64,000 bases of DNA from Cyanophora paradoxa CCMP329 (taxonomy: Eukaryota > Plantae > Glaucophyta). Positions 1 through 64,000 of this stretch are shown here, one piece after another. Both the position numbers and the translations under genes were made by a program. Under the pieces are notes generated by a model that was not told the DNA's origin, did no database searches, and saw nothing but the letters and a program-made list of their open reading frames with translations. Within the stretch, counting starts at the first letter, position 1. Every line of letters begins with the position of its first letter. The DNA is taken from the NCBI GenBank assembly GCA_004431415.1, contig QPMI01000417.1:185554-249553 (forward strand), given 5' to 3'.

Positions 1-297
1 CGTCGAGGTGCCGCGGATCGAATTCTCTTTTTGAAGTTCGAATTAATTATAAATGATTTTGCCGCTCGCGCGGGGGCAGGCGCTCGTCGAGTGCGAGGAG
101 CCCGCGCTCTACCGCGGCAAGGTGAATTGTTCAGACTAATCTCTGCCGCTGATGTGCAATATATTGGAAGATGAATTGATTCTTGAGGCGCAGGATCCGG
201 AGGGCCGATACCGGAAGGAAGGGCACGACGGGTTCGCACGTGCACGCGGCCCGCGGCCGGCCGAACGCGGCTCGGGTTTTACTCAGAGTACATATAA
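1..297 (+). CDS. 3' end of an unidentified spliced host gene (partial)
   Basis: Three GT-AG introns join into ...VE|ALVECEEPALYRGK|DPEGRYRKEGHDGFAQ|YI*, with TAA ending at 297. Confidence 0.55.
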
Positions 298-1239
298 TTT
301 CCCCGTATATTCGATCTTCGATCTTCGATCTTCCCCGCCTTGTGCTTGTGCATGTGTCCGCCCTGGCTCGGCGGCTTGCCCTTCTCTTGGGCGTGAGCTC
401 GAAATTATAAAAGCTTAGCTCAGCGGCTCATCTTTAGTTCCGCTTGGCTAATTCGTTTCTAATTCCTTGCTGGCAGGGCCTTCCTCCCGCCCGGGATCGC
501 GGACCCCGACTTCGAGGGCGAGTTCATTTCCGACCGCTCCAAGTGCAAGGCGCGCCGTCTCTAAGCGGCTTCCTCGCCCTACTAATTACTCGTCCGGCTT
601 CCTTTATAATTACTCTAATTACTTCCTCTCGGCAGAATATTACTCTCCCTACTAATTACTCGTATATTTTTGCCCAAGTCGCCACAGAGGAATGAAATTA
701 CACGCCAGATATCGCAAATTAAACGCTCGTGCGCATTTGACGACGCGACCGGTACCGCGTTTCACGACGCTCGCGCGCAGGCCCGGCGGCTCATCTCGAT
801 CGAGGACGCGAACGCGATTTTCGCGGCGGACGCGTACGCGGCGCCAGTTTCGCAATCGGCGGCGGGATCCGGATTCGAAAGGGGTTCGAATTCGGACGGG
901 CCCGCGGCGGCGGCGGGCCAGGGCGCCGGGGATCGACCGGATCCGGACTCTGGCGTTCCCGGCTGCGCAACTGGCTGATTAAGATTCATGATCATGTACA
1001 TGCTGTCGTTAAATTAAAGCTCAAGGATGATGAAAGCTCACGATCAAGTGGAACTGAGCTGAATTTCTTCGTTTTCGAATTCTGAGCACTTTCATGAAAG
1101 TTCGATTATTTATATAAATATTGATGTGGTTTCCGGAGGGGATCGTCGTAATAGTTTTACGGACACTCGCCCCAACCGAGGGACGCATTTCAGTCCGGTG
1201 TCTTACGGCGTCTTTAATTTGGTATATGTACTCCTGGAC

Positions 1240-1365
1240 CCCGCCCCCCCGCCCCCCCCCCCCCCCGCCCCTTCCCCCCCCCCCGCCCTAGCCTTCCCCC
1301 CTCCCGCCCCTACCCCCCTCCCGCCCCTAGCCTTCCCCCCCTCCCGCCCCTAGCCTTTCCCCCCT
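1240..1365. repeat. C-rich low-complexity tandem repeat (CCCGCCCCTAGCCTTCCCCCCT-like units)
   Basis: Imperfect repeated units and poly-C runs are directly visible; the minus strand is G-rich. Confidence 0.8.
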
Positions 1366-1699
1366 CCTGGCGTCGCTGCCCGGCGGGGCACCGGTCTTCG
1401 AAACCTTTCTCTTGCAATTGGGATTCAATCCGGGCGATACGTGCCGACAGTATTAATATTGCAGCTTGGAAGCAGCCTGGTCCGCAGCACTTCGAATCGC
1501 CGCTACTTTAGATCGATATCTGATTGGCCTAACTCTCGCCACTGGCCCAGTGGGCCAACCGGTACGTTAACCCCGCCCGGCCGCCTCAGCGCCTGAAGCT
1601 GCGCCCATCATGTTCCGATGCGAAGATTCCGAAAAGTTCTGTGCATTCGTGCATGCGCAAACGCGATAAATATCGATCAGCTGTCCTTTGGATTCGAAA

Positions 1700-2230
1700 C
1701 ACGAAAGCGATGCAATAATGTATTTATTCTGCACGTATTCTAGTATAGCGAGAAACGCTTGCGAGTTTATTGTAGCTGCAGCTGCCTGTTGTTTGTAATC
1801 ATTGAATACCGGATATCTAAAAGCGCTGCCGTTAAAAAAGTCCAAGAACCGAAATCGAAAGATGCATGTATCGAGGGTACAATCATCCCGATCAGGCTTT
1901 CAAGCAGTGGTCTCACATTTCGAGGGCGAACGCAGCCGCAGCCACGAGGAACGCGGCGAGGCCAGCGAGGAGCGGGCTCGCCTGCTGCGCGGCCGCCGCG
2001 CCCATCGCCGGCCAGTACGGCACGCCCGGATCCCACATTGGACGCTGCCCGGGGAATTTAAAAGGCCGTCAACCTCGAGCTCGGGGGCCGGAGCTGCGAG
2101 GTGCAGCGGGCGGGTCGGAGCGGGGCGGGGCGGGCGCACCGGCGAGGGCGCGGGTGATGGTGGAGCCGGTGACGTTGAAGCCGGAGATACTAAGGGCGCC
2201 CGAGGCGGCCAGCGCCCGCAGCCGCGCCTC
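1700..2230 (-). pseudogene. Truncated paralogous copy of the subtilase 3' end (last two exons, intron, 3' UTR)
   Basis: Aligns by eye to ~6850-7390 (LAASGALSI.GFNVTGSTITRALA|...PYWPAMGAAAAQQASPLLAGLAAF). It has a +1 frameshift near 2030 and no upstream exons. Confidence 0.8.
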
Positions 2231-2298
2231 CGCCGCTCCCCCTCCCCCTCGTTTCGTTTGCCGTCTTATCCGGCGCCCTCCGCCCTCTCGTCCCGCAG

Positions 2299-2922
2299 AC
2301 GGCGTGAATGCATTCGCCCTCACCCCCGCCTCCGTCTTCTCATGCTCCCGCGAAAAGGTGCGCGGGTGGGGTACATAGAGAGAGGGCGTAGCGGCGGGGC
2401 GCGGGCGGGGCGGGGCTGACGGGCGGGGCGCAGCCGATCATGATCAAGCAGTGGGACCTGAACGGCTTCCAGGCGACCCGCTCCCGCATGGCCGCCCACG
2501 CCGACTAAATCTCGTGCGCCCGCCCTGCGCCCCTCCCCGGCCCCCGTACCCCCCGCCGACGCCGTACCCGCCGCCAGGTCGCTGCTGGCCCAGTGGTGGC
2601 CGCCGAGCCGCGCCTTCCCATCTCCGCCTCCCGCGACTCCACGATCAAGGTACCCCCGCCCCGCACCTGCCGTACCCCTCTCCCTCATGATCACGTCGTC
2701 GCAGGTGTTGGCCTGGACGCGTCCGTCGACGTGCTGTCCTCTCAGGGCGACCGCAAGGGCCCCGATACCCCTGCCCTACCGGCCGCTGCCGTACCCCCTC
2801 TCTGATCCCGTACACCCCGCCCAGTGAACTCGATTGTGATGTCGCGTAACCTCCTCCTCTCCTGCTCCAACGACCGAACCATCAAGGTGCCCGCCCCGGG
2901 CCGCCGCAGGTCGTGGGTGATC
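2299..2922 (+). pseudogene. WD40-repeat gene fragment, 5'-truncated and degraded
   Basis: Spliced exons read DGVNAFALTPASVFSCSREK|..IKQWDL, ISASRDSTIK|, VNSIVMSRNLLLSCSNDRTIK|. The expected VW dipeptides are frameshifted. Confidence 0.7.
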
Positions 2923-3199
2923 ATGAGCCAGTAGAGTCCCAGCCCCCGGCCGCCGCGCCGCGGCCATGGGCGCTACGGCGGGCCTTTCAAACTTAGTATA
3001 GCCATCCCGAGCTCCGGTAACGTTCCTAGCCACCAGAGCTGTGCGGGCGTGAGATTGCCCATATTCGTAGTACATGTTTGTTCGTCGGATTTCATGTTTG
3101 TTTCAATGCCCGGCGGCCAGGATCTCAAACTTGAAAATCAAACCAGTGCCTCCTATTGAATATACATGTTATAAGCACTACAACAGAACAGTATACGTA

Positions 3200-5018
3200 T
3201 TAGCTCAAGCTAATCGTACGGAATCGCACGTGGCGAAGGGCGCATCTCAGGGCTTCGCGCTTGCGGTCGTCCAGAGCAGCAGCGGCCTCGCCCTGGAGCA
3301 CGAGGCGGGGCAGGCGCTTGAGGGAGGAGACGGCGACGATGTCGCCCGCAGAGTTGAGGGGGAGCGGCGACTTGACAGTGAGCTTCTGGAGGGAGGGCAG
3401 GTCGGAGGCAAGCCGCTGCGGACGAAGAGTATAAGACCGCGGCACAAAGGTCAACGAGCGTCGACAATTAGATTGCCGACCTTCAGAAACGCGCCCGGAA
3501 TCTCTGTGTGGCCAATGCAACTGACAGTTAGGGCCTTGAGACGCGTCCACTGCTTCATGGACTGCTGTGCGAAGGCTGAGTACGTCGACGATGGCAAAAT
3601 CAACTCCAGGACCTAGGCTTGAGGTTAACGGGGCTGGCTGCGACACATCATTATATATTATTACACTAATTACGGTAGGGCTGACATTTAAAGCGGTCAT
3701 CTTTGAAGCTGCAGCTGCAAACGATGCGGAAGCAGCTTCGTCGAGATTGTAGTGCACGAGGGTCGCTTTTCGGATGCTGCCAGCGAGGGGCAGGAGGGCC
3801 GAGATGTCCGCTGGTCCTTTCATGTTTAGGAAGATGTACTCCAGCTGTCGCATTCCGCTGAGGAAGCTGGTGTGCGTGTGATACACGAAGACAACGTATA
3901 CTAATCGAGGAGGTCGTCAACACACTTAATGTAAATGTTGATTAAAAAGTCTTGCGATCGTCTCTCACCGCGCAGAGAGGAGAGGCCGGAAAGCGGCTGC
4001 AAATCCGCTCCGGAAATGTTCGGCCATATTCTCGCTCCTCTTGCGTCATGAAGAGCTGTGAAACAGTAATTTAAACAGTAGCTGTAGGAGCGTGCAAGTG
4101 GGAAATGATTTATTCAAGCCGACCTATGAGCAATTGTTCAAGGTGCTGGAAAGCCGCAATCGACGAAAAGATGGGAAGCAAAGCGTCGTTGACAACAACG
4201 CCGCAGAATAACCGCTTTAGCGTAGGGGCCAGCGGTGCGAGGGCTTGGAGCGTCTCGAGGGTCACTGGAAAACTGTGCGGAAAAGGAATCAACAAAGTAA
4301 ACTACGCTTGAGGGCTAGGGCACGAGAAGGCGTGACTCACTAATTCAATGCCAAGGCCTGCAGTGGAAGCGAAGCCAACGCTTGCAGCGCGCCCTGAACG
4401 ATCGGACCGGCCACCACACCGATATTCTCCTTCAGCCAGACCTCCGAAACTCCCCCGATGGTCAACTGAAATTGCGACGTCGTCAGAGACCAGCATGCGC
4501 AGATGTTGGGAATCGAGGAAATGTAAGACTATTTCTACCTGCTCAAGGCGCGAAAAGTGCTGAACTGCAGCTACAGGCAGCACAGCTGGAGAAAGAGAGC
4601 CTCCAGATACCATCACGATCAGCTGTGTGAGCTGCTCGCCGAAACATTTGCTCAACTTGATGAAAGAATCGCCGCTGAGAAAGCCGTCCGCCAGAACAAG
4701 AGAGCGCAAAGCTTCCCGGCGCTCTTTCGAATTTGGCTGCAGCTGGTCACGATCGAGAAGCGCATCGACGACTTTATCGCTGACTGGACGGATACGAATG
4801 TGCTGCCAGAGGCTGGGCTGCTGGGCGAGGCTGCGGAAGCGGCGGGAGACGTGGCTGAGCTGCACGAGCTCGCGAAGGTCCTGATCAGTGCAACGACGGG
4901 AGCCAGAGAAGCCGAGATTTGATCCCCCCTCGAAGTAGCTCTGCTCCGACGCCTGTCCGATGATGAGCGTGACGAGCTCGTCGGGCAGAGCGTCGAATGC
5001 GCTGCCGCCGGCCGCCAT
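3200..5018 (-). CDS. F-box protein with LRR-like C-terminal region (spliced)
   Basis: F-box motif FDALPDELVTLII...LSHVSRRFRSLAQQPSLW, followed by LxxLxL-type repeats (LPSLQKLTV, LKRLPRLVL, FQHLEQLLI) across several exons. ATG at 5018, stop at 3200. Confidence 0.8.
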
Positions 5019-6204
5019 CGCCACCTCCACGCGCGAGAGCGCCGCGGAGCTCGAGGAGCTCGAGGCTGCGGACAAGATCTCAGTGAGGATCGCAGTCGTT
5101 AGCTATTTATTCCTGTCAGTTTCTCTGCTTTTGCTAGCTTCGAAATTCAGGTTTGAAATATTGATCGGGCAGTGAACTCTGTCATTTTATTTCTCGACTC
5201 GCGTCAGCTAGCTCGCGGGCAGAGACGCGCGCTGGCGGCTGCAGCCTCTGCGAGCTAGCAGCTAGCTCGCAGACAGATTTATAAATTAGAGGTGCGCACG
5301 GGTAGCTCGCGGGCAGATGACATTCGCAGCAGCAGCTATATCATTTAACGTTGCACCGCACGCGGAAGCTGCAGCCTCGCTGGAATATTGATATTGAGTG
5401 TTGTGACAGTTGCGATTAGAGGACGCAAATTTAAACTTAAATGGATGCGCAATCTCGCGATCGACGCGATATGGATGCGCACCGGCTGCGACCGCGGAGC
5501 CACCTCCTGGCCTAACGAGTGAGCGAAGGACGTCGACGACACGGATTTAGAGACGTGGCAGCGCGCGTACGGATCGCTGACCTGCCGACGGCGCCGGCGC
5601 GTCCAGATCGATATCCCCCGCCCTCATGATCAGCCGCTTCGCCGCCCGCTCGCGCGCCATTTCTCTTCTGAGCGCTGCAGCTGGAGAGACACAACGAGAC
5701 CCTGCGGTACAAGAGCGCGCGCGTTGCGGTCGTAAGTTGATTTTCGCGATCGTTCACACGTATACAGCGCACCGAGGCCAAGCAAACACGCTCAATTCTC
5801 GCCCTCGTGGCAGGCTCGCGCCGCCGCGCTCGCTCAGGGCCGCGTGCTTGATTGCAATTGCGGCCCAATTTGCGGGGGCCCGACCCGGTCCGGGTACAGC
5901 GCCAAACTCTCCCCTCGAATTCGATCGAATGTGATCAATTCGATATTAATTGTTCTTGTATTTTTTGTTTTTGGTGAATTACCGGCCACAGCCTCTAGAC
6001 ACCAGCACTGCGGGGGCTGCCCAGGGGGCATTTTTGCACCTCTAATCTGAAATGTTTAATTTCTGGTTACGATAAGCGCTAGCCGACCTCTCTCTCGAGG
6101 AGCTTATCTCCCCTACATGTAAAGTTCCCTTGTCTCTATCTGCAGCTGGAGCTGTATCCTGATGAACCTGCCAGGCTGCCCCGTGAAATCACATGCACAG
6201 GCGA

Positions 6205-6302
6205 GCGAAGGCAGAGTACGTCCTCGGTGGCAAAATCAACTCCAGGACCTGCACTCAACGGTTAAAGTTGAAGGGGCTGGCCGCGACACATAATCATATA
6301 TA
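6205..6302 (-). pseudogene. Orphan fragment paralogous to an exon/intron segment of the F-box gene
   Basis: GCGAAGGC.GAGTACGTC...TGGCAAAATCAACTCCAGGACCT and GGGGCTGGC.GCGACACAT are shared with ~3569-3660. Confidence 0.65.
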
Positions 6303-7067
6303 ACGCCGGCTCGTAGCCTCTTACGTATACTGCGGAATCGGACAGGACTCCTGTATAGCGAGCTGTAAAGCGAGGCCTAGGATTCCTGGGACCCGAAATA
6401 ATATTCGAGGGCTCGGCCCGTGGTCAGCCCGGCGGAATCGAGGCTCGAGCTCTCAATATAGCCCTCGTTAACGTTGCGACCCGGACCGTCGGACCCAGCC
6501 GGAGTCGAACCAACGTCGAAGGGGTGCCACGGTGTCAAGGCGGCAGTTCCACGCAACACTGCATATAGCTCCCGCCAACGCCAACAACCCCCGCAGGGTC
6601 CGATCGCGAACCAGAACCAGAACCAAACGCGAATCCCTCGCATCGCCCACCGGTACCGAGACCGGTCTGCTGCTTGTCTCGTCCTACGGTCCCGCCGTGC
6701 ACGCGGCCACCCCGCCCGGCCCGCTGAAGCGCCCGAATTCGAAGCTGCCCCCTGCCGATTGCGATGCCGCAGTGCGAAGATTTAGACTCTAGATCTGCAG
6801 CTGTGCATACATGCAAACATGCAGCTGTGCATACATGCCATGATGCAAACATGAGTATATCTTATCTATTCTGCTGCAAGTATTTTGCGGATTATATAAT
6901 TAGCGAGAAGCGCTTGCTGATTTATTATATATGCCTGTTTGTGACATTACCGGATTCCTAAAAGCGCTGCCGCTGACAACTCAATAAAGCGAAATCGAAA
7001 GATGCGTGTATCCGAGGGTCCGATCATCCCAATCATGATCAGACCTTCAAGCAGTCACTGAGTGGTC

Positions 7068-10000
7068 TCACATTCCGAGCGCGAACGCAGCCGCCACCGC
7101 GAGGAACGCTGCGAGGCCAGCGAGGAGCGGGCTCGCCTGCTGCGCGGCCGCCGCGCCCATCGCCGGCCAGTACGGCACGCCCGACCCCAGATTGGACGCT
7201 ACTCGGGGAAATAAAAGGATGTCAGCCTCGAACTCGGGGGCCGGAGCTGCGAAGCGCAGCGGGCGGGTCGGAGCGGGGCAGAGCGGGGCGGGCGCACCGG
7301 CAAGGGCGCGGGTGATGGTGGAGCCGGTGACGTTGAAGCCGGGGATGCTGAGGGCGCCCGATGCCGCCAGCGTCCGCAGCTGCACCTCGATTGCTGCCAG
7401 CGACTTGACGGCTGGGTGCGCATAATATATAAGAGACGATGCAATGAAAGGAACCAGAATGGCGAAGGCGCAGGCCGGACCGGCGGCGTTCCCGCCGAAG
7501 GCTTCAACGATGAGCGTAGTGATCGCGAGGGATGTCGTCGCCCGGAGGCCGCGCCGCCCCGAGGTTCGCTCCTTGGAGGTCCCGGCGCGCCCGTGATCAG
7601 GCTTTTGCATGTACATCGCGGCACGGCACGAGTCAACAGATTATCGGAGACGGATGGCCTGCACCTCGACTTTGGTGACGAAAATGCGGTCCGCAGATAC
7701 GGGCGGCGGGGGGTTGCTCAGCGCGGTCGAAATGCCCGAAATGTATCGTCCCTGTACGACCGGATCGATCATGAGCGACGCGCGAAAGCCCGCGCCGCCG
7801 TTGAAACTCGCCTGGGATTCGGAGTCGAAGTTTGCCGCCGTGGCGTTCTTGCCGCCGGGCAGCTCGGAGACGGTCACGACGAGCTCGACGGCATTGGCGC
7901 CCGGCACCGCGCCCGGCGGCGGCGTGGCGATCGGCTTCGAGGCTGCCGCCCCCACACATTCAACCAGATGCACAGCGCTAGCTCACGCGCGGCGGGCGGC
8001 GGCGGCGGCAGCAAGCGCACTCGGGGTTGGAGCTGCTGCGGCGACGGATGGCGATGGCGAGGGGCTCGGGCTCGGGCTCGGCGAGGGGGTCCCACTGGGC
8101 GACGGCGACGGCGATTGCGACGGCGAAGGCGAGGGGGAAGGAGTCGGTTGAGTGCATCGGCCCGCCGTGGGCGTCGGGAAGTTGCCCGTGACGAAAAGCG
8201 TGAAGAGGGCCGGCCCGACGCTCGCGGCCGACACGAAGGTCGTCACGTTTACGGAAATTGTGTGCTTGCCCCGCGCCGACGCGGGGACCCCGATTTGCTC
8301 CACAACGTTCAGCCTGTCAGCTCTCTTCATATATATGCGGGTGACAAACACCGCCGGTCATGAACGAAGCTTAAGGCGCGAGAAATATATATATACATTC
8401 TAGATCTGCGACGAAGCTATAGAACGCACTGTCAAGCCGTTCGGGTAGTACTTCGTGCCAGTGTTCAGTTTCTGATTGAATATAAGTACGTATGTGATCA
8501 GGGGTCCAATATGGGATGTGATTGATTCGGGAATGAATGAGATGGGATTAATATGATATGGATCGTGAGCTTTTAATTTTGATTGATTAAAACGTGAGGA
8601 CCAAATGGTTCCAATATTAATGTGAGGCGAGAGACGGATCCCGGACCTCGACACTGAGATCCAAATCGTTGACGAGCGCCACGTGTTGACCTGTCAGCTC
8701 AACACAAAACTCGAATGCAGCCCCGAGGTTTTCTGCTGTGACATTCTTCTCGAAGAACCACATTCTAAAAAAAAAATGGAAGGCTGGATCGCGCATACGA
8801 AGGAGGACTCAACGAATTATTAAACGCACGAGAAGTTCGAATCACTGAAGCGCAGAGAGTTTGCCACGGTGGGCTGTCCCCATCCTTGGTACCTGGCAAG
8901 AGTGGCAATCAACGTAAACATCACGTAACCTCTGGCGTAAAAAAGGGCGGTTCATACGGACTTATCCGGTTTCTCCGTCTGCAGCGGAATAGGTGTGTAG
9001 CTCGGGTCGCCGTCGGTGACCACGCCCCCAAGCATGCGGGCCCCATTCGTCAGAACCGCGCGGATGAGTGTGCTCGAAGGGGAGAATCCGTTCGAGGCAG
9101 TCTGCCAATAACCAATCGCGATCGTCAGGTAAATAGCATAATATATAACTGTAAGCGTTTGTGAGGAAGGAACCTTGGAGCCCGTGGGATAATATCTGAT
9201 AAATCAAAGCTCCAGTGTCAAATCATGAACTCCAATGGCGATATCTATATCGATGCAATACGTATACGCACCCCTCAACAAAGTACTGCCGAACAAGAGT
9301 AGCGAGCCCCGCCATCTGTGGTATCGATTCAACCAATTAATTTCGTTGAAAACGGTCACTGGTCACATGTGCATTCCCCGCCGAGAAACTCGCCGAGAGA
9401 TCTAGACCCCAGTCTACTACCATAAGTTTTGCAATACGCGGCTCACCGCCGGGGCTGCCATCGACGTTCCCTCAATCGCCAGGAGAGCGGGTTTGACGTC
9501 GGGGGCGCCCGCGCCGTCTGGATGCGAATGATAGTGAGAGAAGCGTGAGCTGTTATCAACAATGGAGAGCGCAAGGGCGCGGCCGCGCACATGGTGAGCA
9601 CTGATTCGATCTGCAACGCACGAGGCAAAATGACGGTTAGAGTTACTGGGGGGCGAACGAGAATAGATCTAGACGCACGTCCAGTTGAGGTCGGCGAACG
9701 CAGACACAATCTTGAAGCCAGGCGCCTGCACACGCGCGCAGGTGGTAAATCTGTTTGCGCAATCGAGCTGAAGTTCGAAATTCGAATCGAGCAGAAAGCG
9801 AACCACTAAATCCGGCTGCGCGCAGGGCCAGATGAATTAGAGAACACATGTGCATAATCGCTTGATCGTAATTTCAAAACAAAAACCTTGATGCGCTCAT
9901 CGAACGTAGGTCCGCGCGAGGAGAAAGCTGCTCGCACCGAACATTGAACGTTGACGATGCATTTTGCGCTCCGAACAGCTATACGACGAATAAGGAGGGT

Positions 10001-13000
10001 TAAGTACCCGCGATGTTGCTCTCATTCAACGCGACTGTGTCGATTTGATTCCCGCAGCACTTGGCTGCGCGGAAGTGCGTGATAAGCCGCGAGATGTGCA
10101 TCTAGTAGAGCCCCTCAGTTTAAATTGAGGAATCGCGCCCGACTACAAAGCCGCGAGATCTAGAACTAGGGCCCTTCGAGCTCAAGGCATCGCGAACGAC
10201 GCCATTCTAATACAGCTAACCTAAATACAGCTAGCTTCCCCATCATTAGTTTTAGTTATAAAATTAGAAACCTCTTAGAAACCATTCATTTTGAACGTTT
10301 CTAAAGCACCGCATACGACGGTCCACGGTAGTATCTAGTCGGAGAGATATATTGGGCGATGTGAAACTCATATGCATTGTAGTTGTACATGTGTTGTGTG
10401 ATTATGCATGAGATATAAAAATAGGCGCTTCACCTAAATTGGTTCCAATCAAGGAGGTGCCTTCGCACGGAAGGTTTAATGCGACGCAGAAACCATCTGC
10501 TCGAAATAGCTGTTCATGAGAGATGTTTGAAGCGGTGGGGATCGCCATCAGCCTGGCAGATTTAGAGGTCTCACAATAGTCTTTGTCAAATTTGCCGAGG
10601 GTCTTCCAAGCGTCTACAGAGTTGTGAGAAGCGCCAACTGAAATGCAGTTCTTGCACGTTGCGGGCTGCCGAACCACATTAATTATAAATGAAGTGTACT
10701 TATAATTATTTGGGATCGTTAACTTATATATCTTGTATGTAATATGATAACACTGCTCGCACGTCTCCGATAGTGCCGTTGCTGGAGCCCCCCTCTCCGT
10801 CATTCCCGCCCGCTACAAGCACCAGGAAGTCCTGAAGGCAGCGGGCAGTGAGCGGTCGTGCACAGACCGGACGTGCACATCAATTTCGATGTGGCGCCGC
10901 GGAGCACCTGGTTTTGGAAAGTGAACGCATCGACATCTCTTGTTTGTGTGCTGTAGGTGTTGCAGCTGTTTGCGCGGTTATAATTACCCCTTTAATTGAT
11001 ATTGCGCGTAAAGCGCACTCGGTGTTCTGGCCTCCCGCTGGGTTAGAGCATCCCCACTACCGGCAAGAGAAATCTCAGTTCATGCTGATTTATGCAAAGT
11101 ACGGATCCTGAGCCCGAGCACCGAGTTCGTGTGAATGCGAGCCCCGAACTGCCGGTGCCGCGACATTAGTGCGCGTTTTATTTGCATTGAATCCAAAGGG
11201 GGCCTTTCGAGTCGCACATCGTACGCCGGCTGAAACAAGTCGAACAAGTTGGCGGGAGTAAACAGCTGGCATGCGTGCGTATTAGTATATATACCTCGCG
11301 AACGCTCTAGCTATAGCGATCGACTGGAGAATGAGTTAAACAAACATCATTCACCTTGCCAGTTGTACCTCCAAGGTGCTACGCGCGTTACAGACGATGC
11401 GGGTAGTGTGAGACAAATGTTTATGACTGCACTCAATATTCAGACGAACCTGGAAAACCAGCTTCGCCTCGTACGCGAGGCCGTTATACTTCGACATCTG
11501 ATGACTCAAATCAGCGCTAAAAATCGTATTATAAATTAACAGTAGTTTTCCGGAAGGGGTCGTCTGCACCTCCGCCGCCTCCGTCGCATTCACCCAATCG
11601 GTCGGAACTTTTCCCTAGACGAGCGCACGCCTCTGTTTGAGCTTGCGATCGAGCTCGAGCAAATCCCACATTTTTTAAGCACTTCAGAAATTCACCAAAA
11701 CCGTTCCTGCGACGTGCGTTCCGTGCTCTGAATTTGTGTGGGTTTCGTTGATCACCGCCCCATCTGCAGGAGATATCCAGTACCGAAGCAGCTGGCAATT
11801 TCGGCAGGCATTTCACAGTAAATATTCGTTCACGCGCGCGTGCTGAAGAATAAACTCGTCGACCACCTTTTTGCGGTTGGCAGGCGGAATTACGTCGTTA
11901 GTGTCCTTTCGAGTCGGATCCGCAAAAGCAGCCACAAAGGAACTGCGCATGCGGTAAATCCGCTCGGAGCGCAAGTGCGCGGATTAAACTTGAAACTGGA
12001 TGAATTGAACGCGGTACCGCACCTGGCCGTGTCGCTTCCACTCTCAAGGAATGAGCAGTGATCGAAGTCGAGGGCGTCGTCTGCGACCTATACAGAAATA
12101 TATTAATATTATTCATCTAAAATCTGATCCGAAACTCTCTCTTAGTTCTTGGCGTGCGTCCGCGCGCTTTTATATAATTCATTCGTATGATGCGCGGAAC
12201 TCGAGCTCACCGCGACGATCTGATTCTCTCCGTGGATTCCGCGGGCCCAGAGGGGGTTGTTTGATGGCAGGCCGTCTCCCAATCCTGCAGAGGCAGAGGG
12301 GGATCGGCACCAATTTTAATGTCAGTTGCGTCGGTAGATACATCTGCGGCCGGCGCCGGCTCTGGACATGGGCCGGGGCGGCACCGGATGTAAGAAGTGT
12401 CGCCGCGTGTCTGTTACGGATCGCGGAGGGGGACACTCCCTCCACCCAGGATACGAGCGGCTGTTCGAGTTTGTCCTTCATTAAATTGCAATCGACTCAA
12501 CGCGAACAGCCGGTTCACCTCGTGCGCCAGGCGCTCGGCAACGCGACTGGAGTCGGCATTCCCGCACTTGACGCGAACCGCCTCGCGCGAGGGTCGGACG
12601 GATATCGCAGATCCGGAGAATTCCTCACGGAGCGCCTTCTCCAGGATGGCTGTAGACGCGAGTTCAATACTCTGATAAAGATGCTTGAGCTTACAGACAA
12701 TTATTCGTGTAGAGGACGTAGCTATAGCTGAAGATGTAAACCGGCAGAGGCGTTCGGGCGGAAGCGCACCGGCGTATTCATTGATGTCCCCTTCGGTGCG
12801 AACAGTAGCGACGAGCTCGTTCGTGTGGGCGGCAAACGAGGAAACCGTGTGCGAAATCTGCAGCGGGGACCATCCGATGATCAAAATCGACATCAAAAGT
12901 TACGGATCCGGAGCTCGAAGGACGCGCCTTGTGCTCCGATCGGTGCGCATCAATCCACTGTACACCGGGGGCCGATCTGCGCGCACAGAATGTACGTTCT

Positions 13001-13763
13001 TAAATATCGTTACAAGTGCGTGTAAGTTTAATATTATAAAAGCGCTGGTTCACCGCAAGCGCTCGGCCTGGCTGGGCGTGGCGGTGACGAAGTAGGAGTG
13101 GTGCGGGATGTAGCCGCCCAGAACGACCCCCGCGTGCGACTCGATCGCGGCCCTCGCCTGGGCCGACAGCGCGCCACCGACGTGGACCTGACAGGAACAA
13201 AGCTCATCGTGCGATAGTGACAGTACGAGGAGTACTCGCTTTCAGATTCGCGCCCATGCACAACATTTATAAGTATATATGGATACGCACCAAGTAGACG
13301 CGCGGCTGGTCGTACATGTTGTGCTGGAACTGGCCGCGTTGGCGGCCGCGGTCGGGCACGTGAGGCCCCGGAGACGACGACTGGCGGGCCCGGAGCTTCG
13401 CGTGGTGGGCGAGGGCCGCCTGGGCGTGCGTGTCGATCGCTAGGCCGTTCGCGAAGCAGATCTGCGTAGATGTGGTCAGTGACGGACCGCGGGCCGCCGG
13501 CCGCCGCTTCAAGGCTTCATCGTCGCATAAAACAGCATATATATATATTACTATGTATGATAGAACTGCATGTACTATATATGTATGATGTACACGGATC
13601 GCGGAGAGACGCGAACCCTGTCTGGGTTCGCAAAGCTCGCGCGACATTCGTTGGGAGACGTTCTTGAGGCGAGAGCGACCGAGAGGACGCTGAGAAGGGC
13701 GGCGATCGCTAGCGCGACGTCGGTCCACGGGCTGCGCGGGCCGCGCGGCAGCCGCAGCGCCAT
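7068..13763 (-). CDS. Secreted subtilisin-like serine protease (S8, KP-43/TagC-like) with Ser-Pro stalk and GPI-type C-terminus; many introns
   Basis: N-terminal signal-like segment. Catalytic motifs: VADDALD (~12061-12087), HGTHVAGT (~11703-11728), oxyanion VAGGND, PATCKNCISVGAS, GTSMAAP (~9450-9470). Also VRQYF, QGWG, LVNDLDL, DRLNVVEQI, an (SP)n repeat at ~8050-8150 and a hydrophobic tail ending LGM*. Confidence 0.9.
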
Positions 13764-14214
13764 CGCTGGGTGCCGAGTCACTGGCTTCTCACTGCCGACT
13801 TCGACTATGATGAATTCGAAGCCTTTAGCTTATCGAGCAGTTGCTCTGGACTGGCCTTGATGGCTCACCGTGTGGTCCGTGTCACAGAGTGACAGCTGCA
13901 CTGCTGCTGCAGGCGACAGGCCTAGCCCCTGTCACCGCCCTGAGATACGCACTAGTCTAAGGGACGGACTCCCGGACGCACTTTACAATCACGCGCACGG
14001 ATGCGCACTGGCGGCACTGCGCATGCAGCATTGCGCACTGCTCGAGCCGTCGTCGACAGTGCCACTGGGCCACATGCACTGCCACCGTGCAAGCGTGCAC
14101 CGTGGCACCTGCACGCTTGCACGCTTAGTAGCCTAGTAGAGCTGTGCCACGGTGGTCACTGCCGCCAGTCACTGAAAGTCACCGTGGCACCGCCAGTGGC
14201 ACGACTCACGAGTC

Positions 14215-14642
14215 CTCGTCGAACCGTTGAACTGGCGAGTCACTGGCGTCGAGTCGCCGACGAGCCTCGGAGTCGGCGACTCGACGCCGAGTCCGACGGC
14301 CGACCGTCGGACGGTCGACGGCGAGTCGGCGACTCGCGATCGTCGGCGAGTCCGGGCGAGGTCGAGTACTACTAGTCGACGACTCCCGTCGCGGCGAGGG
14401 CCGCGAGGCGCCGCCGCGCTGGCGAGTCAGTGGCGAGTCACTGGCGACTCGACGACTCCGAGGCTGTCCGAGCTCGTCGGACTCGACGGCGAGTCGACGC
14501 CGAGTCGCCGACTCGTCGACGGCGCTCGACGCCGACTCGACGTCGACGACTCGACGCCGAGTCGCCGACTCGACGGCGACCGTCGGACTCTCGTAGGCGA
14601 GTCGACGTCGACGTCGGCGACTCGGCGTCGAATCGCCGTCGA
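14215..14642. repeat. Self-complementary mosaic repeat of GTCGAC/GAGTCG/CGACTC words
   Basis: GACGCCGAGTCGCCGACTC and its reverse complement recur; both strands translate to near-identical RRRVDAESPTRRR-type peptides. Confidence 0.8.
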
Positions 14643-15860
14643 TACATTCATCCCCACAGGAGTTAAAAAAAAAGTAGTTCAACGGTTCGAATCTGAGGGA
14701 ACTTCGATCTTCGATTGAAAAATAATTGGATTTGAACCGAGCAAAAACCGATTCAGCCCCACACTGGGCCCACAGTTCCTAAAAAACAACACGATTCATT
14801 CGACATTCGAAAATTCTGCGGTTGTGGGAACGAAACGTTATTAGAGAGGGAAGTGCCCGGATTCCGGAACTGGCAGCCAGTGGCGGGCACTGGCAGCCAG
14901 TCACGCGCGTTCGCTGCCAGTCGCACGCGCAGTCTGCAGAGTCATTGGCGACTCCGCCGCGGCGCGCACTGCGGGCCTAGGCCTGCGGCACAGCGGCCCG
15001 CTTCTGCACTCCGGAGTCCGGATCCCTTTCGAAATTTGAGCAATTAATATTCAAATTCAATGATTTGAGTTTCGACATTTCGAACCTCCGTCAGACGGTT
15101 CGACATTCGAAATGTCGGTATGCATTTTTATTGTCCGACGTCGACATGTCGGAAATTAAATATTCATTACACACTTCTCGCCCCCTCCCGGAGTCCGGAG
15201 CCCCCACCCTAAAACCCATGTGGTCTCCTAATTATATAAGGTGGGGAAGGTGTTCGAATTCTGACATTCTTAAAATAACTTCCTGGAGCACCAGAAGCCT
15301 TAAAATATAAGTTATAAGCTGTAATTAGCCTGTAAAACCTCGGGCAGTGGCAGGCACTGGCAGGCAGTGGCAGGCTGGCAGCAGGGCCCAGGCTACTCAG
15401 TGACTAGGGGTGGGCGTACCCCAGTCAGTGCCTCCCCCCCCCTCCCCCTCCTCCCTGGCACCCCACTCAGTGGCGCCAGTGGGAGGGGGGTACCTGTGAT
15501 TCTGAAGCAAAAAAACGACCTAAACTAAGCGAAAAAGCGCCGAGCTTCTAGGCGCTTCGCGCCTTCACCGAGGAAATTAAAGTGCAAGTCCGACCCTTCT
15601 GTAACTAATCAGCCTTGAAGGGTTTTCGACTCCGCCGATGCGAAAACCGCACCGAAAATGGAGAAGATCGGCTCAGAAAAGCGGAAATCCGCACATCAAC
15701 CTCGGGCCGGGTCGATCTGACGACAAGAGCCTACCCCCACCCCCGCGATTTTCCGTCGTTTGTATGCCACTGGCATGTTGGACTCGGATCCGGACTCGGC
15801 GAACTTTTTCACACCGTGCACGTGACAAGTTACTGAAAACATGTACGTATACAAAACTAC

Positions 15861-15910
15861 TCAATTATGACATAATTACAGCTAATCAATTATGACATAA
15901 TTACAGCTAA
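15861..15910. repeat. Perfect 25-bp tandem duplication
   Basis: TCAATTATGACATAATTACAGCTAA occurs twice in tandem. Confidence 0.9.
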
Positions 15911-16535
15911 CTATATGCACGCTCCCGATCGCGAGATCTATAGCTAGATCTAGATCCATATGTAGGTGACTGATTCACCGTGACTCTAGAATATAGACTC
16001 TAGATCTAGACTCTAGACACTGACGTCGACACACTGTGGCCAGTAATTTACCTGAATAAATAGTTTCGTAGCGAAAGGCGAGAATCCTATCCAATAAGCT
16101 ACGTAGACGGAACGTCTCATGATCAGACTCCCAGACCACCTCGGCTCCGGAATCCGGATAAGTACGTATATCCTGTACATGTACTTGTCATGTAGCAGCA
16201 GGCCGATCCACAATGATTCCACACCCCATGAGTCGGGGGCCATGACTATCCATGAACATGCTTTATGATCATAATGTGAACTGCATTGCACATGAATACA
16301 GCACAACTGCAAACTTTAATTTGAATTAAGAGAATTGGCGTATGTTCAACATTGCAAATCGCAGCAACAATTACAATGCTAAAAACTCCTGGCTATAGCG
16401 AGCCTAAGCGTTGATGGTGATGAAGAGACTAATTTAAGCCTACATCTAGATTATCTACTATTATCTACTATTATCTAGGCCACCTACCATCCCACTGGGC
16501 AAGCCTGTCCGTACAGGCCCTATTATAAGGGGCGG

Positions 16536-19500
16536 CTACGGGCCTGCGGCTACGCCAGCTGTGGTGGGGAGGGAAGGCGATGGCCATGGTGGGGGGCGGG
16601 CGGGCGCAGGAAAATTGCAAGTGAGCCTTACGATTGCGATGTCCGCGGGACGGGACGGGGCGGGACGGGACGGGACGGACGCACGGCGGCGAGGGCGGCG
16701 AGGTCGACGCTCAGGAGGCGGGTCGGATCCCGCGCAACCAGCAGGAACCGGGTGACCACTGGGGAGAGTAATTATAATTACATATATAAAGGGAAGGAAA
16801 GGCCTAAGGCAGCTCGCAGCTGCAGCCGCAACGGATCCCCCGGAAGGGCCCGGCATCGTGCTGGCTATAAATAGCTATAGGGCCGGGAGGGACGCCGACG
16901 AGAGGCCTAGGCCATATAGGGGGTCACCGTACCGTGCTCGGGGTCTGGGGCGACATACGCGAAGCCGTTCCCGACCTGTCGGCGTCCCGGCAGGGTCGAA
17001 GTTTTTAAATTCAGAGGAACGATATATATGATGGAGAGGTCAGGTCCTCGAAACTCCGCGCAGTAAGCGGGCACCTTCGCGACGCGAGGGTGCTTGATTA
17101 CTGCGCGGATTTCGAAGACGAAGGTCAGCCCACACGAAAGGAAGAAAGATAGAAAGAAGCAAGGTGCAAGCTCCAGCTTTCATGAGCAGCTTTCATTAAG
17201 CTTAGGGAGGGCGCCTAGGCCTCCTTGAGCAAACACTGGAGGAAAGCTTAAGAGGGGTCCAAATAATTTGGAGGGGGCGCGCGCGCCTTCGCAGACGGCC
17301 ATGCAGGTCACCGGCCCGCCGAAGCCGTGCGCGCTGTTGGGCCACCCCGCCGGGCCCCCCACCGCCGCCTGGCAGTACCTGGGAGCGTGCATGTGAGCGC
17401 TACAGCTACCTACGCATTTAAATTTCAAGCTTAGAATTAAGCTCGATCGAGCTCGGGACCGGGATCCCCGACGACACGCCCAGGAAGTTTTAAGGTGAAA
17501 GGGCAGGGGAGAGCACTAGGCGTGCCCGCCGAGGCGGGCGGTGTCCCCTCTAGCCGTCCCGGAGAGCGCCGCCGCCGATAGAAGGTGTCGTCCTAAGATA
17601 GAAGGCCGCCGCTCCGCCCAGGAGCCCGCCTCGCGCTACGCCTCGCGTCCTCAGTGACCGCCACCCCCAAAGGGCCTAAATCCTTATCTCCGCGAGCTCG
17701 GGAGCGGGACGCACGCCAAGGAAGTGCGGGCGTCGAGGCCCAGGTAGATGCCGCTCCCTGTGTCGCAGTTAATATTCGTGACCAGGAAAGCGTGAATGAA
17801 TTCGAATTCGAATGCCCGCGGTCATGGCCATTAATCGCAAGCTTCTTTACCGCACGCGGCGCCAACGCTCGATAAAAACGAGTGTCGCCGAAAAGCTTCA
17901 GCTTCAGCTTACGCTTCAGCTTATAATTATTCACCGTACGCGGCGCCGACGGCCTGCATTGCTGTGCCGGAGCAGTTGAGGAGGCCGCGGCGGAGGATCC
18001 CGTGCCAGTTGCACGCCGGCGACCCGTGGAACGCGAACCTGCGCGGGTGCGGTAATGTTGGCGTTCAACTAGCAGCTTATAAGTTGCGCTGCAGCCAGCT
18101 GCAGTACTTAGTACTATCCAGCGCACATGGAGCCGTGGGCGGTGCGGAGGCGGCGGAAGCGCGCCTCCTTTTCGGGGCCGCTCGAGCGCATGTGGAACAC
18201 CTGCGCGCGCGGCGCGATCACATTAAACAGCGGCTTTAGAAACAGAGGTGAAAATGTGTGGCGCGCAGTAAATATCGCAGTGAATAGCGGCTTCAGGGGC
18301 CATATGACGTGGTTCTACTCATGATCAGGCAGTAAACAGCGGCTTCAGAAGCCATAGATACGGAGTGCTGCTAATATAATTAGCGCGAAGGACTAGTATT
18401 CTTAATTTGGAGCGCGGAGGGCATCGGAGCGCAAGCGGCGCGCAATATCAATGGCATTAACATCGGCCGCGGAATCAAATTCGGCTCACTCGAATGGAGG
18501 GCGGGGCTTCGGCCGCGTCCTCTTTCTTCCCCGCCTCCCCCTTCCTTTCCGTAGGGGCAGGCGGGGCCGGCGGAGCCGGCGGGGCTGGCGGGGCGGGGCA
18601 GGCGCGGGCCGCCGCCTCGGGGTCCAGCTCAACCAGGTGCGCCCTGCAGGCACAAATTAGGTCCAGCTGAATTAGGCACGAACTCCCAGCTTGTCGATTA
18701 TAGTTAGCTTGATGGCAAGCCAACCCGCAATTAAGATACATTGGTACTATCATTATATATTAGCTTGTCTTTGTCCTTTGGTCAATCAATCAATTAGCGC
18801 TTCATTAATTGCTAAAAATCAATTAGGCACAAAATGCCACCTTATCGATCATCTTTATAAGTATCGCAAAACAACCGCAATTAAATTAATTGGACCTCTC
18901 ATTGTTTGTCACGAGCGTTTTTTTAATTTGCATTGGTTCCGGCATGAGCGTGTTTTCCGGCTAGTGATGATGACCGGACGAGCGTGAGAGCGTGTTTTCC
19001 TTGTCCTTTGGTTTGAAGGCCCGGCTATAGCTCAGCGGAGAGCCGCACCGTGTGGTGCAGAGGATCCAGCGGACGAGGCCGTAGGCGAGGGGGTCCCCCG
19101 CTGCCGCCATCCCCGCCCGGAGGCCCGGGCAGGGGCCGGGCGGGCCCCCCGAGCCCGCGCCCAGGCCCAGGCCCAGGGCCTCCCGCATGCGGGGCAGGGG
19201 CGGCACCGCCTCCAGCACACGCCGCACCTGCGGACCGCATCCGAGACTTCCAATTTGAGCGAGCCAAGCTAATTATAATATATAAGAGATATATTGTTTG
19301 GGCCCTCGAGGTCGGCGGACGCACCCCGTCAAAGTCACTGAACTGCGCAATATTGATAAGCATTCGAATTCGATGACTTCACGATCAGAGGGCCGCCCAT
19401 GGGCGCGGGCCGGGGCCGCGGGCACCGAGGGGGGGAGGGGGTTGAAGACCAGATGCCGCCTCGCCCTGCGACAAGAAACTATTGGATCACCCCCCCCCCC

Positions 19501-22500
19501 CCCCCCCCCCCTTGCCTTTCACCCCTACCCCTACCCCTGGGCGTGGAGGGCGCACGAGGGGTACAGGGCGACGTAGGCGAGGGAGAGGAGGAGGTCGACG
19601 ACGACGGGGCACGAGGCGATCTGCGCGCGAGCTCGAGGCGATCGTAAGGCAATTGTAAGGCAAGCGGGATTCGAAGGAGCCCCCCCGTCCGCCCGCTCGC
19701 GACGGGGCGTTAACGTTTTAACGCTGCGAGCTTGCGCGTGCGCACCTCAGATTCGACTCTCGATCCGACGCCGAGCTGCGCACGCGCGCGTCAACGCCGG
19801 CTCCGGTTAAAGTTGGTTTGAAGCTGAAGAGGAGGCGACTCGAGTTCGAATTCGGGGCGGGGGTACGCGTGCGTGCCTCCTGGTACCGGAGGGTGCAGAG
19901 CTCCCTGGGGCAGGCCGCCGGGCGCAGGCCTGCGGGGGTACACGGCTCCTCAGACGCGAAGACGCGAAGATCTAGACCTATAAATTATTATTGATCATGA
20001 TCGACAGGGGCGTGAGTTTCGCCTCACAATGGTAGGGGCAAGCCCACTAACTAGATAAAAAATCCTTACTATTTAAGAGCTTCTCCTCACGATTCATAAT
20101 TAAGAGCCCTGTAAGCTTAAGGGCGCATGCGCACCCTCGCGGAACTCGTGGGGGGCGTCGCAGGAGACGCAGCGCCCCGTCAGCGACGCCGCCGACCCCA
20201 GGCGCAGCTGCGCATGCGCGTTTCATTGTAATAAATCAGATCTAGATGCTAGAGCGAGCACTAGAAAGACGGAAGGGCTCGCCTGCATATAGGCGGCGAG
20301 CTGCGCCACGGGGGAGTGCGCCGCCTCCAGCTGCGATCGCGAGTACGGAGCTCAGTGCGGCGCCGGCCTCGGGATCAAAGAGAACGAGAAGTGATACGCG
20401 CGCCTGGGGCGGGAGCGGCGGCCTCGGCTCGAAGCTGTCCTCTTCCTCGCCCGTCGACGTCCCCGCGTCACCCTGGGGGCCAGATGGCATGGATATATAG
20501 ATCAGATATAGATTTATATAGGAGGCACAAAAGTCAGGTGCGGCGCGTGGACCTGGCGGGACAGGGAGGCGGCCTGGGGAAAGAGCATGAGGGCATAAAA
20601 GCGCAATGATAAAACCTTAAGCGAGAAGCCTCATCCAGGAGCCTCATCCATATTTACCTGGAGGAAGAGCGCGGCGTGCCCTGGCGGCTGCAGCTGCTGC
20701 CTCGCGTCGGTGCGGCCGGCCGCGCGGATCAGCGACCGCAGCGCCTCGGCCGGGTGCATGCTCTGCGCGGACTGAGAATTCTTGCAGTCGGGTCAAATAG
20801 ATTCGAATCGGACCTGCTCGTCCACGAGCCGCCCGAGGGCCCTCCCGAACGATTCAGCGGAGATGAGCGCGGGCCGGCGACCGCGATCGGGCGGCTCGCG
20901 GGCAGGGCAAGCCGGGGCGGCGCCGGCGCGGGCCCGAGCGGCCATGCCACCCCAGTGGCGCTCCACGAACTGGCGCAGGATTTCGCCCAGCTGGAAGCAT
21001 GGGCCCAGCTGCCTGGCGCCCTGCACGCGCCGCGCCGCGCCGCGCCCCCGCCGGCTCATGATCAGCCGCGATCGCGAGCCGCGACGTCCGCGCGTACGCA
21101 CGCACCGACTGGGTGACTGTCACGCTGACCGAGGGCGGGGTCTCGGCGTCCGTCGCCAGGCCCGACACTCGGAATCGAACGGGCTCTGCTCGGAGTAGCT
21201 TAGGGAGGGGCCGTATATACGTAGGCTTAGGCTTTAGCAGCCGCGGTGCACCGGGACCGAGGCCAATGCACGCGGCGAGAGCGGGATCGTCGATCGGCGG
21301 CGGCGCGGCCTCGAACCTGCGGCGCGCGGAGTCGGAGTCGCATTAGGACGACCGCGCTCATGATCAGTTTCGCAAGATTACGCGCACGAGACAGAGAGGT
21401 GCCCGCAGTCGGCGGTGACGCGTGCGTGCGGGAGGACCTAAAGAGGCCGTGAAGGGAAGAAATCGATCGATATTTAGAGCATCGGAAGCTCGGGCCCGGC
21501 GGATCAAGACGGAGAATTTGAAGCTCCAAGATTTATTTAACTTGAAGCGCGGGCGCACCTGGCGGGCGGCGGCGGCCCAGGAGCAGAGGGCGCAGCCTGC
21601 GCCGGGGCACTGGTACTGCCCCGCGAAGAAGTCGTCCGCCCCGGCGTCGACGTCGGCCTCTGCCTCGGCCTGACGAGATTGTAGGTGAGAAATTAATTGA
21701 CAGATTGTAGGTGAAAAACGTCGGCGCCGGCCTCGTGATCGCGCAGCGCGGGCGACGATCGCGGGCCGCCAACCTTCTCCTCCTCCGGATCCTCCTCCTC
21801 ACTGCCGTCAACGTCGACTTCGCCTTCCCTGCAGGAGCTCGAGCCGCCGGGCCGCCCGGGCTCGTGGATGTGATCGGGCGCCGGCGCCTGCGCCGGCGCC
21901 GGCGGCGGAGACTGCGAGCTCGGGCAGACGCTGCGGAGCGGGCGGCCTAGGCCTCGCGATCGTCCTCCCCGCGCCGATCCGCAGCCGGACTGCGGCGGCG
22001 GCGGAGGGCCGTCCGGCGACTTGCGTTTCCCTGCCGACAGGCCAAGAGCGCCCGTCGCTGCACGTAAGGCCACGTCAGATCTAGAGGCAACGTGGCAGGG
22101 CCGGGGGAACACGAATTCGAAGAATTCGAGTGCGGACCCGCGGCCGAGAGCAGCGCGTCGACTGCGAAGCATGCGGCGTCGGCGGGAGACCGGAATTCGA
22201 AGCCCGCGTCCAGCGCACTTCGCTGAATTGCTTCGTTTGCGGCTTCGATGGCCTGCGCATGCGGGCAGCGGTTCGGCGCGGGGACAGGACGGGACGGGGG
22301 CGGGACGGCGGGCGGGGTCAGTCTAGATCTCGCACGGCGGCGAACGGCCCGTCGACTTCGTCGCTCGCGAGCATGGGCGGCGCGCCGTGCGGCAGGAGCA
22401 GCAGCACGCGCGCGGCGGACGAAGTGAGGCGGAAGGACACTGCGCCGTCCTCCTCTCCCCGCACGTCTGAACGCCAATTAGATTTGAATGCGGCGGCGGC

Positions 22501-23118
22501 GGCGGCGCAGCAGAGCTTACGAGCGAACCTGTTACGAGGCCAGCAGCGTACTGCGCGTGCTTCCGAAGGGCGCGGATCGGGCCGAGCTGCAGCTGGCTAC
22601 AGGCATCGCGCTGCGATTGCTGTGGTGTGGCTAGCGCTGCGTGTGCGATCGGCCGAGCTCCCGGGGCGGGCGGAAAGCTTGCGTTCTTATACCGCACCTG
22701 AAAGGAAGCATTCCACCGAGTCGCAAGCCGAGACGGGCCCAGCGGCAGCGCTAGCGCGCGTCTGGATCAAGAGGTTGGCCCGCTCGACGGCAGCCTCGAG
22801 CGCCTGCTCGGGCGGCGCTCGGTGCGCGCGGAAGTTTGTGAATCTCATTCAAGGCTCACCTCCTTCTCCTCACTGCTCCTCATCTCCGCTTCATCGCCGC
22901 TCGGGTGATCAATGGACAAGCTCGGCGGGTCAAGCAGGGAGAGGCTGAGTCGCGCCGGGCCTGATGCGAAGGTGCAGAGCCCCTCGGACTCGAGCCTGAA
23001 GCCTGCGCGCGCCCCAGGAACGATCGGCGAGCTCGAGGGAAGCGGGCACTGGCCGGAGCGCACGGGAGAGGGTCGGGTGGCCGTCGAAGCGCTTCCTGAG
23101 CGCGCGAACGTGTTCCAT
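16536..23118 (-). CDS. PARP6/PARP8-like mono-ADP-ribosyltransferase (many introns; 3' end uncertain)
   Basis: Spliced exons in the family order: GRCVSCDAPHE, LRPAACPRELC, VVDLLLSLAY, DPLAYGLVRWILCTTR|AHLVEL, VFHMRSSGPEKEARF, FAFHGSPACNWHGILRRGL, GSGIYLG..RTSLA|Y, TCMAVCE|VI, FAYVAPDPEH. ATG at 23118 (MEHVRALRKRF). Confidence 0.85.
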
Positions 23119-23233
23119 CGGCCGCACACCAGCGCCTACACGGCGGGCCGCTGCTTTCGGCTGCTGCAGCCGCAGTGCAGCCGCACTGCAGCGCGCTCCC
23201 CGGGTACTAGAATTTATAATTGCGAAAGCAGCG

Positions 23234-24135
23234 ATGGCCTCGAGCTCTGGCGCGAACCTGCACGCGAGCGGCGAGAAGTGGCAGGCGCTGTCGCTGAAGC
23301 TCCACGCCGCGAAGGCCGCGAAGAAGGCGAGGTGCGACGCTCGCCTGCCGTTTCCCCCCGGCTTAAACCGGCGCGCGTACGCGATAGAGCAGCGCTAGAA
23401 CGCTCGAAAGCAAGTGATGTGCGTCGCGCTCCGATCTCATGAGTCCGGTCACAGCTTCGAGGCCCTCGCTGCCGCCGTCGGACGTTCTGAAGTGTGGGTC
23501 GCCGCCGTATTCTATGGCCAGGTGCGTCCCGCGGCTAGCGAGCTCCGGCGTTCCGCGCCGCTCCCCGAATGCATCATTGCCGCATACGCATGCATGTGCA
23601 TGTGATGCCAGCGCTGCTTCGCTGCTGACGACAGCCGCGCAGGCGATGCCTACGGACGAGGAGGCGAAGAAGCTCGCGGACGCGCTGGGAGTGCAGCTCA
23701 CGCCCGAGGAGCACGCCCTCCTGACCGCCTTCCCGGCCCGCGCGGAGCTCGTGCCCGGCATCCCCTCCGACCCGCTGATCTACCGCCTCTACGAGATCAT
23801 CAAGGTCTATGGGTACCCTCTCAAGGTGCGGAATCGAACGCGCACCAGCGTTCTGGGCGCTCCGGGACTCCTGCCTCTTCGCATTTGATCTGCTGCCGTG
23901 CTCACCGGCGCCGGGCGCGCAGTCGATCATCCTGGAGAAGTTCGGCGACGGGATCATGTCTGCGATCGATTTCAATGCTTCCGTGGAGAAGGTCCCGAAC
24001 CCCGCCGGCGACCGCGTCCGGGTACGCCTTTCTTGATTTGAACTCTTGATCGCCCTCGGTCCCTCCGCATGCGGCTGACTCTGGATTCGCCAGCTCACGC
24101 TCGAGGGCAAGTTCCTCCCTTTCAAGAAGTGGTGA
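23234..24135 (+). CDS. CYN: Cyanate hydratase (cyanase), 5 exons
   Basis: Spliced product ...[23 protein letters not shown]|AMP...[21 protein letters not shown]|[17 protein letters not shown]...GDRVR|[13 protein letters not shown] carries the diagnostic cyanase motifs. Confidence 0.97.
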
Positions 24136-24258
24136 CGCGTTTCGAGCGCTAGCCTGTGTACGCTGTACCCTAGCTAGTTTCTTTAGTCTGAGAGTGTAAT
24201 TGAGTTTTTGGACTATACACGACGTACGCGCACACACGCGCGGCGCCGGCTTCGCTGG

Positions 24259-26077
24259 CTAGCGGACGTTCATGCCGCCCATGCGGCGCTGCAGCTCCGC
24301 CTCCTCCGCCGCCGCCTGCCGCTCCGCCCGCAGCGCCGCCGCCCGCTCCACCGCCGCCTGCTTCTTGGCCGCGTACGCCTGTACCCCCCTCAGCGGCGGA
24401 CGGGGGCGGGGGGGGAGGGGGGGAAGAGAAAGGGGGGAGCAGCACGCCTGCGCCTCGGACTGGGGCGGGGCCGCCGCGGGGGCGGCGCGCGGTGGTGGCC
24501 CCCCGATGGCCGGCCGAGCCGGGGCGGCCCCCAGCGAGGGCCGAGCCTCCGAAGGCTCCGAGTCCCGCTTCCTGCGGGCGGGGCCGGCGTACCCGTCGGG
24601 AGACGGACGGCATACCCCGGCAGGGAGGGCGGGGGGTGGGGTACCTGTGGAGCAGCTCGAGGGGGCTTCGGCCCTTGGCGGCGACCTCGATGCGCGCGGA
24701 GGAAGCAGAGGAGGAGGAGGCGCCCGAGGGGCCCGCGGAGGGCCCGCCCGCGATGCGTGCTGCGGCGGCCCGCGTCGAGAAGCGGTGGGGGGGGGGGGGG
24801 GGGGGGGAAGCGCGGGGGGGGGTACGGGACCGAACGGACCGCGCGGGGGACCGCCCTCGAGCTGGGGGGCGAGGGAGCCGGAGTACGCTATCATCTCGCG
24901 GTCGATGCCGTCGGCCAGCGCGCTGTAGTCTGTCACCCCTCCAACCGCCTGCCCGGGGGTACGTCATTGCGAGAAAGCGAGTGTAGAGAGGGGTACCGCA
25001 TACCGCGTAGAGAGCGCCTCCGCCGGCGAGGTTGTCGACGGGGCGCCCCGCCGCCCGCCGCTCCGCCGCCTGGCGGGGTGGGGCTCGGCGGGGTACAGGA
25101 TTACGTGATTCGGGGGGGGTACCTTCTCGAAGACGGTTTTGTGGTCGCCCCACGGGCGCCCGCAACTGCAGACGAAGGAGCTGGAGAACGAAGCGCAGGC
25201 GCACTGCGCGGGGGTACGTCGTCAGGACGCACGAGGGGTACGCGGGCGCGCGGGGTCCACGTGCGCACTTTCGTGCACTGCTTCCGGCCGGTCGGGCGGT
25301 GCGCGTCTGCCGCGGGGGTACCGGCTGAGCGGGGTACAGAGTGAAGATGGGAAGAAGGGCGGGGTACCGTGGTCGTGCTTGCAGTTGCACTTCACGGCCC
25401 ACGTGCCGTGGCTGGGAAGATATCTGAGAGGGAAAGGCCGTGAGGCGCCGCGGAAAGACCCCCGGGGCGGAACAGGGGCCGCGGTGGCGGCGGCAGCAGC
25501 AGTAGCGGCAAGGCGGCGCACTCGAACTGGCCGCACTTGCAGCCCGCGGCGCGGCAGCGAACAAAGTCTGCCGCGTCCGTGTCGTGCTCCTGCGTCGAGT
25601 TCGAAGCCGCTCGCGCACCCGGAGCGGCGCGACCGGCTCTCTACCTTGTAGCGGTGGTCGCAGAAGCACTTGGTGGAGGGCCCCACGTTCTTGCAGTCGA
25701 TGCCGCTCGACACGCAGCGCCAGGAGACGTACCAGCGGTCCGCGCGCTTCGCGGCCACGTCCCGCTTGAACGCTGCAGGAAGGGCGTGCTCGTGAGCTCG
25801 CAGGTGAGCGCTGGACCCGCAGGCGAGGGAATGCCGCAGGCCGAGGGAAGGCTCCTTCGGCAGACCAGGCGTTTCACGCGCTTTGCGCATGCGAGAGGCT
25901 CACCTTCGTACTCTTCCGGCGTGAAGGTCTTCCCGCCGTCCGCTGCTCGTACGCGTGGCGTGAGTCGCTGACGGGGCGAGAGCTGCAGGGGCGGGAGCTA
26001 CCGTTCCCAACGATCCTGTCGTACTCTATGTACGCGTCCACCGCACGAGCCGCGTCGGCGGTGAGGCGTAGCGCCAT
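24259..26077 (-). CDS. FAM221A: FAM221A-like (DUF4475) Cys/His-rich protein (spliced)
   Basis: MALRLTADAARAVDAYIEYDRIV|..GGKTFTPEEYE|..DRWYVSWR..GIDCKNVGPSTKCFCDHRYK..CNCKH..CSCG..DHKTVFE..TDYSALADG follows the FAM221A motif series. Confidence 0.88.
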
Positions 26078-27064
26078 TGAGCGCTCAGGTGCTGCTGAAG
26101 TTGCTGAAGTGGTTGCTTGCTTGCTAAAGCTAACGCTGACGTCGAGGAGCGCCTGGATCGCGCTGCTGCGCTCAATCCTAACACCGCTGCGGCGACTCTC
26201 TCCCCCGCCCGCAAAGTGCACCGTACCCGGCTGCGACTTCACCCCTCCAAAAAGCCGCGAACGAAGTGCACCGTACCCGGCCCAGCCTGTAACGTTTTTT
26301 TCTTTCGCCAATCAGTTTCATCTCTTCTTTCGGCCAACCACCGTCGAAAATGTATTGAAAAAAACGCGGAAGCTCGCATCAGCAGTGGATGCTCTGGTCC
26401 TGCGGGGGGGCCGGGTAGCCCGGGTACCGGTAGTCTAGCCTCTCGCCCCTGTACTATAGCTAGGCTAGCTACAGAAGCCTCCAATGGCCCCTCCATCCGG
26501 AGCGGCGGCCCCGGCGGGCGAGGCTGCGGCGCCGGCGCGCAGAGCCGGAGCAGCCTGGCAGCTCGACTCGGCGAACGGTCTCGCCGAGTCGACCGCTGCG
26601 ACTCTAGCCTGCGAGCTCGAGGTGCACGTGCGCGGCGGTGCGCCCGGCCCGGGGGAGCAGCCTTGCAAGTTGCAATTGCGCTTCCGATTCCTTGCTATAG
26701 CGAGCACAACGTACTAGTATACTAGCCTTCCGCAGCCTTCGGCTCGACAACTGCGAATTCGCAGCCTTCGCAGCCGCGGCCGCACGCGTAATATAATTAT
26801 ATAACGCCTCATCTGGACCGCTGCAGCTGCAGCTGGCACAGCCTTGCTCTTTCAATTTGTGCATTCGCAGATCGCGCTACTTAGATCTCCCAGCCCGCTG
26901 AATGCTGTTCAAGAGCTATAGCTAGCTATACTACCGACCAGCAGGTGTCGCATTGATGTCACAGTGAAGCTCTGTATCTCCGATTGCAGCTCGCTAAAGC
27001 TAGCTATAATTATAGCCCAGAGAATTCGAAAGCGGCCTCCGCTTTCTGCATCCGACCTATATAC

Positions 27065-30000
27065 ATGGCGGCCTTGATCATGAGCTCCAGCTCGGCAGCT
27101 GCAGCGCACATTCGCGCACGGACGCCCGATCGCAATCATGCGCATGACCAGCTGCAGCTTGCGAGGGACTCTATATCGCCCCCGAAATCTGCAGCAGCGG
27201 CCGGCGAGACCGCCTGGGAAGAGGACTCCCGGGATGTAAACGTGCAAGGAAGGCTGGAGCCCTCGCGATCAGGGGAGGCGGAACCCGCAGCCGATCCTGA
27301 GGCCCCGACCTCTCCGATCAGGCGACTCGTCGCGAGGTGTGCTTGCTCTCTATCGCAAGCTCGGCATATTGACATGCTAATTACAAAGCTCAATGGAGGA
27401 TAGCTATAGCTAAAGAGAAACTTGAGCCCTGGCCCGAATTTGACCCTCGCCCCGCTCTTTTTCCAGGGCGATATTGGAGCACATCGCCAGCCAGCGCCCC
27501 GCGCCGGCCGCGGATCCGGAAAACGATCGCGATGCGAGCTTGAGCGAAGGGCGGAGGAGGCCGCGGTCGCCTACAGTACGCGGGTGCGGCGAAACTGATC
27601 ATGAGCTCATAACATGTACATGTAGAGGTATCGAGCCTTCTAGCTATAAAGATTGTAATGCTTGCCATTGCGCAGTGTCTGCGGAATCTTCGATATTTCA
27701 GGTGTGAATGCAGGGCTTTGCCTGTTAAAGTCACTGAATGCTAAACCAAGCGACTCTCTTACTATCGATTCGTTGCAATTGCGGCAGGTTTTTCGGGTTC
27801 GCTGGATTTCGCGACTTTTCTCGCGAAGTTTGAATCTCCGCTTTCCATTTATGTCGACATGAAATTGAGGCTTTTGTAATTTCTGCACCCCACGCGCAGC
27901 TCTTTGCGAGCGGTGCTCTACCGACGAGAGCCTCATGGAAGAGGTGAATCTCAAACTTCGATTTATTATTTATGCCCCGCGGCTCACGTAGCGTGCACAT
28001 TTGAATTTGCTTTAATTTCCCGGATCACGCGCAGCTCTGCCTGCTCGTCAATTCTGCGTTCGGCATGGAGATTGAGACTGTGCTGCGATACGGAGGTGAT
28101 GTCCTCAGTTTCTTGGGCGACGGTGCGGCTCGAGCTTCCAGTTAAGCACTTAAAGCTTCAGTTGGGTTCTAATTGCAATCGCTTCAAGCAGGCCTTCTGG
28201 TTTTCTGGCCGATCTCTGACGATGCGGACTGCGAGGACGCATGCATTGAGGCAGTGGATCATGATCACACCGACCCGCACGCAGAGGCTTTGAACGTGCC
28301 CGCTCCTCACACCGGCGGCTCTGCATTCGCTTCCGCCCTGAACACGCCGTTCGCCTCCCGGCCCCCTTCGGCCGCGGCCGGCGCCGCTGCAGCTGGGCAC
28401 GTGTATGTGCAGCAGCAGCAGCATCAGCCTCTGGCTTCTCGGCCGCCCTCGGCGCAGGCGCAGCACAATGAGCCGTGGGCGGGCTCCCGGCGCGTCAGCC
28501 GGATGCAATCGTTCTCCACGTTTATCACGAGCGTCGGCGAAAGAATCTCCAGCGTCGGAGACAGAATTACCAGCGTCGGCGAGAGGATTTCTGATAGCGT
28601 GGCAGGAGCACTGCACATGGGGGGCCGAGGCTCCGCGTCGCTCTCGTCCCTCGTGGAACCGACTCACGTTGCATCGGCACTGGACATGGATCCCGAGATC
28701 ATACAGGCGATCGCCGCAGACCCATTCCGACGTCAGATGGGCGCGCTGGTAGCACGCGCTGCCCAGTGCGCCCTGGAGGTGCAGACGGCATTCTCGGCCA
28801 ACTTCAACAAAAACACGGAGGGAATGGGCAGCTCAATTCGCCTCCGCGTCGCGATTGCAGGTGCCGCGGTGTTTAATTTATAAAGCATTCGAGGTTGACG
28901 ATTTCGCATTAAAATGAAATGTACTTGACATGTACAGCTGGCGAGTTCAAGGAGTATTTTCTGGGCGTCGGGGGCGCCACGACGGCGGGGGCGAGCCGCG
29001 TCGACAAGAAGACGGCGCTGGCTCTGGTGGAGAAGGCCAACGGGGAGAAGGGCCGCATCAGCGGGGACACTGTGGAAGGGTTCGGGACACAGTCCTCGTA
29101 CATATTTTCGATGCATATCGATGCATAGTTAATATCCCGTCCACGTCTTGCAGACGCATGGTTCATATGATCACCTCGCATTGCATTGAAGAATGCGGAA
29201 CCGCATTGTCGGGTGCGCGATTTTGGAAACAGCGGAGCCTACTGATTTTTCTTTTGTGACTTGTGCATTGCAGGCATCGAGCCAGGTGAGGTGGCTGTCT
29301 GCGCATCGGCCCTCAGGTGGCTTCCGGCGGCTGCCGTCGGCTCCAGCGGTTTCCGGCGCCGGCACTCTGGTGGGAGCATTCGAATTCGCGGCCATGGATC
29401 GGCCTCGGACGCCGGCAGCGCCGAGCCGGCCAGTCCTCCGTCCTTCGTCGTCGTCCAGCAGGCGCAGCGCGACGCGCTCGGGGGGATCGCCCGCCGCCTC
29501 TGGCCTGACCTCTCCGGTGCGCGACTTCGAATTCCGGTTCTAGATCTGCTCTAGAATTGCACACGTGCATGTAACCCACGAAGGGTCTTTCTTGCAATCT
29601 GCAGGCGTCAACGGCGTCGACGTCAACGGTGGCCTCGGTCTCCAGTTGTGCATGCGCATGCAAGATTCCTCGAGCATTCAGCTAGCCCCCTCCGAAGAGC
29701 TTGAAGCTTCTCTGTACGTGTAAGCGCCTTTGGGAGCACGCGTTTTTAAAATCTGACAGCAAGCACGGATTCGTATTCCCGGAAGGCCGTTCACCGTACG
29801 CGCCCGGCTGGGGGACTTGCACGACTGGGCTGTGAAGACAGGAGCGCGCACACACGCGTTCGATCCCGCCCGTCACCTGTCCGAGTTCCGCCATGCGAGT
29901 ATCATGGTGCCTTCTTTGAGTTGCGTCCGCATTCTATTCTAAACCACAGCTGAAGTTCTGCAATTTTCGAATGCAGTTCGCCAAGCTAGACGGTTTGAAA

Positions 30001-33000
30001 GAAGAGCCAAACGCAATGCAGCGCGTCACGTGCACCATTTTGGTACGTATACGCAAAGACGTCGCTTGGAATTTCCCCATCCGGGCTTTGGATTTGTGCA
30101 TTTAAAACATTTGCGAGTCAGAATCTGATAGAACCCGGGTATCGATACAACTCGCACCGCAGGCTGTGTGCTACTCGCACGAGGGAACGCTTCTTCAGTT
30201 GGTGCACGACGGTAAACAGTCTATATCTGACTCTCCTCAGCGCTTTGGAGATTGCACCTCTCATGCGTGAGCGCGCGCAGATAAAGGCGTCGTCGCCATC
30301 GTTGCTTTCGGGCTGTGGCCGATCACGCACGAAGATGACCCAGTGCGAGCGACGGCATGTGGTACGCGCTCGTGCCGGAAATTCTAATATTCGCAACTTC
30401 GAGGTTCTGTAGACGATTCGACTCATTATTACTCTTTACTTCAGCGAAAGATTTGCACGCGGCATTGAAGTCGCTCGGGGTCTCAACGCACATCGGGTAC
30501 GTATATACGTGCATGCATACGTTTGTGCGGGAGTTGAGAGTTGTTTTCTTATCCCGGCTGCGCTTTCGTGCATTTCGCAGCATCACGACGGGCCTTGTTT
30601 TCTGCTCATTCGGTGAGACGAAATTCAAGCTTGAAGCTTAATTATAAGCTACCTTGCCATCGATATCGCTAAACTCGATCGCAGTTGGCTGCCCCTCGAG
30701 AAACACATTTTCAGTTTTCGGAAATGTCGTCAACAGGGCGGGTCTGCTTCTTATCGATAAACTGTGCCTCTAGCGTTCATCTGACTTTTAGCATTGCACG
30801 CGTACGTGTACAGCCCGCCTGATGGCAAAAGCGAATCTCGACGGCCAGATCTTCGTTGACTCCAGGACGAGAGAACTTGCGGGCGCGCGCATGCCGTTCA
30901 AGCTTGTCGGGGATTTCGACCTCAAGGGCATGGACGGAAAGGTCGCCTATATATGCTGTTAAAAATCGCGCGCTTGGTTCCTGTTCACGTTTCGAGCACG
31001 CGGTCGGCGGGCGACAGGTGCGGGTGTTCCAGCTTGCAACGACGTCGACAGGGGCGGATCGAGCGTCGCTCGCGGCTCATTCGAACGTCGACCCGTCGGC
31101 CAACTTTGACTCCCCCGTATACCTAACGGTGCGACGCAATCAACCCCGCGCGCAACCGCAACCGCAAAATCTTATGTCAACGAAATATCGACGTGATGCT
31201 GATTGCAATTGATTGCAACAGGGATCGTGGGACCCTAAGCTCCTCCTTGCCGGTCGCGCCGCGGAGGCCGACTCTGTCGAGCGGCTCGTCCGCTTTACGT
31301 CGCGGGCGAGCCGCTGGAACGCGAATTCGAGCGGCGGGGGCGGAGAACGCGAGGCGCCGCGGCCGCTGCTCTGGCTCGAAGGGGTGAGCGGCTCGGGAAA
31401 GACAAGTCTGGCGCAGCACTGCGCGCAGCTCGCGAGGCGGAGGAAGCTGCTCGTCGCAACGACGGCGGGAGTGGAAAGCCGCGCCTTGCAGGTCCGATCA
31501 TGATGAGGCATTTAAATTTCCTATTCCGCGCAGACAAATCAACTGCATGTTGCGCAGCCGCTGTTCGTCTGGCGCGCGATTGTGCGCGTTCTATTTCCAG
31601 AGGGCATCTCCCAGGCGAGCTCTACATTTGATTTCACATTATAAAACAAATTAAGAACAAGAAGCTGCGCTGCGTGTAGGCGTTTATAGAGTTTGACTTG
31701 CTGTGCGTGCCTGCAGATGCGCTCCCTGTTAGACGGGGAGCACGGGGAGATGAAGGCGCTCGAGAACCTCGCGGCCGTCCTCGAGTTCGACAGGCCGAAG
31801 GACGGCCCGCGACCGCAGGCGGACCGCGGATCGCAAGGCTCACAGGCATCCTTGCGCTCCATGGACGAGCTGGCCATGGCCGCCGAGCATGTCAGCGTTG
31901 TTCGGCCGTTCTCGGCCGGCGAGGAGACAGAGGACGAGTTGCACGAGCAGGAGCGGACTGCGTTGAACGTACGTACGCTTAAGCTTGAGCTCGTAGATGA
32001 AATGCATCTTTGCAAGCTTCATTTCTGCTTACACCGACTTTGTGTACGCAGTCATCCGGATCCGGTCTGGGCTTGCGCCAGGAAGGACTTAGCATGTACG
32101 ACGGCCTAGATATCGACGACGACACTATGCGGCGAGTAATGAGGTCCGTGAAAGAGCACGCGGAGTGCTGTATATGCATATGGCTATTTATCGAAAATTT
32201 CTGATCGTTGGATTATATATCTTCCAGCTGGGTCGAGTCGGTTGTGCCGACCAGCGTCAACGCGAACGTCGCCGCCGATCGCGAGCTCGAAGGGCGGCCG
32301 GCGCCGCTGCCTCCGCTCAACGCGGCGCGCGCGCGGTCACCGTCGCTCCCGACGCTCGCGGAAAGCGATCGCGACCACAAAACCGACGTCGACGCGCAGC
32401 CGATCGCGTCCAGCTCCAGTTCTCGGTCGGAGGCGGGGTGCGCGGGCTCCACGTTGGAGATCGGCCGCGGGGCTCGGGGCGCTGGCGCAAGCACGCCCAC
32501 CATTCCGTCCCTTAACCTGAGTTCCCGAGGTGCGTCGACGTCTCTGGCTGTTTCAACCTCCCCTCTCTATTTCGATCACGTCTTACACTTGACACCCCAC
32601 ACAGGTCTCTCGACGCCGACGAAGCACGAGCGGGCGCGGGCTGAATCGAAGGGCCTAGGAAAGAGCCTCTGGAAGAAGCTGCGCGCGAAAATCCAAGTAA
32701 CGAGAGACGCGAACGAGCTGCTCGCGACCGACGCCCAAGAGCCGAAACCCAAGAAAGAGAAGAACAGAAAAGGCTCGGCAGACCTTGGCAGCGCTGAAGA
32801 TCCCGCGGAGGAGTCGACGGGGCTACCGTATCTTTTGGCGTCGAAGTCGGCGCGGTCGGCCCGCCAGTACCGCGAACGCCGGAAAGTGCGCCTATTGCGA
32901 TGTTTGCCCGCATTTGTTTCGTTGATGTCCGGCTGCAGGTGAGCATCCAGTCGGATCACAGCTCGGACGCGGCGGCGGCTGCTGCGGCGGCCGCGTGGGG

Positions 33001-36000
33001 CCTGCAGGATATCGATCCCTCGAGGTCTGTGGAGGCAACCGTTTTTGAGTCGGGACTGGGCGCCGAGGCGCGCGCGCTCCTCGTAAAACTCATCACCCGC
33101 CGCGTTGCCACGTCGACGCCAGCTGTTCTTGTATTCGAGGTACAGCTGCAGCCCGCGATCATCACGCAATATCAATATAGCGCGACATCATTAAATTTTT
33201 ATAACGCTTTTCTCTCACTTGCAGGACATGCACTTGGCGGACAGCGCGAGCTGGCTCGCCCTCGCCGCCCTCGTGCAGCGCGTCGGCGCCACCGCCGCGC
33301 CCCAGCGGCGCATCGCCGTGCTCGTCACGTGCCGCCCCCTGGCTGCCGACTCGCCGGCCGAGCGCGCCGCCGCGTCGCTTGTGTCCAACCCGGCGGCCCT
33401 CCACGTCGACCTGGGACCGCTCCCAATGGAGAGCGCCGAGGCGCTCCTCTGCGCAGCGCTCAAGACGCAGCGCGTCCCGCGGACGCTGCTGGAGTTCCTC
33501 TACAACCAGGGCGAGGCGATGCCGTCGCCTATGGCCGCCCTCGCTTTCGCGCTCGTCGACGACGGCACCATCGAGGCTCGCAAAAATATAATATATATTA
33601 ATCTTCTTCTAAGATTCGTGTTTTGAGTTTCTTTCATCCAGGTATCCAAGGACGGTTCCGTGCAGTTACGAAAGGCCCTTCACCGTGTCAAACCATCGGT
33701 GTCTAAATCCCTTGCAAATTGGATCCACATTCGCATTGAAACACTTGCTAAAACATATTCGCAACAGGACGCGATTCGAGGGGCTATCATGGCGAAATTC
33801 GACAAGCTTTCGTCCTCTCAGGTATTTCAGTTCGACATTCTGCGTATTTCGAAGACACGACACTGACGCAAACCACAATGTTAACCTATTGCAGGCGATG
33901 ACGCTAAAGCTATGTTCTGTTATTGGCGTTCAATTCTGGCTTGGCGAGCTCCACGCACTTCACCCAAAGGTGCAGCATATATTACGCATGGCTTAATTTC
34001 TGTGTCGGTTTTTCAAAACAAGTCGAACGTCCATGGTTCCGATCCAATCGCGAGCAGCCAGTCAAGATGGAAGGCGATTTAGCTGTCCTGATTTCGTTAG
34101 GCATACTGGTGCGATTTCGCGTTGGCCTCGCGATCGCTTGCGCGTTTTCTAAAAATAGCTTCCCGTTAGGCCGAGTTCGACAGCGAGAGCCAGAGGCGCG
34201 AGCGCGCGGCGGTCGGCGAGGCGGCGTGGAGCGTCAGCCCGTCCCGTCGCTTCCGCTTCTGCCAGCCACTCATGCAGGCGAGCACGCCACATGTGCAATA
34301 CAAACGAGCTCTAGATCTCATCTCACGATGACCGCGGCTGCAGGAGGTCACTTACTCTCTGCTTCCTGTGTCGGAGCGGAAAGCGTTGCACCTCAAACTC
34401 GCGATGCATCACGAGGTGCGTTGCTTTCGACTTGCAACATGATTCTAGATCTCAATCAACGGGTTAAATCTCGCAGTGCAATGGAGATGCCGTCGTTCTG
34501 GCGCACCACTTTGCTGCAGCCGGCGAGCCTGACATGGCTAAGCCTCACCTTGAGGTGCTCCCATCCCAACCAAGCAGAAATACAGCCGCGTTGGCTCGAA
34601 CTCAATCCGCCAAAATTACTACAGGAATGCGCAAACACCGCGTACAAAATCGAATCGAACGTTGAGGTATGCTTGAACGCGTGCACGTGCGCCTTTAAAA
34701 AGGAGTCCTAGAATTCAATTTGAAGGGCGAAAACGCTCTAATAATTATAATAAGGCATGTGTATTGTGCTTAATTAGAATCTCGCGAACAGGCCCTGAGA
34801 ATGTACGAGGACCTCCTCCGCCTGTGCCCGGAGTCCCCGCCCAAGGACCGGGCGCGCTGGATGCGCTGCGCCGCCGACCTCTTCACGCGTATGGGGTGCG
34901 CATGCGCAATGGCTGCTGTGTCTTAGTCATCGGCGTTATATGTACCTCAATGTTTGAGTTTTAACCTGCGCGCAACCCCAGAATGCCGAACGAGGCAATG
35001 GAGCTCTGCAAGAAGGGGCTCACGCTCCTGGGGAGATCGGTCCCCAAGTGCGTACACGTCTATTACGCGTGCGACTTTGAATGCATTCTTTCTCCTCTTA
35101 TTGGCGAGCAGGTCCAAGCTCGGGCTTTGGGCCGGGCTGCGGTGGTCGACGCTCAAGGTCGTCACGAGCAGGGCGCCTACGGCCACGGACGGGTACTCGA
35201 AGCTTCGGGTGATCGACATCGACGGAAAGGGCGCATCGCACCCCGACGCCCCGGTACACCAAATAGAGCCTAAGCTTAAGCAGCCAGAATTTATACATTG
35301 AATTCAAACGCTTTACAAAGCTAATTATAAAACAACTTACGTCTGCGCCCTCCAGACACACGAAGCAATGCTTATGTTCTTCACGCTCGGGTTCAACGCG
35401 TTTCACACTGGCCAACCGCTCTTGAACGGTACGGCATTTCGACCCATGGCCAGAGCGTGCAGTCTACTTCGATCTCTGTACATGTTCTTGACGAGCACTT
35501 CGAATTCGTCGACAGGCTACTGCGTCTCGAAGCAGGCGGAGCTGGCCTGCGGCTTGCGGCTGTCTGCAAGCAAGGCAATGTTGATCGGGGCCTGCCGCGC
35601 TGCCCAGGTCCTCGGCCTCCTCAAACGGCGCTCGGCGGTCGATCAGTGGTACGTCCGCCGCCATCACCGCTAGCGCTCGCGATTGATAATATCAATACTT
35701 CTAACGTTCTCGAAGCTAGCGCTTGCGACTGAGAAGATCTTAGATCTAGAGAGGCCGATAAGCTGTTCGCAGGGCGAGATCTAGAGGCAGCTGACGCTCG
35801 CACGTGCACAGGGCAAAGCTGCTTGAAAATATTGACGACCTGCTCGTCTCCCGCGGCATCAGTTTTCTGGTTCCCATATTGATTTCCATCTCGCATTCCA
35901 ATATATACACTGATTCTTTTTATAGGAGGCGTCCATCGTCAAGCCGACGGTCGCCCACGCGTTGTTCATGTGCGAGAGTGCGTTGTTCATGATCATGTAC

Positions 36001-38206
36001 CGCGCGCGTGACACTACACGTTTATAAGTCGTACTAATCTATATCCAATTCCTCAGATCGGGAGGAGGCGGGTCGCCTCCTCCGCAAGTGGCGGGAGCGG
36101 GCGACGCGGATGCAATCCCGCACCGTCGTTGTCCGCGTTGGCCTCAGCTTCAACCAGCTCGTCTCGCGCTCTTCCCTGTGCGCCATCTAGATCGCTTAAG
36201 CGATTCTTGTATAGTTATAGTATACGAAAGCTACGCTAACGCGCGTCCGTTTGCTTTCAGCCGCGCCATGTCGCCGGACGGCAAATTCGGCTTTGCGGAC
36301 GTCCTCCTCCCGATCCTGCGGGCCAACAGGGGCGACCTTCGCGACAGGCTTCTGGACGAGCTCCACGAGGTGCTTGATATAATGATAACGAAACTGATTT
36401 TCATAGAGCTTAGATCGATACAAGCCGGGTTTCTCTAGATCTCGAGCATTGCGATATCAACTTGCAATTGATTGCTGAATTCGAGTGATTGAATTCCACA
36501 TGTAGGCGCATGCGTACGCTCTCGTCACCCTCGACCACTTGTACATGGTGCGAACTCTTTTCTTAAGTATAAATTCATCTCAAAGCGACGCTCCGCGCGG
36601 CAGGACGAGAGCCGCAAGTTCGTGGATGAGTTGGACGCCTATGCTGCCAAGGGCTTCTTTGGCAGGTGCGCATTATAACTCGAAGCCCGCCGATGCACTC
36701 CGCGGCGATCGCGGCATCCGAGCTTCGACCATCTACATCTTAATCTCGCATCACCCGTCCTTTCCTTCAAGATAGTTCGACCTAGATCAGAGATATCGTT
36801 AGCTTTGATTTACGTTGGCTTTATTGCAGTCATCAAAATTCCCGATCCACAGCCGCCCCAACTTGCAATCGCAACCCTCTCTCGCAATCTGAATGTTACA
36901 GCTCTTTTGCTGATTCGCTGCCTTCGCTAGCGACCAACTCGTGCTCGGCAAGTCAGCGGACCGAACTGGCGTCGACTGCATCTACGCCGAGGTACCCCTA
37001 TAGCTAATTATAACCCTCCTCAGGGCCTCACGAAATTAAACTCTCTTGATAATAATCGCTAGAAAAGCAAAAAGATTTCTCGATAAATACCTAAGGCGAA
37101 GCTAAGAAGCCCTCCGCGAAGCAAATCAAAATAGCGGGCTGCTGGCCAACATTAATCGTGAACGGGAGCAGACGCTGCTGTGGGCGTACGGGCCGGCGGC
37201 TCGGGCGTGGGACCACCGGACCGTGGGGCGGGTGGCCGCGGACGCCCTTCTCGGCTTCACCACCACCGGCGTCCACCAGAACGTGCGCGTCGTGCATAGC
37301 GGATCCGCACGGATAATTATAAGATTTCGGAATAGGCCACATTAACCGCGCGCATGCGCAGGTTTCTGCGGACGCCTACGCGGGGGTCTCCTTCGGCGGC
37401 TTAGTCGCTCTGTACGTCTCGCTAGTGTACACGGTCGCCGCCGACGCGGTCCGCTACGCCGTCTTCAAGCCGAGCCCGCTCGCCCTGGTCGCGAACTTTC
37501 TGCTGCCGGCCGTGGCGCCGGCGCACGCGGCGCCCTCCAGCAGCCCCGCGCTCGTGCCGGGCGCCGGGCAGAGGCGAGCGGCGCCCCGCGCCCGCTCGGC
37601 CCCGCCGGCTCCGGCGTCCTTCCCGGGCCCGCACGCCGGCGCCGGCGCCAGCACCCCCTTCCACGCCAACGCGCACTCGCCGTCGACTTCGGCCCCGCTG
37701 GTCGTCAGGCGGCCGGACCCGACGGACGCTGAGCTGCGGGAGGCCCTCGTGGTGGGCGGGCGATACATGCAGCGCTGCCTCACGCGGGAGGTCGTCCGAC
37801 CGCTCCACAGCATCGCCGGCGGCCTCGTCCGCGCCGCGCAGGACAACGTCCAGGGCGCCACGCGGCTCTTTGCTCAGGCGGCGCGCGAGGCGCGAGCCGG
37901 CGCCCACGGAAGGGATGAGGCCATGGCCCTCTTTCTTCAGGTCCTTCCCATGCGAAGAAATGCGAAAAATGCGAAAATCTAACGCGCGTTTCGCAGGCGG
38001 TGCACACACACGCGGCGCCGGAGCGGGCGGCCCTCGCAGAGGCCGCCAGGGCGGCGTCAGAGGCGGCGGGCGATCGATTTTTCGCGCGCGTCTCCGCGCA
38101 GCTTGAAGCGGCCACTTTTCGCGGAAGGGGCAGCGGCCTCGCGAAACTGAATATCGGCGGCGGCGGCGGGCCCAAGATCGAGCCCAGGGCTCCTGCGGGT
38201 CTTTAA
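27065..38206 (+). CDS. ADCY10-like soluble adenylyl cyclase: two class III cyclase domains, P-loop NTPase and helical/TPR-like tail; dozens of introns
   Basis: C1: FDISG, GGDVLSFLGD|GLLVFW, LRVAIA|AG. C2: LVHD|DKGVVAIVAFGL..HEDDPVRA, GNVVNRA|ARLM, FDLKGM. P-loop LEGVSGSGKT, Walker B LVFE|DMHLADSASW, AKFDKLS..LKLCSVIG, QEVTYSLL..ERKALH. Start and last exons are approximate. Confidence 0.88.
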
Positions 38207-39304
38207 GCGTTGCTTCTTCCGACAGCTAGCTAACAATTGCAACCTAGAATTTATTATATTCGACCACGTATACTTTTCTGTTCCGCTCTAGATCTCTGCA
38301 GCTGATCAACATGACTCAGTGATTACGTCGCCTTCAACAAGGCTTAGAGCAATCGGACCTCATGATCAGTACGCATATGTATACTACGGTACATGCATAT
38401 ATGTTTTTCGCGAGTATAGTTTCAAGATTATGAGACAGTCTTCGAATTCAACCGTTTGCGAGTCATGATCACAGCGTGAGCTTCATACGGTGTCCCGGCG
38501 GCTCAGCATTTCAACTGAATTGTCGCTTCGGTCTCTAAAGCTAGACCGTCGGACGTGTCACCAATTGCAAGTTAGGCTTTACTTAATTGGGTTCCAATAG
38601 TTTACGCTCTTTATAATTGCAGGTATTGACTCAGTGACCATGATGCTTTTTCCCCCACAGAAACAGATCTTGTATATTGCTATTCTTTAATTGCATTCTG
38701 AAGTCTAAAGTCCGTGCCCCAGCTGCAGCCCTCCTCGAGAACCGTTGAACTTGGAACCTGCGATGTGTAAAAGGGCCAGGCGGTCATCATCAGGCCCCAT
38801 GTGCACCCTAGGCCATGCAAGGCCTGCACCACTAGTACTGGGCCGGGGCCAGCATCGATATCGACGGACTGATCATGATCGCAATCAGCTGCAGGCGGCG
38901 CAGGAGCTCGTGGCTTGGCGCATACGCGCCAGCCCGCGGTCTAGCTCTGGGGTGGCGATGGCGGCAATCGCATGCAAGCTAAGTATAAGGGCCGCCGCTA
39001 CCTGCCACCAAGTGCAAGATTAAGCTTGCGCAGAGTGGCTGCGCAGAGAGCATGGTATAAATGTCATCTTTGAGAGCGGCAGACTGAACGCTTTCAAATA
39101 ACGCACCCGTTGACCTTAGATATACTTAATTTCGCGTTCTTTTAACTTCTTACGGCCTCGCAATTGACCCCGCGGACTCCGCTTTTTTTTTGTTGAAAGG
39201 AGTCGTGTCCAGCGCTATCTGCGAGCTCGAGGCCCCTTCGACTTTCGACTTCGAATTCTCCAGGGCGCCCGGCGCATTCGCGAATCGCGACCGCCGCGCG
39301 CGGC

Positions 39305-39617
39305 CCGGCCGACGCTGCCGATACATATCGATGCCGCTGGCTCAGCACCGACGCTGCCCCGGGCCCCCACCGCTAAGCGTACGCGTATACGTACGGCCGC
39401 GCCTGCGCCCCCCGCCCTCAGCGGCCCCTCAGGGGCCGCTTCTAGAACGGAAGCACGCCTAGCGCCTCCGCCACACCCGCCGGGCCGCGAGGGACCTAGT
39501 TCCCTCGTTTCTATCCTACCGGCCGACGCCGCCGATATCGATATCGATGCCGCTGGCTCAGCAGGAGCCCCAGCGCCACGCGTACGCTTACGCGTACGGC
39601 CGCGCCTGCGCCCCCCG
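39305..39617. repeat. Imperfect ~100-bp direct repeat pair at the host/virus boundary
   Basis: CCGGCCGACG..GCCGATA..ATATCGATGCCGCTGGCTCAGCA...CGTACGGCCGCGCCTGCGCCCCCC at ~39305 and ~39519. Confidence 0.75.
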
Positions 39618-40048
39618 GGCCCACCCTCCCGAGCTCGGCCCCGGCCCTCCGGTTCCGCGCGCGGCCGCGGCCGCGGCCGGTCGTAGAGCCTCGGAGGCGG
39701 GGCGCCGCTCGCGATCGCTGTGGCGGGGCGTGCGCGCACCGTGGCACGGGGCATGAATTCGAACTGCCGAAGCGGGCCGCGCGCGGAGCGTGGGGCGCGG
39801 CCGCGTGGGCGGCCCGACCTCAAATCTTAAATTATATATACGGGGGCGTCGACCTGGAATCCGCGAACCGCCAGCTCTCGAGCTTTATGAAACGATTGTT
39901 AACCCTCGGAGGTTGATGAGTCACGCGTTGCGGAGGTTGCATTGTTATATTGCATTCGGGGAGGCAGGGGGACTAACACGTCCAATGTACCCCCCGGGGC
40001 CTCCCGGCCTCTAACTAGGCTCAGGCTCTAACTGAATGCTGTACCCCC

Positions 40049-40765
40049 TCACTGGCCGAAGTGCGACGGTCCCCACTCGAGGTCGGGGTGGGGCCATGGG
40101 GGCCTCCGGCGGGGTACGATGCTCCCGCTTGCCAGCTCCATGTACTCCCCCACGGGGTTGTCTTCGTCTGCGAGGTCCTTATAGTTGCCCTTTACGAGAT
40201 CCGCTGCCGCTTTGCGCCAACGAACGGCCACGTTGTACGTGTTGTCGATGATGTTCTGTACCGTACCCTCCATGGGTATTAGAGACAGCTTATAGTCGAG
40301 GTTTCTCTTACGCAGGTTCAATTCCCTTTCGTAGTACTCCACTGCGTCCGGGAGGGCCCTGAGCTCCACCGCGTGCTCGCCCGGGTCCGACGAGCTAATG
40401 AGCCCGGAGCGCTGCAGTGCGTCTACAGCGGCCCGCATCAGGATTTTGCCCGCCCCCCGCATCGAATCCCTCTGCTCGGGCGTCCCGTACCCCCCGTGCG
40501 GCCCGTAATCGTTGTAGTAGCTTTCTATTTCGACGGTGGCTGGCTTATTGCCGACGCGAGGCTGGACGAAGCCGTATAACCATGCCATGGAGTCGTTGTC
40601 CGCGGAGCGGCCGCTCTCGGGAGACGATGAAAACACTTCGATTTTGAATTCCCTGGTCCGCCGGTTGACTCGTGTCATTAGGTTGAGGGGGTAGCGCGCA
40701 TTGCCGAATTTATCAGGAAAGAGGCGGTGTAGCTTGAACCACGCTTCCTGATCGCCGTACGACAT
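40049..40765 (-). CDS. Viral GNAT-fold acetyltransferase-like protein
   Basis: Acetyl-CoA loop-like MRGAGKILMRAAV followed by VELRALPDAVEYYERELN (motif B-like); intact 238-aa ORF. Confidence 0.6.
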   Translation of the reverse strand: MSYGDQEAWFKLHRLFPDKFGNARYPLNLMTRVNRRTREFKIEVFSSSPESGRSADNDSMAWLYGFVQPRVGNKPATVEIESYYNDYGPHGGYGTPEQRDSMRGAGKILMRAAVDALQRSGLISSSDPGEHAVELRALPDAVEYYERELNLRKRNLDYKLSLIPMEGTVQNIIDNTYNVAVRWRKAAADLVKGNYKDLADEDNPVGEYMELASGSIVPRRRPPWPHPDLEWGPSHFGQ

Positions 40766-40808
40766 TCGCTCGCGGCTCGCTGAGAATATCTACCTGTACC
40801 CCCTGCTG

Positions 40809-41486
40809 TTACTGCCCGAGCCTTGCAAACTTGCGCAACTCGGCCTCGCCCTGTACCCAGTGGCTGGTATCGGCCGTCCAATTGCGTAGCTCCCTCTGAC
40901 GCTTGAGTGACTCACGTTGCTCAGGTGAGGGGGAGGGGGGGCCGTACGGGGGTGCCATGGCTACGCGCCTCTTGGATGCACTGTCTTGGTCCTCCTCCCA
41001 GCCTTCAGGGATCAATTCAAGTGGGGGGGCGTACGGTCCCACGATTTGATCTTGTTTGTTTTTGGTGTAGTAGACGAAACCCTGAAACCGGCGCTTCAGA
41101 TAATTGAGCGGGCGATTGATGATCTCTTCGGGTGTGCCTGTATTCAGGAAGAAATCCAGGATCGCCCTCTGAACCTCTTCGGGCAGGTAGGCCATGAGGC
41201 TCTTGCGCGAGCCGAACGCCCACCAGAGCTTGCGAAGTTCATCGCGAATGCCGCGCATGTCATCGCGGTGTGCGATGTCGTTGACGGGTGGGTCGTACGT
41301 TTGGATGTGTACCCTTGACCCGAGGGCGTTGCGTGCGAGCTCGCGCAGCATCGTCGCAGCTGCGCCACCATCGCGCATTGTGTTTGGGATCTCTTCTTTC
41401 ACCCAACCGATCAGCCCGTTTACCTGCTTAGTGTAATCTCGGATGTACCCCGATAGCGGTGGGAGGGTAGTCTGATCGCCGGACAT
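40809..41486 (-). CDS. Viral hypothetical protein with internal F-box-like motif (paralogue 1)
   Basis: GIRDELRKLWWAFGSRKSLMAYLPEEVQRAILDFF; ATG follows the duplicated leader. Confidence 0.7.
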   Translation of the reverse strand: MSGDQTTLPPLSGYIRDYTKQVNGLIGWVKEEIPNTMRDGGAAATMLRELARNALGSRVHIQTYDPPVNDIAHRDDMRGIRDELRKLWWAFGSRKSLMAYLPEEVQRAILDFFLNTGTPEEIINRPLNYLKRRFQGFVYYTKNKQDQIVGPYAPPLELIPEGWEEDQDSASKRRVAMAPPYGPPSPSPEQRESLKRQRELRNWTADTSHWVQGEAELRKFARLGQ

Positions 41487-41527
41487 TTGCATTTGCACAC
41501 ATCGAGAAATTCTAATTACCCCCCTCC

Positions 41528-42106
41528 TCATTCGAGCCTCCTACGCTTCGCCTCCTTCTCTTCCGCTTCGCGTATGTACTGCTCCTGCCAGCGGGGGGGT
41601 AGCATCTCCAGGGGCATTGTGTAGTTCTCCTCGAGTGATTCCTGCCAGGGTAGCAGGGGCCGCGGCATCTGACGATTGTAACTGTCGCGGATGTGGAAGT
41701 AATTGACTACCCAGTTACGGAACGTCTCCAGCGGTTGATAGGGCTCGTTTGCCGTCGTCAGAGGCCGCTCGGCCGTCCACCACTTCTCGAAGATGAGCCG
41801 CTGAATCTCTTCTGGGAGGTCCAGTATCATGCTCTTCCGGCTCACGAATGCCATCCAGAGCTGTTTCAGTACGTTTCTGATACCGTACTCTCCGAAGCCC
41901 CAACGGTAGGGCCCAGCGGGCCGCCTGTCCAAGCTATCCCCGAACGCGCCCATGGCCAAGTCCAGATTCGGCTTCAGCTTGTTGTAGGGGGGAACGTATC
42001 CATTGCGCGCGGCCCCCGTGTTCGCTCTTATCCAGGGGATCAAATCTCTAACGTTCTCTACCATGCCCTTCACCTCGTCCCTCGTTGTTAGCTCGGGGTA
42101 TGACAT
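41528..42106 (-). CDS. Viral hypothetical protein with internal F-box-like motif (paralogue 2)
   Basis: GIRNVLKQLWMAFVSRKSMILDLPEEIQRLIFEKW; same leader as paralogue 1. Confidence 0.7.
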   Translation of the reverse strand: MSYPELTTRDEVKGMVENVRDLIPWIRANTGAARNGYVPPYNKLKPNLDLAMGAFGDSLDRRPAGPYRWGFGEYGIRNVLKQLWMAFVSRKSMILDLPEEIQRLIFEKWWTAERPLTTANEPYQPLETFRNWVVNYFHIRDSYNRQMPRPLLPWQESLEENYTMPLEMLPPRWQEQYIREAEEKEAKRRRLE

Positions 42107-42149
42107 TTGCACTTGCACACATCGAGAAATTCTAAACGCTACTGCAACG

Positions 42150-42785
42150 ATGGACCTACAACAGGGGAGCGCGGCGTGGCACGCTGCGCGCCGCGAAAAG
42201 CTAACTGCCTCGAACTTTGCGGCTGCGTGCGGCATAAATCCCTGGAAATCCAGGGCCCGCCTCTGGGCGGAGCTGAGCGGGATCGCGGAGGAAAACAACT
42301 TTGACAACCCTGCCCTAACCTACGGGCACGACTACGAGCCCCTCGCGGTCTCTATCTACAAGGCACTGAACGATAACGTTGACATTAAACATACTGGACT
42401 GCACGAACATAAAGAAATGCCGTTCCTCGCCGGTAGTCCCGACGGACTTATAGGAAATGATAGAATTTTAGAGGTGAAATGCCCGTACAAGGGCGAACTT
42501 TATGATAGAGTTCCTACCTATTATATGCCTCAACTGCAAGGACTTCTGGACATAACGGGCCGCGAGTGGGCCGAACTTTTTTGCTTCACTCCTCTGCGCG
42601 TGCAAACGTGGTACGTCAGGCGCGACGAGAGGTACATCGAGCTCATGAGGAAGTGCTTACATCTATTTTGGATGCACGTCAAGGAGGGTACGCCGCCCGA
42701 GCCCTACAGCGATCGAATGAAGTCAGAGAACCTCAGTGAGGAGCAGGCGGCGCTGCGCGAGTTTAAGTCGTACGCCCTCCTCTAG
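42150..42785 (+). CDS. YqaJ-like viral recombinase / lambda-type exonuclease
   Basis: QGSAAWHAARREKLTAS, GHDYEPLA, FLAGSPDG, ILEVKCP, YYMPQLQG: complete PD-(D/E)xK YqaJ motif set. Confidence 0.93.
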   Translation: MDLQQGSAAWHAARREKLTASNFAAACGINPWKSRARLWAELSGIAEENNFDNPALTYGHDYEPLAVSIYKALNDNVDIKHTGLHEHKEMPFLAGSPDGLIGNDRILEVKCPYKGELYDRVPTYYMPQLQGLLDITGREWAELFCFTPLRVQTWYVRRDERYIELMRKCLHLFWMHVKEGTPPEPYSDRMKSENLSEEQAALREFKSYALL

Positions 42786-42921
42786 TGTCCGGACCTTTCC
42801 AATACTCTATATGATTATTGGGAGGGTCCGGACACGTCTCTTGGTCAGACTACTTCTGTCCCAGGTCTTTGGAATCTTAATATAAATTTTCCCGGGACCC
42901 GGGACAGGGCTTGGTCGGACT
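42785..42921. terminator. Two tandem stem-loops between convergent viral genes
   Basis: Stems GTGTCCGGACC..AATA/TATT..GGTCCGGACAC (42785-42835) and CTGTCCC.GGTC..GGAA/TTCC..GACC.GGGACAG (42856-42907), each followed by CTTGGTCRGACT. The terminator role is inferred. Confidence 0.55.
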
Positions 42922-43164
42922 CACCGTAGCTTGGTGTAGCTCAGGCCCAGGCCGGGTAGGCGAGTCTGTAATGAATCAGACCGCGCAGGATTTGGTTGAG
43001 CTGCTCGGTGCAGGGGGGCGGGAGGGCGAGGCCGCGGAGGGCCATAGAGACGTAGCGGAAGGGGTGGGGGAGGCGGCCCCTGTTATCCCACATGGCGTCC
43101 ACTATGGCGTTGTGGACGGTTTGCTCGGAGAGGGGACGGGCCTGCGCGCACCGTTTCAGGGCCC

Positions 43165-45951
43165 TCAGCAGCCCTCGAAGATGTTGGAGTTGGCGTGCAC
43201 CAGCGGGAGGGAGGGCTGGGACGGCGGCGGCGAGCCCGGGGCCGAGCCCTGGGTGGCGAGGGCCTGCGAGGGCGCCGGCTCCAGCTCCATCTCGAAGATA
43301 CCGCCCTCGACGTCGACGGTCACGGGCGGCGAGGCCGGGATCGCGCCGGCCTGCTGCGTGGCGGGGACCTGAGCCGAGAAGTTCTCGAGCCGCCACTCGC
43401 GGCAGCCCTGGCACTCACCTGGACGAAGACGGTGCGGTTGGCGACGGGCGGCGCCGAGAGGGCCTGCGCGGGGGCGTCACTCACAGAAGCCGAAGGCGCC
43501 GGCCTTGTGGGGCGGGGCGTCGGGGTCGCGGGGCGTGCTATAGGCCTCCGAGCCCTCCGATTCAGAGTCACTCACCGGGCTGAGAGGGTGGGGTGAGAAG
43601 AGGCCGAGGCGGGCCTTCTTGGCGGGCAGGAGGTGGGAGCCGTTGAGGGCGCAATCGGCGCCGTGGGCGCACCTCTCTCCGTAGGTGGGGCAGAGGGCCG
43701 GGGGCGAGGGCGCCGGAGCCAAGGGCGCCGGAGCCGAGGACGCCGGGGGCTGGAGGAGGCGGTGAGAGGGGCCGAGGAGGAGAGGAAGGGGAAGGGCGCG
43801 GGCACCGGCGCCGGGACGAGGCCCTCCTCCAGCAGCCGCATCTGCGCCTCCTTCGCCTTCTCGTCGATGCGGGCCTCGAACGTCGCCCAGTTGAAGCCGA
43901 CGGCGTCCGCCTCCGCCAGCTCGGGGAGGCCGTGCTCGTCGAACGCCAGCGCGGGCCGCCCGCTGAAGCCGAACGGGGCGGGGGGCGAGAGCGCGTTGTC
44001 CCCGACGCCCCAGACGGCGCTGAACGCCGCATCGTCCCAGCGCGCCTCCGCCTCCGCCTGGCCCTCGTCCCTTGCCTCGTCCACCTCCTTGGCGGAGAGC
44101 GACCCGATCTTGATGATGGAGGCCTGGATCAGCACAAACTCGCGCTGGAAGAATTGGACGAGCGGGATGGTAACTGCGGGAGAGTGGGTGAGCGGGGAGA
44201 GCGCGGGGGCGCAGGCCAAGGGCGGGGCGGACGCACATTCGATGCCGTAGGCCACCTCCTTGATGTAGCGGCCCCGGCGGCCGATCTCCTTGGCCAGCAT
44301 GCTGCACTCCTTGCGCGCCGGGTGGCCGTGGCCCCACTCCATGGCGATCATCGCCTTCGCCAGACGGACGCCCTCGATGTGCCACTCGTCCATCAGCGCC
44401 TCCAGCTTGGCGCAGATGCGCATCCAGAAGAAGACGCGCTTGAGCTTGTCGCGGTCGAATTCGGCGTCGCCGCTCTTGCTGCCCCAGTCGCGCAGGTCCG
44501 TCTCCTCCGCCTTCTTCACCTTCTCGTACCAGCACTTGATCTTCTCCGCCTGGCGCTGGAACTCGTCCGCCCGCGCCGTGAGAACGTCCGACTCCTCCTG
44601 CGCTCCGAGGGCCCGGGGTCAGGGAGGAGAGGCGGGCTAAGCGGGGCGGCGGCGGACCGTGTGCGAGAGCTCGCCGACGATCACGGAGATGGCCGCCGAG
44701 AGGATCTCACGGGCGCGGGCCGGCCCGTTTGGGTGGCCCTCGCGCAGAACCTCCTCCAGCTTCAGCACGGCCGTCCGCGCGAGATCGCGGTGGCGCTGGC
44801 GGGTCTCGTCGCTCCGGCCCTGATCCACGAGAAGCTGGAGCTGGGGCCGCATGCCGGAGTCGCAGACGCTGGCGTACTTCAGAAGGGCCGCGCAGGAGAG
44901 CACCTTCTGCACGCTGACCAGCCAGTACGCGTAGCCCAGCGGGCTCTCCGCGCTCGGGTTCTCTCCGACCTGCGGACGCGACCTTAGCGCGCGCAGGGGC
45001 AGGGGAAAGGGGAAAGGGCGGGCTCTCGCGCACGTAAATGTCATCGGCGCAGGAGAGGAACATGTGATCAACGACGTCGAAGAAGCCGCCGGACGGGAGC
45101 GTGCCGACGCCGTGGTAAGCGCCGTTGGTGGTCTCGCCGGCGCAGATGCCGGCCTGGACGGTGACGGTGTACTGCGAGGCCGGCGGCCCCTCCTTCACGT
45201 AGACGAAGTTGAGGTCGTACTTCTTGGCGTACGTCGGGTTGATGCGCTTGGTGACGATGACGTAATCGCACCGAACGCCGAGGCCGGACGGGCTGGCCTT
45301 CTCCTTCTCCGTCACCGACGCCAGGCACTGATCCCGCGCGATCAAGAGCTGCGGCGGCCCGCGCGTGAGCAAGCGCGGGCACGCGAGCGCAGGGAAGGGC
45401 CCTCACCCCGTGGGCGCCGCCGCTGCCGGATTTGAGGTCCGCGAGGAACTCCTTCTGCTCCGGAGTGCCGGAGAAGATCGCGCGCGGATGGAAATCGCGA
45501 TGGAGCGCGATGCTGTTGAAGCAGCCCGCCGCCGCATTGTCGGACATCAGCAACAGCGCCACATCGCCGTGCGTGAAGCCGTACTTCGCCTTCACATACT
45601 CCGGCAGCTCGTGAATGCTGTAAGGCACGATCTGCGCGCGGGGCACGCGAGCCGGGGCATGTGAGCCGGGGCCGAAGCGGTGCGGGCGAAACCGCGAACC
45701 TCGTTGAACTTATTCACCGGCGTGAACTGGCCCTTGGCCTTCAAGCGCTTCGGGTGGCCGTCCGTGTTCTGGATCTTCTTCAGCCCGCCGAACGGCTCGA
45801 AGCGCGGCACGCCGGCCGAGTTGAACACGCTATCGCAGGTCATCGCGTTGAGCGCCTCCTCCGCTGACAGGCTGCCGAGATCGCGGGCTATGCTGTCCTG
45901 CTCGCCGGGCTGCTGCTGCTTCGCGCAGGAGCGGAAGGTCGCCGACTGCAT
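43165..45951 (-). CDS. Large intron-containing viral gene of unknown function with CCCH-like motif (3' end uncertain)
   Basis: About 7 short GT-AG introns join consecutive ORF segments in frame (..NKFNE|IVPYS..GAHG|LLIARD..DDIY|VGENP..LSHT|EESDV..); CPTYGERCAHGADCALNGSH lies near the C-terminus. Confidence 0.7.
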
Positions 45952-46071
45952 CGCGAGTGTTACTGCCCGCGATGTCTCAACGGATTCCGTTCAACGTCGT
46001 ACCCCCGCTGGCTTGTTCCCTCCCCAACTCGCGAAGACTCAGACTTGAAGCCCGCTTCCCCCCCCCTCAAA

Positions 46072-49000
46072 ATGCGTACCCCCCTTGGGCTCGAACCCCG
46101 GTCGGTTTCTCGCTTTTTTTGACTGCCCAGTCCGGCGATGCAATGCAGGCCGCTCGTTCAAATCGGCTGGGACCTTGGCGCCAGAACCTTCGCAGCGCGC
46201 GCAGCACTCCCAGCAGAGCGCGCGCAGCACCGGCGGCAGCATCGGCGGCAGCAGCATGTCTCGGCTCGCGCTCCCTCCGGAGATCCCGGCTAAGCTGGCG
46301 AAGAACACGCTGTACGACGTTCTCTGCGTCGGCGACAGCTTCGGCGTCGATTGGACGGTGTTCGAGGCCGGTATCAGCGACCAGGCGAAGGAGGCGCAGG
46401 CGCGTGCGCTGGAGGATGGCATGCAGTTCAGCCCGAACAGCAAGGATGTGCTGCGCAAGACCGAGCTGGCCGAGCGCAAGCGCAAGCTGGCCGCGGCGCG
46501 GACCTTGAACCTCGAGGGCGCCCCCGGCCCGTCGGTGCAGTTCTCCATCGACTCCGTCCTGTCGCGGCTGCGGCTCGCGGAGGTGCTCGCTGCCTCTTTC
46601 TCCCTCGCGCGCCCGGCTCGCAGCGGCTGAGGCGCCGCCGCGCTCGCAGGACGCGGACGTGCGGGCGATGCACGCGGCGCTGAACATGACGGAGGAGAAC
46701 TTCGACACACCGAGCAAGCCGAAGCCCGGGCGGGATGCCGACGCCCGCCGGCTGTTCGCGGCGCAGCGCCTGCGGCTGCTCATGGGCGCCGTGCCCCGGC
46801 ACATCGCCAAGGGCGAGTGGCGCACGATTGGCCTGCTGGCGGGCCCGGAGGAGTTCTACTTCAACCGCATGGCGGAGGCGGCCCCGCACCTGCTCTGGCT
46901 GCTGGTGCTCAGCTCGGACCCGGCCTACACGCCCGAGGTGCGCCCCAGCCGCCCGTGCCCCCTCCCCGCCGACCCCCGCCGGCCCGCAGAGGCTGGCGAA
47001 GGGCATCATGGGCGTCGAGGCGCGCTGCATCATGCGGAACAGCCGCGCGTTCATCACGCGCCACGAGAGCTCGGCGGTCTGGGGCGAGCGGCCGGATACC
47101 GGCGTCCTCACCGACGCCTACGCCATCCGCATCGTGCTGGAGGCGGCCTGCCGGACGTGCCGGGACCGCCACGGGCGCCAGGGCATCTGCGCCTTCGACC
47201 TGGTTCCTGAGTTCGAGGTGCCCGGCGTCACCATCGGCGACCGCGTGCAGGTGCGCCGTTTCCAGCCGTTTCTATTTGGATGCTATTTAGATGCTATTTA
47301 GAGTATTTAGATGCCATTTAAACCCCCTCGCAGGTCATCCGCCGGTGCTCGATGCCGGACTCGCACGGGCGCCCCATGATCCACGGCGCCGTGAAGTACG
47401 TGGTGCCGCGGCGCACCCTCGCCCTCGCCTTCTTCGTCCCCGTCTTCGACAAGGCGGCCGCCGCCGCCGCCGCCGCCGCCTCCCGCCCCCGCCCCATGCT
47501 CGCGGCCGCGGAGTCCTCGGATTCCGACTCGGATTCCGAGGCGGAGCGCGAGGCCGAGGCCGCCGCCGCGGCCCGGGCGCTGGACTTCACGGAGGAGGAG
47601 CTGGAGCGGGCGCGGAGCCTGCCGCGCGCCGGCCAGGCGATGGCGGCGGCCTTCCAGGTGGCGATCGGCGAGGCGACGGCCTCCGCCTCGGGCGCCCGGG
47701 CCGGCGGCAGCATGATCACGGCGGAGGGCCTCGCGCGCGCCATGCGCGTGGCCCAGGCCCAGGCCCAGGCGAAGGGCAAGGGCAAGGGCAAGGCCGCCTA
47801 CATCGACCTGCGGTTCGAGGAGGAGGAGGCGGGTGCCCCGGCGGCGCGGCGCGATCTCGGCGAGGAGATGGAGGCGGCGGCCCCCAAGGCGGCCGGTGCG
47901 CCCTCCCCGCCCCTAATTTCTGAGCCTAGGGCGTTCCAGAGGCGCCAAGGAATGACCCTGCCCTCAGAGGAGGAGCTGGAGGCCGAGCGCGCGATGGAGG
48001 AGGAGGCCGCGCTGGCGGCGGCGGCGGACGCGAAGGCCTCGCGCGAGCTGGAGGTGGCGGAGGAGTACGCGATGGAGCTGGAGCGCGAGCGCGAGCGCGA
48101 GGGCGAGCCCGATGCGGAGCTGGCGGCGACGGTGGAGGCGGCGGCGGGGGACACCTTCGAGCCCGAGCCCCCCGTCGACGAGTTCTACCCCCTCCCGCCC
48201 TCCCCCTCCCTCGAGTACGCCCCGCCGCCGCCCGTGGAGGAGTTCTCGGACGACGAGCCCGGCGACGCTGGCCCCAGGCCGCCCCTCGTCTCCCCCCGCC
48301 GCCCGCCCGCCCCCGTGCCCCCCGCCAGCCCCGCCGCCTCCGACGTCTCCTGGCGCCCGAGCGGCAACCCCTCGGCCTTCAGTCCCTTCCGCCCCTCGCA
48401 GCCCTCGCAGCGCCCGCCGCCCTCCGTCCAGGGTACCCCCCTCGCCCGCCCCATCCCCTCGCCGCCGCGGGGCACGCCCGTCGCCACGCCCGCCTCCTCC
48501 CTCGGCCACATGCCCCCTCCGCCCCCTCCGGCCCCCGCGCCGGCCGCCTCTCCCGCCGGGCCCAGCAGCGGCGCGAGCGCGAGCGGCAGCTGCTGCGCGA
48601 TCAGCGGGCGGAGGCGGAGGCGGACCACGACGACGGCCAGGCGTCGGAGAGCGACGGCGAGCCGCCGCGCGCCACCAGGCTGGAGCTGGCGCGGGCGGAG
48701 CTGGCGGCGCAGCCGCGCGAGGCGCCCGAGATCGACATGTCCAAGTACGACGACGTGACAACGTACAGCAAGGACAACAAGTCCAAGAAGGAGGCGGCCA
48801 TTCAGGATGCGCTCCGCCTCTTCGTCAAGAACAACGTGCGCCCCGCCCCCCTTAGCTGCGCGCCCCGCCCCTTTAGAGGCCGGAGGCGGCCGTGGCCCAG
48901 CTGCTTAAGGCGCTGGGTCCGAGCCGCCTTCGGCCGGTGCGCCCCCCTCCCCGCGTTCGAACCCCGCTAACCCCCTTTTGCCGGCGCAGCGGATCGTGCG

Positions 49001-51434
49001 CCAGAGACCCTACGGCCCGAACTCCCCGCCCACCTTCTACGTCGAGCTCCCGAACCTCTTCGTGTACGACAAGGTCAGCGCGAACAGGCACGCCGGGCGC
49101 GGGACGATGAAGGAGGTCATCCAGCTGCTGGCGATGACCTTCCACAAGACCTACGAGTCCAGCCCCGGCTCCTTCGAGTTCACCTTCTCGAAGGAGGTGC
49201 TCTCGGGGCGGACGCGCACGTTCGTGGAGGAGTCCCTCCAGCTCGAGGACGTCTGCCCGAGATGCCCGTCATCCCCGGCTTCGCCTTCGCCTGCGACACG
49301 CGTGCGCCGCCCGTACCCCTGCGCCCCGCCCCGTACCCCGCCGACGCCCCTTGCGCAGATTTCGTGGTGCGGGCGCCGCAGGACAGCACGGGCAGCGCCT
49401 GCGTCCTCGTCATGACGCACGAGGAGGCACGGGAGCGGTACGCGGGCTACATGAACACCTGCTACATCCAGGGGCGCCTGCCCGCGGGCATCGAGGAGGC
49501 GACCGAGACCTGCGACTGGCCCACCGTGTACGGCATGCTGCACCCCTTCATGCCCAACGTCGTCAAGCACCTGGCGGACAACGGCTACGTGACGGCCGAC
49601 GAGTTCGGCTACGCGGCGGCCGTCCTCTACGCCTTCAACCTCGTCGGGCCGTGGAACTTCTGCGACAAGCCCGTCTTCGACCGGGAGCCGCGCGCGGAGA
49701 TCGAGCCGCCGTCCGAGGGCGCCATGCTGCAGTACTGCGGCATCATCAAGGGCCAGTCGGGCACAGGCAAGTCGATGGTGACGCAGATCATGACGGAGTG
49801 CCTGCCGCCGGGCCGCGTCTGCGTCTACCGCCCCTCCAAGGGCTCGGCCTTCTCGGAGCACGGCGGCGAGGAGGCGATCTGCATGGTGATGGCGGAGGGC
49901 CTCGACCCTAAGGCCTGCTCGGAGGAGGAGCTCAAGATGCGCTCCGGCGACGCCTACTCCCGCAACTTCAAGAACGTCCGCGGTGACGATGTGCGCACCA
50001 AGGCGACGCGCAAGGTGCTTGTCATCGTCTGCAACAGCTTCCCGCAGGTGCGCCCGTTCCCCTGCCCCCCTTCCCCTTCCCCGGCGCCCTTTCTCACTTG
50101 CCCCGGCGCAGCTCGAGAACCGCATGCTCGAGTTCTTCGCCCGCGTCGTCCTCATCCCCCTCGACCACAAGCCGGCCAAGAAGCGCACCTACCTCCACTC
50201 CGACATCCGCGAGAACGAGCTGCCGGCGCTCATGGTCGCGGCCTTCACCTTCGCGTGGAAGATCATCCACGCGCTCTCCGACGGCAAGGCCTCCTGCATC
50301 CAGGCCTTCGAGCCGGCGTGGCTGCGGGCGCAGCGCCTCGGCTTCTGGCAGGAGACGACCAAGTGCCCCCTCACCCGCTTCATCGTCACCCACTGCGCCG
50401 TCGACCCCACCACGTACGTCGCCGCCCCGAACACGGAGGGCTACATGACGAGCGTCGCGGGCATCGTCGAGTACATCGCGCGCACGGAGGGCCCCGACAC
50501 CTCCGCCGCCGTCGGCGCCGACATCGAGAACGGCCGGCTGGACGAGACCCTCGCCGGCTTCGGCTCCTGGTGCCGCCCCTACTCCTACAAGCTCGGCGGC
50601 GTCTGGCAGACCTACATCCGCGGCATCGTCCCCAAGGCCCCGCTCTCCCTCGGCGAGAGCCAGCCGGCGCTGGAGGCGATCGCGATCCCCGTCGCGCAGT
50701 TCAAGGACCCGGTGGCCGACGTCGGGCCCTTCCTCGTCCAGCCCCACACCAAGGGCAAGGGCAAGCGCACCCGCAACTCGGCGCCGGCCTTCCTCCCGCC
50801 CCAGCCCCCCGCCACGGCCCCCCAGCAGCGCCCCGGCCAGCAGCGCATCGACGAGATGCTGCCGCGCCAGGTCCGGCCCCGCGTACCCCCCGCCTTCCCT
50901 CCCGTACCCCCCTCCCCCGCCCCCCTCCTGATCCAAGGGCAGGGTACCCCGACGAACGGCGGCGCGGGCCCGAGCGGCTACGGGAGCTCGGCCTCCTCCG
51001 CGAGCGCCGACGGCCCCAGTCCCCTCCCCGGCCCCGGCGCCGTCCTCACCGCGATCCAGGGCTTCGGGGCCCAGCAGGAGGCCGAGCGGCGGGCGCTGGC
51101 GGCGCGCCAGGCGCGCGAGGCGGAGGAGCGGCGCCAGGGCCTCTGGGCCCGGCGCATGCAGGAGACCGCCGCCTTCCGCGCCGAGCTGGAGGCGGACTTC
51201 CGCGCGAAGCGGATGAGCGCGGCGGAGGCCGTGGAGAGCTGGCGGGCGTTCGAGGACGGGACCGTGGAGCTGGCGAAGGGCCTCAGCTACAGCTACCGGC
51301 GGGCGCCGGTGCCCACCTCGTACGCAAGGCGGGCGGCGCGGGAGGCCTCGCGGGCGGAGATCGACGCGGCGGAGGAGCAGGCGGCGCGCGAGGAGGCCGA
51401 GGACGAGGCGCGCTTCCGGCACCTGCACCACTGA
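46072..51434 (+). CDS. Large intron-containing viral replication protein with SF3 (D5-like) helicase domain; apparent frameshifts
   Basis: Walker A IIKGQSGTGKS, Walker B-like ICMVMAE, motif C VLVIVCNSFP, then RVVLIPL. Introns include 46076-46130, 46582-46649, 46938-46989, 47251-47333 and 50048-50111. May be two genes. Confidence 0.75.
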
Positions 51435-51483
51435 GGCCCCGAGGCGGTATTTTTTCTCAACCCTCCCTCAATTCGGTCCCGCG

Positions 51484-51672
51484 ATGGCCTTCGAAGCTTA
51501 TCCTGCCCATTACTCGCTAGGAGCGCTGGCCGCGACCCTCACCTGGCTCCTCGGCGGCACCCCCACGGCCTCGGCGGTCATCGGCGTGGGCTTCGGCTAC
51601 GCCGCCAAGTCCCTCTACGCCCCCGGCTCCTGCTCGCAGGCGGCGGCCGGCATGCGCCCCGCCGGGCGCTAA
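51484..51672 (+). CDS. Small viral membrane protein
   Basis: 62 aa with two hydrophobic segments; upstream TTTTTCT motif. Confidence 0.55.
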   Translation: MAFEAYPAHYSLGALAATLTWLLGGTPTASAVIGVGFGYAAKSLYAPGSCSQAAAGMRPAGR

Positions 51673-51767
51673 CTTTTCAAAGTTCATTCTCCCCTCCCCC
51701 TTTTCCGAGTTCCGAGTCCGTTGGCGTTCCCTTTTAAATTTTCTTCATTCTCGTTACACGTTCGAAG

Positions 51768-52247
51768 ATGTCGAGCGCGGTAGAGAAGCTGCTGTGCACC
51801 GTGTTCAAATCGGATTCGCGATGCAGCAAGATCGGCGAGGCGGCGAGGGCTAAGGGCGGGGCGGCGGCGGAGGGGCCCAGGGTGAAGGCGGCGGATCCCG
51901 CGCCGCCGTCGCTGAAAACGATCAAGGGGGCGGGCAAGGGCAGGAGCGTGGGGGCGCTGCCCCTCGTGGCGATCGCGCCGGGGCAGAGGGAGGCGGCGCA
52001 CGCGGCGACGGCGGCGCTGGCCGCGCGGCGGCAGGCGGAGGCCTACCCGTGCCTGGGCCGGGGGCTGCACCCGCCGGCCGGCCGCCCCTACGCCGTGAGC
52101 GCCTACTTCGACGAGGCCAACCGGCTGAGCTGCCAGGAGCTGTGCGACAACCGCATGCGGCGCGCCGTGGACGGGCACCTGCCGCTGCTGGTGGCGCTGG
52201 GCGGCTCGCTCCTGATGGTCTGGTACCTGCGCGGCCTGGTCATTTAG
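51768..52247 (+). CDS. Viral hypothetical protein with C-terminal TM helix
   Basis: LPLLVALGGSLLMVWYL tail; upstream ATTTTCT motif. Confidence 0.55.
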   Translation: MSSAVEKLLCTVFKSDSRCSKIGEAARAKGGAAAEGPRVKAADPAPPSLKTIKGAGKGRSVGALPLVAIAPGQREAAHAATAALAARRQAEAYPCLGRGLHPPAGRPYAVSAYFDEANRLSCQELCDNRMRRAVDGHLPLLVALGGSLLMVWYLRGLVI

Positions 52248-52284
52248 ATAGTTTTTCGAAACCCCGGTTGGAAGCTAGCCAAGG

Positions 52285-52611
52285 ATGAGCTGGCTCGATG
52301 CGCTGCTCACGAAGACCTTCGGCCCCAAGGGCCAGCCGCGCCTGCAGTTCGGCGAGATCAACGCGGCGATTGGCGCCACGGTGGAGACGAAGAACCGAGA
52401 GAACGTCCTGCGCGGCGACGGAGGCGCGTGGGCCGACATCGCGGCGGGCGCCCTGGGCTCCGCGCTCACCGCACCGGGCAAGGCGGGCCGCGCGCTGACG
52501 GACGGGGCCGAGCGCTTCTGGCACTGGCTCAAGGTGGCCGTTGTCATCGCCGCAGCGGTTGTGGCGGGTCTCCTGGTGCTCGAGGCTCGCGCGCTATTTT
52601 CTAAACGCTAG
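52285..52611 (+). CDS. Viral membrane protein
   Basis: 108 aa with WLKVAVVIAAAVVAGLLVL TM segment; GC3-rich codons. Confidence 0.65.
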   Translation: MSWLDALLTKTFGPKGQPRLQFGEINAAIGATVETKNRENVLRGDGGAWADIAAGALGSALTAPGKAGRALTDGAERFWHWLKVAVVIAAAVVAGLLVLEARALFSKR

Positions 52612-52627
52612 GTAAACCGAGCGAACC

Positions 52628-53000
52628 ATGCGCGGCGGCTCTTCCCCCGTGTTTCCTTCGCTGAGAACCCGGTGGCGAACGCAGTCGCCCCTACCCCCTG
52701 GAGCCCGGAGTGAAGCTGGAGCGTGCGAACGCAGTCTCCGTCAAGAAGGCCAAGCGCACGCTGGCGCTGGAAGTCCCGGTCGCGGAGGATACGGAGAAGG
52801 TTGCATTCAACAAGCGCAAGACGTACAAGGCGATACGCGAGGGACAGCTGCTGCCCACGGACTCGGTTCCCGGGCTGCCGGGCACCACGGCCGGCGAGCT
52901 CCTAGTGCGCAACCTGCGCCTGCAGTACGTCTCCCGCCTCCGCCGCTCCAAGGCCAAGAAGGCGCGCCTGGACTCGGGCGATAGCAGCTCTAGCTCGTAG
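52628..53000 (+). CDS. Basic viral hypothetical protein (5' structure unresolved)
   Basis: Coding-like frame 52710-53000. The motif-preceded ATG at 52628 is out of frame, implying a frameshift or intron. Confidence 0.45.
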
Positions 53001-53027
53001 GGCTCTGTACTGTTGTATTCAATGCCT

Positions 53028-53312
53028 TTACCAGTTCCTGTTCCTATCCCAGAGCACGACTCGGGTGAAGGGCACGGTCATAGCGAACATGAACTCGGCG
53101 AACTTGGCAAAGTTCATCAGGGTTCCCAGGCGGGGATCCTCCCAGTAGATCGCCTCGCGCAGCGCCTCGTAGACGCGCATGAGGGAGCGCTCGTTCTCCG
53201 TCGCGAAGGCGTCGCCGGGCTCGTCGGGGTCGGGATCCGTGAGCTCGGAGTACTCGTCCGAGCTGCCCGCGCTCTCGGCACCTGCGGCGGGGTCGGGCGA
53301 GGGGTCGGGCAT
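53028..53312 (-). CDS. Viral hypothetical protein, acidic N-terminus
   Basis: 94-aa ORF with upstream GATTTTCT. Confidence 0.6.
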   Translation of the reverse strand: MPDPSPDPAAGAESAGSSDEYSELTDPDPDEPGDAFATENERSLMRVYEALREAIYWEDPRLGTLMNFAKFAEFMFAMTVPFTRVVLWDRNRNW

Positions 53313-53338
53313 TCTCTACTAGAAGAGGGACCAGAAAA

Positions 53339-53680
53339 TCACGGGCGCCGGAACTCCATCGAGTCGCCGCGCCAGTACTTGTTGCCGGAGGCGAGCAGCT
53401 TCATCGGCTCGCCCGTCGAATCGTGCTTCCAGGCCTCGCCGTCCCAGAGGGCCGTGCCGCCGTCCTCTAGCTTGAGGCGGTGGCCCGGCTCGAGACGGTT
53501 GCCGTCGAGCATGCGGCCGGCCATGAGCGCCAGGTCCCACTCGGTGAGGTTGCGCTGCTCTGCGGGGGTGAGGCCGCGCTCGACGCGCTCGGGCTGGCGC
53601 GCCTCGCGCTCCATGCGGCTGAGGCCCACCAGGAAGAAGATGGGCAGGGCAAAGGCCATGAGATCTAGCAGGGCCTCCAT
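53339..53680 (-). CDS. Viral protein with N-terminal hydrophobic anchor
   Basis: MEALLDLMAFALPIFFLVGL...; upstream CTTTTCTAA. Confidence 0.6.
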   Translation of the reverse strand: MEALLDLMAFALPIFFLVGLSRMEREARQPERVERGLTPAEQRNLTEWDLALMAGRMLDGNRLEPGHRLKLEDGGTALWDGEAWKHDSTGEPMKLLASGNKYWRGDSMEFRRP

Positions 53681-53690
53681 TGGGCAAGAC

Positions 53691-53978
53691 TTAGAAAAGG
53701 TTCCGGACCAGGCCCGAGAGCTGCGGGCCCAGGCGCCGGGCGGCGTAGTAGAGCGCGGCCGCCGCCGCCGCAAGGATGAGCAGGCGCGGCGGGCCGCGCG
53801 CCGGCTCCTCCAGCGTCAGGTCCACGGTCTCCGGCCCGCGCGCCGGAGCCGCCAGGATCTCGGGCTCGGAGCAGAGGGACTTGGGCCCGCGGCGGCGGCG
53901 CTGCTTGGGCGCCGAGGCGGCGGCGGTGAGAAGGTCCTCAGGCTCCTGCTTGATACCTGCGCAGTCAGTAAAGTCCAT
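53691..53978 (-). CDS. Viral protein with C-terminal TM helix
   Basis: LLILAAAAAALYYAA segment; upstream AATTTTCC. Confidence 0.55.
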   Translation of the reverse strand: MDFTDCAGIKQEPEDLLTAAASAPKQRRRRGPKSLCSEPEILAAPARGPETVDLTLEEPARGPPRLLILAAAAAALYYAARRLGPQLSGLVRNLF

Positions 53979-54678
53979 GCTTGCTGGGTACCTTGGAAAA
54001 TTGTGGGAGGCGTCCGGAGATTGCGAACGTAGGAGGGGGGAGAAATGACGCGGACGCAAAAGATTCCGTCATGGGTTTTCCGTCATGGGCTGGAACTTGG
54101 ACTCGGGACTCGGCCGGGAATTCTCCCGGTAAGTTCGAGACTTGAACTCGGCGGGGTACCCCCTATGTCCAAATGTCCTAGTATCCTAGTAGTACTAAGT
54201 AGTACTAGCTAGGTGGTATCGATATCTAGCTAGCTAGCGCTAGCGCTTGCTTAATTAATTAACTGAAAGGTTGCGGAGGTTGCGGACGCGTCACAATTCC
54301 GTCATGGGTTTTCCGTCATGGGCTGGAACTTGGACTCGGGACTCGGCCGGGAATTCTCCCGGTAAGTTCGAGACTTGAACAAGAACGACGTACCCCACTT
54401 GTGACCGTTCTATACTACATTAAAGTATTCATTGATTGTGAATAACGATAATGTATAGCAACTTGAAATTACCTTCAAGTCGAATAGAGGGGTACAGAGT
54501 CGGTACGTTAGACTTGACAAAAACACGTGTATTTTTTTACGCCGAGTTTTGCGGCCGAGTCCCGAGTCCAAGTTCCAGCCCATGACGGAAAACCCATGAC
54601 GGAATTGTGACGCGTCCGCAACCTCCGCAACCTTTCAGTTAATTAATTAAGCAAGCGCTAGCAAGCACTAGCTAGATA

Positions 54679-55107
54679 TCACAGCTCTACCTTGCCCAAG
54701 TTGATGGTATCTAGCAAGGCCTGCTCCTCCAAGTCTGCACCACCGCCGCCGCCCAGCGCTAGCGCTAGCTCGATACCGCCTCCGGCCTTGATCTCCCTTG
54801 GCTCCAGCCACCTGAGAGGCTCGGGCCACCTCCTCCTGGTGAAGCCGGTATCGTTGCTCTTGTCCAGCTTGAGGTAGCGGTAGGGCGCCGGCGCCGGCCA
54901 GTCCGGCCTGTGGCCGCTTGCCTCCTTGGCTATGTCCTTGGGCCTACGCGGACGCAGGTCGGCCTTGGCCTTCGCCCTCTGCAGGGGGCCCAGCGCCTTG
55001 AACTTCGGTGCCTTGGTCGCCGGCAGGGCCTTGGGCTGGGGCTTCTGGGGCTTCTGCGTCTTCACCGCCTTGGGCTTCGGCATCCTTGGCTGCTTCGATT
55101 TCGGCAT
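54679..55107 (-). CDS. Lys/Pro-rich basic protein (candidate DNA-condensing protein)
   Basis: MPKSKQPRMPKPKAVKTQKPQKPQPK...; upstream CTTTTCTCA. Confidence 0.6.
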   Translation of the reverse strand: MPKSKQPRMPKPKAVKTQKPQKPQPKALPATKAPKFKALGPLQRAKAKADLRPRRPKDIAKEASGHRPDWPAPAPYRYLKLDKSNDTGFTRRRWPEPLRWLEPREIKAGGGIELALALGGGGGADLEEQALLDTINLGKVEL

Positions 55108-55345
55108 ACTTCTTGCTCATAAATGAGAAAAGCGCCACGAAGTCAGCTTTTATCTCCTCCTTGGTCCAGGATGTCACCTGATCCGGGTCACCTGAGAACG
55201 GCGCATCGAACGCCACGTGGAGCGATTTGCAGGCCTGGGCAATCATTGGCTCGGGCCATGCCAGCTCGATCAGCTGAAGGTAGATGTTGAGGGCCTTGTC
55301 GAGCTTGGCGCCCTGGGAGACCAGCTGGGAGATGGCGGGCTCCAT
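54944..55345 (-). CDS. Viral hypothetical helical protein; overlaps the next gene
   Basis: MEPAISQLVSQGAKLDKALNIYLQLIEL...; upstream ATTTTCT and CCACCATG context. Confidence 0.55.
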   Translation of the reverse strand: MEPAISQLVSQGAKLDKALNIYLQLIELAWPEPMIAQACKSLHVAFDAPFSGDPDQVTSWTKEEIKADFVALFSFMSKKYAEIEAAKDAEAQGGEDAEAPEAPAQGPAGDQGTEVQGAGPPAEGEGQGRPASA

Positions 55346-55496
55346 GGTGGGTAGACTAGCATCAGAAAATGGCGCCAAGTTCGAATCTATTTTTTTACCG
55401 GGAGAGTCTGGGCCCGAGTCCCAGGTCCAAGTTCCAGCCCATGACGGAAAACCCATGACGGAATCTTTCGCGTCCGCGTCACTTCTCCCCCCCTCC

Positions 55497-55538
55497 TCAG
55501 CTGAGCGCTCACCTGACCCTCACCTGAACGGCCTCAAA
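55497..55538 (+). promoter_or_regulatory. TCASCTGA (E-box-like) cluster, repeated at ~55874-55921
   Basis: TCAGCTGAGCGCTCACCTGA...GGCCTCAAA precedes ORF 55593; TCACCTGAGCGCTCAGCTGA...GGCCTCAAA precedes the SSB gene. Confidence 0.55.
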
Positions 55539-55592
55539 ACCGCAGCCCCGCCGCGCCCTCTCCTCACACTTCAAAGCCAAGAGAAATCAAGA

Positions 55593-55862
55593 ATGTGCAT
55601 CCCCACGTACTTCACCTGCTGTCTCACCTTCGGCATCTTCGCATACGTCATATACGACGATGAGTTCGACCGAAACACGTTCTACTTCTGCAAGCTCCTT
55701 CGCGACATTTCGTCGGAGCACCGCAAGGGCGATGAGTATGATTGGATTCAACTGCTCCCCCTCAAGAACGAGATCGTACTGTGGAGAGAGAAGTGCATTG
55801 TAGGCAGGTTCAAGATTAGCTCGATTCGTGTAGCCGTCGTAGAGGATATGATGGTGAATTGA
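55593..55862 (+). CDS. Small viral hypothetical protein (lower GC)
   Basis: 89-aa beta-rich-looking ORF downstream of the TCASCTGA cluster. Confidence 0.5.
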   Translation: MCIPTYFTCCLTFGIFAYVIYDDEFDRNTFYFCKLLRDISSEHRKGDEYDWIQLLPLKNEIVLWREKCIVGRFKISSIRVAVVEDMMVN

Positions 55863-55967
55863 ACACGTGTTTTACCTGAATCACCTGAGCGCTCAGCTGA
55901 AGTCAGGCCGGGCGGCCTCAAATATTTTCTAGCGCTAGGCCGAAGCACACTCTAAGCCAAAGCAACA

Positions 55968-56714
55968 ATGGCCACCGTCCGCAACGCCAACGAGATCGAC
56001 CCCGCCAAGCTCGCCTTCGAGATCGACGCCACCGGCCGCATCAAGGCCAAGTACGACGGCCTGCAGGGCCTCATGATGTACGCGCCGCCCATGGTCACCA
56101 TCAACCCCTGCATCAACACCGAGCAAGGCAAGGCGTGGAGCGACGAGAAGAAGGCCTTCGTCATGGAAGAAAACGGCGGATTCTACACGCTGGACCTCAC
56201 CGATCTCAGCGCCGTCGACGGCCAGACGAACCCCGCCGCGGACGAGTTCCTCAAGCTGCTCGAGGCCCTGGACGCGAAATTCTGCGAGTTCGTGCAGCAG
56301 AACCAGGCCAAGCTCAAGGTCTCGCCCGGCCGCGCCCTCTCCAAGGACCAGATCTCGGTGCTGCAGACCCCCAGCGTGCGCATCAAGGTCGACAAGGAGT
56401 CGGGCCAGGCCTTCTACAAGTACCTCAACATGCGCATCCGCACCCAGACGATGGCGGGCAAGCGCAAGACCGTGCCCGTCGTCGACATGTCCAACTACCT
56501 CATCACCGAGCGCGCCACCATCGGCACCGGAGACCTGGTGGCGGCGCTCATTAAAATCGACACCGCCTACGCCATCCCCGAGGGCAAGTTCGGCCTCAAG
56601 TGGTCCTTCCTCGCCGTGCAGCAGTGCAAGGTCGGCGCCTTTCGCTTCGCCGGGCGCGCCCCGAGCTGGCCTTCAAGCCCTACGACAACGAGGCCGATTT
56701 CGAGCCCTACCTAA
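55968..56714 (+). CDS. NCLDV-type ssDNA-binding protein (DUF2738 / T7 gp2.5-like OB fold)
   Basis: FLKLLEALDAKFCE, ..IGTGDLVAALIKIDTAY..GKFGLKWSFLAVQ pattern. Probable frameshift near 56640-56670 hides an acidic tail (YDNEADFEPY*). Confidence 0.75.
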   Translation: MATVRNANEIDPAKLAFEIDATGRIKAKYDGLQGLMMYAPPMVTINPCINTEQGKAWSDEKKAFVMEENGGFYTLDLTDLSAVDGQTNPAADEFLKLLEALDAKFCEFVQQNQAKLKVSPGRALSKDQISVLQTPSVRIKVDKESGQAFYKYLNMRIRTQTMAGKRKTVPVVDMSNYLITERATIGTGDLVAALIKIDTAYAIPEGKFGLKWSFLAVQQCKVGAFRFAGRAPSWPSSPTTTRPISSPT

Positions 56715-56801
56715 ACCCCGAGTCTATGTACGCAGCCCCATGCAGTAGCTCGGACGAATAAATTGTGAATTTTTGGTGCAATTGATTACAAGCTTTTACA
56801 C

Positions 56802-57603
56802 TCAAAGGCCGTTGAACTTGCCGCCCACCGCCTTGGGCTCCGCCGCCGTCGAGGCCGCCGCCTCCGTCACCTCCTTCATCACCTCTGGGTTCGCGTTCGC
56901 CGCGTGCACCGCCAGCACCGTCTGCACCAGGGCCATCCCCAGGCGCGCCTCGGGCCCCAGGGTCACGTAGCGCGAGTACTTAATCACCAGCTCCTCTAAG
57001 ATCGGCTGCACCTGGTCCATCGAAGAGAGCGTCGCCTGCCCGAGCCCGTCGAGCTTCAGGCCGATCGGATCGTACGCCTTGTTGAGGTGCTCCAGCGAGT
57101 GCATGCCCGCGATCAGAAAGAGGCGCGCCGCCTCCAGCGAACCCCGCGTGCTCAGCTCGCGCTGAATCTCCTCGTACTCTTCCTTCAGCTCGTCCAGCGG
57201 CGTGGCCAGGCTCAGCTTCTTCGTGGACGTAAGCTCGCCCCCGAACGAGCGCCGGTACTGCGCGATCTGCCGCAGGACCTGCTTCTTCTCGTCCACGTCC
57301 ACCTGCGCCTCGTCCCGCGGCCGCTCCTGCAGGTCGATTCCCAGCGCCTTTTTCACGCTCTGCTCCTTCTTCTTCGTCATTTCGATGTGCTCCTGCACGC
57401 TGAAGCCCGCGCCCTTGCTCGGCGCCGTCGGCGGCACCGCGGGCCCGTCGCCCGGCAGCGCCATCCTGTCGGCCTTCGGCGCCTTCTCCCCTTTTCCTTG
57501 CCCTCCTTCGCGGGGCGGCCCTTCTTCCGGGCTGCGGGATTCCCACGGGGTTCGGCCCGTCCACGGCCAGCGCCTCGAAGCCAAGCATCGCCGAGGGGTC
57601 CAT
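56802..57603 (-). CDS. DUF5767-like NCLDV-conserved protein (one frameshift near the 5' end)
   Basis: EKKQVL..LDELKEEYEEI..SLEHLNKAYDPIGLKLDG..ILEELVIKY..PEARL..VH..N matches the recalled family pattern. Confidence 0.75.
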
Positions 57604-57632
57604 CCTTTACGCCTGCCCCTTAGAAATATTTT

Positions 57633-57962
57633 TCACTCCGAGGTCAGCTCGACGAAGAGCTCGATGTAAAGCCAGAGCTTCTCGCGCAGCTCGGGCCCGC
57701 TGCCGTAGAAGAGCGAGCGCACGGCCGAGGCGTACTCCTGCGGCAGCCTCTCGAAAACCGAGTCGTCCTTCGCCTTGATCAATTCCGCCTCCGCGTTGAT
57801 GTGCCTCCTGAACAGAACGATGACCGCCGTGGCCCCTATGCCGCGCAGCGACTGGATCTGCGCCCGCACCCCCGGCTCCTTGGCCTCCGGCTCCAGCAGG
57901 TCGAGGAAGCGGCCCCAGCGCGCCTCGATCTGCTCGCCCAGCGTCGCCTCCGTCGCAGCCAT
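57633..57962 (-). CDS. Small helical protein resembling an NCLDV-conserved family
   Basis: IKAKDDSVF...REKLWLYIELF pattern; upstream AATTTCT. Confidence 0.6.
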   Translation of the reverse strand: MAATEATLGEQIEARWGRFLDLLEPEAKEPGVRAQIQSLRGIGATAVIVLFRRHINAEAELIKAKDDSVFERLPQEYASAVRSLFYGSGPELREKLWLYIELFVELTSE

Positions 57963-57974
57963 GCTACGCGTGCT

Positions 57975-59177
57975 TCAGAAATTAGCGTCCGCCGCTGCCG
58001 CTGCCGCTGCCGCTGCCGCTGCCGCCGCCGCTGCGCTGCCGCCGCCGCTGCCGCCGCCGCCGAGGAGGGCGTTTGCCGCTTGCTCGTACATTGCCGCCTT
58101 GCGCGCGCTGGTCTCGCGGAGGAGGGTGGCCTGCGCGGTCTCGGTGCCCTTCACGAGAGCCTGGAAGGCGGTTTGAATCGTGGTCTGGCTGCGCTCACCG
58201 GTGCCTGCCATTCCGGCGACGGTTCCCAGGCCCCGCAGCGTCGCAATCGAGCCTAACGTTGCGGTATCCGCATAGGGTCGGCTTCCTACGGCCGGATTCA
58301 CGACGGCCGGCAGCAGGTTCTGGTCCGCGTACGGCGTCGCCGTCGCCAGCGCGGGCCCGCGCGTGCCGACCTGATCCATGAGCATCGCCCCGAACGGGTT
58401 GCCCCGGCTGAAGTCCACGTCGTTGCGCCCGTAGGGCTTGTTGACGGCGCTGCTGATGTTGGCCGTCTGCGCGTTGAACATGGGCGAGAGGTCGGGGGTG
58501 TAGCCCGCGCGCAGCCCCTGGGGGTTCTCCGTCGTCTGCCCGTAGCGGCCGGCCGGCCCGAGCAGGTTCTCCTTCTCGATCTCTTCCATCGTCTTGATCC
58601 AGCCGCGCTCGCGCGCCCACTTCATAACGAGATCGTCGTAGTTCATCGGGAAGAAAACCTTCTGGTACTTGTCGAAGCGCTGAATTTCGATATCCTGCTC
58701 GATCATGTTCGTAATTCGCTCCAGCAGCTCGGGGTAATATTCCTCGAGCATTTTGGCGACGCCCGGCTGCTTCAGGTCGAAGGCCGTCATCGCCCACTGG
58801 TCGAAATCGCGAATCATGATTTCCTTCCGCAGCACGAACGCATTCTCGACGTCCTCCTCGCTGATCTGTCGGTTGGGGTAGGAGTTCTGCAGCTGCTGTC
58901 GGATGCCCATGCGCATCAGCTTCTCCATCGAGGGCGTGTACTTCATCGCGGGCAGGGTCTTCGTATTCCCCCCGCTGAGCCCCAGGCCACGTGCCTGATC
59001 CTCGGGCGTGTAGACGTCCGCCTTGGTCCCATCTACGACGGGCACCTCGGGCATGACCGTGCCCGGAAGGAACTTGTTCACGATGCCGTCCATGTCGGCC
59101 TTCAGGTCGTTCTTCAGCGACTGGCGCTGCTTCTTAGAGCCCTCCCCAATGTCCATCATAGAGTGGCCCTTCGTCAT
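57975..59177 (-). CDS. Viral 400-aa protein (probable virion component)
   Basis: Intact ORF directly downstream of the MCP, with a DFDQWAM..FDL..P...YPE...PMN core and an Ala/Gly tail. Confidence 0.7.
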   Translation of the reverse strand: MTKGHSMMDIGEGSKKQRQSLKNDLKADMDGIVNKFLPGTVMPEVPVVDGTKADVYTPEDQARGLGLSGGNTKTLPAMKYTPSMEKLMRMGIRQQLQNSYPNRQISEEDVENAFVLRKEIMIRDFDQWAMTAFDLKQPGVAKMLEEYYPELLERITNMIEQDIEIQRFDKYQKVFFPMNYDDLVMKWARERGWIKTMEEIEKENLLGPAGRYGQTTENPQGLRAGYTPDLSPMFNAQTANISSAVNKPYGRNDVDFSRGNPFGAMLMDQVGTRGPALATATPYADQNLLPAVVNPAVGSRPYADTATLGSIATLRGLGTVAGMAGTGERSQTTIQTAFQALVKGTETAQATLLRETSARKAAMYEQAANALLGGGGSGGGSAAAAAAAAAAAAAAADANF

Positions 59178-59256
59178 CGCGCCCCGGTTAGGATCCCAGT
59201 GGGAAAATTTATTGGTTCACATCGGCCTACCAAGCACACCCTGGCTAACAAGCAAT

Positions 59257-60613
59257 CTAATGGAAGCGGCGGTAGGCGCCGCCGTTGGTGAAGGTGATCT
59301 CGTTGTAGTAGCGGCAGTAGATGTCGGCCACGGGCTTGTCCGCGCCGTAGGTCTTGAGCGTGGTGAGCGTGAGCTCGATGGTCTTGAAGGCGCCCATGTC
59401 GAGGCCGCCGAACATCTTGGTGTTGTCGGCCACGTCGGTGCCGAAGGGGAGCGAGTAGATGAACTCCGTCCGAACTGGCCACGTTGCGGGGCTGGATGTC
59501 GCTGCTGTGCCCGTCGTGGGTCGCAAGGGTCGTGGGGGCCGTGTCGTTGCCCGACCACGGTGCGGGTGCAGCGCGTCGGCCACGTCGGCCGCTGCCGTCC
59601 CGTCATCGAGGTCACGCCCGCAGCAGCTCGAGGTGCTTGCGGGCGGGGCGTGCGTGTGCTCCTTGTGCGCGATGGCCGTGCGCAAGAAGTGCGCGTCGTG
59701 GTTCGAGCTATCGAGCACCTTGATGTTGTCGCACTTCAGCTCGATCTTGTCGAGCGGGCGGAAGCGCCAGAAGTGCTCGCCGTTGTCGGTGTGCGGCTTG
59801 TCGCGCACCACGATGATCAGCTCGTAGCAGATTCCGGTGAAGGGCAGGCGGATGGCCTTGCCGGACTCGAACGAGACGTGGTAGTGCTGCACGTACTTGC
59901 CGGCCCACGTGAACGAGTTCGGGTGCAGCGCCAGCTCGCGCGAGTCGATGTGCACGTAGCGCAGGATGAGCTTGGTGTCCAGGCTGACGGTGCTCGTCAG
60001 GTTGGTGTTGGTGTGCAGGCCGCCGTCCACGAAGGAGGCCGTGATCTCCTTCTGCGAGGCGTAGGTGATCTGCAGCTTCATGTCGTTTCCGGAGCAGCGG
60101 AGCTTGTGGAGCGGCACGGCGAACTTTCGACCGTGCCCGTCGCGATGCGAATCGGTATGTACAGCGTGTTCGGGCCTTGCCCGGCGGCGCAGCGGCTGGT
60201 GCGCCAGAGGTTGTTCACCATGTCGACGTGCTGGACGACGGACTTGTCGTCCTCGAACTCGCCGTAGATGGCGTCGTAATGGCGTCGTACTCGTGGATCA
60301 GCTGCGCGCCCACGAAGATCTTCACCTTCTTGAGCAGCACGTAGCCGGCCTTCGGGATGTAGAAGTGGTCCGCGTTCGTCAGCGCCGGCAGCGTCACCTT
60401 GAGCCAGGAGTCGTTGAACATCGCGCCGAGTGCGGGATGACGATGTCGACGGTCTGACCGAAGCCACGCCGACTGCACGGGGCTCACCTCGAGCACCTCG
60501 TCCACGAACGGCATCGCCGTGTCGAAGGTCTCGTGCACGTGCACCGACGCGTCGGAGCTGCGCAGCGAGTGGTGCAGGGCGGTCGTGGGGGTGGAGATGA
60601 GCGCGGAAGCCAT
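59257..60613 (-). pseudogene. NCLDV-type double-jelly-roll major capsid protein, frameshifted
   Basis: WLKVTLPAL, GYVLLKKVKIFVGAQLI, TLYIPI, IRLPF..ICYELIIVVR, IYSLPF, GGLDMG, IYCRYYNEITFTNGG in the order typical of NCLDV MCPs; at least 4 frame changes. Confidence 0.88.
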
Positions 60614-60655
60614 GGTGGTTTAGGGGTGCGTTGAGAAAATTTTTTGGGTGGACGC

Positions 60656-62609
60656 CTACGTTATTAGAGGGCGCGTCCCCCGTCGCGCCAGGTCCGCGTC
60701 GTACGCCTTCTTGCGGAGTGCGTCCGTGATCGCAGACCAGTCGCGTGTGCCGTTAAGATAACCCAGGGCAAGTCCTTGGCCCAACATGAAGTAACGCTCT
60801 GGATCCAAGTTCATGAGTTGCTGGGCCCGCTCCTCTACGCGCCGCACACGCTCCATAAAGGGGCCCTTTGCCGCAGATCCGAGCGGGTCCGCTTCTCGCT
60901 CAGCTTCGAAGAATTTCACGACATCCCGCCCAGGTCCGAAATATCACGGTGCTGCTCTGCTATCCGTGCCTGTGCCTTGTTGACTCCAGCTGCCTGGGCT
61001 TGGGCTATCGATGCCAGTTGGTTGTAATCGATTTCTTCTGCAAGGTATTTCGCAACGGCGGCGTCCCTGCAGCGCGCGCGATTTCGGGCGATACGCTCAC
61101 AAGGAATCCCTCCCGGCGAGCCCGATTGGCCGCGCGCTCCGCTTCCGTCTCCTCGTCCATGGGATCGTCTGGACTGGCTGGATGCCTGGAGCACCGGAGC
61201 GAAGTTTCTTCAGCAGCCCGCACGGCGAGCTTCTGTCGCTCTTTCACCTTCTTGGCGGCCAGTTCAAGCGCATCGTTTACGTCCATGGTCGTATACCCGG
61301 TCTCCGCCCGTATCCTTGTACGCGGCCCTGCGCTTGTCCATGGCTTCCATCTCGCGCGGGGACGAGGGGGCGATTTCTATCCCGCGTTGCGAGTTGAGCC
61401 TGGACGGCGACGGGCACCTGCTCGAGCACGGCCCTTGCCGCCGCAACAGCCACCGCCTCGGCGCCACCACCTCTGGCGGGCGCGAGGGCCCGCCTGTGGC
61501 TCGGGCGGCGGCGGCGGCGGGGGCGGCGGCGGGGGTGGAGGCGGGGGCTGCTGCTCCGCTGGGGGCGCCGACGGCCGGGCCACCGTGTCCGGGGGCTGCG
61601 AGGGGCCGGGCTGCGGCTGCAGCGGTGGCGTCTTCGGCCCGGGGGGCGGAGGCGGCGGAGGCGGAGGCCCCGGAGGCGGGGCCCCCCCTTCGTCGTCGGA
61701 CTCGATCATTTCGTCCCTGGGTTCCTTGGACGGTAGGGCCTTCTGAATGAGGGCCTCGCGCGCGCCCTTGCCCGCCTTGATTGCTCTGCCCATGGCCGCC
61801 TCCGGGAAACTGGCCTCGATGGCCTCGTTGTCCCCGTCCGTGATGCGCACCTTTGCTCGCGGCGGCCTTGATGTACTTTTCCTTGTCCATCCGCTTCTTC
61901 GCCGTCGCCTCTCCCTGGGCACGTCGCGCTGGCGGCTCTCGTCCGGCCCCGGCCCCTCGCTGTCCGAGCTCGAGGGCGGCTCGCCTGGGCGAAGGGCTGG
62001 CGCGTGTTGCGGTTCGCCGTAGTCGGGGTCGTACCTCCTCGATCAGCTCCTCGGGCTTCTTGTTCTCGCGCGCGTAGATGCTCGTGGGTTTGAAACTCCT
62101 CGCCGTTGATGATGTACTTGTAGTAGTAGTACGCGTCTCGAGGTTCATCGGGCCAGCGTCTCGAGGCGCTTCTTGCGCTTCAGGAATTCGGTGATCTGAT
62201 CCTCCTTCGACTTGCAGAACTCCCGCACGCCCGGCAGCACCGTCAGGTTCTTGCCGTCCACGTCGCAGGCGCCCGCTCCCTTGGCCTTCAGGTTCGCGGT
62301 GAAGGCCGACTGGCCCATCAGCCAGGCGCGGAAGCCCTCCTCGTACTCCTTGTCGAGGCTCGACTCCATCTGCTGGAACTTGTTGATGTAGTACGCGTTG
62401 GCGATGGCCTGCGCCTCCACCTCGGCGAGCTTGTCCGATTGATCGCGCTCCTCGAACCGAATTTCCGGCGTGGCCCTCGCCAGCGCCGTCTTCATCAGCT
62501 GCTGAAAGTGTGCGTACTTGTCGCTCTCGAAGGGCGTGATGTGCGAGTCCCCGCCCCCCGGGATCGCGAGCACGTTGCGCGGCGCGAAACGCGAGGCGAG
62601 CCCCCTCAT
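60656..62609 (-). pseudogene. Long viral gene broken by multiple frameshifts (Pro-rich linker)
   Basis: Consecutive ORF pieces join if single bases are restored, e.g. EGFRAWLMGQS..LPGVREF..L[G]PMNLE.AYYYYKYII. Confidence 0.65.
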
Positions 62610-62884
62610 TTGCACTTCTTAGGAGCCGGCTTTGAAATTTTATCGGTCTTGGCCTTGTCTTCCTTCCCGTCCTTCTTCTCGGCCCCCTTCTTCCCCTGCT
62701 TCGTCGGGCGCATCGCCACGAATATTTCGCCGGGCGAGACGTCCTCGTACAGCGGCTTCGGTCCCTTAGGAAATTCGGGCGGCCCCTTCAGCTTCTCCTT
62801 CGCCTCCTTCACCTCGGCCTTGGTGGGCCGCTCCTGCCCGTTCGTGGGCGCCTTTTTCGCGGGCTTCTTCTGCGCCTCCGGCAT
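62606..62884 (-). CDS. Small Lys-rich viral protein
   Basis: 92 aa; upstream ATTTTTCT. Confidence 0.6.
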   Translation of the reverse strand: MPEAQKKPAKKAPTNGQERPTKAEVKEAKEKLKGPPEFPKGPKPLYEDVSPGEIFVAMRPTKQGKKGAEKKDGKEDKAKTDKISKPAPKKCK

Positions 62885-63224
62885 GTTTACCCATCACCAG
62901 AAAAATATGGGTTGGCGCCCCCGTACGTCTCGGGGAACTGCCTCTCCCACCTGCGCATGGCCGCGTCCCTCTGGTCGTCGAAGCTACGGTAGGCCGCGGC
63001 CCTCTGCCCATCACGATTTGCCAGAGCCGTGCACGGACCTCGTCCTGCAGTCTGTACACCCAATCGCGAATGTTCTCGACGATATCCGTCGGCAGCGTGG
63101 CCAACCCCGCCTTGATCTCGGGTACATCCGTGGGATCCTCTTCGAGCGTAAGCTTCTGCATGCGAGCGCGCAGCATCTCAATTTGCGTATCGATTGGGGC
63201 CCAATAAGGGATAGATCGAGACAT
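62766..63224 (-). CDS. Viral hypothetical protein (3' end probably frameshifted)
   Basis: Helical N-terminal half; upstream TATTTCTCA. Confidence 0.5.
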   Translation of the reverse strand: MSRSIPYWAPIDTQIEMLRARMQKLTLEEDPTDVPEIKAGLATLPTDIVENIRDWVYRLQDEVRARLWQIVMGRGPRPTVASTTRGTRPCAGGRGSSPRRTGAPTHIFLVMGKHAGGAEEAREKGAHERAGAAHQGRGEGGEGEAEGAARIS

Positions 63225-63472
63225 CGGGGTACGGGGTCACTGAGAAATAACACTGGGTCGGAAGAGGAGGTACCCCACCAGGATCCCCGCTATAATCCAG
63301 AGGGCGACCAGTCGCGCTCCGCCGGCGCGCCCCCGGGCGTCACCATCAGCTGCCCCGCCCCGGGCCTGCGCAGGCCGTGCGTGCGGTCCGCCAGTGCGGG
63401 CGCGGGAACTGCTCCTGCGGCATGCGCTCGGGGTAGATGCCGTCGAATCGGTTCTGCATTTGGTACATGTCC

Positions 63473-64000
63473 CTATCGAACAGCAGGGAGGCCATTTCTC
63501 AATTTGGGGAGGGACTTAGAAATACTGCCCGTGAGCTCCCTGTCGCGGATCCTGCGAAAATCCGCGAAGAGCCCGCGCGCGCAGCGCCTGCAGACGAGGC
63601 GGGCCCGCCCGCCCACGCGCGCCACCGAGATCTCGTGGCCGAACTGCAGGTGGCCCGGGAAGCAGGTGGGGGGGTAGTCGCAGACGAAGCAGTGAACTGG
63701 GCAGTTGCGCCGCCGGATCACATCTGAATTGCAATCGCGGGCTCGCTCGCCGCCTTCCTCGGCGCGCGCTGGCGCTTGGGCTGGGCCTCGAGCGGGCTCG
63801 GGTCGCCCTCCGCGGGGGCCGCCTTGGCCTTCTGCCGGGGCGCCGCGGGGGGCTTCGGGGCCGTAGGGGCTGCCGGTGCCTGGCTCGAGCCGGCGGCCGG
63901 GCCAGCGGCGTCGGTCACCTGCGGGCGCTGCGGCGGAGGGCTGGTCTCCCGGGCCCCCTCCTCGAGGACCCGGCGCATGAAGCGCGAGACGCGGCCGCTG
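63473..64000 (-). CDS. Partial viral gene with C-terminal HNH-like/Zn-binding domain
   Basis: CFVC...QFGHEISVARVGG...LVCRRC resembles the CxxC..H..GG..CxxC layout of HNH domains, but the conserved Asn residues are not seen; frameshift near 63720. Confidence 0.45.
   Translation of the reverse strand, partial: QRPRLALHAPGPRGGGPGDQPSAAAPAGDRRRWPGRRLEPGTGSPYGPEAPRGAPAEGQGGPRGGRPEPARGPAQAPARAEEGGERARDCNSDVIRRRNCPVHCFVCDYPPTCFPGHLQFGHEISVARVGGRARLVCRRCARGLFADFRRIRDRELTGSISKSLPKLRNGLPAVR

What the first reader, a model, noticed from the sequence alone, without database searches (positions are those of the whole stretch)
43165..51434. Spliceosomal introns confined to two divergent large viral genes
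Seen: roughly 14 or more short GT-AG introns resembling host introns (GTGCGC...GCAG) in the head-to-head pair whose ATGs are ~120 bp apart (45951 and 46072). MCP, SSB, YqaJ and the small genes appear intronless. Inference: a two-tier programme in which early replication genes are transcribed by host Pol II and spliced while late genes are not. Random intron gain after integration would not be expected to be this selective.
Basis: partly seen in the sequence, partly recalled or inferred. Interest (0 to 1): 0.8.

Follow-up and report, generated by a model that had tools for sequence, protein, structure and literature searches.

The report
Two spliced genes in algal provirus
A virus-like element present in dozens of copies in the genome of a freshwater alga has host-style introns, which are spliced out, in only two of its genes, while most of its other genes lack introns and share an upstream signal that those two lack, so it likely runs two separate transcription programmes, as recently reported for a giant algal virus.

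Summary
The window holds a multi-copy endogenous element with a divergent Nucleocytoviricota-type capsid gene; database labels name the host as the glaucophyte Cyanophora paradoxa. Gene L (orphan, 746 codons) has 8 coding introns. Gene R (D5-like SF3 helicase) has 7 shown plus 2 probable. All 15 appear as GT-AG joints in RNA-like contigs of four studies and in neither DNA-like run. The other 22 ORFs (12.9 kb, including a 2-kb gene) are intronless; about 28 introns would be expected at the L/R density. New here: a WWTTCT motif lies 18-43 nt before the ATG of 17 of 22 intronless ORFs (background 2.6%) and is absent before L and R. Corrections: the split is L/R versus the rest, not replication versus structure, because YqaJ and the SSB-like gene are intronless and carry the motif. 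L is not shown to be a replication gene. Read-through RNA is also spliced in UTRs and antisense across YqaJ. Timing is untested. The principle is known (punuivirus preprint 2026; mirusvirus paper), and this scan noted a similar split in another genome (e1-9528742). New variant in an apparently undescribed small virus lineage.

The parts
43165..45951 (-). Gene L: orphan protein, 746 codons, 9 coding exons, 8 introns
   Evidence: copies on 26 contigs; no family in Pfam, PHROGs or Atlas
45632..45699 (-). L intron 1, 68 nt
   Evidence: joint in X1, X5, X9
45349..45406 (-). L intron 2, 58 nt
   Evidence: joint in X1, X5, X9
44970..45033 (-). L intron 3, 64 nt
   Evidence: joint in X5, X9
44598..44657 (-). 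L intron 4, 60 nt
   Evidence: joint in X1, X5, X9
44174..44236 (-). L intron 5, 63 nt
   Evidence: joint in X1, X5, X9
43750..43805 (-). L intron 6, 56 nt
   Evidence: joint in X1, X5, X9
43464..43575 (-). L intron 7, 112 nt
   Evidence: joint in X1, X5, X9
43354..43418 (-). L intron 8, 65 nt
   Evidence: joint in X1, X5, X9
42594..43151 (-). Three introns downstream of L's stop (43151-42966, 42924-42704, 42660-42594); the last two overlap YqaJ antisense
   Evidence: CT..AC joints in X1, X5, X9, none in X15
45952..46071 (.). 120-nt spacer between the divergent genes (61% GC), without the WWTTCT motif; likely bidirectional Pol II promoter (inferred)
46072..51434 (+). Gene R: about 1500 aa, unknown N-terminal part, low-complexity middle, D5_N/DUF5906-like SF3 helicase; annotated start 46256; two frame slips in the window
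46076..46130 (+). Possible R intron (55 nt), needed only if translation starts at 46072; unconfirmed
   Evidence: no joint displayed
46583..46649 (+). R intron, 67 nt
   Evidence: joint in X2, X9, X19
46938..46989 (+). R intron, 52 nt
   Evidence: joint in X2, X9, X19
47251..47333 (+). R intron, 83 nt
   Evidence: joint in X2, X9, X19
47896..47967 (+). Probable R intron, 72 nt, in frame
   Evidence: joint in a variant copy in X19 (table 5c); removed in models P0001, P0003
48836..48989 (+). R intron, 154 nt
   Evidence: joint in X2, X9, X19; homologous intron sequence read through in diverged copy P0013
49302..49358 (+). R intron, 57 nt
   Evidence: joint in X2, X9, X19
50048..50111 (+). R intron, 64 nt
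   Evidence: joint in X2, X9, X19
50871..50942 (+). R intron, 72 nt
   Evidence: joint in X1, X5, X9 and X2, X9, X19
51447..51520 (+). Intron in R's read-through 3' region; removes the motif and ATG of the next small ORF
   Evidence: joint 51439-51520 in X1, X2, X19; GT..AG ends; my reading of a variant-copy joint
42150..42785 (+). YqaJ-like recombinase, no coding intron, motif at -22
   Evidence: Pfam PF09588 E 1.7e-28
55968..56740 (+). SSB-like gene (label from recalled pattern, not confirmed by any library), no intron, motif at -43
56802..57603 (-). DUF5767 protein, no intron, motif at -24
59257..60613 (-). Major capsid protein, Nucleocytoviricota-type, no intron, motif at -26; several 1-nt slips in the window
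   Evidence: unspliced contigs in X1, X2
60646..62609 (-). About 2-kb proline-rich gene, colinear with a copy's model, no intron; many 1-nt slips
40049..64000 (.). Extent of the element in the window; it runs off the right end

Best explanation
This is a multi-copy endogenous virus with a giant-virus-type capsid whose two divergent genes L and R are spliced like host genes and are likely transcribed by host RNA polymerase II as a resident (latent or early) module, while the intronless genes share a WWTTCT upstream motif that likely marks a separately switched viral promoter class. Shown: splicing of 15 coding introns, absence of coding introns in the other 22 ORFs, the motif before 17 of those 22 and not before L or R, an SF3 helicase in R, and introns shared among copies. 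Inferred: L and R are made from a GC-rich bidirectional promoter while the element sits in the chromosome; R unwinds the element for amplification and L would be a regulator. The motif class (capsid, YqaJ, SSB-like, small ORFs) would be turned on in a productive phase, most likely in the nucleus by Pol II under a viral factor. Introns would be tolerated or favoured where expression is host-like and selected against where output must be fast or splicing-independent. Read-through from L and R is spliced at cryptic sites beyond their stops.
For: Joints in RNA-like runs of four studies and none in two DNA-like runs. One open frame after splicing. P = 1e-7 for confinement, about 28 introns expected elsewhere; a 2-kb gene is intronless, so gene length does not explain it. 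Motif before 17 of 22 ORFs against 2.6% of element windows and 11 of 474 other ATGs, absent within 120 nt of the L and R starts; it also sits between head-to-head genes 42106/42150, where no upstream gene ends. R's C-half matches DUF5906/D5_N helicase clusters at 0.97. R lies next to L on 18 of 21 contigs; the capsid is within 20 genes of L/R on 9 of 20 contigs, chance 1e-7. A copy with 74% helicase identity keeps sequence homologous to the 154-nt intron at the same place. Precedent: punuivirus has intron-rich latency genes and a promoter-motif virulence class (10.64898/2026.10.09.758095, sections 5 and 11).
Against: No timing, start-site or polymerase data. The motif was defined after seeing the sequences, and for three ORFs I took an inner ATG (14 of 19 without them); 5 of 22 lack the strict motif. 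Replication-type genes (YqaJ, SSB-like) fall in the motif class. L has no assignable function. 16 of 26 contigs with capsid-side genes have no listed L/R, and 13 of 29 L/R contigs have no listed intronless gene (lists are truncated and contigs may break inside repeats). No ATPase, late transcription factor or integrase was found in the window. No environmental relative was found, so introns in a free virus are not shown.
Confidence: 0.6

Rival explanations
1. Module chimera: L-R is a long-resident, host-adapted mobile replication module that gained introns over time and was joined to an intronless capsid module. The pattern would then record different ages, not a regulatory programme.
For: L and R stay together (18 of 21) more tightly than either stays with the capsid side (10 of 26). 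Both lack the motif. Two helicase alleles at 74% identity exist among copies.
Against: Linkage to the capsid is far above chance, and gene spacing is similar across contigs. Missing partners can come from truncated lists, frame slips and contig breaks. This rival is compatible with the best explanation as an origin story.
Confidence: 0.2
2. Helper-dependent element: the motif class is read by the RNA polymerase of a co-infecting giant virus in the cytoplasm, where introns cannot be removed, while L and R act first in the nucleus.
For: All-or-none absence of introns in the motif class. The motif (often TTCTA, AT-flanked) resembles the AT-flanked TCTA late motif shared by mavirus and CroV, and mavirus-like elements have no introns (PMC8547959, passages). 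No RNA polymerase gene in the window.
Against: Unspliced capsid contigs occur in RNA-like runs X1 and X2, with no helper known (not tested). The capsid is Nucleocytoviricota-type, and mriyaviruses with such capsids are predicted to be nuclear (PMC11253617, passages). The likeness to TCTA is short and was not scored.
Confidence: 0.15
3. Decay after integration: introns accumulated in whichever genes happened to stay transcribed, and the element is a relic.
For: Introns in endogenous nucleocytoviruses have been read as decay (stated in PMC12768974, and in the punuivirus preprint). The window has many frame slips. Cryptic splicing of read-through RNA shows how easily the host finds splice sites here.
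Against: The displayed slips are filled in both RNA-like and DNA-like contigs, so those are assembly errors (table 4). 12 copies have capsid models of 454-462 aa. No DNA contig showed the joined form at any of the 15 introns. Intron positions are shared across copies, so gain preceded amplification.
Confidence: 0.05

Closest known systems
Punuivirus, latent giant virus of Chlamydomonas reinhardtii (bioRxiv 10.64898/2026.10.09.758095; abstract and sections 5 and 11 read)
   Same: Integrated Nucleocytoviricota-type virus in an alga; host-like spliceosomal introns in one gene class; an AT-rich viral promoter motif in the other class.
   Different: 617 kb, 506 genes, own RNA polymerase, 61 intron genes with 2.5 introns each, statistical enrichment. 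Here: about 24 genes in view, no polymerase seen, 8-9 introns per gene in just two genes, an all-or-none split, dozens of copies, glaucophyte host.
Mriyaviricetes / NCLDV-dwarf-like viruses (PMC11253617 and bioRxiv 10.64898/2026.06.19.733378; passages read)
   Same: Small genome with NCLDV-type capsid, SF3 helicase with a replaced N-terminal part, PD-(D/E)XK nuclease, SSB-like gene, no DNA or RNA polymerase in view; endogenous forms known in chlorophytes.
   Different: ATPase, VLTF2/3, RuvC and HUH endonuclease not found in the window (element incomplete). Capsid only 21-38% identical to the nearest unrelated representatives. The word 'intron' does not occur in either paper's main text.
Intron-bearing mirusviruses and pandoraviruses (PMC12768974, PMC5995976; passages read)
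   Same: Spliceosomal introns as a sign of nuclear transcription; the mirusvirus paper states that introns restricted to early genes mark an early nuclear phase.
   Different: Intron-rich mirusviruses enrich introns in capsid and morphogenesis genes, the opposite of here. Pandoraviruses average about 1.2 introns per gene and have them in virion-protein genes too.
Mavirus-like endogenous virophages, EMALEs (PMC8547959; passages read)
   Same: Multi-copy integrated elements with a short AT-flanked motif upstream of most genes.
   Different: Virophage capsid and integrase, and no introns in any gene; here an NCLDV-type capsid and two intron-dense genes without the motif.

Membership tests
Nucleocytoviricota-type element | Double jelly-roll capsid of the NCLDV family | tested here: met
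   Pfam Capsid_N 32 bits, cut-off 24; a profile with 14 distant relatives hits PBCV-1 and other NCLDV capsids (profile dominated by the relatives)
Nucleocytoviricota-type element | Packaging ATPase, DNA polymerase, RNA polymerase | tested here: inconclusive
   None among the ORFs scanned; the element runs off the window and no whole genome is held
Mriyaviricetes | SF3 or SF2 helicase as the C-terminal part of a larger protein | tested here: met
   Walker A motif and AAA/RNA_helicase hints below cut-off; Atlas DUF5906/D5_N 0.97
Mriyaviricetes | PD-(D/E)XK nuclease | tested here: met
   YqaJ E 1.7e-28; orthology to the mriyavirus gene not tested
Mriyaviricetes | HUH endonuclease, VLTF2, VLTF3, RuvC, ATPase | tested here: inconclusive
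   No hit in the window ORFs scanned; rest of the element unseen
Mriyaviricetes | Capsid groups with yaravirus/gamadvirus capsids in a tree | not tested
   No named mriyavirus capsid was returned by the searches
Polinton-like viruses / virophages | PLV- or virophage-type capsid, protein-primed polymerase or integrase, terminal repeats | tested here: inconclusive
   Capsid is NCLDV-type, not virophage-type; no polymerase or integrase in view; internal inverted repeats at 54035-55492
Punuivirus-type two-part architecture | Host-like introns concentrated in one gene class | tested here: met
Punuivirus-type two-part architecture | Viral promoter motif upstream of the other class | tested here: met
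   WWTTCT before 17 of 22 intronless ORFs and 0 of 2 intron genes; promoter function inferred
Punuivirus-type two-part architecture | Different timing of the two classes, 6mA marks, virion production | not testable with these tools
   Only contigs were available; they cannot rank expression or show starts
Introner-generated introns | Introns of one family similar in sequence | tested here: not met
   All-against-all comparison of 22 introns gave only 11-20 nt low-complexity matches
Ordinary host genes | Orthologues outside the viral context | tested here: not met
   All 24 R hits and 22 L hits carry EukProt labels of one style, and those resolved name C. paradoxa; the word-based search has limited reach

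The most novel reading that the evidence does not exclude
An undescribed, still mobile family of small viruses with giant-virus capsids lives as dozens of proviruses in a glaucophyte and splits its life between two transcription machines: a two-gene, host-spliced nuclear module (helicase plus orphan regulator) and an intron-free module whose WWTTCT promoter is read by a helper giant virus, which would make it a virophage-like parasite built on an NCLDV capsid and point to an unknown glaucophyte giant virus.
Probability: 0.15. Interest if true: 0.85.

Novelty: new variant of a known kind. Interest (0 to 1): 0.62.

Why it matters
Introns in integrated giant-virus DNA were long read as decay; punuivirus suggested they can mark a working latency programme. 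This element shows the same split in a far smaller, unrelated virus and in another algal lineage, with host-level intron density in two genes and none in about 22 others, mirrored by a single short motif. It sits in a cultured alga with public RNA data and many near-identical copies. That makes it a compact system for asking whether splicing selects which viral genes are expressed during latency, and how polymerase-less relatives of giant viruses switch on their capsid genes.

Tried and rejected
My first sequence-only model was wrong in three places and was corrected by RNA-like contigs: a 93-nt L intron at 43672-43580 is exon; L's last acceptor is 43354, not 43369; the 41+53-nt pair in R is one 154-nt intron.

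Structure predictions of L (pLDDT 30) and of R's helicase half (pLDDT 36) were unusable; the fold search on the latter gave no match at E<=0.001. Atlas search of L gave no usable hit, which shows neither novelty nor absence. PDB sequence searches of R and the SSB-like gene gave nothing.

No environmental relative with DNA context: capsid in viral contigs and metagenomes, helicase in metagenomes. These scans find close relatives only, so the comparison of intron positions in free relatives could not be made.

No listed holder is on record as RNA. Runs X1, X2, X5, X9 and X19 are treated as RNA because they hold joined forms that X15 and X18 lack. Depth differences (L/R covered in all five RNA-like runs; capsid mainly in X1 and X2; X19 without cover at 55582-59193) are not used as evidence: the runs were found with L/R, and contig depth cannot rank genes. 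That the capsid contigs begin at the ATG, just after the motif, is likewise not used.

Joint 42361-42519 (GG..CC) is not canonical and was set aside. Joint 52041-52178 has 35 other letters from a variant copy and is uncertain. No RNA joint was displayed in 52600-64000, but 63 rows were hidden, so that blank is not proof.

An introner origin was rejected. Literature searches found no description of this element or its introns. PMC12344493 (abstract and passages) reports giant-virus insertions in C. paradoxa, and PMC12220804 (passages) mentions a PLV there. I did not open supplements; those and non-open papers may list the element. Of the 'Ariadnavirales' preprint I read part 1 of 4; it did not bear on this element.
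Full report
Setting. The left 38 kb of the window is host sequence with many short introns. From about 40,050 to the right end lies a compact block of mostly short ORFs. Searches with pieces of the two large genes and of the capsid returned many near-identical EukProt models; those resolved name Cyanophora paradoxa. By label, L occurs on 26 contigs, R on 21 and the capsid on 20. No whole genome was held.

The introns are real. I laid 7 of the 22 listed runs. Five behave as RNA (X1, X2, X5, X9, X19; four studies) and two as DNA (X15, X18; one sample). All 8 coding introns of L appear as CT..AC joints, 7 in three runs and one in two, and none in X15; removing them gives one frame of 746 codons. 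Seven R introns appear as GT..AG joints in X2, X9 and X19 and none in X18. Lengths and splice sites match the host. The contigs merge copies: at several sites all of them differ from the window, so the evidence is for the family. Many of the window's frame slips are filled in both RNA-like and DNA-like contigs and are assembly errors.

The other genes have no coding introns. The capsid gene is colinear with full-length copies and is crossed by unspliced contigs in X1 and X2. The SSB-like gene and the 56.8-58 kb genes are crossed likewise. The 60646-62609 gene, about as long as L, is colinear too. A splice model from the 15 introns finds nothing in 8.7 kb of nine other genes (circular for L/R, informative for the rest). 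At L/R density about 28 introns are expected in the 12.9 kb of other ORFs; the chance of all 15 falling in L+R is 1e-7. Outside coding sequence the confinement fails: three joints lie beyond L's stop, two of them antisense to YqaJ; one lies beyond R's stop; and one probable antisense joint covers 52236-52469. These are best read as cryptic splicing of read-through RNA (inference).

A second signal marks the intronless class. WWTTCT lies 18-43 nt before the ATG of 17 of 22 intronless ORFs (21 of 22 for WWTTC). It is found in 2.6% of 40-nt windows of the element and before 11 of 474 other ATGs, and is absent within 120 nt of the L and R starts. I defined the motif after seeing it and chose inner ATGs for three ORFs; without them it is 14 of 19. 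It occurs in both directions between the head-to-head genes at 42106 and 42150, which fits a promoter better than a terminator. YqaJ and the SSB-like gene carry it, so the split is L/R against everything else, not replication against structure.

What L and R are. R's C-terminal half has a Walker A motif and matches D5-like SF3 helicase clusters (DUF5906, D5_N, Pox_D5) at 0.97 in the Atlas; its N-terminal part is unassigned. L has no family in Pfam, PHROGs or the Atlas, and no usable model. It has a conserved Cys/His stretch resembling a CCCH finger (recalled pattern, no library hit). Neither gene had a hit outside this family. The capsid passes Pfam's Capsid_N cut-off, and its nearest unrelated representatives are 21-38% identical.

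The introns predate the spread of the copies. No DNA contig showed the joined form at any of the 15 sites. Mis-spliced models of R copies with 74% helicase identity read through sequence homologous to the 154-nt intron (P0013) and the 72-nt intron at 47896 (P0014) at the same positions. The introns are not similar to one another. R is next to L on 18 of 21 contigs, and the capsid is within 20 genes of L/R on 9 of 20 (chance 1e-7). However, 16 of 26 contigs with capsid-side genes show no listed L/R. Truncated lists and contig breaks may explain this, but it keeps the module-chimera rival alive.

Mechanism. Most likely (0.6), L and R form a resident module transcribed by host Pol II from a GC-rich bidirectional spacer, and the motif class is switched on separately for amplification and particle formation. 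Splicing, the motif and the helicase are shown; polymerase, timing and L's role are inferred. Rivals: separate ages of two joined modules (0.2), a helper virus polymerase for the motif class (0.15), decay (0.05).

Comparison. Punuivirus shows the same logic at 617 kb, and the mirusvirus paper states the early-gene-intron idea in general form, so the principle is known. The gene set resembles mriyaviruses, but their defining HUH, VLTF and ATPase genes were not seen in this partial view, so membership is not claimed. Ten literature searches found no account of this element or its introns; supplements were not opened. An earlier scan note (e1-9528742) reports introns absent from capsid genes in a Polinton-like element of another genome; I did not test it. 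Verdict: real, a new variant of a known kind, interest 0.62.

Noticed in passing
window 54035-55492: Nested inverted repeats in the middle of the element: 98-nt arms 1262 nt apart, 129-nt arms 202 nt apart, and an exact 85-nt direct repeat. Could be a replication origin or joined genome ends of a circularised form.
   Followed up: no
window 42594-42924 (-): Spliced read-through of L runs antisense across the 3' part of YqaJ in three studies; possible antisense control of a motif-class gene.
   Followed up: partly
window 52042-52469 (-): Probable spliced antisense RNA over small plus-strand ORFs (joint 52236-52469; a second donor at 52178 in a variant copy).
   Followed up: partly
window 43142-43200 (-) and 42941-43141 (-): Annotated copies use another 59-nt intron and a 66-codon last exon that is conserved among copies, giving L a second C-terminus; its joint was not among the displayed rows.
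   Followed up: partly
window 48836-48989: The 154-nt intron contains an in-frame 60-nt segment with its own acceptor and donor (48877-48936) that is skipped in the displayed joints; possible cassette exon.
   Followed up: partly
window 40809-42106 (-): Two tandem ORFs with a shared 34-nt upstream repeat (D12) and similar sequence; one has a weak F-box-like hint (E 0.07).
   Followed up: no
L and R coding introns: 13 of the 15 shown introns are phase 0; not compared with the host average.
   Followed up: no
window 23234-24135 (+): Host cyanase gene with four introns, used as the host control.
   Followed up: yes
proteins P0054, P0055: More distant capsid relatives (59% identity) in the same host, suggesting a second subfamily of the element.
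   Followed up: no
window 1807-2230 and 6948-7388: Host repeat copies about 5.15 kb apart, 83-91% identical.
   Followed up: no
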